The notes under the pieces: model-generated
Database searches by the model: none
Told to the model about the DNA's origin: nothing
What the model saw: the letters and a program-made list of their open reading frames with translations, nothing else
Part shown: piece by piece, positions 1-64,000 of the stretch
How the letters are laid out: each line of letters begins with the position of its first letter
How positions within the stretch are numbered: the stretch's first letter is position 1
Assembly (NCBI GenBank): GCA_032718475.1
Contig: JAUCBJ010001840.1
Location: forward strand, 38,302-102,301
Direction: 5' to 3'
DNA: 64,000 nt
DNA from: Nemertoderma westbladi
Lineage: Eukaryota; Animalia; Xenacoelomorpha
Program-made: the position numbers and the translations under genes

Positions 1-600
1 TTTTGACCCCATAGAGACGCCATAGATAGGGGTCTGTTTGTGTGCAGATGTTCGGTAGGTCATTCGATTCTACTAAGAATAACAATGTTGCTAGAATACT
101 GTCAACGCTGTCAACGTCTTTAGTTTTTGACACTGCATGCCCAACTTTCACTGATTGAGTTCTATCTGATAGATAGCTACGTATCATTTCCCATAGTTTT
201 CCCCGAATTGCTAATTTTCATAATTTTAGTAGCACCGAACTATGAGATATAGAATCAAAAGCCTTTTGAAAGTCTAGATAAATTATTTCTACTGTTGAAT
301 CACATTATTTTCTATAGCGTGATATATTTTATCTAAAACCACAAGCAGTTGAAGAACGGGTGGCTGCTGTTTTTATTGCTGGCTTTTTGTAAACTGAGCG
401 GAAGAATTCGGAAAAAAAGGTCAGCTTGTTCTGCCGGTGTACATGCATGCGGTATACCCATTATAAGTTACAAGAGGTGGTATTGCATTGATGTTACGTA
501 AAGATTTGAAGTATTTATAGAGTTGTTGCATAGAGCGACTACTGGCTAGTTTTCATTCATGTTGAGCCTGGTCAGTTTCTAGATCCGTATTTATTTCGTG
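1..600 (-). pseudogene. Decayed CR1/L2-type LINE reverse transcriptase fragment
   Basis: Minus strand 283-251 reads IYLDFQKAFDS, a LINE RT motif; surrounding frames are broken. Boundaries approximate. Confidence 0.55.
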
Positions 601-818
601 TGGGGCGTGTTCCGGGAATGTACCCGGACCGCAGAAGGAAATCGGGAACTGGAATGTAGTTTTTAACACTCGGTCCTTTTATTCCAAACAAACGTAAACA
701 CATTTCCTGATAACCGGTATGAAATATCAACAAAGCGAGTACCGTAGACAACAGGCTAATGGGTGGTACTGCATGGAAAACACAGTATATTATCATAAGA
801 CAGGTACAGTATGACAAC

Positions 819-1581
819 TAGGGTGGTGCGTTTTTACTTTTTTTCGATTTCGTTGTTCTACCGGTGTGCAAAAGTTGCCAAATGGTAAAAAATTAAGGCA
901 AAAAAAATTTCTCTAAATTTCATCTATATCTTGACGGATTGAAATTTTGAGCCTTCGCGATGCACCACAATTAAAATTATAACAATATAACACATTAATG
1001 AAAGATTAATGACTCAAGAAAGAACTTCCAGCATGCATCAAATGTCATCAAATGGGTCCAAACTTAGTTAGATACCAAAATTATAATTTTTGGATCAAGG
1101 GAACTAGTGCTACATTTGGCGCAAGTGGTGATAATTCTTAATTTTCGCGATAGCCAACGTTGAGTTCTCCTACTGCATTAATATTATGCTCATTAGAACC
1201 GCAATGTCCGATTTAGTGGAGGTAGACAACTTCAAAACAAACGAAGAGCGAATAGTTCTTGAGATATTGCAGAAAATGTGAAGTCCGGCACAAGTCTACT
1301 TTACCACCTTGGTGCGATATTGACAAATCCTTTGTAAAAATTTAATTTTGAATTATCTCAAGGAATCAATAATAGACACATCACAGAAATGATCGATGTA
1401 TTGGGTGTCGACACCTTTAAAATAAGAGTAGAGTCATTAGTTCTTAAGTTATTTCACAAAATGTCAAGACTATATCCACCAATTAATACTTGATATTGAG
1501 TTGACCCATTCCACAAAATTTGTACAAAAACTATAGTGAATTAATCAGTACTCTTTAATTTTGAAGGTGTCTGTGTACACA
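819..1581 (+). mobile_element. Non-autonomous long-TIR DNA transposon (foldback/MITE): left arm plus centre, truncated
   Basis: Starts TAGGGTGGTGCGTTTTT. 819-~1400 is the reverse complement of the arm ending ...GCACCGCCCTA at 60376, and 1287-1581 matches 59466-59757 directly. Confidence 0.75.
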
Positions 1582-1589
1582 ATTATACT

Positions 1590-4500
1590 GTGTTATACTG
1601 TAAGCACTACAACTGATACTGCATGTAGGTAAAACACACTCCCTGCTCGGCCTTGGCCGAAAATTTACACAAAGGCATGGATATTGATCCATGAAATAAG
1701 TTCTAGAATAATGTTATATCATGTGAAAGACGGTGAGCACAATAGTTCAAAACATTCCATAAAATGGTATATAACCTAAATTATCCTAACAATATACAAA
1801 CACTTGTACAAATAATGCATATAAAGATAATGTATGATTCCTAAAACATTTCTTAATTAAAAGATCCCATGAGTTATGATTACTTCAATCCCTATCTTAA
1901 CCCTATCTAACCTATGACGATTAAACTATTATACTAAGTCAATTCCAAGTACTGTTCAAATAGATGAGTTTCAAGTTACTTAGTTATATTATTTATGGTG
2001 CCACAGCAGAACTAGCTCAGAGATTGGCTGGGGAAATATGGCTTGGGAGTCTTGTCCTTTCCAAGTCGGACCAGACGAATGGTTACTGAGCCCACTATGT
2101 TATCTCCACTGATCTTTACTGCGTTGACAATGCCTGTGGGCCAATTATTATGATGCAGGTTTTTCTCTCTTATAAGGACGAGGTCTCCAACTTCTAATGA
2201 GGTCTTTGGGTTCTTCCACTTACGCCGTGCCTGTAACGTTAACATATAATTATCTTTCCATCGAAACCAGAATTGATCCGCGAGATATTGCACTCATCGC
2301 CATCTACGTGACCCATATATGAGGATGTCAGACTTATGAAAGCTATCCATTTGTGGTGGTGGGTGTCCATCTTCCTTTAAGGTCAAGATCATGGATGGGT
2401 TAAGAGGTTGGGGATCAACAGGGTTTGTTGATACATCCCAGAGTGGTGTTGAATTGATAATTGCAGATGCTTCAACCAAGGCTGTATGTAACTTATCCCT
2501 AGCCAGCCTCTGGGGTCCCATGAGCATCAGAGTCAATCTAAAATCCTCCTTATGGATCCTATCTTCCTTTCCCAGCTGCCTCCAAAATGAGAAGCATGGG
2601 GAGGATTAAATTCCCACTTTACACCTCGATCTTTCAAATCATGTTCTATCGCTTCAAAATCGTTTTTTGCTTCATCCCATGTGCCTCTATAAAGTTTGAA
2701 CTTCTATCATTATGCAGGGTTCTGCATAAACCACGTATTCCTATAAATCGCCGAAGGGCATTCCTGAAGCTAGGTGTGTCCAACGAGAGCAATAATTCGA
2801 TATGCACTGCCCTACATACGAGGCAAGTTAGAAGGAGTGCCCATGTTTTCTGATTGCCTGTATTTTGTCATGTTGTTCTTCCCTCTGAAATCGTCCAGGG
2901 TCCAAATACATCAAGTCCGGTATTTGTGAATGGTGGGACTTGCTCAAGCCTATCTTTGGGCAGATCAGCCATTTGGTGGGATCCAAGTTCACCTCTCATC
3001 ATTTGGCAGAGGATACAGTTCTTAATGTAATCCTTGATGAGTGTTTGTCCCTTCAAGAGATGAAACCATGCACTACGGATGGCTCCATGAGTAAAACTTC
3101 TGCTAGGGGCTGTTTCTCTGGTATCAGACGGGGGTGTTGAGCATCAAAAGGGATATCTGCCCTTCTAATTCGACCACCAACCAGAGGTGTACCATTTGCG
3201 TTCAAGAAAGGTGCCAACTCTGCGATTGGATGTGATTCTGGAATGTGCCTTCCAGCTCTAAGCTCTCGCAGGATGTCAGGATAGCAATCCTTCTGAGCAT
3301 CCTGTACTAAAAATTCCTCTGCATCAGAGATAAATATAGGTGAGTTCATACATGTTGAACTGATAGTTTTAGATGGGTCCTTTTTGATTCGGATTCTCCT
3401 GAGGAGCATTCTACAAAACTTTAGGACCAGTTGTACAGCGGAAACGATTCTGGTCCACTACCCATTTTCTTGTAGATATGATAGAATACACATGTAGCCC
3501 TATGGCTTTGAAACTTACAAGTCATCAGGGCAGTTTTACCTCGATCTATGACAACTTCAGGTAGATCTTTCAAATCCAAAACACTATTCTCTGAACCAGT
3601 TTTGACCAAATGTATGGGAGAGTATTCTGCTCTAAGAAAATCACGGCCTTGGAGCCACTTAGAAGAACTCAAAGGAATAGGATCAGCTGGTCTTGATGCA
3701 ATATCTGCCGGGTTCAAACTAGATGGTATATAATTCCACTGAATTGGCATTCTAATCTGACAAATTATGTGGATTCGCCGTGAGATATATCTGCTAAAAC
3801 GAGCCTTTGAATTTGTTACATAGCCTAATATTACCATACTATCAGAGTAGTAGTAGATATTATGTGGTTTTTGATGTAGAGCATAATCAACTTCTCTACT
3901 GGCCACTGTAGCTTCTAGTGCAGCGCTAAGTTCCAACCTAGGTATGGATGTCCCACTATGTGGTGTTACCTTTGAGTTACCAGTCACAAAACCCACATAT
4001 ACTTCTCCACTTTTGTTGACTGATTTCATATAAATCACGTATCCAATACCTTTATCGGAGGCATCATAAAAAACATAAAGATCTTGCTATGTACAGACTC
4101 CAAAATATAGTGGACGGAATAGGGAGTTGATCCAGTGCCACTAAAGATAGTAGCCAGTCATCCCACTCCTTCCGGAAACGCATGGGAAGTTCCTTATCCC
4201 ATCCACAACTCTCTAGCTCTTCACACGAATCTGCTTTCCTTGGTAAGATAGAACGTTGTATTATCCGTCCAGCTAGGACAACAGGACTTGCTACACCTAT
4301 TGGATTAAATATTGAATTTATAGTTGAGAGTACCCCTCTCCTAGTAAGAGGTTTTTGTGGGATCTCAATTTTGAGAATAAAGCAGTCCAATCTTGTATCC
4401 AATGTAACCCCAAGTGTCCGTTGTAGATTGGACTCACTTATCTCAACACTCGTGGGATCACTTCCACATTCTGAAGGTGGAAATGCTGTTAACACATCCA

Positions 4501-6008
4501 CATGGCTTGATGCAATCTTATGTAGTCGGATATGGAATTGTGAAAGAGTTTGGATAGATCCTTGTAAGACTGATACTGCACCTTGGATACTAGTGGTTTC
4601 GTTGCATCATTTCCATCAAACCAATAAAACCGTAAGAAATCGCGGTGGTCTGGATCCACATGGAAACAATAGAACATTGCTTCCACATCTGCCTTGAATC
4701 CCACAGCTCCTTCTCGAAATCTTATCAATACATCTCTCAGAGGATTATTCTCATTGGGACCTTGTATCAGTTGCTCATTAAGACTAGTTCCATAATACTT
4801 TGTGGAACTATCAATATCAATAGAAAGGAAGAGGGACTTGGATCCAGCCATCACCATTTATCTTAATATTTGGTATTATCCTTTTCTCAAATAGAAGATC
4901 ATCCTGTGAGTGATTTCCCAGTTAATTCATCATCAGGGAGGTTTAAGAAAGGTTGTTTTTAATCATGCTCACTGACTCAGGAAGAGAATGGTAACTACAC
5001 TTGCTAAAGGTTGGCACACTCTCCAGGTGGTTATCTGAACATATATGCAGTGTGGTAGATGTGGATGATTTGCGGGTAGAATGGGGACATGTTTGGCCAG
5101 CAATTTCCCACCCTAAAGGTGTCTTATGAAGAATTGGTGGTATACTACCATAGGTTTTTGTGGGAAGTAATTCACTACAATCACGACCAAGGAGAATGAG
5201 TGTTTCAGCTAAATCATCTCTTACTGGAAACCTATTTGCAGAGTTTTGGATATGTGGGAGACTTTTTATTATTTCAGGAGTAGCAATATCATTTCTTGCT
5301 TCAGGAATCCCCGCATTTGTATACAGTGGTGGAAGATAGAAGCTCCTAGATTCGGTAACCCCTTTAATTTCTACATACCTGAAACCTGGAACTGTGACTG
5401 TGTTAAAGTTGAAATCGTGTAATCATATGTTGGAGCTTTGATACCTAAGAATTCGGTAACTTTGGATCTATGTAAGACGAGTTAGATTGTTTGTATATAC
5501 TCTCAATTTCGTGTCTGAATGGTCTGGAGCTTTGAGATCCACCAAAAAGATTTTGCTGAAACTCTGATTTTCGATTCCACATTGCGCAATACAGTGAGTT
5601 TGTTTGTCATTTGTCTTATTAACATTTGGTGGTCTTGGCTGTTTGTTCTGAGCCTGAGATATGTGTATGTGTATAAAATGTGCATAAATGTGTATGACTG
5701 ACACATGGTCTGACTTTTTACAGATTGATCAGAATGTTTCTTCTCTGCATCTACTCTTGAAATGTTCACCGAGACATTTGTAACAAAGACGGTTTTGACG
5801 AATAAACTGTTGTTTCTCTTCTATCTTTAGGGTGCCAAAGTCATGACATTCTTGGAGTGGATGACCTCTTCGATTGTGGAATATACACATAGGTTTTTCT
5901 GTTTCCTTCTGTTTTCTGTTCTGTTTTCCTTTTCGGAGTCTTATCAATCTCAGTTTTTAAAGTTGTATAGCTGGCTCCTTGAGCGTAGCCAGTCGCCTAC
6001 ATAGGTAG
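1590..6008 (-). mobile_element. Bel1: decayed, 5'-truncated Bel/Pao LTR retrotransposon
   Basis: Fragments in Bel order: Gag knuckles CIFHNRRGHPLQEC/CYKCLGEHFKSRC (5729-5947), RT SLNEQLIQGP..RFREGAVGFKADVEAMF (4489-4857), RNase H SIPRLELSAA..YSDS..NPADIASR (3421-4038), integrase CILC..GLDVFGP and FWFRWKDNY..WPTG (2012-3056). Many stops and frameshifts; the LTR boundary near 1590 is uncertain. Confidence 0.9.
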
Positions 6009-8524
6009 TGAGTAAGAGAAGGACCGAGCGCCAAAGGATACTAGGTTGTAACGGGGTATTCTTATTAAAAACGACAGGTGCTGAGTAAGAGAAGGAGCGA
6101 ACGCCAACTGATACTAGGTTGTAATGGGGTATTTCTATTAAAAACGACAGGTGCTGCTTATGAGAAGGAGCGAGCGCCAAAGAATACTAGGTTGTAACGG
6201 GGTATTTCTATTAAAAACAACAGGTGCTGAGTATGAGAAGGAGCTAGTGCCAAAGGGTACTAGGTTATAACAGGGTATTTCTATTAAAAACGACAGGTGC
6301 TGAGTAAGAGAAGGAGCGAGCACCAAAGGATACTAGGTTAAAAACGACAGTTGCTGAGTAAGAGGATGAGTGAGCGCCAAAGTATACTAGATTGTAACAG
6401 GGTATTTCTAATAAAAACGACAGGTGCTGAGTACGAGAAGGAGCAAGCACCAAAGGATACTAGGTTAAAAACGACAGTTGCTGAGTAAGAGGAGGAGTGA
6501 GCGCCAAAGGATACTAGGTTGTAACAGGGTATTTCTAATAAAAACGACAGGTGCTGAATACGAGAAGGAGTGAGTGCCAAAGGGTTACTAGGTTGTAACA
6601 GGGTATTTCTATTAAAAACGACAGGTGCTGAGTAAGAGAAGGAGCGAGCACCAAAGGATACTAGGTTAAAAACGACAGTTGCTGAGTAAGAGGAGGAGTG
6701 AGCGCCAAAGGATACTAGGTTGTAATTGTAATGGGGTATTTTTATTAAAAACGACAGGTGCTGAGTAAGAGAAGGAGCGAGCGCCAACTGATACTAGGTT
6801 GTAACGGGGTATTTCTATTAAAAACGACAGGTGCTGCTTATGAGAAGGAGCGAGCGCCAAAGAATACTAGGTTGTAACGGGGTATTTCTATTAAAAACAA
6901 CAGGTGCTGAGTACGAGAAGGTGCGAGCGCCAAAGGGTACTAGGTTATAACAGGGTATTTCTATTAAAAACGACAGGTGCTGAGTAAGAGAAGGAGCGAG
7001 CACCAAAGGATACTAGGTTAAAAACGACAGTTGCTGAGTAAGAGGAGGAGTGAGCGCCAAAGGATACTAGGTTGTAACGGGGTATTTCTAATAAAAACGA
7101 CAGGTGCTGAGTAAGAGAAGGAGCGAGCACCAAAGGATACTAGGTTAAAAACGACAGTTGCTGAGTAAGAGGAGGAGTGAGCGCCAAAGGATACTAGGTT
7201 GTAACGGGGTATTTTTATTAAAAACGATGGGTGCTGAGTAAGAGGAGGAGTGAGCGCCAAAGGATACTAGGTTGTAACGGGGTATTTCTAATAAAAACGA
7301 CAGGTGCTGAATACGAGAAGGAGTGAGTGCCAAAGGGTTACTAGGTTGTAACAGGGTATTTCTATTAAAAACGACAGGTGCTGAGTAAGTGAAGGAGCGA
7401 GCACCAAAGGATACTAGGTTAAAAACGACAGTTGCTGAGTAAGAGGAGGAGTGAGCGCCAAAGGATACTAGGTTGTAACGGGGTATTTCTAATAAAAACG
7501 ACAGGTGCTGAGTACGAGAAGGAGCGAGCACCAAAGGATACTAGGTTGTAATGGGGTATTTTTATTAAAAACGATAGGTGCTGAGTAACAGAAGGAGCGA
7601 GTGCCAAAGGATACAAGGTTGTAACGGGGTATTTCTATTAAAAACAACAGGTGCTGAGTACGAGAAGGGTACTAGGTTATAACAGGGTATTTCTATTAAA
7701 AACGACAGGTGCTGAGTAAGAGAAAGAGCGAGCACCAAAGGATACTAGGTTAAAAACGACAGTTGCTGAGTAAGAGGAGGAGTGAGCGCCAAAGGATACT
7801 AGGTTGTAACAGGGTATTTCTAATAAAAACGACAGGTGCTGAGTACGAGAAGGAGCGAGCACCAAAGGATACTATGTTAAAAACGACAGTTGCTGAGTAA
7901 GAGGATGAGTGAGCGCCAAAGGATACTAGATTGTAACAGGGTATTTCTAATAAAAACGACAGGTGCTGAGTTAAAAACGACAGTTGCTGAGTAAGAGGAG
8001 TGAGCGCCAAAGGATACTAGGTTGTAACGGGGTATTTTTATTAAAAACGATAGGTGCTGAGTAACAGAAGGAGCGAGTGCCAAAGGATACAAGGTTGTAA
8101 CGGGGTATTTCTATTAAAAACAACAGGTGCTGAGTACGAGAAGGAGCGAGCACCAAAGGATACTAGGTTAAAAACGACAGTTGCTGAGTAAGAGGAGGAG
8201 TGAGCGCCAAAGGATACTAGGTTGTAACAGGGTATTTCTAATAAAAACGACAGGTGCTGAGTACGAGAAGGAGCGAGCACCAAAGGATACTATGTTAAAA
8301 ACGACAGTTGCTGAGTAAGAGGATGAGTGAGCGCCAAAGGATACTAGATTGTAACAGGGTATTTCTAATAAAAACGACAGGTGCTGAGTTAAAAACGACA
8401 GTTGCTGAGTAAGAGGAGTGAGCGCCAAAGGATACTAGGTTGTAACGGGGTATTTCTAATAAAAACGACAGGTGCTGAATACGAGAAGGAGTGAGTGCCA
8501 AAGGGTTACTAGGTTGTAACAGGG
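6009..8524. repeat. 73-bp satellite array, left part, with 54-bp deletion variants
   Basis: Unit GGTGCTGAGTAAGAGAAGGAGCGAGCGCCAAAGGATACTAGGTTGTAACGGGGTATTTCTATTAAAAACGACA; the variant lacks GTAACGGGGTATTTCTATT. Confidence 0.98.
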
Positions 8525-9126
8525 TATCACGTTGGCTAAAAGAATCCTTTGTGAAGATTCTATAGCCGGGAAGGAAATAAGGAGGGCCGGTTGCGGTACT
8601 CCAAGTATTTCTTCCCCTGGGCCACGTGTAAGCCTTGACTGGGCTGATAATTCTAGAGCTACTTTTATAAGGATGTCCAAACCTCCCAAACAGACTCCAG
8701 GCTCTCCCTGCACCTTAATATAAATACCCAAACTGCCAAACCCAATAGAGTTACCTGATTGCCAAAGTTACCTTGCTCGCTTGACCGCGAGTGAAGCCCC
8801 TCCCCACGGCGGAATAGAGTGACGGAAATATAAGTTGTAACCAACGATATAATAGAGAACGGACGACGGACCCGGTGACCTGGTGGATTGTTCTAGGCGC
8901 TGGTGAGTAATGTTGTTTGTTATTGTAGGATTGGGAACAAATCCCATAAGAACTTTATGAATTCTCCCAGTCAGTAGTTAGCAGTACTGCAGTATGCCTA
9001 CATCGGTAGGCTACTCTCTGTGTTGCAGGAGTAGTGCAGTCGTGTCCTGTCACTTCTGCTGTCTGCTATCTGATGGATACCGGAAGTGTCATTTTGTCAT
9101 TTCACAGGCCACCAGGTGACGTCATA
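8525..9126 (-). repeat. Bel2 3' LTR
   Basis: Direct repeat of 20034-20635; sense termini TATGACGT...ACGTGATA. Confidence 0.97.
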
Positions 9127-9136
9127 CCGCTCCCTA
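9127..9136 (-). other. Bel2 polypurine tract
   Basis: Sense TAGGGAGCGG directly abuts the 3' LTR. Confidence 0.75.
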
Positions 9137-10554
9137 AAAAATTTATTTATAAATTATTTATAAACAAAAAGGAAACTGGTGGTACAATATGGTGTATATA
9201 TTTTGAGTTGGAACTCAAATTAATTAACTATCAATAAGGGAATATAAACTAAGAAAGGCATTTAATTTACTTATTGCACCGTTATTACAACAACAACAAA
9301 AATTTCTAAAAATTTACGATTGAGTATGATTAACTCGAAATGAAATACTTAGTACTTGCTGGCTCCCATTTAGGCAAGGTTTCTCTAGGTAATGTTTGCT
9401 GAATATGCTGATCCAGTAAACACTATTGCACTATATGTATAACTTAATATATATTCTTAGAATAATAACATGATTAATATAATGGACTTTCTGAATAAAA
9501 CTATATTACCGGCAAGTAAAGTTATCATATCAAAGAAATTATCAACAAACCAAGTATTAACAATATAAACATTTCAACGCCAAATTAATCAAACTTCTGA
9601 AATTCTAATAGACTCCGTTTTCGGGGACTGACTCCTGAAGGTCATTCACCCGGTGTTTTTCCCGTCTGCAGGCAATTTCCAAGGAAAGGTTGAGATAATT
9701 ATTTGGTTCACCAGTAAGATAGATAACGAGTCACCCATCACGTCACGCAGATCCGATCCGTCTAGGTATATATAGGTCTAGCATCGGTCCAACGAAACAT
9801 CTTTGTCCCAGGACGTCTGTGGTTCCGTAGCCTAGGTAAATAGCCGTTGCCGTGGGGGGGGGGGGGGGGGGGGGGGGTCAAATGGAGTATTCCAAAGTTG
9901 GCGATAAGGCAATTAGTCCCTCACCCACCGTTCGATTCCCCCCAATAATAATAAACCCATAGAGATAGCCTGGGTTTTTCTATATTATTATTATGTTATA
10001 TAGTATCACACTGTTTCATAATCAAAATCAATCCAATCAGGCGATTACCTCTTAAAATGTAAAAGTAATCAAATTGGTGATAACTTAAATTCACCAAACT
10101 GAAACCAAGAGGAAGAATAACTTCAGAGATTAATTATTTTTTAATTAATCAAACAGTTTTAGTTATAATAAATGTTATTTTTATTTTTTAAACACTCCGA
10201 CCCTCCTTCGGTCTAAAATGTATTTTATTAAGTCATTAAATTTTTCTCGAATTACTTTTGAAGGTTGATCATTAATTAAAAATTTTATCGTTAACTATAA
10301 ATTCAACAAATCTCAATAAATTTAAATAAATTTAAATTTATTACCGGAATTATGTTTATATGTCTCTATGGATGTCATATTTTGTTCTAATTCATGCGCT
10401 AGTTTCTTAGATCAGATAAATATGAACATCATACGATCTATTCATACTAAACATACAACGCATTATAATACACACATTCTTTGCTATATTAAATCGGTTA
10501 TCTGTATACAGTTTCAGTTAATAAGTAGAATCATTAAAGTTATTAACACGGCAT

Positions 10555-12285
10555 TTACGGTTTATGTTTGTCAACAGATTTCCGTTGGGTATTTGTTGTA
10601 ATATTACTAAGGATCCACGGCTGATTATGTTGAAGAGGCTGAAATTGACCATATATACCTGTCTTCTCTGAGTCTTGTTCAAGGAGGCATAATTTCTGTA
10701 TCAGTCTTTCGAGAATACTCCCATTCTGCGTCTTCAATTTAGCGCTTCTGACTAAGCCATCGCCACTGTAGTTAGGTTCTAAGACAGTAGCTGTAAGCCA
10801 ATCCCGCCGTGGCCGTACAGGGTCATGAATTAAGACGATATCACCAATATTTAGATTTGGTCGTTGGCAAAACCACTTCGATCTTAGGCGTTGAGAAGGT
10901 AAATAGTCAATCAACCAATTGTTCCAGAATCGTTGAGTCAGGAGTTGAAGAACTTTCCAGGTGCGTCGGGAATGAAGATCATTATCCTCCATTTCGGATA
11001 TTGGTATCGTAATGGCTGGTTTAGAGAAGAGGAAATGTGCTGGAGTGAGAGCTTCAGCTGATTCAGAAGATTGCGAAATACGTGTTAATGGTCGGTTGTT
11101 CAAAACTAATTCGATCTGAGCCAACAATGTGCGCAACGCCTCATCATCCAAATACGTGTAAGTCTCATCCTCGGGCAACAGTTTGTAGAAAGCTTGTTTG
11201 ACACTTTGTACCAGCCTTTCATAAGTTCCCCCATACCAAGGAGCGTGGGGTGGAGTAAAGTACCAGTCTATGAGGTTTATTTGATGATTATCAAGAAGCT
11301 CGTGTAGCGATTGCGTATTCCACTCATTGATATTATTACGAAGCTCTTTCTCGGCTGCTACGAAGTTTCCTCCATTATCAGAGGTGATATGATGTGGTTG
11401 TCCGCGCCGTGCGATCAATCTGGACAATGCGGACAAAAACGAACCCATGTTAGCTTGATACAAAACGTCCAGATGGATCGCCCTTGTAGTCATACATACC
11501 GCCAATAAGCCCCATCGTTTGACAGTAGTTCTGGCGCGCTTAACTAATATCGGGCCAAACATATCCACTCCACAATTGGTAAATGCTGGCTCATATGCCG
11601 CCATCCGAACGTTGGGTAGATCTCCCATCTGTTGCTTCATCAGTGGTGAGTTGTATCTCCGGCAGTGAAGACAATTGCGCATAACATTCCGTAGATACTT
11701 CCAGGGTGAAACTAGAAAATAGTGTTGTCTCAAATGACTCAAGATATGGTCTCTTCCTGAGTGATTAAGTTCAAGGTGAGTGTCATGAAATAATTGTTCC
11801 AAGAGGAGTGGTTCGCGCAACATGATAGGATGTATAGTGTCATAGGACACTGGAGCCATTGTTAGGCGTGTTTGAACTCGAATAATCCCATTTGACATGA
11901 TTGTGGCAACATGCTGAGGGGGGATAGGGTTATTATGTTGATGTTTCAAAAAAAGTTCTGGATCTGCTATTCTTTGTGAGAGGCGAAGTCTCATTTGTAA
12001 ACTGGTCCTTAGTTCTTCTAGTGTTAATGGACCAAAAAATCTAAGAGGTTTCTCGGTCGTATTGGGATTCTTTTGTCGCCAACAATACCAATGTGCCATG
12101 CGGCGAATGTAGCAAATATCCCGAATCGAGGCACGAAGACTTTGCTGACTGCTCAGAAGTCTTTTCAACCAAGGATGCAATCCTTTGTCTAAGTTTGGAA
12201 ATTTAATCTCTTTACTTGAACCTCTGGGAATTGGGGTAGGATCATCTTCAACATTTATTATTGTATTGGTTTCTCCTGAAATCAA
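10555..12285 (-). CDS. Bel2 Pol C-terminal part (integrase), separated from the polyprotein by a 1-nt frameshift
   Basis: HHCC (HLELNHSG..CLHC) and DDE core GVDMFGP/SDNGGNF/GGTYERLV; removing one G from the G8 run at 12295-12302 joins it to the upstream ORF. Confidence 0.93.
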   Translation of the reverse strand: MISGETNTIINVEDDPTPIPRGSSKEIKFPNLDKGLHPWLKRLLSSQQSLRASIRDICYIRRMAHWYCWRQKNPNTTEKPLRFFGPLTLEELRTSLQMRLRLSQRIADPELFLKHQHNNPIPPQHVATIMSNGIIRVQTRLTMAPVSYDTIHPIMLREPLLLEQLFHDTHLELNHSGRDHILSHLRQHYFLVSPWKYLRNVMRNCLHCRRYNSPLMKQQMGDLPNVRMAAYEPAFTNCGVDMFGPILVKRARTTVKRWGLLAVCMTTRAIHLDVLYQANMGSFLSALSRLIARRGQPHHITSDNGGNFVAAEKELRNNINEWNTQSLHELLDNHQINLIDWYFTPPHAPWYGGTYERLVQSVKQAFYKLLPEDETYTYLDDEALRTLLAQIELVLNNRPLTRISQSSESAEALTPAHFLFSKPAITIPISEMEDNDLHSRRTWKVLQLLTQRFWNNWLIDYLPSQRLRSKWFCQRPNLNIGDIVLIHDPVRPRRDWLTATVLEPNYSGDGLVRSAKLKTQNGSILERLIQKLCLLEQDSEKTGIYGQFQPLQHNQPWILSNITTNTQRKSVDKHKP

Positions 12286-12286
12286 C

Positions 12287-15200
12287 CTAGATTTGGGGGG
12301 GGTATACTCTATTGAGAACTATCTCCGCTCCCTTGGGGAGATTTAGATCTCGCAGTACATGAGGCCACTCATCTTCTGTCTCCCACAAGAAATCTGGACC
12401 TTTCCACCATATGGAAGAATTGACTAATTCTTCTGCTGTTGAGCCACAACAGGCCAGATCAGCTGGATTAATGGTACCAGCTATATGACGCCATTGATAT
12501 AGGAGTGATTGTTTTAATATTCGAGTCACCCGGTTTGTTATAAACACAGAGAGTTTATGTTTACGGTTATGCAGGTATTGTAATACTATGGTAGCATCAG
12601 TCCAATAATATTGTTCTACCTTAAGAGTAAGTTCAGCTGTGATGATCTCAGCAAGTTCAGTTCCCAGCACAGCAGCTTGTAATTCTGCCTTAGGGGTTGA
12701 TAGTTCTTGTTTAGGCATAATACGAGATTTTGAAGCAACAAAGGTTACTGAAAATATACCCTTCAACTCTCGTCTAAAATAGGCCGTTGCACCCATCCCA
12801 TTATCACAAGCGTCAACAAAGACATGAAGTTGAAGTTGTTCGGTTGTTTGCAAGTGAGGAAAGTATGTTCTGGGAATAGTTAATTGTTCTATATTTTTAA
12901 GGTCCTTTTCCCACTTACTCCAGGCCTCAAACAGAAGTTGGGGAATAGTATCATCCCAATCTAAATCTAAAAGCCAAGTTTTCTTAAGCAAGAACTTAGC
13001 CCTCATAATTACTGGCGCAACATATCCAAATGGGTCGAAGACCTTGTGCATTTTCGAAAGGCATTGGCGTCGTGTTTTTGCTGGCACATTATCGATAAAG
13101 GCAACTGTGAAGTAGAACTCATCTTCTTGCATTCGCCAACGTAGTCCCAATGTTTTCATTACTGGGAGCTGCTCTACATCTAAGTCTAGGGTAGGGGAGG
13201 CCCGTTCTTCTGGTGGAAATGTCTGTAGTAGTTCCTTGCTGTTGCTAGCGAATTTCACCAGTCGAAAGCCACCCCGGAGCAGGCAATCTTGAACACCATG
13301 AGCAATATCAATTAAGTTTCCACTGATTGGATGTGACTTAAGAACATCATCCATATATAAACTATTCTTTATTGTTTCAATTATAACCTTTTTGAAATCA
13401 TTGGCATTGTCATCAGCTGTTGCATACACAATACTCTCAGCATTGCTAGGTGAGGATATTACTCCAAAGGGTTGGCACTTCATCCAATATTGGCTTGGCT
13501 CACCTTCGAGCTCAGTTGTCGGCCACCAATAATATCGGAGGCTGTCTTGGTCCACTGGGAGGGCACGTACCTGTAGAAACATTGCTTCTATATCTGCTAC
13601 GAAAGCTACATTAAACTCACGAAATCTAATAAGAATTCCTACCAAAGATTGTAATAAGTTTGGTCCAGGAAGTATCTCTGTATTGAGTGATTTACCTTTA
13701 TATGTGGCATGACAGTCGAAAACAACTCGTACAGTGTTGGGTTTGTTTTCATGGGTTACAAAATGATGCGGCATAAAATATGACCTGGGACCAAATTGTT
13801 GTTGGTCAGATGGAACCAATTCTGCGCAATCAATTTTGAGGTATTTATCCATTTGATGTTGATACATATCTAAATATTTAGGGTTCTTCTTCAGCCTTTT
13901 TCTCATGTTCAGAGCTCTATTATATGCTAGGCTAGAATTGTTAATAAGCTGTGGAGGATCATCCCGCCACAGCAGGCCAGTCTGATAATGTCCATCAGGC
14001 AGAAGTTTGCGCGTCCGATGCTGGATCTCCACAGCATGGAGGTCGTCTGGAGACATTGCTAATTTATCCTCATTCACGTTAGTGCTGTCATTCTCAAGCC
14101 ATCGTTGCATGGCCAAATCAAGAGTCATATTATCCAAGGCTGAACATTCTTCATTATTATGATAATCGTCGTTGGTTCTAGATGATTCACTATGAGTCAC
14201 CAAGTGCATTAAGGTATCGTAAGTATCCTGAGTGGGCAGTTCAGTCATGTCTCTACCTAAGGCTGCCAATTCCTGTTCTATGAATGTATCTTGTAGTCGA
14301 CATACTGATTCATGAGTGAGTATTTCAATGTAATTTATACTCTCAGATTCTCTCTCTTTTAATGTTCTCTCTGATGGTCCCGAACAATACCATCCAAGAG
14401 GTGTTCGTGCCGCAAATGGCGAACTGTATTTGGATGACCCCACTCCCAAGAAAGCTGCCGGGATTGTTTCTAAAACGCGAAAGGCTTCAGGGCAGTTCTG
14501 CCCTATGAGCATGACAACCTTAGGATCTTCAGCCGTTGCTAGAGGAATCTGGTATTGTTTGGAAAAATCATCACTCAACCAGTCATGGGGAGTCCCAAGT
14601 GCGTTTTTTAAACCATTCATACGTATAATTTTGATGTTCTCTGCCATTTCCCCTTCCACGTCATCCCTGGCTGGACTAAGTTTACCCTTTGCCACTACCG
14701 TAGGCATCTCTTGGTACCAGGCTACGGCCGTTAAGTGCAGGTTAGTTTCTTTGGTTACTCCAAACAACCGGTCGAAAATATCCCCATCTAGAAAGGTAGT
14801 CGAGCTACCCGTATCTACAAGAGCATTAACAATTGTTGAACCCTTATCGCCATTTAGTCTCAAGGTCAAAACCGGAAATTCACGCACTGGACCACCTCTA
14901 CGATTGAGTCTACAGGAAATTATGGCAGCATTATCGATAAAATTTGACTCATGTTCTGCAAACTCAGTAACTCCATATTCATCACCAGCAGCATCTGAAT
15001 CTGTCTCAGATTCTACTATTCTCATTGCAGCCTCTTCTCGTTTAGTTTCACGTGAGGTAAGTTCTTCTTTATGAAGGATAGTGTGGTGGGCTTCACCACA
15101 AATTTTACAACGATTTTTATTCTTACAATGGGACCGGAGGTGGAGGCTTGATAAACAGTTGTAGCAAAGTTTTTCACGTTGACAAAAGGATCTTCTTTTC

Positions 15201-17959
15201 TCTAGATTCATCTTATTAAAGTCTTCACATTTAAACAAGTTATGGGTATCTCCACATTTAATACATTTCAACTCACCTGTCCCTCTGGATACAGTTGGTT
15301 TGGGTGGGATATTTTGTTTAGAAGGTCGAGTGATAGCATTAAGAGCCTTGGATTGTTGATGTCTTCCTTTTGCTGGCTTATGCAATTTCGCCACTATCCG
15401 ATTTAAGAACTCATCATCATCACTTGAGTCATCTGTTCTTACTGCATTTACCCTCGAAATTCTTTTAATATCTTTATTAAGAATTGTGGTATTATTGGGC
15501 TTTGCAACAGGCATTAAAACCAGAATATCCACCTCTTCTTCCAAAAACTGGACAAAATGTTCGGCTTTGGCAATATTAGGATCATTCAATCGACGCTGGT
15601 GACGTAATTGTGCCTTTACCCATCGTCGACGAGTGGGTTCTGTTAACTTAGCTGCGAGATCGTTCAATATCTTAGTGTTATCTAGCTGAGGTCCAGCCCC
15701 GAGTTGATGCAGCTGTTGGAAAGTCCATTTTACCTCATCTGCGAATTCAATTACCTTTTCAGGTTGGCTTACAGGTTCCATTTTCAAAAGTTTCTCCAAT
15801 AATGATGCAATTATGGATTGCTCTCGACCATAACGTTTGTTCAAACCTTCCCAGGCCTTTATGAATCCATCCTGAAGACCAACACAACTTTCTACCATCC
15901 TTAAAGGTGCATCTTCCACCATAGCCATCAAATAGTTCAAGTTTTCTTGATCCGTCAAGTGGAATCCCAAAACTGCTGTCTCAAAGTGATGTCTGAAGGT
16001 TACCCAATCATCTGCAGCACCAGAAAATTTCTTTAACTTTATTTTTGGAAGATTTCTCTCAGCCGTAAGTCTATTCATAGCATGTGCTATGGTTGGTTCC
16101 ATTGATGAAGTATTAATTCTACTGGACTGAAGCATCCCTATGTCCCTCGATACCAAAGGAGGTGGACACCCTTCACCCAGTGGAGCAGAAGTTGAATTTG
16201 ATCTATCAATATTATCCTGGTATGTATTATTTACTAGTTGAATTCTAGAAAGGTTATTGTGAGTTTGACCTCCTGGAGCATTCATACTACCATTGGAAGT
16301 TAGAGTTTCATGAGGGGGCAGTTGGGCCGTATCTGCATTGAGCGCAACTTCTGCTTGGATCCTATCCACATGATCAAAGCAACTCTTCCGAAGGTCCTTT
16401 AACCGTATGTCCATGTTCTTGGCTAGCTGACTTATGTGCTGTCCCCAGTGCCCATGGGGTGGTTGTAAACCCTGTATTTCATTAATCTTCTGGGATAAAC
16501 CCTGCAGACTCTGCTCCATTTCATATCTCCAATTCGAATATTGGTCTATTGGTGACCATCCCATTTTATTATCGTATATAGCATGTGTGTGTTTAGGAAT
16601 GGTTCCGCCTATACTTGTAGAGTATTGCATGGATATTGGAGGTGGTACAGGTATTGATTGTATCCTTGGATGTAAGATAACCTTTGGTTCTCTCGAGGTT
16701 TGATACCTCGGTGAAGATAATTGTGGTCTATTTCCACTTCCAGGATTCTTCTGGAAATAGTGGGAGGATGGTGCCATCTCAGTGTCCTGCCGCTCATATC
16801 TAATCTCTGAGGTTACATGTCTTGGCTCAATTCTACCAGGTTTAGGAGTTCCTTTTGCCTCTTTCAAAGCCTCTGATTCTAGGAGAATTCTATGTTTTTC
16901 CGGTGGAATTTCGTAAGCTCGCCTCTTGTTAGATACTGGTGGGCAAAACTCAACATGACGTGACAAGTCGGGTTGGGTGGTTACAACGTTGACCTTCATT
17001 CCCTTTCTATCTTCTAGGTTTTTGTCTATGAAGTGATCCTCTTGATTTTCTTCCATAACCAACCGATTCAAATCAGGTACCAGGGGTTGCTGTAAATATC
17101 GCTGCAAAGTCTCGGAACTGGGATTAATTGGAGATGAGCTGATAGGTCCTCTTGCAGCTGGTAGCAAAGACTGCCCTTCTTGTCCAATTGAAACAAAAGG
17201 GGCATCATCCAGAATGGTGTCATTTACTTCCTGCAGCTGGGACTGTAGACGGATAAATTTCTGTTGTTGATCTAGGGCATCATTCTGCAATTGAAACTCC
17301 ATATCTTTCAGTTTCTTCTGTTCCGCTAACTCCTCAAATATATTATCTTGATGATGTTGTTCCGCAGCAACTCTTTCTTCAACCTCTCGTTTCTTAGATT
17401 GGGCTATCCTTTCTTCCACAGCTTGTTGGTTGGCTCTCTTCTGGGAGCTCAGTATTATGTTATCTCTCAGTTGTTGTGCTTTTGTTTGCTTTCGTTGAGT
17501 GATCAATTCTTCCTGTTGTTGATATTCCTTAAGGCGACGATCCCTATGTTTCTTTGCTATTTCAAAGCGTTGCATCCGGTCCTCCCTTTTTGAAGAGGCA
17601 ACACTGCTTTCACTTAATGTGCAGGTCGGGGATGAAAATAGAGGCATCATTACTCCTGCTGCTCCACACCATTTTTGGTATAGACTAGATATTTTTTGGT
17701 ATCTGCCATCGTGCTCACGTGCGCGCATCTGTAATCTATGATCAAGAGTGTCCAATTGTCGGGCCTTGGCAACGAGACGTATCCACTCCAAATGAGACAT
17801 AAGGCGTTGTCGTTTTGCTTCTAATTCAACATTCCATGTGTATACTTCGTCTGGACGGTGAGCCTGGAAATACTCGTGGGTGAGTTTTGCTTCCAATCGT
17901 TTAGATACCGTGTCGACGCTGATAAATATCCGGAGCTTATGTGGTCTAAACGTCCACAA
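12287..17959 (-). CDS. Bel2 Gag-protease-RT-RNase H polyprotein
   Basis: LPKIKLKKFSG Gag motif, three knuckles (CIKC..H..C, CYNC..H..C, CKIC..HHTILH), protease ALVDTGS, RT YMDD, RNase H LHVFVDAC/WTDA/NPAD. Confidence 0.95.
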   Translation of the reverse strand: MWTFRPHKLRIFISVDTVSKRLEAKLTHEYFQAHRPDEVYTWNVELEAKRQRLMSHLEWIRLVAKARQLDTLDHRLQMRAREHDGRYQKISSLYQKWCGAAGVMMPLFSSPTCTLSESSVASSKREDRMQRFEIAKKHRDRRLKEYQQQEELITQRKQTKAQQLRDNIILSSQKRANQQAVEERIAQSKKREVEERVAAEQHHQDNIFEELAEQKKLKDMEFQLQNDALDQQQKFIRLQSQLQEVNDTILDDAPFVSIGQEGQSLLPAARGPISSSPINPSSETLQRYLQQPLVPDLNRLVMEENQEDHFIDKNLEDRKGMKVNVVTTQPDLSRHVEFCPPVSNKRRAYEIPPEKHRILLESEALKEAKGTPKPGRIEPRHVTSEIRYERQDTEMAPSSHYFQKNPGSGNRPQLSSPRYQTSREPKVILHPRIQSIPVPPPISMQYSTSIGGTIPKHTHAIYDNKMGWSPIDQYSNWRYEMEQSLQGLSQKINEIQGLQPPHGHWGQHISQLAKNMDIRLKDLRKSCFDHVDRIQAEVALNADTAQLPPHETLTSNGSMNAPGGQTHNNLSRIQLVNNTYQDNIDRSNSTSAPLGEGCPPPLVSRDIGMLQSSRINTSSMEPTIAHAMNRLTAERNLPKIKLKKFSGAADDWVTFRHHFETAVLGFHLTDQENLNYLMAMVEDAPLRMVESCVGLQDGFIKAWEGLNKRYGREQSIIASLLEKLLKMEPVSQPEKVIEFADEVKWTFQQLHQLGAGPQLDNTKILNDLAAKLTEPTRRRWVKAQLRHQRRLNDPNIAKAEHFVQFLEEEVDILVLMPVAKPNNTTILNKDIKRISRVNAVRTDDSSDDDEFLNRIVAKLHKPAKGRHQQSKALNAITRPSKQNIPPKPTVSRGTGELKCIKCGDTHNLFKCEDFNKMNLEKRRSFCQREKLCYNCLSSLHLRSHCKNKNRCKICGEAHHTILHKEELTSRETKREEAAMRIVESETDSDAAGDEYGVTEFAEHESNFIDNAAIISCRLNRRGGPVREFPVLTLRLNGDKGSTIVNALVDTGSSTTFLDGDIFDRLFGVTKETNLHLTAVAWYQEMPTVVAKGKLSPARDDVEGEMAENIKIIRMNGLKNALGTPHDWLSDDFSKQYQIPLATAEDPKVVMLIGQNCPEAFRVLETIPAAFLGVGSSKYSSPFAARTPLGWYCSGPSERTLKERESESINYIEILTHESVCRLQDTFIEQELAALGRDMTELPTQDTYDTLMHLVTHSESSRTNDDYHNNEECSALDNMTLDLAMQRWLENDSTNVNEDKLAMSPDDLHAVEIQHRTRKLLPDGHYQTGLLWRDDPPQLINNSSLAYNRALNMRKRLKKNPKYLDMYQHQMDKYLKIDCAELVPSDQQQFGPRSYFMPHHFVTHENKPNTVRVVFDCHATYKGKSLNTEILPGPNLLQSLVGILIRFREFNVAFVADIEAMFLQVRALPVDQDSLRYYWWPTTELEGEPSQYWMKCQPFGVISSPSNAESIVYATADDNANDFKKVIIETIKNSLYMDDVLKSHPISGNLIDIAHGVQDCLLRGGFRLVKFASNSKELLQTFPPEERASPTLDLDVEQLPVMKTLGLRWRMQEDEFYFTVAFIDNVPAKTRRQCLSKMHKVFDPFGYVAPVIMRAKFLLKKTWLLDLDWDDTIPQLLFEAWSKWEKDLKNIEQLTIPRTYFPHLQTTEQLQLHVFVDACDNGMGATAYFRRELKGIFSVTFVASKSRIMPKQELSTPKAELQAAVLGTELAEIITAELTLKVEQYYWTDATIVLQYLHNRKHKLSVFITNRVTRILKQSLLYQWRHIAGTINPADLACCGSTAEELVNSSIWWKGPDFLWETEDEWPHVLRDLNLPKGAEIVLNRVYPPQI

Positions 17960-18186
17960 GAGACAGTGGGGTCAATACCCTCCAATTTCAACTGCATACA
18001 AGCTGATAAGTAGGAGTCTGTGGCTCTCTCACTAAGAGGTCTCGTTGTTACAGCTAATAGCTGGTGTTCTTCTGATTTGGTTTCATCACTTTCTTGCTGT
18101 GGGGGAACTACTGTTAAGTCAGAAGCTGATGGCGAATTAGTCGGATTTTCCCCATCTGTGGTATACTGTCCATTATCATTAGACAT
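17821..18186 (-). CDS. Bel2 upstream ORF, probably the frameshifted Gag N-terminus
   Basis: ATG-initiated 121-aa ORF overlapping the polyprotein ORF, whose called start at 17959 is GTG. Confidence 0.6.
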   Translation of the reverse strand: MSNDNGQYTTDGENPTNSPSASDLTVVPPQQESDETKSEEHQLLAVTTRPLSERATDSYLSACMQLKLEGIDPTVSCGRLDHISSGYLSASTRYLNDWKQNSPTSISRLTVQTKYTHGMLN

Positions 18187-20033
18187 GTTTAAAATTGATA
18201 TATGAAATATTCAACAAAGGCCTAATAAAGCCAAATGGTCTGAATGTCTTAAAAAGAAGTAGGCTTACTACTACTTTTACTGAACCGAATATAAATGTTG
18301 GGTACTCTATCTGTACCTATTGGGAGCAGTAGGGAAGCGTAATATGATATCACTTTTTCACAAAAGATTGTATTCAATCGTGGCCAGTGGATAGCCTAAA
18401 AGATTAAAATTGGCTGAAACAGACAGGTAGGTACCGATACTGTGTTTATATTTTAAGCTTAACTGCAGAACTGCAATCAAAAACTAGTAACTTACATTTA
18501 GGCAAACACAAATATATTTACAGAATTAATAGGATTTACTGCTAGACTGAAGCAGTTAATTACTCATAAGACGAGGGTGAATAATGTCTATATTGTAAAT
18601 ATTGAAGTAGGACCTACCTAGATACACAATTAAATAGGCCTATGCACTATGGCAGCTTGGGCTGTTGGGCAGTGTATTAAATACTAAATACATATAGGCT
18701 AGCTATATACTGATATTTATATAGATATGAACCATATATTGGTAGATACTAGACAATCTGTCAGTGCCTATACTCAGATATCGGTACTTTATATATATAA
18801 TAACGAAATAACGTCTGAGTTGAGTATATGTAGGACGCTATTACCTTTAATATTATTATGTAATAATATTAATATACACACTTTAATATACAATAATAGC
18901 CTATCAAATACTGGTACTGAAATTGGTTAACTCGGTCTATCAACCAGTTATGAGTTCTGGAGTTAACTAGGTTATATACCGTACAGATATATAGATATAT
19001 ATATATATATATACCGGTATATATAGCAGTATAGGCTGATAGGCAAAACTCCTGATACCGGTATACCACTAAATCTGAACAGAAGCAGAAGGTATATATT
19101 TATTTAATTTATGCAAAATATTACCAGTACCGGTATCAGAATTTAAATTTGATATTTCTTGGAATTAAAATTTGAATTAATCTGAATGTGGGAATGTGAA
19201 AATGCACAACTTCACAGATCATCAGATTATAATCATGAATAACTAAAATATTAGGCCTACCTGTGTTCAGATTAGATATTTAAGACCGGTAGGCCTAGGC
19301 TACTCGCAAATGTACGGTAGCAGGGACACAGACTGCAGGACTGACAGAAAACAGGTTCAAGACTGTATTGGCCTAGGTAGGCCTATATCTGTATATAAAA
19401 CAAACACACACACAAAAGTGCAAAAACATAAACAACTCAAATACACCTGAAAGTTTAGGTCTACTCATTCACAAAACTACCGCTGATTGAGCTTAGTTCC
19501 CTAATGTATGAATAGGGTTGTATTTAGAGTATAGGTACCAGTATAAAATTTATTACAGGTACCGCACCGGTAATTATATATATTGCAAATCTATACGGTA
19601 AACTACCGACAGACCGGTACGTTCCCAGCAGAAATGTCGCAATATAAAAGGATGTTTGCAGGTTTGGCCAATTAAATGTCAGAACGCGGTTTGACATTGA
19701 CAGTTTAATTCAGCCGGTAAACATATAGGTTTGTGCCAAAAACTAAATTAAATTTGGCGGAAAAACAATAATAATGACTTGGATTGATTATAATTTTTCC
19801 AGGGCAAATGTTCGACCGGTTGCGGAAGCGAACGTCTGTCCTACCCAGCGCATATACACAGGTTGATGACCAACTGACAAAAGACACTCGATATGCGAGG
19901 TAATCTAAAGTAAATTGATCGCAGACTACAGAGTCTTTGGTGAAGAGCTGCCGTAGTCCACTAATCACCAAGGCTGCTGAGCCGAGGAAATTGTGAAGAA
20001 CTGCGATTTTATTTTAAATTCAAAAGTTCTTAT

Positions 20034-20635
20034 TATCACGTTGGCTAAAAGAATCCTTTGTGAAGATTCTATAGCCGGGAAGGAAATAAGGAGGGCCGGT
20101 TGCGGTACTCCAAGTATTTCTTACCCTGGGCCACGTGTAAGCCTTGACTGGGCTGATAATTCTAGAGCTCCTTTTATAAGGATGTCCAAACCTCCCAAAC
20201 AGACTCCAGGCTCTCCCTGCACCTTAATATAAATACCCAAACTGCCAAACCCAATAGAGTTACCTGATTGCCAAAGTTACCTTGCTCGCTTGACCGCGAG
20301 TGAAGCCCCTCCCCACGGCGGAATAGAGTGACGGAAATATAAGTTGTAACCCACGATATAATAGAGAACGGACGACGGACCCGGTGACCTGGTGGATTGT
20401 TCTAGGCGCTGGTGAGTAATGTTGTTTGTTATTGTAGGATTGGGAACAAATCCCATAAGAACTTTATGAATTCTCCCAGTCAGTAGTTAGCAGTACTGCA
20501 GTATGCCTACATCGGTAGGCTACTCTCTGTGTTGCAGGAGTAGTGCAGTCGTGTCCTGTCACTTCTGCTGTCTGCTATCTGATGGATACCGGAAGTGTCA
20601 TTTTGTCATTTTACAGGCCACCAGGTGACGTCATA
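20034..20635 (-). repeat. Bel2 5' LTR
   Basis: Direct repeat of 8525-9126; sense TATAAAAG at 20178-20171 is a candidate TATA box. Confidence 0.97.
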
Positions 20636-23600
20636 CAGGGTATTTCTATTAAAAACGACAGGTGCTGAGTAAGAGAAGGAGCGAGCACCAAAGGATACTA
20701 GGTTAAAAACGACAGTTGCTGAGTAAGAGGAGGAGTGAGCGCCAAAGGATACTAGGTTGTAACGGGGTATTTCTAATAAAAACGACAGGTGCTGAGTACG
20801 AGAAGGGCGAGCACCAAAGGATACTAGGTTGTAATGGGGTATTTTTATTAAAAACGATAGGTGCTGAGTAACAGAAAGAGCGAGTGCCAAAGGATACAAG
20901 GTTGTAACGGGGTATTTCTATTAAAAACAACAGGTGCTGAGTACGAGAAGGAGCGAGCGCCAAAGGGTACTAGGTTATAACAGGGTATTTATATTAAAAA
21001 CGACAGGTGCTGAGTAAGAGAAAGAGCGAGCACCAAAGGATACTAGGTTAAAAACGACAGTTGCTGAGTAAGAGGAGGAGTGAGCGCCAAAGGATACTAG
21101 GTTGTAACAGGGTATTTCTAATAAAAACGACAGGTGCTGAGTACGAGAAGGAGCGAGCACCAAAGGATACTACGTTAAAAACGACAGTTGCTGAGTAAGA
21201 GGAGGAGTGAGTGCCAAAGGATACTAGGTTGTAACGGGGTATTTCTAATAAAAACGACAGGTGCTGAGTAAGAGAAGGAGCGAGCGCCAACTGATACTAG
21301 GTTGTAACGGGGTATTTCTATTAAAAACGACAGGTGCTGCTTATGAGAAGGAGCGAGCGCCAAAGAATACTAGGTTGTAATGGGGTATTTCTATTAAAAA
21401 CAACAGGTGCTGAGTACGAGAAGGTGCGAGCGCCAAAGGGTACTAGGTTATAACAGGGTATTTCTATTAAAAACGACAGGTGCTGAGTAAGAGAAGGAGC
21501 GAGCACCAAAGGATACTAGGTTAAAAACGACAGTTGCTGAGTAAGAGGATGAGTGAGCGCCAAAGGATACTAGATTGTAACAGGGTATTTCTAATAAAAA
21601 CGACAGGTGCTGAGTAAGAGAAGGAGCGAGTGCCAAAGGATACTAGGTTGTAACGGGGTATTTTTATTAAAAACGACAGGTGCTGAGTAAGAGAAGGAGC
21701 GAGCGCCAAAGGATACTAGATTGTAACGAGGTATTTCTAATAAAAACGACAGGTGCTGAATACGAGAAGGAGCGAGCGCTGAAGGATACTAGGTTGTAAC
21801 GGGGTATTTTTATTAAAAACGACAGGTGCTGAGTAAGAGGAGGAGTGAGCGCCAAAGGATACTAAGTTGTAACGGGGTATTTCTAATAAAAACGACAGGT
21901 GCTGAATACGAGAAAGAGTGAGTGCCAAATGGTTACTAGGTTGTAACAGGGTATTTCTATTAAAAACGACAGGTGCTGAGTAAGAGAAGGAGCGAGCACC
22001 AAAGGATACTAGGTTAAAAACGACAGTTGCTGAGTAAGAGGAGGAGTGAGCGCCAAAGGATACTAGGTTGTAACGGGGTATTTCTAATAAAAACGACAGG
22101 TGCTGAGTACGAGAAGGAGCGAGCACCAAAGGATACTAGGTTGTAATGGGGTATTTTTATTAAAACGAAAGGTGCTGAGTAAGAGAAGGAGCGAGCGCCA
22201 AAGGATACTAGGTTGTAACGTGGTATTTCTATTAAAAACGATAGGTGCTGGTGCTGAGTAACAGAAGGAGCGAGTGCCAAAGGATACTAGGTTGTAATGG
22301 GAGGATTTTTATTAAAAACGACAGGTGCTGAGTAAGAGAAGGAGCGAGTGCCAAAGGATACTAGGTTGTAATGGGGTATTTTAATTAAAAACGATAAGTG
22401 TTGAGTAAGAGAAGGAGCGAGTGCCAAAGGATACTAGGTTGTAATGGGGTATTTTTATTAAAAACGACAGGTGCTGAGTAAGAGAAGGAGCGAGTGCCAA
22501 ATGATACTAGGTTGTAACAGGGTATTTTTATTAAAAACGACAGGTGCTGAGTACGAGAAGGAGCGAGTGCCAAAGGATACTAGGTTGTAATGGGGTATTT
22601 TTTATTAAAACGACAGGTGCTGAGTAAGAGAAGGAGTGAGTGCCAAAGGATACTAGGTTATAACAGGGTTTTCCTATTAAAAACGACAGGTGCTGCTTAT
22701 GAGAAGGAGCGAGTGCCAAAGAATACTAGGTTGTAACGGGGTATTTCTATTAAAAACGACAGGTGCTGAGTAAGAGAAGGAGCGAGTGCCAAAGGATACT
22801 AGGTTGTAACGGGGTATTTCTATTAAAAACGACAGGTGCTGAGTAAGAGAAGGAGCGATTGCCAAAGGATACTAGGTTGTAACGGGGTATTTCTATTAAA
22901 AACGACAGGTGCTGCTTATGAGAAGGAGCGAGCGTCAAAGAATACTAGGTTGTAACAGGGTATTTCTATTAAAAATGACAGGTGCTGGGTAAGAGAAGGA
23001 GCGAGCACCAAAGGATACTAGGTTGTAACAGGGTATTTCTATTAAAAACGATGGGTGCTGAGTAAGAGATGGAGCGAGCGCCAAAGGATACCAGGTTGTA
23101 ACGGGGTATTTTTATTAAAAACGACAGGTGCTGAGTAAGAGAAGGAGTGAGCGCCAAAGGTTAATAGGTTGTAATGGGGTATTTCTATTAAAAACGATGG
23201 GTGCTGAGTAAGAGAAGGACCGAGCGCCAAAGGATACTAGGTTGTAATGGGGTATTTCTATTAAAAACGATGGGTGTTGAGTAAGAGAAGGAGCGAGCGC
23301 CAAAGGATACTAGGTTGTAATGGGGTATTTCTATTAAAAACAATGGGTGTTGAGTAAGAGAAGGAGCGAGTGCCAAAGGATACTAGGTTGTAACGGGGTA
23401 TTTCTGTTAAAAACGATGGGTGCTGAGTAAGAGAAGGACCGAGCGCCAAAGGATACTAGGTTGTAATGGGGTATTTCTATTAAAAACGATGGGTGTTGAG
23501 TAAGAAAAGGAGCGAGCGCCAAAGGATACTAGGTTGTAACGGGGTATTTCTGTTAAAAACGATGGGTGCTGAGTAAGAGAAGGACCGAGCGCCAAAGGAT

Positions 23601-26600
23601 ACTAGGTTGTAATGGGGTATTTCTATTAAAAACGATGGGTGTTGAGTAAGAGAAGGAGCGAGCGCCAAAGGATACTAGGTTGTAATGGGGTATTTCTGTT
23701 AAAAACGATGGGTGCTGAGTAAGAGAAGGAGCGAGCGCCAAAGGATACTAGGTTGTAATGGGGTATTTCTATTAAAAACAATGGGTGTTGAGTAAGAGAA
23801 GGAGCGAGCGCCAAAGGATACTAGGTTGTAACGGGGTATTTCTGTTAAAAACGATGGGTGCTGAGTAAGAGAAGGACCGAGCGCCAAAGGATACTAGGTT
23901 GTAATGGGGTATTACTATTAAAAACGATGGGTGTTGAGTAAGAGAAGGAGCGAGCGCCAAAGGATACTAGGTTGTAACGGGGTATTTCTGTTAAAAACGA
24001 TGGGTGTTGAGTAAGAGAAGGAGCGAGCGCCAAAGGATACTAGGTTGTAATGGGGTATTTCTATTAAAAACGATGGGTGTTGAGTAAGAGAAGGAGCGAG
24101 CGCCTAAGGATACTAGGTTGTAATGGGGTATTTCTATTAAAAACGATGGGTGTTGAATAAGAGAAGGAGCGAGCGCCAAAGGATGCTAGGTTGTAACGGG
24201 GTATTTCTATTGAAAACGACAGGTGCTGAGTAAGAGATGGAGCGAGCGCCAAAGGATACTAGGTTGTAATGGGGTATTTTTATTAAAAACGATAGGTGCT
24301 GAGTAAGAGAAGGAGCGAGTGCCAAAGGATACTAGGTTGTAATGGGGTATTTTTATTAAAAACGATAGGTGCTGAGTAAGAGAAGGAGCGAGCGCCAAAG
24401 GATACTAGGTTGTAACGGGGTATTTCTATTAAAAACGATAGGTGCTGAGTAAGAGAAGGAGCGAGCACCAAAGGATACTAGGTTGTAACGGGGTATTTCT
24501 ATTGAAAACGACAGGTGCTGAGTAAGAGATGGAGCGAGCGCCAAAGGATACTAGGTTGTAATGGGGTATTTTTATTAAAAACGATAGGTGCTGAGTAAGA
24601 GAAGGAGCGAGTGCCAAAGGATACTAGGTTGTAATGGGGTATTTTTATTAAAAACGATAGGTGCTGAGTAAGAGAAGGAGCGAGTGCCAAAGGATACTAG
24701 GTTGTAACAGGGTATTTCTATTAAAAACGATGGGTGCTGAGTAAGAGATGGAGCGAGCACCAAAGCATACTAGGTTGTAACGGGGTATTTCTATTGAAAA
24801 CGACAGGTGCTGAGTAAGAGATTGAGCGAGCGCCAAAGGATACTAGGTTGTAATGGGGTATTTTTATTAAAAACGATAGGTGCTGAGTAAGAGAAGGAGC
24901 GAGCGCCAAAGGATACTAGGTTGTAACGGGGTATTTCTATTAAAAACGATAGGTGCTGAGTAAGAGAAGGAGCGAGCACCAAAGGATACTAGGTTGTAAC
25001 GGGGTATTTTTTATTAAAAACGATAGGTGCTGAGTAACAGAAGGAGCGAGTGCCAAAGGATACAAGGTTGTAACGGGGTATTTCTATTAAAAACAACAGG
25101 TGCTGAGTACGAGAAGGAGCGAGCGCCAAAGGGTACTAGGTTATAACAGGGTATTTCTATTAAAAACGACAGGTGCTGAGTAAGAGAAGGAGCGAGCACC
25201 AAAGGATACTAGGTTGTAATGGGGTATTTCTATTAAAAACGATGGGTGTTGAGTAAGAGAAGGAGCGAGCGCCTAAGGATACTAGGTTGTAATGGGGTAT
25301 TTCTATTAAAAACGATGGGTGTTGAGTAAGAGAAGGAGCGAGCGCCAAAGGGTACTAGGTTATAACAGGGTATTTCTATTAAAAACGACAGGTGTTGAGT
25401 AAGAGAAGGAGTGAGTGCCAACGGATACTAGGTTGTAATGGGGTATTTCTATTAAAAACGATGGGTGTTGAGTAAGAGAAGGAGCGAGCGCCTAAGGATA
25501 CTAGGTTGTAATGGGGTAATTCTATTAAAAACGATGGGTGTTGAGTAAGAGAAGGAGCGAGCGCCAAAGGATGCTAGGTTGTAACGGGGTATTTCTATTG
25601 AAAACGACAGGTGCTGAGTAAGAGATGGAGCGAGCGCCAAAGGATACTAGGTTGTAATGGGGTATTTTTATTAAAAACGATAGGTGCTGAGTAAGAGAAG
25701 GAGCGAGCACCAAAGGATACTACGTTAAAAACGACAGTTGCTGAGTAAGAGGAGGAGTGAGTGCCAAAGGATACTAGGTTGTAACGGGGTATTTCTATTA
25801 AAAACGATAGGTGCTGAGTAAGAGAAGGAGCGAGCACCAAAGGATACTAGGTTGTAACGGGGTATTTCTATTGAAAACGACAGGTGCTGAGTAAGAGATG
25901 GAGCGAGCGCCAAAGGATACTAGGTTGTAATGGGGTATTTTTATTAAAAACGATAGGTGCTGAGTAAGAGAAGGAGCGAGTGCCAAAGGATACTAGGTTG
26001 TAATGGGGTATTTTTATTAAAAACGATAGGTGCTGAGTAAGAGAAGGAGCGAGTGCCAAAGGATACTAGGTTGTAACAGGGTATTTCTATTAAAAACGAT
26101 GGGTGCTGAGTAAGAGATGGAGCGAGCACCAAAGCATACTAGGTTGTAACGGGGTATTTCTATTGAAAACGACAGGTGCTGAGTAAGAGATGGAGCGAGC
26201 GCCAAAGGATACTAGGTTGTAATGGGGTATTTTTATTAAAAACGATAGGTGCTGAGTAAGAGAAGGAGCGAGCGCCAAAGGATACTAGGTTGTAACGGGG
26301 TATTTCTATTAAAAACGATAGGTGCTGAGTAAGAGAAGGAGCGAGCACCAAAGGATACTAGGTTGTAACGGGGTATTTTTTATTAAAAACGATAGGTGCT
26401 GAGTAACAGAAGGAGCGAGTGCCAAAGGATACAAGGTTGTAACGGGGTATTTCTATTAAAAACAACAGGTGCTGAGTACGAGAAGGAGCGAGCGCCTAAG
26501 GGTACTAGGTTATAACAGGGTATTTCTATTAAAAACGACAGGTGCTGAGTAAGAGAAGGAGCGAGCACCAAAGGATACTAGGTTGTAATGGGGTATTTCT

Positions 26601-28684
26601 ATTAAAAACGATGGGTGTTGAGTAAGAGAAGGAGCGAGCGCCTAAGGATACTAGGTTGTAATGGGGTATTTCTATTAAAAACGATGGGTGTTGAGTAAGA
26701 GAAGGAGCGAGCGCCAAAGGGTACTAGGTTATAACAGGGTATTTCTATTAAAAACGACAGGTGTTGAGTAAGAGAAGGAGTGAGTGCCAACGGATACTAG
26801 GTTGTAATGGGGTATTTCTATTAAAAACGATGGGTGTTGAGTAAGAGAAGGAGCGAGCGCCTAAGGATACTAGGTTGTAATGGGGTAATTCTATTAAAAA
26901 CGATGGGTGTTGAGTAAGAGAAGGAGCGAGCGCCAAAGGATGCTAGGTTGTAACGGGGTATTTCTATTGAAAACGACAGGTGCTGAGTAAGAGATGGAGC
27001 GAGCGCCAAAGGATACTAGGTTGTAATGGGGTATTTTTATTAAAAACGATAGGTGCTGAGTAAGAGAAGGAGCGAGCACCAAAGGATACTACGTTAAAAA
27101 CGACAGTTGCTGAGTAAGAGGAGGAGTGAGTGCCAAAGGATACTAGGTTGTAACGGGGTATTTCTATTAAAAACGACAGGTGCTGAGTAAGAGAAGGAGC
27201 GAGCACCAAAGGATACTAGGTTAAAAACGACAGTTGCTGAGTAAGAGGAGGAGTGAGCGCCAAAGGATACTAGGTTGTAACAGGGTATTTCTAATAAAAA
27301 CGACAGGTGCTGAGTACGAGAAGGAGCGAGCACCAAAGGATACTACGTTAAAAACGACAGTTGCTGAGTAAGAGAAGGAGCGAGCGCCAAAGGATACTAG
27401 GTTGTAACAGGGTATTTCTAATAAAAACGACAGGTGCTGAGTACGAGAAGGAGCGAGCGCCAAAGGGTACTAGGTTATAACAGGGTATTTCTATTAAAAA
27501 CGACAGGTGCTGAGTAAGAGAAGGAGCGAGCACCAAAGGATACTAGGTTAAAAACGACAGTTGCTGAGTAAGAGGAGGAGTGAGCGCCAAAGGATACTAG
27601 GTTGTAACAGGGTATTTCTAATAAAAACGACAGGTGCTGAGTACGAGAAGGAGCGAGCGCCAAAGGGTACTAGGTTATAACAGGGTATTTCTATTAAAAA
27701 CGACAGGTGCTGAGTAAGAGAAGGAGCGAGCACCAAAGGATACTAGGTTAAAAACGACAGTTGCTGAGTAAGAGGAGGAGTGAGCGCCAAAGGATACTAG
27801 GTTGTAACAGGGTATTTCTAATAAAAACGACAGGTGCTGAGTACGAGAAGGAGCGAGCGCCAAAGGGTACTAGGTTATAACAGGGTATTTCTATTAAAAA
27901 CGACAGGTGCTGAGTAAGAGAAGGAGCGAGCACCAAAGGATACTAGGTTGTAACGGGGTATTTCTAATAAAAACGACAGGTGCTGAGTAAGAGGAGGAGT
28001 GAGTGCCAAAGGATACTAGGTTGTAACGGGGTATTTCTAATAAAAACGACAGGTGCTGAGTACGAGAAGGAGCGAGCACCAAAGGATACTACGTTAAAAA
28101 CGACAGTTGCTGAGTAAGAGAAGGAGCGAGTGCCAAAGGATACTAGGTTGTAATGGGGTATTTTTATTAAAAACGACAGGTGCTGAGTAAGAGAAGGATC
28201 GAGCGCCAAAGGATACTAGGTTGTGACGGAGTATTTTAATTAATAACAACAGGTGCTGAGTAAGAGAAGGAGCGAGTGCTAAAGGATACTAGGTTGTAAC
28301 GGGGTATTTTTATTAAAAACGACAGGTGCTGAGTAAGAGAAGGAGCGAGTGCCAAAGGATACTAGGTTGTAACGGGGTATTTCTAATAAAAACGACAGGT
28401 GCTGAGTACGAGAAGGAGCGAGCACCAAAGGATACTACGTTAAAAACGACAGTTGCTGAGTAAGAGAAGGAGCGAGTGCCAAAGGATACTAGGTTGTAAC
28501 GGGGTATTTTTTATTAAAAACGATAGGTGCTGAGTAAGAGAAGGAGCGAGCGCTGAAGGATACTAGGTTGTAATGGGGTATTTTTATTAAAAACGACAGG
28601 TGCTGAATACGAGAAGGAGCGAGCGCTGAAGGATACTAGGTTGTAACGGGGTATTTTTATTAAAAACGACAGGTGCTGAGTAAG
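20636..28684. repeat. 73-bp satellite array, right part
   Basis: Same unit, resuming in phase after the TSD; contains a 1369-bp duplication and 200-bp (73+73+54) higher-order units. Confidence 0.98.
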
Positions 28685-29186
28685 GTGGCGGGAATGTTAC
28701 GTATTGTTTAATATTAAATTCATCAACAATATTTAAAACATTATACATAATACATGTTACTGTATGTATATTTATATTTTGAATATGTTATATCATTGTA
28801 TAATGAAATGTAAGCCTACATATTGTGCATGTACGTGCATACAGTACTGTCCGGTGTTTGTTTGTGCGCGATTATCACCAAAATGGGGCAGCGTTGAAAG
28901 AAAATATTTGAAATCCTCAACACTATTTCCTATATAAGGTTTTTTAGATAAACTTTCACGATGTCACAACCTACTCATCCCAGTTCCACCTATCTTTAGT
29001 TTAGTGGATTTAGAAAATTAATTTACTTCTAAAACATTTAGAAAAAGGGAGCAGGTTACAATTTTTTTAACAAAAACCAGAAACAAAACTTTATATCATT
29101 TTAGTGGGAGATAACTTCAGAGTTCTCTACTATCTGAACTCTACCTAACTGCCAATATATTAATTTTCTACCTACCCTATACCTAC

Positions 29187-29359
29187 CTCGTACAACGATT
29201 CTTCCCCGTCTGCCACACATTCGCATATCGGACATCCCAACTCGTCCTCCTTCCATCCAAACAGACACTGATCTTCACACTCAGCCGCTACAAAATCATT
29301 TCCACAAGCATCCATACTCTTTCCTTTCAACGATTCCATTTGTCTTTGTAGTTGATCCT
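29187..29359 (-). CDS. Host gene coding exon 2: antistasin-like Cys-rich domain
   Basis: Acceptor TTTTCAG, donor GTAGGT. Encodes CGNDFVAAECEDQCLFGWKEDELGCPICEC, the antistasin C-x2-G-[FW]-x2-D-x2-GC-x2-C-x-C pattern. Phase fits exon 1 (G+AG = Glu). Confidence 0.8.
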
Positions 29360-30071
29360 CTGAAAAGTATAAAATTATGTTCACAACCTGCAATATGGTA
29401 GTAATATAATGTAGGCCTATCATCTACATTGGATATTATTGGGGTCGTTTTGATCACGTTCCTTCATATCAAACCATCCCCCGGGTCTCTTCCCTACAGC
29501 AGGCTCCCTGATTTATGACACATTGGTAGTTTACAACCTCTATAGAAACAGGTTCAGCGTACCCAACAATCTGCTGACAACGTATAGATTTTCTATTGAA
29601 TTGATAACAAGCCACAAACTATGGTTACCCTTAGCGACCAGATTTTTGCAAACTGTTTGAACAAGTTTGCAAAAGACGGGGAAACATATCTAAATGGCTA
29701 GTTAAGTTAGTCCTTTATTATACATAAACAAAGTTGATTGATTCTCCTTATAACACGACGTTCACCACGTCTGTCCGTGTGTAGAATTTCTAAACGTTTG
29801 ATAAACTACATGTGTTCCAAATTTGATTCAGTTTCATCTATGATTAACCGGATTATTTGCGTTCAAACATTTCCAACGACGATAGAGGGTCGTCTAGTTA
29901 TATCACTACGAAAAAGGCTAGACAACATGGCTCGCCCCACATATCAACATAGGCCTACGGTTATTTTGGGGTCCGAGTTAATTGCGCTACGCATCCATAT
30001 GTAGTGTTTATTTTCAGCTAACCATAACTAAGGGCCGCTCATTAAAAGTATTAAAATCGGGACTGACTTAC

Positions 30072-30120
30072 CTATGCCGTAACACATCGAAAACAACACG
30101 AAACTTATCAATAGCTTCAT
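30072..30120 (-). CDS. Host gene coding exon 1: signal peptide
   Basis: ATG then MKLLISFVLFSMCYGI, followed by G|GTAAGT donor in phase 1, compatible with the 29359 acceptor. Confidence 0.72.
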
Positions 30121-30614
30121 GGCTTCACCGACTATAACTCTTTATTTTGCTGCGTAATTATTGCTTCAACTTTATTTTGCAAAAAAATTTGCAAATGTAA
30201 CTAACAATTTCCATTTATATTATTTTCTGTCGACAATTTATAGAAATATTCTTATTCAAACATTGATTTAAATATAAATCCATTAAAAATTAACGCCATA
30301 AGACAAACTACCCGTCGTAGACTTTTATTGGAGATCAGAAATACAAAAACATTATAATATATTTACCCTCCAATTAATATATTAGTGGCCTGATGTTTAA
30401 TGTAATTGAATTCCCACAATATGAACAGCTGTAAAGTACTACTAGCACTAGGTCGAGCGAACTCGGACAAAAATAAAGTTTGAAAAAAGTATCAGCTTTC
30501 ATAAATTTCGCCTAGCTGTAGAAACAAACCGACAGACAAACTGAGGATTTATATATGTATATATAGCTATATAGAATCTGACTAGAAAGCACACCAGTTA
30601 GAAAATAAGTGTTA

Positions 30615-30764
30615 AGTAGAAGGAAAGTCATATGAACTGCCTTGGAATGTATTTCTGCTTAATGAGTATCCCCAGTGCCAATAGTAATAAGATATTATAA
30701 TTAACCAAATCTATTGGATAACCAAATCAATGTGAACAAAACAATTGATCTACACTTAGTAGGT
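30615..30764 (+). repeat. ~150-bp dispersed repeat, copy 1
   Basis: AGTAGAAGGAAAGTCATATGAACTGCC...CACTTAGTAGGTA recurs with few differences at ~51993-52143. Confidence 0.8.
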
Positions 30765-31139
30765 ACTGCAGTCTGTCAAAAGTTTAGAAAGAATCTGAAG
30801 ATTTTATCAAAAATGAGTCAGTCTGTCTGTCGGTATCGGTAGTTTCAGGCTTTGATAAAAACACTAATGAAATTAAACAGACACATAAGGATTATACAAC
30901 AGTATCAGAGTATACGACCACAGTTGACGTTACAGCGGGCCAAGCCTCAAAATGCGAAGGAGATGAACACACTTGTTACAAGACGGACATAGAAAATAGG
31001 TGACTACTGTACTAATAATATTGTAACATTGTAACATTGTAATATTGTAACATGTGTTAAATGTTGTTTATTGTTTTGGTTCCCCCAACACGCCTCTGTA
31101 AGCTGTCCTTTACTAACCTGATCCTTTAAATGGCAAATA

Positions 31140-32555
31140 TCGACCATTACAGTGACTTTAGCGAGTCAGAGGAGTAGTTGTGTCCTGATAATGCTAGACT
31201 ATCGGAACCACTCTATGACGATCAAACAGATAGTGAACCCGAGGACTACTGTTATCAGACCCATGGGTCTGGTTCAGTGGCTCATGCGACCTACCTAAGC
31301 AATGTCACAACGTATACCAATATAGTGGAATGTCAGGTGGTGAAGTATCAAGACCTTGACATTTTTCAATTCAGCGAAGAAGAGTTGCAAAAGGAATTGA
31401 TACGCCAAGACCTCGAGACAGGAGCTATGCACCATCGGATGATGGATAAGGACGCGATGGAACTTGGAGGATATGACCTAACTATGTCCGCGGATGAAAA
31501 AATATCGTTGGAAATGATGGAGGACACAATATGACTAATACCAACGTGACACTTCGAGGTCGGAATGTTGTGGTGTCGACAACCCCCTAAGTTGGAAAAT
31601 AATTACAACCTAGCTTTGAAACGATTGACTGGAGTAAGAGTACGACTGTTAAAGAACCAAGATATTAGGGATAAGTATTGCGCTCAGATTAACAATTATC
31701 TGATCAAGGGATTCGCCGGGAAGGTAGAATACCCCGACATTGAGACGGATCAAACCTACTATATCCCGCACCATTATGTGACCCATCCCGATAAACCAAA
31801 CAAGGTTCGTGTAGTTAACGACTGCGCTGCAGTCTATGAAGGTATGTCCCTCAACTCTGAACTGATGGATGGCCCCAATCTCAATAACTATTTGATAGGG
31901 ATCCTGTTATGCTTTAGACAGCGCCAATTCGCCTTTACTTGTGACATCGAGGCAATGTTCCACCTGGTGAGAGCCTGCAAGGCGGACCAAGACAGCCTCA
32001 GATTTCTATGGTACGAGAACGAAGACCTATCAGGCCCAGTAGTTACGTACCAGATGTACATCAGGATATTCGGCACCCACGACAGTTCCAACGGCACGCT
32101 GTTTGTTTTAAAGAAAACAGCGAAGGCCTAGATTGGAAATTATCCAGTGGACGTGATCGAGTCAATTTTGAGGACCTTCTACATGGACGACGGATTTGAA
32201 TCCAAGGATACTGCAGAAGAAGCCATAGATGTGGCTCACAGCCTACAAGAGTGCCTGGCCACAGGAGGGTATCCGTTGATCCGTTGACGAATTTCACCAC
32301 CAATTTGGATGCTTTATTGGAGTCGTTCCCGGTGAAGGATCGCGGGAGCGGAGACATTGAGTTGGGTGTGGAACCCATTCCTATGGCGCGAGTACTGGGA
32401 CATGGATAAAGTCCAGGTAAGGGTGAGATTTGAGCCCAGTAGCCCAGACAAAACCTTGACTAAGAGGATCTGCTTGTCGATCATGAGCAGACTATTTGAC
32501 CCGATGAACTTTATCAGTCCGGTAATATTACAAGCGCGAATCTGTATGAGGAAAA
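31140..32555 (+). pseudogene. Bel4 left part: decayed Bel/Pao RT
   Basis: YYIPHHYVTHPDKPNKVRVVNDCAA..SLNSELMDGP..CDIEAMF and FYMDDG. The frame ...ARICMRK continues as IWLSELEWD after Bel3. Confidence 0.9.
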
Positions 32556-33095
32556 TGTTGCCGTTATCCCAACACCAGGGGGGGAAAAACGCCGATGCTG
32601 GAGACGTGACTTTACAGACCACCGAGCCCCGGCCAGTCACCGGATATTGATTGTGGAGAAGGAATGTTTTCTGAGATGCAAGTTTGCGGTTGATAAAAAG
32701 CTGCATTAGTTGGATATACTCTTTATTGTAACTTCCTATAGTTGAAACCTGATTAAGAATAATTTTGGGCTTCCCCAAATCAATATACACCAAATATTCA
32801 CAATAATTATACACGATAATATAAATCCAGGCAGCAGGAAGTTGGCCAGGGCCTAATAGTACTCAGGCTAACCTGAATACTGCTTGCATTTTCCATCCCC
32901 CCCTGGCCCTTATAGCTATGAAATTATTCCCGTACCCTGTAAGTTGCCCCAAAGTTCGCCCATAAATCGCCCCCAGTTTATTGAATGTGCCCAAAACCCA
33001 TGGTCCCGCACCCAGTAGTAATATCGGAATAATCAATTTTAATAAAATACAAAAATATTCAACTCGCGTTATGGAAAGTTGAAATACCGCGAACA
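32556..33095 (-). repeat. Bel3 3' LTR
   Basis: 540 bp, repeated at 44178-44716; preceded on the sense strand by PPT GGGGGGG and spacer AC (33104-33096). Confidence 0.97.
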
Positions 33096-33260
33096 GTCCC
33101 CCCCAATGACCTTCGTGAAGTCTGTCGGTCGATTGAGTTTGCGTAGGTCATTCCCAATATAAAAAACCCAAATTTAATATTGCATAGTTTTTAATTAATT
33201 TGGCCTAGAGTTTGTATAAAAATAAATATTCGATAAATGTTCCTGGAATATCCCAATCCA

Positions 33261-35015
33261 CTATTTCTTTCTCTGATACGCCTTTCGTCTCTTCGCCCGT
33301 CGACTCTCATCGATCGCTATGGCTGGTAGAGGAGCGTCAACATCCATCGTGAGTAACGCTTCGGCTTGTCTCCTGGCGGCTCTTCCTTTCGAAGGCATCG
33401 GGATCATGTCGGTTCGTCTTTCCAACTCAGACTTGCGTGCCTCTAGGAACCACTCTCCGTCACCGAACTCCTCTTTATAAGAGTATAATCGTCTAATGAC
33501 TTCAAATGGACCGAATAATCCGGCGCTCAGTAGCAGATCCACGTAATGGAAAGGTAGTGTGGCCGACGTGTGGAGGCGTTCTGGGAAGGAGAAATATCCG
33601 CACGCCATCTCCTGCGTGATATTCCGAGCGTTTCTCCGAACCTTGGTCTTTAAGTGGTTGTTTGCGTATGTTTCAAACATGACCATATTTCCCATAGCGG
33701 TAACGTCTTTGGTTGGACATTTGATATAGCAGCGGGGGCTAGAGGAATGTCCACGGAAACCGCACGTGGTGCAGAGGTTATAAAGGATCGGACAGACGGA
33801 AACGTCGTGGCCCGATGTCGCGCAGTATGGGCAATAGAGTATCCCGAGGAGCTGGAGGCATGAATCGGTAACCCGATTCCTTCTGCCGCGTGGGCACTGC
33901 TCCGAACCACAGTCGCCGCATACCTCCAACTGCATCTCTCGACCAGGAAATATCGGAATCGGGACGCCGACGTAGTATTCGAGTCGTCGGTCGCTCTTCG
34001 GAATATTCTCGGTGGTCGGTAGCCCGCGGAATGCTAGGCTTTTGCGTAATAGGTTCTCGCTCCGATAACCTTCTTTGTGTCCCGCTGGTCTCAACTCGGA
34101 CGACCGTTTCTGGCGGTGGATCCATTCAGTTTGCTCGGCGTACCAACGGGTTAGTCGCATAGGGTCCTGAGGAACGGCGGGTGTAGTAGCCACCGCTGGT
34201 CGGCGAAGAGGTGCCGGGGTTTTAGACGGAGGGATACCGAGGAGATCGTCGGGGGTCGGCGCATCGCTGGGGCCCTCCTCGACCAGTATCGCTGAGCGGG
34301 TCCTTTGGTGGCTGGTACTCGGAATCTCCGACGACCAATCTTCGCCACCCGGGAAAGGATACGGGGATAACCGTTGGCATATGTCGCCGAAGTCGCTCAA
34401 TGCAGCTGTAGTGGCTACCTCCCTCGCGGGGCTACCGGAGCCGCGTGGGGTGTAAACGCCTGCTCTCTTCATCGGTTCAGCCGAGGCAACCCGTTTGGCG
34501 GCCTGTCCATACGCGGCCTCCGGCTCGAGTTGTCGCTTCGGGGTGGAGAGTAGAACACCCTCGTTTAGCCATATCTCTTCTCCTTCCGAAGAGATCAGAG
34601 GCTCCTCCGCACCGAGAAGTTCGGTAATCGTAGGGATGTCGTAAGGTCCGCTCTCGTCCCAGGAATCGATAACGGTGAGCGTTTTAGTCTCTCCCGGTGC
34701 GATGTTCTCGACCGCTTTGAACGCGTGGTGTATGACCTCGTTCCAGTCGTAGTCGACGAAGGAAAGGGGGACCGCCGCAATAAGGTTATCGAGAGTTCTA
34801 CAGATAAACTTAGCGACGGTGTAGCATTCCATAACGACGTAAACGTAGTTCCGTCGATCGGGATTCTCCCATCTTTGGTGTATCGTCCACTTCCGATCAA
34901 CGTCCTTCCATCGACCCTCTCGCTCGCTCTTTATTTCCAATCCCGGATATCCACCGTATATTTTATTATAGTCCCGGAATTTCTGGGGTTTGAAGTCGAT
35001 ACCGCCGTTTAGCAC
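33261..35015 (-). CDS. Bel3 accessory ORF, C-terminal part: end of exonuclease domain, Pro-rich linker, Cys/His knuckles
   Basis: KSGIGYLAVLNGGIDFK..W..YVYVVMEC (ExoIII-like), then CGDC..C and CPYCATSGHDVSVC..CTTCGFRGHSSSPRC. Same sense as pol and inside the LTRs. Confidence 0.8.
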   Translation of the reverse strand: MLNGGIDFKPQKFRDYNKIYGGYPGLEIKSEREGRWKDVDRKWTIHQRWENPDRRNYVYVVMECYTVAKFICRTLDNLIAAVPLSFVDYDWNEVIHHAFKAVENIAPGETKTLTVIDSWDESGPYDIPTITELLGAEEPLISSEGEEIWLNEGVLLSTPKRQLEPEAAYGQAAKRVASAEPMKRAGVYTPRGSGSPAREVATTAALSDFGDICQRLSPYPFPGGEDWSSEIPSTSHQRTRSAILVEEGPSDAPTPDDLLGIPPSKTPAPLRRPAVATTPAVPQDPMRLTRWYAEQTEWIHRQKRSSELRPAGHKEGYRSENLLRKSLAFRGLPTTENIPKSDRRLEYYVGVPIPIFPGREMQLEVCGDCGSEQCPRGRRNRVTDSCLQLLGILYCPYCATSGHDVSVCPILYNLCTTCGFRGHSSSPRCYIKCPTKDVTAMGNMVMFETYANNHLKTKVRRNARNITQEMACGYFSFPERLHTSATLPFHYVDLLLSAGLFGPFEVIRRLYSYKEEFGDGEWFLEARKSELERRTDMIPMPSKGRAARRQAEALLTMDVDAPLPAIAIDESRRAKRRKAYQRKK

Positions 35016-35758
35016 AGCGAGGTAGCCGATCCCGGATTTCGTCGGTTTCTTCCTGCAGGAGCGTTCGCGTAGTCGTTCCGGACGTCCGCCTTGATATCCG
35101 ACCCGATTTTAATGACGTCGAAGTCGAAGAGGATCTTTTGGATTTCCGGAGGCAGCAACCAGATCGCTCCGGCTGCCTGCACTTCCTGTCTGGGTGTCGG
35201 GAAAATTCGGCACACCAGTACCAAACCGTCCAGGGTTCCGAGGACGACGACTAAGGATCGACCGTATTCTTTCGCCCCGTACTTTTCCTGGTAGTCGTCG
35301 CGGTTTTGGATAATCGATACGCGTTCCTCTCGAAGCGTCGCCGTACACTCCGACAGGTTTCCCCAGTGGGCGAGGTACGTACTCTTGTCGTCGACGAAAC
35401 TCTGACATCTCGCCAACGTAATCGCCTTCGAGGTGGGCGTCGCGTTTCCCTCGTTGTCGTAGATCAAACATCGGGATCTGTAGACGCTCTGCCGGAATGT
35501 TTCCCAAAACGACGAATCGTCCCCTCCGGTTGCCTTTGCGTTCCGAGTTCTTTTCAGTCTCGTACTAGCATCGGCTAACCGGAGGGCTCGTAGATTCTTA
35601 GAATCCGGTCCCTCTCGCCCGGTGAATTTAATGACTCGCACGTTCTCATTTAGCAGGGTGCTCCAATTTGTATCAAAGTCAGGGGATCCGGGTTGCGAAT
35701 ATTCCAGTAGATCTATCGTGTTACGTAATTCGCCGATAATTTGGCGATTTGGGTCCAT
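35009..35758 (-). CDS. Bel3 accessory ORF, N-terminal part: DEDDy 3'-5' exonuclease-like (WRN/EXD/MUT-7 type)
   Basis: ExoI-like LIYDNEG; LLPPEIQKILFDFDVIKIGSDIKADVRND matches the LP..L..lL.d..i.KvG..i..D consensus. Confidence 0.75.
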   Translation of the reverse strand: MDPNRQIIGELRNTIDLLEYSQPGSPDFDTNWSTLLNENVRVIKFTGREGPDSKNLRALRLADASTRLKRTRNAKATGGDDSSFWETFRQSVYRSRCLIYDNEGNATPTSKAITLARCQSFVDDKSTYLAHWGNLSECTATLREERVSIIQNRDDYQEKYGAKEYGRSLVVVLGTLDGLVLVCRIFPTPRQEVQAAGAIWLLPPEIQKILFDFDVIKIGSDIKADVRNDYANAPAGRNRRNPGSATSLC

Positions 35759-36299
35759 ATTTACGATTATATCCGTTACAAATTAGATCAGTTAATTATA
35801 AGTCCAGAAAGTCTGAAACTATAGCGATAGCAGAATAATTCAGTTTTTTATTTAATTCAGTTTATTAATAACATTGCTATATAGGCATCTATCATCTTAT
35901 TGCTAATACATTCAGCATTTACAGTTACTATAGCTATTCATAATATCCAACCAGTTTTTTTTATGACTTTTTTGTCCTTTCTTTTTTCTAATTCTTTTCT
36001 TTAGACTTTTTTATACCTTTTTTTTGTCTTTTTTAATTTCATTATTATTTCATCTCATTTCATTTATTTCCACATATATTTCATCATTTAGTTCCACCAT
36101 TTATTTCACATTTATTTATTTCCACATCATCATTGGGTTTATAGCCCCCCGGCTATCATCATTGGTTATAAGCGCAGCACCAGGGTGCGCATCATTTCAT
36201 TTTCATCAGCATATGCGTCATCATTCAGGTTTATAGTAGAGTTGTCTGATCCTTTTCATCGTTTCAAACTATATTCAATCATTTTCTTTGGTTAATCTT

Positions 36300-36731
36300 T
36301 GTCGTGGAAGGGGTGTTACGCGGCAATCTGGGATCTACAGCTGGACTCGTTACACCGCCTACGCCCCAAACTGCACACGTAACGGACAATGACGACGCTG
36401 GGAGTGAAGTCACGTGGATGCACCAGGGACCCACCAGAATAACACTCCCAACAACATAAAGCTCAGTCGACGAAGTCATGTGGGATGGGGTTACTCAACA
36501 TTCTGGGATCTACAGCTGGACTCGTTACACCGCCTACGCCCCAAAATCCACGTAACGGTCCCACCAGAATAACGCGACTGAGAAACATAAAACCCTCTAT
36601 CGTCGAAGTCATGTGGATGCACCATGGACCCACCAGAATAACGGGAAAGAGGGGGTGTTGCGCGGCAATCCGGGATCTACAGCTGGACTCGTTACACCGC
36701 CTACGCCCCGAACTGCGCACGCAACGGACAA
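36300..36731. repeat. Three ~170-bp tandem units between pol and the accessory ORF of Bel3
   Basis: Core GGGATCTACAGCTGGACTCGTTACACCGCCTACGCCCC at 36330, 36505 and 36672. Confidence 0.9.
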
Positions 36732-37004
36732 CATAACATACTGCAATGAATACAATGAATTCCACTTCAAATCTTTTCCATTTCCAATAATCCAATATCA
36801 TTGGTCCCGATGACCAAAATCAGGGTAAACAATACATAAACGACCCTGCGTCGGTCGAAACATCTGCAGGGTGATGCTGGACTCCACATAACACACGAGG
36901 AAACACAAATACCATTGCGTGGTTACAGTTGGTTTAAGGGGGGTCCATAATTCGTTGTCGATAAATCACAGTTTAAAAGAGTTTGTTAACATGATGAGAA
37001 GGGT

Positions 37005-38471
37005 TTAAACGCATTTGTAATTGTCACCAATGTCTGCAGCAGGATCCGTAGTAGGGAACTTATCACCTCTCGTAGAATCACCACTGTCATTGCCTTCAAG
37101 AAGGCACAGCTTTTGGATGGGGCGTTGGTAGTGGCCCGATTTCGTTCGTATCGTCACAGTCCTCGCAAGTCCGTCTTTGCTTGGGTGTATGGTCACGACC
37201 CGCGCCACAGGCCAGTGAACGCGGTCTTTGAGATCTTCTTTAACTAGTACCATGTCGCCAACTGCGACGTTCCGGTAGGTGTTGTTCCATTTCCTCCTGG
37301 TCCGGAGGGTTATGAGGTACTCCTGGGCCCAAATTCTCCACCAATGCGCTGCCAACGCTTGGGCCTTTTTCCAGTTTGTATGTTTCGCGATCTCGTTGGG
37401 ATCCGGGAACATGGTTTCCGGGAGGACGTGGGTTTTGGGTCTCCCCAGTAAGTGGTTAGGAGTGAGGGGCTCCAGGTCTGTGGGGTCGTCGCGGATAGGG
37501 ACAATGGGTCGGTTGTTCAGGGTAGCCGTGATCTCGCAGAATGTTGTGCGGAGGGTGTCATGGGTTACCCGGGTATCGCCTAGAGCGACGCGCATGGATC
37601 GTTTCACTAGGTCGATCAGTTTCTCCCATACCCCGCTCGTATGGGGTGCTAAGGGGGTCTGGAAGTGCCACTGTATCTGGTGTTCCTTCCAGACTTGGGA
37701 TGCGGTGTTATCGGTAAACCATCCCTCGATCGCCTCTCTAAGTTCTCTTTCTCCTCCCACAAAGTTTGTACCATTATCGGAATACATGTGGCGGCATGTC
37801 CCGTTGTTCGCCACGAACCGACGCAGAGCGTTGATGAATGCGTGTTGTGTCAGATTTACCACGATATCTAGGTAAATTGCCCTAGACCTTAGGCAGGTGA
37901 AGATGGCTCCCCAGCATTTGATGTTGGATCGTCGTTCAATAACCGTGAACGGTCCGAAACAGTCCACTCCGGTGACGTAGAATGGTGGGGAATCCGCTTG
38001 TAGACGGGTGGCTGGTAAGTCGGCCATCTTTTGGGTGATTGGTGGCGCTAGGTAACGTCTGCAGGTGAAGCAACGTTTCAACACTTTCCGGATCAGTGGC
38101 TGGATGTGGGTGATCCAATATCTTTGTCTTATATTAGCTATAATCCAATTCTGTCCTGCGTGGTGGTTGTCCTCGTGACATTGTAGAATTAATAGCTTAG
38201 CTAGTGTCGACGTTCCGGGCAGAAGCGCCGGGTATTTAACCTCATATTCGACCGGGGCGTTTGCCATCCGGGTATTCAGTCGGATCAGTCCGTCCTCTCC
38301 CATCATTGGTCTCAGTTGGTAGACTGGGCTGTCCGGTTTCAACGTTTTGCCCGCACTAAGTTGTTCCCATTCATCGGGGAAACTTTCTTTCTGGACATAT
38401 CTAACAATACACTTCTCCGCGATAATAGTTCTTGTATATTCCGTTGAACTATCGGTTTGTTGTTTTTCCAC
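37005..38471 (-). CDS. Bel3 integrase (frameshifted from the polyprotein)
   Basis: HEDNHHAG..CFTC; GVDCFGP, SDNGTNF, GVWEKL. Confidence 0.93.
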   Translation of the reverse strand: MEKQQTDSSTEYTRTIIAEKCIVRYVQKESFPDEWEQLSAGKTLKPDSPVYQLRPMMGEDGLIRLNTRMANAPVEYEVKYPALLPGTSTLAKLLILQCHEDNHHAGQNWIIANIRQRYWITHIQPLIRKVLKRCFTCRRYLAPPITQKMADLPATRLQADSPPFYVTGVDCFGPFTVIERRSNIKCWGAIFTCLRSRAIYLDIVVNLTQHAFINALRRFVANNGTCRHMYSDNGTNFVGGERELREAIEGWFTDNTASQVWKEHQIQWHFQTPLAPHTSGVWEKLIDLVKRSMRVALGDTRVTHDTLRTTFCEITATLNNRPIVPIRDDPTDLEPLTPNHLLGRPKTHVLPETMFPDPNEIAKHTNWKKAQALAAHWWRIWAQEYLITLRTRRKWNNTYRNVAVGDMVLVKEDLKDRVHWPVARVVTIHPSKDGLARTVTIRTKSGHYQRPIQKLCLLEGNDSGDSTRGDKFPTTDPAADIGDNYKCV

Positions 38472-41400
38472 CGTAGGAAGTTGCGAAGGGTTATAACGTG
38501 GTGGACGAGCCGTCTCATGGATGAAGTTCGCTCGATCAACCGATGTAAAGACGCCGCTAGTTGAGTGATCGTCGCGACGTTATAGTGCCTGCCCGAGTCC
38601 TTTGCAGGCTCAGTCAGGCAACTATAAATTTCCACCGCGTTGCTTCGATGGATTTTACGGATCTCTTTATCGTCCTCGGAGTATTTTCCGCTATCGAGCT
38701 CGGGGTCGAATCGGGTACTCCATGTTAATTGTGGCTGCCGTAGGAATTCCGGGCCTGTAAGCCAGAGTTTACTTTTACCGAGTTGTTTTGGGGTGGCGCC
38801 TCGGCTTGATAAGTCCGCTGGGTTTTCCTTCCCGTTCACGTGATGCCACTGTTCTCGGCCGGTACACTGTTTAATCTCCGTGGCTCGGTTTGCAACAAAC
38901 GTGGTGTGACGCCGTGATGGAGAGTGGAGATAATAGAGAACTATACTCGAATCTACCCAGAAGTGTTGAGATTCTATGGGGATCCGTAGGTTCCGCATGG
39001 CCATGCGATTCTGTCTTACTGCCCAAACTGCAGCTTGTAGCTCGAGTCTCGGAATCGTTGCTACGAATTCCCCGGATACTGTCTTTGCTTTGGAGAATAA
39101 GAAGCTTGTATCGCCGTTTCCATCGTTACTTAGTCTCCGTAAGAAGGTGACTACGCCGATTCCGGTATTCGAAGCATCCGAAAAGGTGTGGAGCTGGAAG
39201 ATATCGGTGGGCAGTTTATCGAGGAAGAACGGTCTAGGTATCCGCATAAGATGTAGGTGTTCGAGCTGCTCCGTCCATTTTCTCCATTTGACGCTAAGGT
39301 ATGGGGGAAGCTCTTCGTCCCATCCCAGTCCTTCTATCCACATTTCCTTAATCAGGTTCATTCCGGCCAAGGTTACTGGAGATATGAAATTTAGTGGGTC
39401 GAAGATGGCGCTTTTTATCGACAAACATCCCCTTTTTGTCATAGGCTTGGGTAGGGGTTTATATTTGAAGATGAATTCATCTGATTCTATGTCCCATTCA
39501 ATCCCGAGTACACGATGTTCCACATCCTCCGAATACATCTTGTTATTTTCCAGCCGGATGTCCTCCGGAAACTTTTCCATAAGTGTTTTGTCGTGGGATC
39601 TGAACTTCACGAGCGGAAACCCTCCTTTCTTTAGACATTCTACCATCCCCATTGCTAGCCGATACGCCTCATCTACATTATCCGCGCCGGCGCATCCGTC
39701 GTCCACGTAGAAGCATCGTCGAATGGTTTCTATGACGGTTGGAGGGAACTCGTTTTCGCACATAGTTGCCGTCCTCTTTAGCATGTCACTGCATGCTACC
39801 GGCGAGTCCTTAGCGCCGAAGATCCTGACGACCATACGCATTACGTCTACGTCCTTTATCGTGAGTTGGCTAATCTCCTGTTGAGTAAGCGTTTTATCCG
39901 TCCATAGGATACGTAGACAGTCCGAGTCTCTTGGTAACGTACGAACTTGATGAAACATGGCCTTGATGTCACAGGTGAATGCTACCCGGTTTTCCCTGAA
40001 CCTGATCAATACGCCGATGAGTGTGCTATATATGTTGGGTCCCGTGTAAAGTTGACTGTTTAGGGATTCGCCCTGGTACATAGCGGCAGCATCATTTACC
40101 ACTCGGATTTTCCCACCTTTGCGGGCTTCTACTACATAGTGGGTCGGGAGATAATATGTTCTTTTACCACCTTGCAGTTCGTTCCGTGGTACCATTTCTG
40201 CTAATCCATCATCGAGATATCCTTGGATTACGGTATTATACTTCTCCTTTATCTCGGGTTGGTCATTCAGTCGGCGTAGAATCCCTTTAAGTCGCCTAAG
40301 TGCCATGCTGCCGTTGTTTGCCATTGGTTTGTTTGGGTCCTTCCATAACATAGGTGAACACCAGTGTCCGTCTTTAAACGTGGCCTGGTCGAGAACGTCC
40401 ATACAATATTGGTCTTCTTCGGATGGGTTTTCGTCCTTTTCCGCGAACTCCTGGGTCTCCAAATTAAAATATTTCGTCATCTCTCGTTGGGTTTTCTCGG
40501 TTTCCAGAAACAAATCCTCGTCAAGATCCGAAGCTGAGCAATAACCCACAGAGGTTACATTCTCTTTAATCTGACATTTGGGAAGGTAGGTATAGGTGTC
40601 CGTAGTTTCCTCCTTAATGCCGCAGAGTGTCCATCCCATTATTGTTCGTTCAGCATAAAATCCGTCATCCTGGTTTATAGATCGGGCGATATCTCCGGTG
40701 GGGATGTGTAGTTCCGGTGTATCAAGTCCGATCAGTAGGGTGATACGGTTTACGTCCAACTGCAGACACCTCAGGTCTACATCGTATCGGTCCAATTGTA
40801 TGAGGGGGGCGTACTCGGCTGATTGTCGGAACCGCACCCGGAGGTCTGTGTGTACCAAGGCGTTCTTGATGGTTAACCTAGCCGTTTCGTAGCCCTTCAT
40901 CACTCCTTCCATCTGGAGTTGCACCTCCCCGGACTCTACCTCTTTGTTATCGGTGATGGTTTGTATGGGCCGTTTACAAGGTTCATATTCTAGGCCGAGT
41001 TGCTCGAGGAAATCCCGGTCGATGATGGTTCCGTCGGACCCGTTATCGAGGAACGCGAGTGTCGTCAAAGATTTGCCGACTCCTTGGATCCTTACTGGGA
41101 TTACCTTTGCGAAGACCATGTAGCGGCGATTTATAAGATTAATCGTGGCCGAAATATTTGTTACTTGTGGTGTATCGGTGGAGATTTTAAACGGGTTGGT
41201 TTCTCTCCGTTGGGTTGTCCGGGTTCCTTTGAAGACGTGGTTTGTTTCTCCTCTTCGCCTGGCTTCGATCCGAAAGGGGAGGGTAGTAAAATCGAAGTTC
41301 GCGGGGATGTGGAGGAGCGTGTGATGGCGTTGGTCGTTACAGACAGCACAGCATGATCTTTGGTCGCACTCCCGAACATAGTGACCTGTTCCAAGACACC

Positions 41401-43378
41401 GGAAGCATCCTCGGTGTTTCATTATCGCCTCGAAGTGTGGGACGAGTTCGGCGAACTGAAACTTTCTGGAGAATTCCACTTTATGTTTCTCCCCACAGAA
41501 GAGACAGAGCAGGGAATTTGTGATGCCTTCCCTTTCGGGTGCCCAACTCGCGAGATAACATGCCCATTCCTCAGCGGATGTCGGTTCCTCGTAGCCTTCG
41601 TCGTCGGAATCCTCGGCCATGGTGATGGCCATCGTACTCACCGGTGGGGGGCGGAATCTCGGTTTCGGAGGGGTTATCTTACTCCTGGAGTTGCTTTCTA
41701 TTCCGTCCAACTTTGCGAGACTTTGTTTTGAAAACATCGAGTCATTCATGGCTTCGGAGATATCGTCCAGGAATACCGACATTTCAAGGAAGCTAGGATC
41801 TCGATCTGGATGTCTGCGCCGGAGATCTACACATTTATAAGCCCACTTACTTTGTAGCCATCCGGGGAACTTCCGGGCGATCTGTCGGAGGTTTAGAATG
41901 TTGTTTACCTGGTCCTCCTTATTTAAGGGTTTCAGAGTATAGTAGGCATCTTTCATAGAGTCGGAGAATTCCTGTATGTTCTGTGGGTCCCCTAGTGATC
42001 CCGTGTCCTGTATCAGTCTCTCTAGAGTTTTATTAATTATAGTATCGGTATTTCCGTATCTTTTATCTAGAGTTTTCCATGCGTCATAGTATGCCTCATG
42101 AGAACCTCCTTCAAAACATGCAACAATTCTGCGTGGTTTGTCACCCAGGTATTGCGATAAATATACCAATTTCTGTGCGTCGGCTATGTCCGTTGATCCG
42201 ATCTGCGCAAAGAACCGTTTCTTGAATCTGAGGTAATCGACGGGATCTCCTTCGAAGGTGCGAATCTCCATCTTAGGCATGGCAAGGCGGTTCTCCAACG
42301 CCCGGATGATGCTGACGTCGTCTGAACTGGAGTGACTCGGAGGGTTATAGTTATTGGCACTCACTCCCATACTTGATGGATCGATAATAGGTGGAGTATT
42401 AATGATGACGCGACTACGGGTTTGTGGTGTGGATGTGAATGGGTTGTTGGATCGAGGAGTGGCGTCCCGTTCCGAGTCCCTTTCAGGCTCGTACTTGGGT
42501 ACACTCGTTGCTGTGGGGTTGGATGGGAAATACGGTTCCTCATTTTTAAGCGTAACCGGTGGGGGATGGAACACTGGTGCTTGTGCCGATAACGTAGACT
42601 GTTTGGTAGGCGAAACCTCGGGTTTCGGAAGTTTCGCCGCTGTCGGTATAAATGACTTCTCTAATTCCGGTACCGGGATTGGTTCATATTCCTGATCTAT
42701 ATCCCTTTCCCAGTCCTCGTAGAGTTGAATATCTCGTTCTATTAGTGCGGCTTCGTACTCCGCGAGTTTTGCAATATCCGCATTCTTTTTGTGGATGAGA
42801 ATCGCTTGGGCCTCGGCGTGTTGTTTACGCATTTCTGCTTCCCATTTACGTTGTTCGATCTCCCGTTCGGCCTCTCGTCCACGTTGTTCAGCCTCCTGTT
42901 TGCGTTGTTCGGCCTGCCGTTCGGCCTCGCGTTCACGTTGTTTAGCCTCTCGTTTGCGGTGTTCCGCCTCCTGTTCGCGTTGTTCAGCCTCCTGTTCGTG
43001 TTGTTCAGCCTGCCGTTCGGCCTCTCGTCTATGTTGTTCCGCCTCCTGTTCGCGTTGTTCGGCTTGCCGTTCGGCCGCTTGTTCGGCCTCTCGCTTTTGT
43101 GTTTCGGCGGCTAATACATCTTGCTCGGCTTGCAGTTGGATATACTCATCTTCCATCCGAGCTTTGAGGGCTAATGCCTTCCGTTCTCGCAGTTGGTCTC
43201 GGAGTGGCGGCGCCCCTGGAGAACTGCGCGCTGAGCCGGATATCTCGCTCCTAGCGCTGGAGTGCTGATTTCTAGCGGACCCCGTTCTCTTTCGATGTAC
43301 TGCTGTCCTGATGCTGGAGGATCGTACTGATTCCGCGTCTGTTCTTTCAGCCCTCTTGTAATACTGTTTGTTCCTCAT
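38339..43378 (-). CDS. Bel3 Gag-protease-RT-RNase H polyprotein
   Basis: MPKMEIRTFEGDP, knuckles CFRCLGTGHYVREC/CAVC..HHTLLH, protease FLDNGS, RT YVDD, RNase H LHTFSDAS/IPRLELQAA/NPADLSSRG. Confidence 0.95.
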   Translation of the reverse strand: MRNKQYYKRAERTDAESVRSSSIRTAVHRKRTGSARNQHSSARSEISGSARSSPGAPPLRDQLRERKALALKARMEDEYIQLQAEQDVLAAETQKREAEQAAERQAEQREQEAEQHRREAERQAEQHEQEAEQREQEAEHRKREAKQREREAERQAEQRKQEAEQRGREAEREIEQRKWEAEMRKQHAEAQAILIHKKNADIAKLAEYEAALIERDIQLYEDWERDIDQEYEPIPVPELEKSFIPTAAKLPKPEVSPTKQSTLSAQAPVFHPPPVTLKNEEPYFPSNPTATSVPKYEPERDSERDATPRSNNPFTSTPQTRSRVIINTPPIIDPSSMGVSANNYNPPSHSSSDDVSIIRALENRLAMPKMEIRTFEGDPVDYLRFKKRFFAQIGSTDIADAQKLVYLSQYLGDKPRRIVACFEGGSHEAYYDAWKTLDKRYGNTDTIINKTLERLIQDTGSLGDPQNIQEFSDSMKDAYYTLKPLNKEDQVNNILNLRQIARKFPGWLQSKWAYKCVDLRRRHPDRDPSFLEMSVFLDDISEAMNDSMFSKQSLAKLDGIESNSRSKITPPKPRFRPPPVSTMAITMAEDSDDEGYEEPTSAEEWACYLASWAPEREGITNSLLCLFCGEKHKVEFSRKFQFAELVPHFEAIMKHRGCFRCLGTGHYVRECDQRSCCAVCNDQRHHTLLHIPANFDFTTLPFRIEARRRGETNHVFKGTRTTQRRETNPFKISTDTPQVTNISATINLINRRYMVFAKVIPVRIQGVGKSLTTLAFLDNGSDGTIIDRDFLEQLGLEYEPCKRPIQTITDNKEVESGEVQLQMEGVMKGYETARLTIKNALVHTDLRVRFRQSAEYAPLIQLDRYDVDLRCLQLDVNRITLLIGLDTPELHIPTGDIARSINQDDGFYAERTIMGWTLCGIKEETTDTYTYLPKCQIKENVTSVGYCSASDLDEDLFLETEKTQREMTKYFNLETQEFAEKDENPSEEDQYCMDVLDQATFKDGHWCSPMLWKDPNKPMANNGSMALRRLKGILRRLNDQPEIKEKYNTVIQGYLDDGLAEMVPRNELQGGKRTYYLPTHYVVEARKGGKIRVVNDAAAMYQGESLNSQLYTGPNIYSTLIGVLIRFRENRVAFTCDIKAMFHQVRTLPRDSDCLRILWTDKTLTQQEISQLTIKDVDVMRMVVRIFGAKDSPVACSDMLKRTATMCENEFPPTVIETIRRCFYVDDGCAGADNVDEAYRLAMGMVECLKKGGFPLVKFRSHDKTLMEKFPEDIRLENNKMYSEDVEHRVLGIEWDIESDEFIFKYKPLPKPMTKRGCLSIKSAIFDPLNFISPVTLAGMNLIKEMWIEGLGWDEELPPYLSVKWRKWTEQLEHLHLMRIPRPFFLDKLPTDIFQLHTFSDASNTGIGVVTFLRRLSNDGNGDTSFLFSKAKTVSGEFVATIPRLELQAAVWAVRQNRMAMRNLRIPIESQHFWVDSSIVLYYLHSPSRRHTTFVANRATEIKQCTGREQWHHVNGKENPADLSSRGATPKQLGKSKLWLTGPEFLRQPQLTWSTRFDPELDSGKYSEDDKEIRKIHRSNAVEIYSCLTEPAKDSGRHYNVATITQLAASLHRLIERTSSMRRLVHHVITLRNFLRWKNNKPIVQRNIQELLSRRSVLLDMSRKKVSPMNGNNLVRAKR

Positions 43379-43739
43379 AGCCTCTCACGAGGCTGAGGGT
43401 CCTCCGGTGTTGTTTGCGGAACCCATCTAGATGTACGACGTGTTCTTCCAACTTGGGGTAGTTTTCCTGATCGGTGGGGGGAACGAGCTCTTGGTACGCC
43501 TGTATCATTCTTTCGTACCGCTGTAGGATATTTCGGATACTTTGAAGCTGAGTTTGTACCTCATTGAGGGGGGATTTGACTCCCTTGAGTTGTTTCTCCA
43601 TCCGTTGATACGCTCGGGTTACTCCGCCTTTAAGAGCCCCTAACCGACGGGTCATGTTCTTGACGTTTGGTACCTCGTCGGCTTCCGAGTCTGTGTGGTG
43701 ATCCATCTCGTCGGTATCGGATACGTTATTTGTCGTCAT
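43347..43739 (-). CDS. Bel3 Gag N-terminus (frameshifted)
   Basis: RRLGALKGGVTRAY is a Bel Gag N-terminal-type helix; deleting one G in GAGGGCTGA restores ...VLQEAERTDAES. Confidence 0.8.
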   Translation of the reverse strand: MTTNNVSDTDEMDHHTDSEADEVPNVKNMTRRLGALKGGVTRAYQRMEKQLKGVKSPLNEVQTQLQSIRNILQRYERMIQAYQELVPPTDQENYPKLEEHVVHLDGFRKQHRRTLSLVRGYEEQTVLQEG

Positions 43740-43927
43740 TGTAACGCCTCGTCGATGGCTAGATACGCGATGTCATAAAACAGTTCCTCGTAGGTATTGT
43801 ACTCAGCTTGGACCACCCGAACAGTAATCCTGAATCGTCCGACGTTCGTTCCTTGTACTTCAACTTCGACGTGCCAGATTCCTGGCTCAACTTGAATTAT
43901 ATCAATGGGTGTGATCGATACTTCCAT
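43736..43927 (-). CDS. Bel3 small upstream ORF (63 aa), unknown function
   Basis: ATG-initiated; its stop overlaps the gag start as ATGA. Confidence 0.45.
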   Translation of the reverse strand: MEVSITPIDIIQVEPGIWHVEVEVQGTNVGRFRITVRVVQAEYNTYEELFYDIAYLAIDEALQ

Positions 43928-44177
43928 TCCCTGTTAACAACTCTCCAAATATGTGATCTGCCGACTACGAGTTGGTTAGATCGAGTTTGTTGATTAATTA
44001 AACCACGACTTTGTCTCAACTCAAATACCAGAGTTTCCTCGTAGTTGGTGCTGGCAAGCACGTAGAGAGTTTTGAAGAGTATTGAAGGATTCTCAACTTC
44101 CACCAGTTGAAGTTGACCGTAATTATTCTTAATTTTGACACCCTGTCAAAATTAACCACGTGAATTATTCTTAATTT

Positions 44178-44716
44178 TGTTGCCGTTATCCCAACACCAG
44201 GGGGGAAAAACGCCGATGCTGGAGACGTGACTTTACAGACCACCGAGCCCCGGCCAGTCACCGGATATTGATTGTGGAGAAGGAATGTTTTCTGAGATGC
44301 AAGTTTGCGGTTGATAAAAAGCTGCATTAGTTGGATATACTCTTTAATGTAACTTCCTATAGTTGAAACCTGATTAAGAATAATTTTGGGCTTCCCCAAA
44401 TCAATATACACCAAATATTCACAATAATTATACACGATAATATAAATCCAGGCAGCAGGAAGTTGGCCAGGGCCTAAAAGTACTCAGGCTAACCTGAATA
44501 CTGCTTGCATTTTCCATCCCCCCCTGGCCCTTATAGCTATGAAATTATTCCCGTACCCTGTAAGTTGCCCCAAAGTTCGCCCATAAATCGCCCCCAGTTT
44601 ATTGAATGTGCCCAAAACCCATGGTCCCGCACCCAGTAGTAATATCGGAATAATCAATTTTAATAAAATACAAAAATATTCAACTCGCGTTATGGAAAGT
44701 TGAAATACCGCGAACA
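44178..44716 (-). repeat. Bel3 5' LTR
   Basis: 539 bp, direct repeat of 32556-33095. Confidence 0.97.
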
Positions 44717-44721
44717 GAAAA

Positions 44722-46036
44722 TATGGTTGTCCGAATTAGAATGGGACGCGCCGATATCCCCAATACACGCTAAGCAGTGGAGAGAGTGGGAGGCCAAACA
44801 ACATATATTAAAGGATATAGATATACCCCAATCCTACTTTCCGAATCATTTGGTATTTCCAGCTGATATGGAACTACACCTATTCAGCGATGCAAGTGAC
44901 ACCGTCTTTGGTATGGTAGCATACCTTCGCCGAGAGGTAAGTCAGGATAAGTTTGAGAGAGTCTTTGTTACTTCTTGATCAAAGACAATGCCGATCAAAT
45001 ACATGACTGTCCCTCGTACAAAGTTGCAGGCAGCAGTGGTATCGGTTGAGGTGAGTAAACAAATAAAAGAAGAATTAGACAAGACCTTGACATTATTATA
45101 TTGGACGGATGCATCTTTGGTGCTAGTATATATTGCAGCAGACAATATCGCACTAAAGACGTTAGTAGCTAACAAACGTGCGCAGATAGTCGATTTTTCG
45201 ATGAAGGAGCAATGGAGACATTGTCTGGGAGTGTTAAACCCCGCCGACATAACTTCACGAGGTGCCATACCAGCTGAATTCTGTCAGGAAGAATCACAGG
45301 AGTTTTGGTTACATGGACCAGATTTTCTGACAAGGACGCAGGAACATTGGCCAGAGATGCTGAAGATTGTTACCAATCCGATGCTGATAGATGCGGACTT
45401 CAAGATATATAAGGTTTCCAAGTCCAAGTCGAAGGCCAGACTAGAATCATTGGAGCGGCCCGAAGGATCACTGGAGCAGCCTGAAGAATCATTGGAGCGG
45501 CCCGAAGGATCACTGGAGCGGCTTGAAGAATCGTTGGAGCGACCCGTACACTTGTCGGACCAAGAGACATATGTGACCACAAGGTCCAGAACGGTAAGTT
45601 ATGACATAAAGCCACCCTTACAGACTGCACAAGGAGCGGAAAAGTCGCAGTTAGTAAGTGACAGACAGGAAATAACCATAAAGGTGGAGCCTTCAGTTTA
45701 CAAATCTGTGGATTTTGATTCGAAGATTCCATTAGCGAGTATGCGACCATCACCAGCACCAGAGCCACGTAGTATTTATGACAAATTGATAGAATCGTCC
45801 GCCTCTTGGACAATTCGTCCAATTTGACCTCTTGGCTACAATTTGTAAGAGAACCGCGTGGTTGAGCTGATATGTTTCGTTCCTTTATTTAAAATATGCG
45901 AAACAATTAGGAGAACAAACGAGCACTAACAGTGAGCGAATTCGGAAGTTGAAATAACCTCTGACAGAGGGTGAAATTGATCAACCGGAATTAAAACATT
46001 TGAGACATTATCAGATGTGTGCTTTCCCAAAAGAAT
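44722..46036 (+). pseudogene. Bel4 right part: decayed RT end and RNase H; integrase absent
   Basis: LHLFSDAS, TVPRTKLQAA, YWTDA, NPADITSRG, WLHGPDFL; 21-bp repeats encoding LERPEGS/LEQPEES at ~45450-45545; similarity stops after AFPKEF. Confidence 0.9.
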
Positions 46037-46763
46037 TTAATCCATGCATTGAGACAGGAGACTATAACTTGTCTTATGCATCAAAACAAAATTAGTGTCA
46101 GAACGAAAATTCACTTTGTATGCATTCCTCATATGCAAATACTCAGAAATGCATAGGAGCGGGTTTGTGGTGAATTGTGTTTGAGAACTTGTCTGGTGGG
46201 TATCAAAACAAAATTTGAATTCTTTCATAAAGTATGAAAATTAAAAATTTAAAACCATAAGCGAACCCAAGACAAATCCAAATGCTAAAATAGACGTGTC
46301 TAAGGACCTGTCTATAAGTATACAGAAATTTTGAAAGTTAGTCGTGAAAGTTTGGAAGACATAGTATCTAAACACCATGGTCATGGCTATTATATTTAGG
46401 AGTATAAATTGAGTTCAGTAGATTCCACAGATTGGTGCCAACAGTACAACAACCAAGGGTGCTAAAGGTTAGTAGCACCAGCGGTGTACACAGACCCCAC
46501 TCAGTAGTTCGTAGTGGAGAGAGGTGTTCGATAATCAAACCTGTGGGTTTGGTATAGTCAAGCACCCCAGATATGCCCGTTCTAACTACACTATTCTAAT
46601 ACAAGTATTGGGGAGTAGTTTGGGTATCAAAAAGTAAGTTGGAACAAGGGAGGAAGCTGAGTTACCGTTCGCTCGTCATGGGTGCAAGGACTCAAATGTA
46701 TATTATCATGGACGATCAGTAATAGAGTTAAACACCAATTTCAAGTCAAATTACAACAAGGGA

Positions 46764-47435
46764 TTGAGAAGGGATAGGTTTAAGGCAGTTGAGGACCGAA
46801 TGGAGGTATTGCGGCGCGAATACAGAACCCAATACCCTTACGACTTTGCCATCGACGTGTGCAATGTGAGCGCGAACCCCAATGGGGAGATCGCCAGACT
46901 GTATCATATGAACATGTATCTGTCGCATGATGAACCCCTACCTGCCATTAGAGATCAGTTTGATGGGATGCATCTATATCGAAGAGCCCGAGGAGAAGAT
47001 GAGGAAACGTCGAAAGTCTTCAGTATATACAAGCTGTTCTACAAATGTGGAGAGTGCATGAACAAACAAGATGTATCCATTCCCGATCGTATAAACAAAC
47101 TAAATCCTGAGCCGATATTAATGCGGTGTAAGGCGCACCAGTTCCTCAGGAACAACGAAGGAGGTTACCCGATGAGTAATCCAATGATAAGCATCGACTT
47201 TAGTGGGAAGAGACCCCCGAGGCCTATTATACCGACCATTACGACTCTGGATCCGTATACTGAGGTTGGACCTCGTACAACTCCTGCCTTAATGGAAATG
47301 ACTGCGGCCATTTCGCTTTACCAAGAGTACAAAGACGGAGGCACGGCGCGAAGCGGCACGGGACTCGAGTATGGAGCTCTCGAGTCCCTGGTCAACATTC
47401 ACTTCGCCACATCCGGAAAAGAAGCTCATGTCTGA
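46764..47435 (+). CDS. Unknown ORF (CxxC...CxxH) upstream of the second exonuclease ORF
   Basis: Open frame of 223 codons with CGEC and CKAH; stop overlaps the next start as ATGTCTGA. Confidence 0.5.
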   Translation: MRRDRFKAVEDRMEVLRREYRTQYPYDFAIDVCNVSANPNGEIARLYHMNMYLSHDEPLPAIRDQFDGMHLYRRARGEDEETSKVFSIYKLFYKCGECMNKQDVSIPDRINKLNPEPILMRCKAHQFLRNNEGGYPMSNPMISIDFSGKRPPRPIIPTITTLDPYTEVGPRTTPALMEMTAAISLYQEYKDGGTARSGTGLEYGALESLVNIHFATSGKEAHV

Positions 47436-50300
47436 GCAACAGGATGAGATAGACGTGTTGCGACAGGAAGAACGAGCGGCAAAGGCGAAACAACTTTTCA
47501 TGGAACGCATAGCTGAGTACAATAAGACTGAGGATAGACACCAGGAAAATAAGATGAAAGTTACAGGATTCATTCCACAAGCTATTTCTCAACCCAGACC
47601 AGTGTATTATTCAGGCAGTAACGAAGCTGCGATATTGGTAGATCATTCAGAAGCGCGAGAAACCATTCGGTTCTAACATCACGGGAACTTCGACTGCTTG
47701 AGAGAAGCCATAATTGCGAAGTTCCTACGTGATGTTCCTATGCAGATCACAGACTACGACACCTTGGACAAGATTGGAGCCCCAGGGAGGGTAAGTAATT
47801 AGTTCAGGTGCTTGGATAAATACATAAAGGTATGGATCGCAGTGGCCACGTTCCCAGATGATGAGGAGGTGGACTAAGCATGGTTAAGGCGGAAGGGTTC
47901 CTATACCCACTACGATGACCCTAAGACCATAGAACGCATATGGACCCAACCTGAGGAAATACAACGCCAGTGGAGGAAGATGGAGGAGTCATAAGAGGAC
48001 TGGCGATTAATGTTCTATGATAATGAGGGAGGGTCTCACCAAGAGTGCCTGACGAGCCAATGTATCCAAATCCGAGCAGCTGATGGTGTAACCCACATGT
48101 TTATGAGCGTGAGAGCAGACTGGGACAGACCGAAGCCAATCATAACAACACAATATAGACGCAGGAAGGATCCCCGGGAGCAGATTCTAGAGGTATGTCG
48201 GTGAGGAGGTATGCATGGAGCGGAATGAATAGATGCGAGGATGTTGCCCAAGAAGGTTAGGGAGGCGATTCTCAACCAAGATTATGTCAAGGTGGGATCA
48301 GGTGTCCAAAGTGATTTAGAGATTGATTTCAATGCTATGGCAGACCCGGAGGACCGATTGCCGAGACCGTTTGTCGATACGAAACTATTACTGCTATGGT
48401 CGCAGGATGTTGGGATTTATAGAGAGTACCCAATTCTGCCAAGACTGGTATGGGTTTTATAGCGCATTTATTATATAATTGGGATTTTAAGTTGAAGACG
48501 CAGAAGAAGTATGAGGAGGCGTATGGTGAATATAAAACGCCGCCAGGAGCCGAGTTCAAATCCCATTTTAAGTGACAAGCTTTGGTATATTGGAACATTT
48601 GCACACCACCTCGCGCTTCGTTGCAGTATTATTTAGTGTTGGATTCAAACATGGTAACTTGCCTGATAACGGACATAGTCGCGAGAGTTTTGAAGCGTCA
48701 TCCGTTGGTGTTTGGAGGAGATCAATACATCAGATCAAAGGGAGAAATTCAGTCCGATGTGATGAAGCGTTTCTTAACCCCGTTCTTCAACCAATCTTTG
48801 GATAACACATCGATGGTCAGAAAGGGATTAGCGATTTTCGAGGGAGTATACCGACAGAACATTGGAGACTTGGAAGATCGACCTTCCGTGGAGTATCCGA
48901 CGCCAGAAGCGTTAGAGAAGTTGTTCAGGAACCAAACCCGCTGGTTTGGTACTCCCAGTCACATGGACGCAGACAGAGCGGTTAGGGAGAAGAAGGGAGA
49001 GGGTTGGCCGGAGACATTAGTAGAGGTGTTCGGAATGGATCTTCCGGTGGAGAAGACATATCCTAAACGGACGAGAGAGGAAATATTAGAGGTCAAGAGT
49101 AAGGGTGAGGATGCTTACTTTGTTCCAGAACAACAACCCTTGACCGTAAAAAGATGACATCGTTCTAGACATTGGGAAAGAAGGGAGTGCGAGACCGATT
49201 GGAGACCTAATATATGAGAGGGCTTGGTTCCCACAAGCGTGTAGATGTAAATTGTGCAGTAGCACAAGACACAGTCAGAAAACGTGTAAAGCAATTGTCA
49301 AACCAGCGCACAAGGTCTGCCGTTGGTGGAACGAAATGGATCATTCCTTTTATACGTGTACCATGTTCATTTCCCAGTGCGTATATTGTGGGGTGAAGGG
49401 ACATTGCAGCTCCAAGTGTCAGCTGCGCAATGACCCCTTTCAGCACCATAGCGCCATCCTTCTTCGAGAGATGTTGGATAAGTGGGAGGAAGTGGTGGAC
49501 TATCACATCCAGGCCCAAATGCGGTAGCTGCCGTTCAAGGCAGGATATGGATTCTGGGTGGTGGATCTGTCACATGTAGCATATGAACCCTACCTTCAAT
49601 CGCTACCACAGTATCAAGAGTTGATGCTTACTGCCCAAGACATTCCAAGAAATACAGGAGTTGTAGTTATTAGATCATATTTCCGACAACTCAACATGGA
49701 CAATCAGTATACGTGGAACTTTGTCAGTATTTGTGATCAGATCACGAATGGAATATTTTCAGAGACCAGGAAAGTGGTACGCGCGAGAGGCGATTGGAGG
49801 ATGGCGGCCATCCAATATAGGAACGAGTTTCTATTAACGCATGTTCGTTTGGGGTCATTGACCACTGAATGAATAGAGAAAGTAAGAGCCAACACGCCCA
49901 CAGCGACGACAGAGTACTGGCGAAGCAGTCCTTGGCAAATGGCAAGCTAAGGATGCGCAATATCATGGAATTATTGATGCACAGCGGCTGCAGCGAAAGG
50001 CACAGGGGATGTACGAAAGGCAGGTGTGCAGCTACAGAAGGAGGAATTAGCGGAGTTACCTACAGCGGCGCGGCATATGGGGCGAGGTTGAGGACGGTGC
50101 GTTAGTCGGGAAACCATTAGCGCTCAAGGATCATCTTGATCGCCAATCCCGGGAAGCGAGGCCTCCAGGACGCTGTCAGCAGATTCTGCCGGGGGCAGAT
50201 GGGTATATTTGGGACGAGGCCAGAATAGGGGAGCAAGCCCGAGAGACCCGGGAAGGAGCCAGCGACAAACTGTAGACATATACATCATCATCACTCTGAT
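47428..50300 (+). pseudogene. Decayed DEDDy exonuclease plus Cys/His knuckle ORF, homologous to the Bel3 accessory ORF
   Basis: ATG 47428 is in frame with MFYDNEG (48010). Then LPKKVREAILNQDYVKVGSGVQSDLEIDF, RPFVDTK, KTGMGFIAHLLYNWDFK, YYLVLDS, CVYCGVKGHCSSKC, with several stops and frameshifts. End approximate. Confidence 0.8.
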
Positions 50301-50349
50301 GTATATTGTAGGTAATAAAAATATATATCAGACTGGACTCATTGAACAT

Positions 50350-50720
50350 ATATATATGACCAATCCTATTAAAGCGTTATTGGAGGAGGTGAAGGAAGTG
50401 ATTGGGGAGACAAACCCGCGGGTTCCTAATTGTGCAGTTTTTAACTCCGTTGGTGCAGGTGTAACAAGTGACATTGCGGGTGGTTGGGCAGGGGTCTGCA
50501 GTTAGGCTAGCTCGAATCAGAAGTTGTTTCAGTTTAGGACCTGGGGTACTGACTAGGCGGATATGGTGATGTAAGTTGGAGGTGTTAATAATTTGTTGTG
50601 TGTGTCTGTGTAGGTGTTCGTTGATGTACGGTATAACCAGTGGTGTGCGGGGTCCATTGGTGGTAGTGTTCATGGCGTGTAAGTTGCGTTTCTGTGGTGG
50701 GGGCCTACCGCTAAGTATAG
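50350..50720 (-). pseudogene. Penelope-like element fragment (linker and start of GIY-YIG endonuclease)
   Basis: LVIPYINE..LKQLL..PC..CYTC..CTIRN is the PLE IPY/Cys-linker pattern preceding GIY-YIG. Confidence 0.6.
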
Positions 50721-51599
50721 TATTGGTTGATGAACAATAGTATAGTATGTAGTAACTATATAGTATGATGTATTTATTAAATAGAATAAAATAGCCTCGC
50801 ATAGGTGCATAACCATGCAAAATTTGAAGGCAATATCTCCGCTATTTTTCAACGAAATTCAAATTGTGTCACATATTTGGAATCCTTGCATGACCAGCTT
50901 TCCATTGGTACCAACAAACAGCTATAAGCTAGAAGAATTACTGCGGTGTAACTGGTGTAATATCGCTGGAGACACTTTTTTAAACGCTTGTAGCTAAAGA
51001 TTGAAAGCAAAAATAGAAATTCTGGCTCACCAAGTCAGTAGTGGTCGGGAGGTGAAACTATCTCTGTTTCAAATTTCATGCAATCTAATTAAGATTTGTG
51101 GGACATGGTGTAATTAGTATGCAACTCTGTATATCTAAGACACCGTAATTTACTTTAGCACTTAGAATAAAATAAAGAGTTTGTACGCTGCATAGCGGAG
51201 AATAGTTTGGGTAAATTACACTTAGAAATACTTTAGGATATTCGACGCGCTAGGCAGTTATTTGAAAGTAGCGGGTCAGCAGGCTTACAGCGGTAGCTGG
51301 AGTAGCGCAGTAGTAATTTCGCTGAGTTAAATCAGTGCAAGGTCAAAGTTTTGACATTAGGGCAATTAATATCCCATCTTTTTGCATATTAAATTATTCT
51401 CACATTCGACATTGTTGAGCCTGGCAAACTACCTGTATTTATCTGTGAAAAGTGAATGCCGAGTGCTAAGTCACCCGCACTCGTATTAAGTAGCTTGGGA
51501 AGTCAAATCAGATTTATTGTTTTGGTTATTTCTGTTTGGATTATAAATTAGAACGATTAGCTTGATGTGTTATAGCTTGATTAAATTTGTTTCATTTGA

Positions 51600-51960
51600 A
51601 AATACGAACATATCAAAAGGAAGAATCCCCTTTGAGATTTCTTTAACAGAATAAGCCTCTCTGCTGGGATCTTTAACACATTGCATTCAAAGCAAAGTCA
51701 TTACTGGTGAACTGAATGTGCAAATTGGCCCAGAAGACCTCAAGGGTTACACCTATAACACCAGTTCTAACATAAATGGGTACTTACTTTTAGACCTAAT
51801 GGAAGAATGTGAATTGATACCAACAAACAACACATTCGAAAAGTGTAAGGGGAAGCTATGGTGGACCTTTCAATACCCTAATGGACTAAATAAATAATGG
51901 TGCTAAATAAAGCACAACTGGATTACATCCTTATAAACAAAAAGGGGAGAAACAGCATGA
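51600..51960 (+). pseudogene. Decayed RTE-like LINE AP-endonuclease fragment
   Basis: GELNVQIG..NINGYLLLDL..FEKCKGKLWWTFQYPNG..AQLDYILINKK.RNS. Confidence 0.6.
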
Positions 51961-51992
51961 TTAATTAGAATATTAGCTTTAATCAATTAATC

Positions 51993-52143
51993 AGTAGAAG
52001 GAAAGTCATATGAACTGCCTTGGGATGTATTTCCGCTTAATAAGTTTCCCCAGTGCCAATAGTAATAAGATATTATAATTAACCAAATCTATTTGATAAC
52101 CAAATCAATCTGAACAAAACAATTGAACCACACTTAGTAGGTA
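51993..52143 (+). repeat. ~150-bp dispersed repeat, copy 2
   Basis: Near-identical to 30615-30764. Confidence 0.8.
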
Positions 52144-52450
52144 AGTGGGAGAGGGAAAGTTTAGAAAATTTGTAAAGTTGGTGAAATATCATGTAGTCTG
52201 ACGTCAGCTACGAAAGATCATGTGTTTCAAGAAAATGTTAAATTTTTTGGGAACGCCTGATTTTCCAGAGCTGAAATTTTGGTTCCTTGTAGTGAATTGA
52301 AGACTACATTTTACGAAATTGAAAAGTTACGACAAATTAATTGGGGATCAGCTAGAGACTCCAAAGTAATGACATACCGGCTAACTTGTGCGGTACTGGT
52401 ACTGTGCGCAATTCTAAATTTCAAATATTTCAATTTCTAAGTACGGAATT

Positions 52451-54169
52451 TGTGACGGGATCCAATGGAGTTGGCAGTATGGATCCCGACCGGTGTTTGT
52501 GTTATACGCGTCGCCGCGTCCGTAGGCTGCTAAAGCTGTGGTCTGGATATATATAATAGGCCGAAGGCCGTTGAAATGACTGAGTTTTTACTGTCAGTTG
52601 TTGTCAGTTGTTGTAATCACAGAACATAATAATAGCACAGTCAGAATATAATTTCACGGTAATGACGACGGTTAAAAACCGTTCTGGTCTCACAACTGTA
52701 TAGATACCAACTGAATCAAAACCCACAAGCACAACGGTTATATATTATTATTAACACATATGGTTATATGGTCCAAGTAATAGCCAAGCTGCCCCAACAC
52801 CAAGCCAACCTTTGTAACCTGGTAAGCGAGAAAGGAGCGTCCGCCTGGCTGAACTGCAAACCTCTGACTCTACATGAAACTCACCTCGATAAACAAGTGT
52901 TCCGCGACTCCTTGTGCCTCCGCTACGGGTGGATGCCGCCGAATCTTGCATCTTGTTGTGCCTGTGGGGTGCGATTTACCTCATCCCATGTCCTGTCGTG
53001 CCCCACTGGAGGATTCCCCTCCATTCGGCACAACAAGATCCCCGACTTCGTTGCCGACACCCTAACCAAGGTGGCCCACAATGTAGGGGTGGAACCGCAA
53101 CTCCAGCCATTATCGGGCGAGACTTTCAGTCATCGGTCGACTTCGACAGACCAGCAGGCGAGGCTAGACGTTTCGGTGAGCGGATTCTGGGGCAACCGCT
53201 TCCAGAAGACGTTCATCAACGTCTCAGTCTTTAACCCGCTGGCAGACACCAACGCGGCGATGTCCCTTCCGGCAGCCCACCTACACCATGAGTCTTGCAA
53301 GAGACTCAAGTACGAGGACCGGTTGCGGGAGGTCGAGCACGCCAGCTTCACTCCGCTTATCTTCTCAACGTTCGGTGGAACTTCGCCGGCAGCGTCGCAG
53401 TTCCTCAAGCGCTTGTCACTGAAGCTGTCCGACAAACGTGACTACCCGTACTCCGAGTGCGTGGTGTGGGTGCGCAGGCGGCTGAGCTTCGCGCTATTGC
53501 GATCAGCCCTCCTCTGTCTGTGTGGCAATCGGTCCGCCGGGAAGCGTCCGGTGAGGTGCGATGTTGGGGAAACGTCCATCGTCCTCAGTAACGCCGACAG
53601 CAATCCGGTGTGATGGGCAGTTCATTACAGTATTCAGGTATTAGCTGCAGACAGTACTGGTATTGCAGTCCTGTAGGCAATATTCTACCTTGTGTTTATA
53701 TGGTTGCTAGGTGATGGGTAATGACAGCTGGTGGTGGTTGAATTATGTTTGTCCAGTAATTTTTGTGCTTTGTGTGTTATTTTTAAAGATGAATATATTA
53801 TAATAGTAGACTAAAAAAAAAAAAAAAAAATTATTAACACATATTAGTCACAGCTACTGTATTGAGTGGCCTGGCCAGTAGATGCGTTCCAATCACCCGT
53901 TTTCCCCTCCCATCATTGGCTAATCCGATTAATGTCTATCTCGCCACTCCCTGCTGCCACTATCCCCATGAACTAGCCTTGCTAGCCCCTTTGTCCCTCT
54001 GAGATGGTTTATGAACTCTCAACTTTCTTTGTGGCTGGTGATGTGTATCGCCTAAATTGGTTGTTAGGTGACATTACTTATTGGTAATGTTACCTTCCCA
54101 ATTATAATTGGTAAAATGCCACTTCGCCCATTTTCCGCTGGGTAGTGCAGGGAATTGAATCCGCTTACA
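52451..54169 (-). mobile_element. LTR (about 636 bp without the CRE insertion); 3' LTR of a truncated element
   Basis: TGTGACGGGATCC...CCGCTTACA, related to 56336-56969 and 62864-63428; followed by CTCCCCCCCAT (PPT on minus) and a short internal remnant to ~54500. Confidence 0.75.
52762..53830 (+). mobile_element. 5'-truncated CRE-like (RLE-endonuclease) non-LTR retrotransposon
   Basis: ORF 52768-53613: SAWL, FRDSLCLRYG, CACG..HVLSC, RHN, ARLDV..GFW, KRLKY, FTPLIFSTFGG. Poly(A) at 53813-53830; TSD TTATTAACACATAT at 52748-52761 and 53831-53844. Confidence 0.88.
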
Positions 54170-54499
54170 CTCCCCCCCATGCTATCTTCCCAGTGAGAAG
54201 ATAGCATCAACCTTAAGTGCGCTTCAATTCCGCTGGAATCCAATCTAATATTGGATGTGGGGTGGAATTTTCTTCTCGGGGTCAGCTTTCCAGGCTGCCC
54301 CCCCCCCATGGGTCTGTTATCACTACCCATCCTTGGTACATCTGCGAGCTAAGCTGTGCCAAGGCATCTGGCGTCTCTGTTTTAGACGATCGCCCTCACT
54401 CCTCACACAATTTTGCCTCTCAGACTTTGTTGTCCCTTCCTCTCTCGCCAGTCCCTTGGGACTCATCCCCCTTCATGATCGCTCCCCACGCTAAAAATG

Positions 54500-54743
54500 T
54501 ATCTTTCAAATGTTGTGAAAATTGTGCACTACTTGTAATTTTGGTGTTGCAATATAACCACCCCAGTACATTTTTTCGAAAATTTTCTTTTTCGGTCGGA
54601 ACCAGACTAGTGATACCTACTTACAAACAAAAAATCAGACGTTTTTGTAAATATTTTTAGATTTTAGAAAGGTCGGTCAATATGACCCCCCCCCCCCCCC
54701 GGTATTTGTACAACATTTTATAGCCCGGTACTAATAGGGTTAA
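54500..54743. mobile_element. Possible piggyBac-type MITE end
   Basis: Ends ...CCCGGTACTAATAGGG followed by TTAA; the other end was not identified. Confidence 0.35.
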
Positions 54744-54799
54744 TGCCCATTGAAAAAGACAAATAGACTAATAAACAAAGAAAGTGTCTCTAGAGTGGA

Positions 54800-56335
54800 T
54801 AAAGATGATGACAGAATAAACAATGAGGCTATAAAAATAAACCTAGAGTTCAGGAGAGCTAAACGTTACAAGGAGCAACACACATACTGCAATATCTCAG
54901 GGGATTAGTTACAGCATGAAGGTCAACGCGGACTAAATTTTGGCACCAATATCAGATGTGCACGCAAATTATCTTTATGCACATTACTCTCAAAAATTCA
55001 AGCGGGTTGATGACAACCAGTTTACAGTAGAACTAGACAGTCTCCTAAAGAATAAAACTACAGGGTCTAACTGAAGTCTTTTCAAATCATCAGACATAGC
55101 AACAGCACTTTCTAAACTTAATAATGGGAAAACGCCTGACTCTTACTCCCTCACAGCAGAACATCTCTCAAGTGTACAGTCTGAAAAGTTACATTCATTC
55201 ATGGCAGAGTTATACTATACAATAATGGCATCTAGCAAATTCCCTAAATGTCTGTGTACGAGTTTACTACTCACACTCATAAAGGGATCAGACCAGGATA
55301 TCTACAAAACGGACAGTTACTATGATTTCAGTATTGGCAAAGACCTGGGAGATATTGATATCCGACGATATCAAAAAGATCACTACAAACAATATGCAAA
55401 TGGGGTATAAAAGTAAGCAAAGTACTGAACTCCCTTATATTGCAGCCAGCAAGCTAATAAAATATTTCAATACATGAGGTTCTAATGTATATGTAGTATC
55501 ACTAGATTTGACCAGTGCATTCGACACAATCTCTTACCAACACTTATTTGGGAAATTGTCCACCACCAACTTGGACACCTCAATCATTAAGACATTATTA
55601 TCTTAGTTCTCCAAATACCACTGCAGTATTTGGTTAGGCAAGGTGGGGTATTATCTACATTTCTCTTTAATATTTATATGTCTGCGCTCTTTGACGAGTG
55701 TCAGGGCTGGGTTTACATGTAAATAATATAATAAGGCATTCGAGCTTTGAATTATGCAGACGATATTACTCTTATTAAATTTTAAAACAGACATAGAGAA
55801 AATGATACAAATATGTAAAGTCTATCCACATAGGCACAAACTTATTCTCAATCTGACAAAGACACGCTTCATAGTCTGTCCAAGTAGAGGGAGAGGGACA
55901 AATAATCAGGATCATATAATTACTAAGAATGGGATCGTTATGGAATCGACTGCATCCTGTAAATTCCTCAGGTTACCACTACCTGCAACCAATAAATCCA
56001 CACAGGATCACTATATTCAAACGAATCTGGATCAATGTCTCTAGGGTGCATATGAGGGGACTATATGTAGAGTCAGTTCCACTCGACATTACAGCTCTTA
56101 TGTGGCGCACGTTTTGTGCACAATCCATTCTCAACAGGGTGGTAATAATTAGCCAGGATCTTCTTAGTAATCTCTCCACTGCCTGGCGGAAAGCGATGAG
56201 AAATATCCTAAAAATGGGAAATTACTCCTCAAACAGTTTGCTCCATGCACTTTTGACTCACATGATTTCACCACCCTTGTGCACCAGTCAAGAGCCATTC
56301 AATATTCAACTGCGAAAATCGCAAGCTTTCCTATC
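54800..56335 (+). pseudogene. Decayed LINE ORF2 RT (RTEX/RTE-like)
   Basis: KLNNGKTPDSYSLTAEHL, GSNVYVVSLDLTSAFDTI, VRQGGVLSTFLFNIYM, NYADDILL across broken frames. Confidence 0.7.
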
Positions 56336-56969
56336 TGTGACGGTATCCACTGGAGTTGACAGTGGTGGATACCGACCGGTGTAGATTGTACGCGTCGTCG
56401 CGTTCATAGGCTGCTGGCCAAGTGCTGGATATATAGGCCTTTGGAAAACACAAAGTTAAATTGTCAGTGTTAATAATCACAGCAGTTGATAATAGCACAG
56501 TCTGAATATAACAATATGCAATACAAACAGTAATGATGACGGTCAAAACTATGCCGGTCTCACAACCGTAAGCAAATCAACTAACTAATAATCAGAAATC
56601 ACAACGGTTATACCATTGACACATATTGGATTACTCCTACACTACAGGACGGCCCTAATATCCAATAGATGCGCTCCTGTCCCCCCTAATGTGCTTTCCC
56701 GCCCACTATTGGCTTAACCTGATTAATTGTCACCCCGGCACTCCCTGTTGACCCTGCCCTTGGTGCTAGCCTTACTAGCTTGTTTCTCCCTCTGAGGTGG
56801 TTTGACCTGTCACATCTCTCTGTGGCTTACTGTGTGTATCGCCCCCCCCCCCCCCCCAGTTGGTTATGAGGTGAGATTATTATTGGTAATCTCACATCGC
56901 CAACTATATTGGGAGAATGCCACTAATCCCATTTTCGGTGAGTAATGCATGGGATTGAATCTGCTTACA
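56336..56969. mobile_element. Solo LTR
   Basis: TGTGACGG...GCTTACA; flanks CTATC/CTATA (5-bp TSD with one mismatch); same family as 52451 and 62864. Confidence 0.75.
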
Positions 56970-57879
56970 CTATATTTTCAGTCACTTGTTAGTACGTCAT
57001 CTTGTTGGATATAGAACAGACGCTCTGTTCTCTGCCTACACAGTCGGCCCCTGGTATCTTGCGCTGCCTAGTTTACCAGCCTTAGCCATAAGCAGGTACT
57101 ACTGTCCAAATTCCTGTTTTAACATGATAGATAAGGGTGAGCTTAGTATGCGACAAATTTCTTTATTTTTATTTGACTAACCTATTGTGCAGTGGTGATA
57201 CACCCTTTCCATACAAAAAACAATGTCTGATGGACATGTATGGAAAGGATTGGTACTAGGATTTTAATGCACTGATCGTATGGCCTAGATGTTGTACTGT
57301 TTATTATTAATGTATGTTATATGTACCATATAGAAGTAGGAATATATAAAATACTTAGTGATCTATATTAAAATGTATGGCCTAGCTGCAGGTGCATCCT
57401 TTTATGGTCATGTATGTATGGTCGTTCTCTCAAAAAGTGGCCAAACTTTTATGTCAAAATGGCCATGCATTCGCACGGTTATATTTCCAAACGACACAGA
57501 TTTAACCCCATGAACCTATATACCAATCGGAAGAGCGGAAATCTGCTCAACATTCCATTCACAACCTAGAGAATGACACCATTTCAAATATCGAAAATGC
57601 ATGTTTTTTGAAATCTCACATTGAATTATTTTGAAATATTTGGCTTCTGAGCTAAAGCAATGAAAGGTTCCACATACCGGTACCATACATCAAAATAAAG
57701 CAAATTTAATGCTCTTTCACATACTATTGGTGGTTTTCAACCGAAGCTACTGACATTTTATACTATTTACTAAAAATTAATTACGCCATCACTAGGATTT
57801 TGTCCACCATGTAACGCTCGTTTTCATGACATGGTTTTTTTTATTTATTCACAACATCTCGAAGTGAGATATTTCCAAA

Positions 57880-58980
57880 TGGCGATTTAGTTTGCTACCA
57901 GCAGGTAAAAGAATTATCTCACTGCGATGTACCTTAAGTTAAATCACTCTTCCACTTCCCAGCTTCGAAAAATTGTAACACACTATTTTTCAGCACTGGA
58001 TTTAGAACAGTCACTTGTTCAAATAGAATCTCATTGTCACCAATGTGAATCCTTAAGGAAGTACCACGTTTTGCTGTTGAACAAACTACTACCATTATAG
58101 CTGAGATAGTAGGATCCTCGTTGCAGCTGATATTCTCCGAGAATCTAAACAGTATATTTTAGTAGTACGAGAAGGAGTTACTGCTTATACTACTACAAGT
58201 ATCATACCTGATGAGAAAGGAGCGACATTACATGATGGACTCTTAAGACTATGTTCGGGTTTAACACTTTTCCAAGGCTAACTCTGCAACATACGAGTTG
58301 ACCCTGGTACTGGATTCACCTCACTAAAAGATGATAGAGATCTCCGTAACCACAACCTCATAGTCGATGTTGGATGTAAAAGAACCCAAACAAGAATCCT
58401 ATTGCTACGAGAGCAGTGTATGATCCCTCTGGCAATCCAATCTCACCAACAATGTTGTTGTTGAGTACCACACACCTTAATTCCAACCTGAGATTCTCTG
58501 GTTTTTCCTCACGTGAAATGCTTTACCAACATGATCAATTCACAGCCGAGTCCTGTCAAGTTGATGATAGAAAATTTACATTGAACAAACACAATCAATG
58601 GGTTATTAACCATAACCACCCCTACAGCATTAAGTCTAAAACCCCAAGAGGTTCTGTTATTAACCATCCCTACAGCATTAAGTCTAAAACCCCAAGAGGA
58701 ACTGTTGCCGGTATAGGTGATATTGTCTATTATATTGTGATGGCAGTATGGTCTCCAGTCGACCCTGATATTATGGTAACATCAATCAGTTGTGATAGGA
58801 CATTCGCAAGTTACACGAAACCAGTTTCGGAATGAGCAATATAAGATCAAAGCCTCGGAATGTTATAAAGTCCCAGAACATCAGGCTTCCATTTCATTCT
58901 ATCAAAAATATGAAGAGTCAGAGTCTGATGATGAGGGATACGATATAAACCACAATAGTGAAAGTGATTTCGGAAGATAG
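57880..58980 (+). pseudogene. Decayed Gypsy-like integrase
   Basis: LKLNHSS..CHQC, AADIL, IRVDPGTGF, KNPNKNPIA across broken frames. Confidence 0.65.
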
Positions 58981-59465
58981 GGATCAGTGCAGTGTATTGG
59001 TTGAGATCCTAATGTCCCTGATATTGTGAATGACAAGGGTCAAGGTCAGCCATTGTTTACAAATCACAGGACAGATGGTGATCAAGATTCTGCTTACCTA
59101 CCGGTACCGCGATTCTGCTACTTTTACCTTCCTCTGCATGTTACTGCATGTACTTGCCATTATTATACCTTTACCTTGTCGGCTTGTTACTGAGTTACAT
59201 TGTTACCTTTATTGGGTTGGCCATACCTATTACATATCTACATACACACCCCCTGTCTGGCGCAGGTTGTTCCATCTGATGCAAAGGGGCTCATTCATTG
59301 GCTATTTCGGGTTTCTTTGTCCTAGGATGGTGACTGAGACCGGTCATAGCCAGAACACCATTATGAATACCACTTAAGTCGCTGACTGATCTACTGTAGG
59401 ACCGTGTAAGAGCGACTTAAATTTAGGACTGGATTTAAAACACTGTCCCAAGTCTGGGACTCTAC

Positions 59466-60376
59466 GGCACAAGTCTACATTACCGCCTTGATGTGATATG
59501 GACAAATACACTATAAATGATATATTGAATTATCTCAAGGAATCAAGAATAGACACATCACAGAAATGATCGATATAATGGGTGAAGACACCTTCAAAAT
59601 AAGAGTAGAGTCATTAGTTTTTGAGTTATTTTACAAAATGTCAAGACTATATCCACCAATTACTACTTGATATTGAGTTGACCCATTCCACACATTTTGT
59701 ACAAAAACTATAGTGAATTAATCACTACTCTTTAATAATGAAGGTCTCTGTATACACTAAATCAATTTGTTGCAGTGATGTGTCTATTTTTGATGCCTTA
59801 AGATAATTAGAAGTAGCATTTTTGTGTATTTGTCTATAAATCATCAAGGTGTAGTAATGTTGACTTGTGCCGTACTTAACATTTTCTGTAATATCTCAAG
59901 AACTATTCGCTCTATGCTTATCTATCTGATGGTGTCTACCCCCACTAAATCGGTCATTGCGGTTCTAATGAGCATAATAATAATGCCGTAAGAGAAATAA
60001 AAGTTGTCCATCACCAAAATTGAGAATAATCATCACTTGCGCCAAAGAGTAAGTTCTGGTCATGTGCCTGTGGCACTACTTCCCTTAATCCAAAAATTAA
60101 AATTTTGGTATCTAACTAAGTTTGGACCCATTTGATGACATTTGATGCATGCAGGAAGTTCTTTTTTGAGTCATTGATCTTTCATCAATGTGTTATATTG
60201 TTATAAATTTCATTATGGTGCATCGCAATGGCACAAAATTTCAACCCTCTTGGGATCCGTGAAGACATAGACGAAATTTAAAGAAATTTTTTTTGCCTTA
60301 TTTTTTTACCATTTGGCAACTTTTGTGCACCGGCAAAACAATGAAATCGAAAAAAAGTAAAAAACGCACCGCCCTA
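59466..60376 (+). mobile_element. Second copy of the long-TIR MITE (centre plus right arm)
   Basis: Internal imperfect palindrome GGCACAAGTC...GACTTGTGCC (59466-59871); ends GCACCGCCCTA. Confidence 0.78.
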
Positions 60377-60532
60377 CTGTAGGACCGTGTAAACAGCGAC
60401 TTAAATTTAGGACTGGATTTAAAGCACTGTCCCAAGTCGGGACCTAGTTATGAAAACCAGGGTTATTGTTTACTTATGATATTGTAATACGTTGTTCAGA
60501 AATGGAAAAAATGAGAGCGCGTCACCAGGGGT

Positions 60533-60594
60533 TGAACCAGCGCTATACGTACGTCTTTGCCTATTAGGCCTCTTCAGTAGCGCTAATAGGTTCA
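60533..60594 (-). ncRNA. Degenerate minimal type I hammerhead ribozyme-like motif
   Basis: Minus strand: TGAACC TATT AGCGCTA CTGAAGA GGCCTAATAGGC AAAGA CGTACGTA TAGCGCT GGTTCA. Stems and spacing are canonical, but CGAAA reads AAAGA. Confidence 0.6.
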
Positions 60595-60842
60595 GCCACA
60601 CTCCCCTGACATTCACCTTTCTATTTATTCCACTTCTACTGAACAGGCAGTCTTTAGTTGTCTTTAGACCGATATTTGAATGAGAAACAACTTTACATTT
60701 AATTATTTTTTGTTCTCTTTGTAACCCACATTTACTCTAAAAATATGCCGCACAGAAAGTATTATACTTGTACAGAATAGTTTAATTAAATGTACAACTT
60801 CCCATCACCATTTTGGGATTTCAACCGTTAGGATAGTTGAGT

Positions 60843-61041
60843 TTAGCATCCATAGTACAAATTTAACTGACGATGGTCTTCTTCAGTCGGTTCCTCATTC
60901 CTATCTATAAACGACCCATCTTTAGTGATCATAGTAGGAATAATTCCAGTTTCAGAAAACGCGAAACTATGGTAATGCATTATTGATTTTGTATCATATG
61001 GACTTCCCAACGAATCTATGTTCTTGATATTGAAATTGTGC
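60843..61041 (-). CDS. Host astacin-family (M12A) metalloprotease, terminal exon
   Basis: Acceptor TTTTTAG; DSLGSPYDTKSIMHY (Met-turn)..AFS..PT..D..QLNLYYGC-stop. Confidence 0.88.
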
Positions 61042-61379
61042 CTAAAAAGTATAATATTGTTAGTTACATATGTAAATATACAATTAAAATCCTTTATAAT
61101 TATCATAATTTATAATTTATCTTTATTTAATTTCCTTTATAAATTTCTTTATGATAGTAGTGAGATAAGTATCTCACTTTACCAGTTACAATGTCGTCGT
61201 TTGCATTTATTTATGTCCCTATCGATTTGTAACTCAGTAACTCGATAAGTTTATCCAGTTAGGTTCGGGTTGTAACAGTCGAAACTACGATTCCAAATTA
61301 AACAAATTTCGTATCATATGGTAAAACATATTAATAATTAATGACGAGATTTGATATCAAAATCGATGAAAATTTTACC

Positions 61380-62590
61380 AAAAAAAATTATATTTCACCA
61401 AATTAAATAATGTGACCGCCAAAAAAAATTATTTAACATCAAATAAAATAAAGTCACCCCAAATAACATTATATTCAAACACCAAAATAAAATTTTCAAC
61501 ACCAAAAACAATTATTCGACACCAAAATCAATTATTCACACCAAAATGAATGAGAAAACCCCCAAAATAAATATAAATTTTCCCAAAATAAATACAAATG
61601 AATAATTCTTTATGGGGATGAAAAATTATTTTTGGGGAATCAATAATTGTTTTTGGGGGGTGGATAATTGTTTTGGGGAATGAATAATTGTTTTTGGGGA
61701 ATGAATAATTGTTTTTGTGGGAATGAATAATTTTTTTTGGGGGCGTGAATAATTGTTTTGGTGAAATCAATAATTGTTTTTGGGGGAATGAATAATTGTT
61801 TTTGGGGGAATGAATAATTGTTTTTGGGGGAATGAATAATTTTTTTGTGGGAATGAATATTTTTTTTTTGGTGGGGGGGGGGGGGGGGATGAATAATTAT
61901 TTTTGGGGGATGAATAATTGTTTTTGGGGAATCAATAATTGTTTTTTGGGGTATGAATAATTATTTTTGGGGGATGAATAATTATTTTTGGGGGATGAAT
62001 AATTATTTTTGGGGATGAATAATTTTTTTTGGGGGATGAATAATTATTTTTTGGGGATGAATAATTATTTTTGGGGATGAATTATTTTTTTTGGGGGATG
62101 AATAATTATTTTTTGGGGATCAATAATTATTTTTGGGGATCAATAATTTTTTTTGGGGGATGAATAATTATTTTTGGGGGATGAATAATTTTTTTTGTGG
62201 GAATGAATATTTTTTTTGGGGGGGGGGGGGGGGGGGGGATGAATAATTATTTTTGGGGGATGAATAATTATTTTTGGGGGATGAATAATTGTTTTTGGGG
62301 AATCAATAATTGTTTTTTGGGGTATGAATAATTATTTTTGGGGGATGAATAATTATTTTTGGGGGATGAATAATTATTTTTGGGGATGAATAATTTTTTT
62401 TGGGGGATGAATAATTATTTTTTGGGGATGAATAATTATTTTTGGGGATGAATTATTTTTTTTGGGGGATGAATAATTATTTTTTGGGGATCAATAATTA
62501 TTTTTGGGGATCAATAATTTTTTTTGGGGGATGAATAATTATTTTTGGGGGATGAATAATTTTTTTTGGGGGATGAATAATTGTTTTTTT
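61380..62590. repeat. ~20-bp minisatellite (GAATAATTATTTTTGGGGGAT) with a degenerate inverted block
   Basis: Forward units at ~61600-62590 including a ~360-370-bp duplication; reverse-oriented degenerate units (e.g. ATTATTCACACCAAAA) at ~61380-61595. Confidence 0.9.
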
Positions 62591-62863
62591 AAGATTGTGT
62601 GAAGAATAATATCATAACAGCAGATACCAATATTCGTTTTAATGAACAGACTGCAGAATGTTAGTGCGGTATGACAGTACATAACACAGTAGTACAAACT
62701 GCTATATACTGACACGGTCTGACAATACACAACAATATGTATATATATAGTAACCTAGGGCCTAATACAGTGCGGTACTACAGTACATAACACAGTAGCA
62801 CAAACTGCTATATACTGACACGGCCTGACAATACACAGTAATTATGTATATACTGTATATAGT

Positions 62864-63428
62864 TGTGACGGGATCCCCGAGTTGGCGAGGGAATCCGCGT
62901 CGCCGTGTGCTAGTGTGACTGAAGACTTTGGGGCTGAAAGGCCAAAGGCCGGTAGAATAAATGTGTTAATGACTGAAAGTTGATATAATCTCAAATCTAT
63001 TAGTACCGGTAACACAGCACAATAATAGCAGAAATGGCGACGGTTGAAAAACCGTCTGACTTCTACACTCTACATAGCCAACTGAAGGCACAATCAATAA
63101 AGGTAACGGTTATATTATAATTACACATGGGATACATTGCTATCTACGTATGGCCTGGCAATTGGATGCGTTATGATTGATGGTAAATCGCCCTACCATT
63201 GGTTGATCTGTCTTTCCAGGCCAAACCACTTTTCCCCTTTGACCTCTATGCTAGCTTCCTCCCTGAGATGAGCTGGCATCTCTCCCTCTGGCTGACAATG
63301 TATATTGTCCCGGTGTGTCGGTATGTGATATTATATTGCTAATATCACATAGCCAATCGTGATTGGTAAATCGCGACTTTCCCCATTTTCCACTGGGTGG
63401 GTGGTGCAGCGAATTGGATCCGCTAACA
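62864..63428. mobile_element. Solo LTR with perfect TSD, inserted in a ~110-bp tandem repeat
   Basis: TGTGACGG...CGCTAACA; TSD ATAGT at 62859-62863 and 63429-63433; flanking repeat at ~62670-62863 resumes at 63434. Confidence 0.88.
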
Positions 63429-64000
63429 ATAGTAACCTACGGCCTAATACAGTACGGTACCACAACACTAAGTTTTAGTTACATGGTAGAGTGTAAAAGC
63501 TTTTGTGGGATAACTGATACGTTTGCCTATGCTGGCCAGTTCCCCCCAGGCGCTGGAATACTCTAAAAAAGGTTTTCTAACTGTATATATATTCCCCTCG
63601 CCCGCAAGGTACCTATACAGGTGTTTTAACGGACATAAAAATCATTCTGCTATATACGTGTTTTAGCGGACATGGTAAGACAAAAAACTTGTAATGCATC
63701 AACCACCTTTCACAGTTTAGCCGTGATGATTCATATTACGACATCTAGCAGCTGGTTGCTGACATGGAAACAGCCATTGGCCGCGTGGTTCTTTGTTTGG
63801 CTTGGGCCAATCAGGGCGGTTTTTCCTGTCGACGTGTAGCTTTTCTGCCGATCATAAGGAGAGTGTTCAGTCTTACTGTTTTTTCTTGTTACTTTGTTGT
63901 TATTGCTGTCTAAGCCAGAAACACCGGCATTTTTGGATAGATACTGCTGTACCGTAAACTGCTTGAATTATCGAAAGTATAAACTGTTACCTAACGAAAC

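Follow-up and report, generated by a model that had tools for sequence, protein, structure and literature searches.

DEDDy-type 3'-5' exonuclease genes are known cargo of retroelements. As the original prediction for the present locus had correctly stated, and as far as the available parts of the reports go, they form the ORF3 of the Gypsy-like elements Juno and Vesta of bdelloid rotifers and also occur in the Athena/Terminon elements (PMC5408684; PMC6431247). Comparable cargo is found in other transposons: in the available excerpts, Dada (DEDDy, PMC3706591) and KolobokD (DEDDh, PMC9587614) likewise encode DnaQ-like 3'-5' exonucleases, but both are DNA transposons for which processing of DNA ends was proposed, and the domain of Dada sits inside the transposase. 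Bel/Pao elements can carry env-like ORFs (Roo F-like and mosquito gB-like; PMC13524379, available part), which share slot and superfamily with the ORF presented here but encode membrane fusogens.

The accessory ORF in question lies in a window of 64,000 nt from Nemertoderma westbladi (contig JAUCBJ010001840.1), the whole stretch of DNA that was analysed. Like the ORF3 of Juno and Vesta, it follows pol as an ORF of its own, occupies the position of env, carries putative DEDDy-type motifs, lacks a transmembrane part and is of putative function; however, its host is a Bel/Pao element whereas theirs are Gypsy-like. It is furthermore much longer (at least 829 codons) and has a linker, a knuckle array and a C-terminal domain, while for the rotifer ORF3s only a Cys-His-Cys motif is mentioned, and this in some of them (PMC5408684, available part). 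Its motif would read D-E-D-E/D in contrast to the DEED of the rotifer proteins. A Bel/Pao element with a DEDDy ORF or a knuckle fusion is not named in the available part of PMC5408684, and the literature searched, mostly titles and abstracts, held no exonuclease ORF in Bel/Pao, although Repbase or Dfam entries could already hold one. Thus, DEDDy cargo as such is known from LTR elements, while its probable presence in Bel/Pao and the knuckle architecture are new here in that we did not find them in print.

The element itself lies on the minus strand and is bounded by a 5' LTR of 539 nt with TG..CA ends (44178..44716) and a 3' LTR (32556..33095), which are 99.4% identical over 541 nt, in line with the near-identity noted before. 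It is flanked by a 5-bp target-site duplication, GAAAA (44717..44721, with its twin at 32551-32555), and a polypurine tract (G7) is found directly inside the 3' LTR (~33096-33104). The element is young and was recently active. Its gag-protease-RT-RNase H region (38339..43772, minus strand) comprises DUF1759, zf-CCHC, an Asp protease and Peptidase_A17 and is interrupted by a frame break at ~43350-43380; the integrase (37005..38579, minus strand; H2C2, rve, DUF5641) occupies its own frame in the present copy. Based on the Pao-specific Pfam domains of gag-pol and integrase (Peptidase_A17 with E 1.5e-37, DUF1759, DUF5641, H2C2) and on the gag-PR-RT-RH-IN order, the host is a Bel/Pao (Belpaoviridae) LTR retrotransposon. 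The nearest relatives of its RT are Pao-domain polyproteins with 35-41% identity, the best among 2,301 RT-region relatives reaching 40-41%. With 12 kb its size is ordinary, and it was inserted in the pol region of an older Bel/Pao element on the plus strand.

The accessory ORF consists of two overlapping minus-strand frames, one starting at the ATG at 35758 and one ending at the stop at 33261, which together comprise 237+592 = 829 codons. Its ATG lies 1,246 bp past the integrase stop in the same sense and its stop 165 bp ahead of the 3' LTR. The frame of ~830 codons about 1.25 kb behind the integrase was thus seen correctly, and all of the motifs and knuckles quoted for it were located. The N-terminal piece (35047..35758, 237 codons) starts with a leader of ~95 aa, followed by the predicted ExoI, D101-x-E103 within YDNEG (35461-35447), and the predicted ExoII, K-x-G-x5-D225 within KIGSDIKAD (35110-35084). 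In the C-terminal piece (33261..35039, 592 codons) a putative ExoIII, YVVME (34841-34827), was assigned by eye. It is followed by a low-complexity linker rich in Pro, Ser, Thr, Glu and Ala (~34650-34005, 47% P/S/T/E/A), a Cys cluster (33920-33894), a canonical C-x2-C-x4-H-x4-C knuckle (33833-33792) and a second knuckle of the x5 variant, C-x2-C-x4-H-x5-C (33773-33729). In Pfam, the match to zf-CCHC_4 had an E of only 0.8. The overall order is a predicted nuclease domain, the linker, two or three knuckles and a C-terminal domain that is conserved.

Genes of the env type are characterized by a signal peptide, a fusion peptide and a C-terminal membrane anchor. A hydropathy scan of the accessory ORF revealed no membrane anchor or transmembrane helix, as had been claimed: the highest Kyte-Doolittle window of 19 residues (2.08), the single one at this level, maps to two strands of a seeded nuclease model, and the maximum of the C-terminal half is 1.24. 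We rejected an env identity, since the ORF lacks a membrane anchor and shows nuclease and knuckle motifs instead.

Between both pieces the frame is broken. The original prediction had placed a frameshift at ~35040-35060, where the VDT segment of a homologue is missing; the break is real and the segment is absent, while the position is refined to 35037-35046 and the cause is a deletion in the window copy. This was revealed by sibling copies, represented by contigs that cover the whole ORF and were taken from publicly available sequencing runs for this organism, from 3 samples and 3 studies. Contigs entering the break from either side continue with unmatched letters in 4 of 4 runs of one comparison, with up to ~70-89 unmatched bases in one run (X4) and loose ends in run X3 as well. 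Since sibling contigs hold extra sequence at this point, the window copy has lost a stretch that its siblings retain. The deletion is consistent with the missing VDT segment, which is present in the older homologue discussed below, and the window copy of the gene is broken and probably non-functional. Programmed -1 frameshifting was considered and rejected, because of the extra sequence in the siblings and because no canonical slippery heptamer was seen by eye. The idea had come up as the older homologue likewise changes frame near this position.

That homologue, to which the original prediction had referred for the VDT segment, is a decayed ORF of the older Bel/Pao element (47431..49950, plus strand) with several stops and two frame changes. 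It contains, in order, FYDNEG (48013-48030), KVGSGVQSD with LP.. ahead of it (48289-48315), FVDT (48370-48381), KTGMGF (48441-48458), YYLVLD with a Y-x3-D (48627-48644) and an array with two canonical C-x2-C-x4-H-x4-C knuckles (~49240-49420). Young and old ORF are connected by three collinear BLASTP matches (E 2e-4, 3e-5 and 4e-4) and have the motifs in the same order; their alignments show 21-27% identity, with YVVME placed against YLVLD. The RT regions of both carriers are 39% identical, thus the accessory ORF diverges faster than the RT. Since the RT identity is this low, the gene either is old in the Bel/Pao lineage or was exchanged long ago. A third Bel/Pao element of the window (8528-20634) is young as well, with LTRs of 99.3% identity, and has no ORF of at least 100 aa between integrase and LTR.

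Within the young family, the accessory ORF is a real, multi-copy gene under purifying selection. Absence from siblings or neutral evolution had been named as outcomes that speak against the original prediction; sibling contigs instead cover the ORF, and 40 of the 57 variant sites listed are synonymous, as compared to the 29% that the transition bias seen here would predict (p=2e-10, omega ~0.17). The figures are a coarse estimate from the contig-variant rows with the best support, not the output of a codon model, the 57 sites being 21 from the best 40 of 256 rows plus the best 40 of 118 rows, with 4 common to both. Synonymous changes make up 18 of 23 polymorphic and 13 of 16 near-fixed sites, but only 9 of the 18 sites that are almost confined to the diverged X4 contigs; one of these sites is a stop. 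Among the 12 indels listed of 30, none falls in coding parts, which make up 56% of the stretch; four indel rows in the second variant listing all belong to one contig and sum to +3. The codons of the predicted catalytic residues (D and E of ExoI, D of ExoII) are unhit in the best 40 of 118 variant rows. For comparison, the available part of PMC5408684 reports such tests for env and GDSL ORFs alone, which showed near-neutral variation.

As to the identity of the encoded protein, direct searches gave little. Pfam returned no PF01612 match for any piece, the pieces being split by the break; PDB sequence searches of the ORF gave no match and word-index searches no homologue, while viral contigs and phages gave blank or spurious matches. 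Among 1.84 billion representatives no homologue was found: there were three matches, and the two inspected were FG-GAP-like repeat proteins sharing the word YEND. A language-model search (Atlas) provided a lead for the N-terminal half, with a score of 0.90, 24 of 30 matches in PF01612 sets and a cluster richest in Rotifera first; the C-terminal half had no match. We also used a WRN-like profile of 34 bacterial WRN-like exonucleases from gathered PF01612 loci, whose seed matches human WRN with E 1.5e-17. Tiles of the accessory ORF rank first and second of all six-frame tiles of the window, and the young ORF scores 10.0 bits against a maximum of 3.9 in 1000 shuffles; the older homologue (2.4-3.4 bits) falls inside the shuffle tail. 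By hhalign, the probability is 74% for WRN-like as opposed to 4% for RNase D/PolA-type enzymes. The ExoII segment reaches 90% (E 1.4e-6) and was matched by 0 of 25 shuffles, with profile matches extending over 26-27 columns only. Global hhalign gave no useful alignment, and none of the other four segments (ExoI, vDL, post-break helix, ExoIII) rose above shuffles. A 36-row alignment contains 10 columns that are WRN-invariant; both elements retain 6 of them (D, E, Q, K, G, D), among these the ExoI D-x-E and the ExoII D, against a maximum of 4 in 100 runs with shuffled pieces.

The structural check suggested earlier was carried out with limited yield. The unseeded AlphaFold fold of the ORF has a pLDDT of 32. 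A seeded half-domain model (pLDDT 62) has EXD2 as best neighbour (Z 4.7, rmsd 4.1, 85 aligned residues), and ~25 of its 37 neighbour rows are DEDD nucleases by title reading, including EXD2, Exd1 and Nibbler; both results are circular, as the model was seeded, and Foldseek found no match for it. The ORF shares with the WRN/EXD2/MUT-7/Nibbler/Exd1 group (PF01612) an ExoI D-x-E, an LP...K-x-G-x5-D ExoII and a VDT/vDL segment (in the older homologue only), to which a putative ExoIII Y-x3-D/E near the end may be added by eye. It differs from these enzymes in falling below Pfam detection, in long inter-motif insertions (the ExoI-ExoII spacing exceeds that of WRN-like enzymes by 40-65 residues), in the knuckle fusion, in its mobile carrier and in the final acidic residue, which is E in the young family and D in the old element. 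Of the DEDDy order proposed originally, ExoI and ExoII are thus supported, whereas ExoIII lacks a profile match and Pfam stays blank. From the ExoI and ExoII evidence, and with ExoIII assigned by eye only, we consider the ORF very probably DEDDy-derived; that the predicted nuclease is also catalytically active is reasonably likely.

Bel/Pao elements typically have a tRNA primer-binding site starting with TGG beside the 5' LTR. Such a site is absent here, the first TGG being 19 nt off. Instead, 13 nt at the primer-site position (44163..44175, minus strand) are perfectly complementary to LTR nt 332-344 (44373-44385), a length reached by 1 of 2000 shuffled LTRs; in both predicted folds the primer site pairs with this LTR segment, ~23 nt after a TATA-like word. 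Rfam gave no match at 32400-52400 and the window contains no tRNA gene, which leaves no sign of a tRNA-like primer encoded by the element. The layout resembles the self-priming of Tf1/Tj1 (PMC4600332, available part) and is in this sense self-priming-like. The third element shows the same layout with 11 nt (3 of 2000 shuffles). Since this young element has no accessory gene, the predicted nuclease is dispensable in cis for priming.

Nibbler acts in small-RNA pathways. The same is stated for Exd1 and mut-7 in the available part of PMC5408684. Counter-defence was among the functions suggested originally, and the reading we prefer, tentatively and as plausible rather than probable, is that the conserved Bel/Pao accessory gene encodes a WRN/EXD2-type 3'-5' exonuclease, connected through a flexible linker to RNA-binding knuckles, which trims RNA against host silencing. 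The ORF would be expressed from a subgenomic or spliced mRNA, the knuckles would bind single-stranded RNA, and a two-metal site of D101, E103, D225 and the Y and E/D of ExoIII would trim RNA 3' ends. Targets might be small-RNA precursors or antisense RNA, and their trimming would shield the element from silencing, outside core replication. A host-facing role fits best because the gene lies outside the polyprotein, is dispensable in a sister element, is conserved within families and diverges fast between them. Given a DEDDy-derived and active enzyme, we see such a role as roughly balanced with its negation or slightly favoured, the step to counter-defence being one that we infer. A more specific version, in which an active Nibbler/MUT-7-like enzyme is aimed by its knuckles at host piRNA or siRNA precursors and destroys or mis-trims them, and in which the gene is old in the Bel/Pao lineage and part of a pool shared across LTR superfamilies, is possible but unlikely. 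Equally unlikely is a role in replication, either in RNA 3'-end trimming (maturation of a self-primer, clearing of RNA leftovers) or in polishing of cDNA ends. The self-complementary site in place of a tRNA site would require that a primer end is made, the knuckles resemble nucleocapsid fingers, and in the available texts 3'-end processing was proposed for the rotifer DEDDy ORFs (PMC5408684; PMC6431247) and end processing for the nucleases of Dada (PMC3706591) and KolobokD (PMC9587614). However, the gene-less element at 8528-20634 weakens primer processing, which had also been suggested originally, although supply in trans is possible.

Alternatively, the DEDD domain might have little or no catalytic activity, and the protein would then bind RNA as a decoy or chaperone, comparable to Exd1 or Maelstrom, and shield the element RNA or titrate host factors. 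The E that ends ExoIII in the young family, the missing profile match of ExoIII and the large insertions between motifs are in agreement with this, and binding could be left to the two or three knuckles. Nevertheless, we regard it as quite improbable, as the D and E of ExoI and the D of ExoII are kept in both elements at ~25% identity and were spared among the variant rows considered above, and as the old element retains a Y-x3-D. Two further readings are more remote still. That the ORF is no DEDD nuclease at all but a knuckle protein of another fold, with a short segment resembling ExoII by chance, would agree with the few profile columns and the blank Pfam and PDB sequence searches; it is made highly improbable by ExoI, ExoII, VDT and Y-x3-D/E in correct order across two diverged elements, by the shuffle controls and by the independent language-model lead to PF01612. 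Proofreading, the last of the functions originally suggested, would make the protein a partner of the RT that excises mismatched cDNA 3' nucleotides. DEDDy domains do proofread in PolA-type polymerases, and WRN-type enzymes act on DNA. Yet a separate ORF outside the polyprotein, the preference of hhalign for the WRN-like over the RNase D/PolA-type profile and the ordinary element size leave it, if anything, a shade less credible than the chance resemblance.

It is a common expectation that transposons of animals counteract small-RNA silencing, but few element-encoded counter-measures are known. A predicted nuclease of the small-RNA-trimming class, strongly selected in the young multi-copy family and found also in a second element that is deeply diverged, would be a concrete protein to test. 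If it served end processing only, it would be a useful but modest extension. The locus would also bring to three the groups of retroelements with DEDDy cargo, after the Gypsy-like and Penelope-like ones of rotifers, which suggests a recurring strategy. As to a putative kinship with the Juno, Vesta and Athena ORFs, the best Atlas match of the present ORF is a rotifer-rich cluster (score 0.90).

In an RT tree with 60 of 120 database relatives included, the three elements of the window cluster weakly (support 0.76); this tree is silent on the order of gain or loss of the accessory gene. Besides, a 151-bp repeat at 30615/51993 is a candidate LTR of the old element.

At the primer-site position of both young Bel/Pao elements, the one bearing the accessory exonuclease-knuckle ORF and the first element of the window, a TGG tRNA site is absent. 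Each carries there, on the minus strand, a perfect complement of its own LTR, which measures 13 nt in the gene-bearing element (44163-44175; reached by 1 of 2000 shuffles) and 11 nt in the first element (20026-20036; reached by 3 of 2000), while a TAAGAA core is common to both. Judged from the sequence, this arrangement is a Tf1-like self-priming layout in both elements, and literature searches on that point found no description of such a layout in Bel/Pao. The leader of the gene-bearing element also contains a second copy of the 13-mer about 40 nt deeper (44120-44160), and this repeat surrounds a perfect hairpin.

Both young elements are furthermore interrupted by a frame break at the junction of RNase H and integrase, located at 38339-38579 in the gene-bearing element and at 12287-12318 in the first. 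The two breaks run in opposite directions, and for many database relatives a single protein with both domains is listed. We consider both breaks to be probable lesions. Between integrase and accessory ORF of the gene-bearing element, imperfect direct repeats of 83-280 nt were observed at 36304-36731, which could be expression or packaging signals.

Sequence related to this element was found in a public sequencing run (X6) labelled as a different organism, B. Its low-depth contigs are about 95-97% like the gene-bearing element and, among element-like sequence, cover parts of the accessory ORF. They may stem from contamination, diet or a related host, none of the three being preferred.

The first element has LTRs at 8528-9127 and 20037-20636 that are 99.3% identical and apparently end in TA..TA, not TG..CA, together with a 1.8-kb leader. 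Flanked by a CCCTG duplication, it inserted into a 73-bp satellite and splits a large 73/54-bp array (5913-8527 and 20649-28684).

In the old plus-strand Bel/Pao element, an intact 211-codon ORF (P0010; 46800-47435, plus strand) lies directly 5' of the decayed exonuclease homologue. A Pfam search with P0010 gave no match; it may represent a second accessory gene of the old element. A fourth, heavily decayed Bel/Pao fragment occupies 2075-5800.
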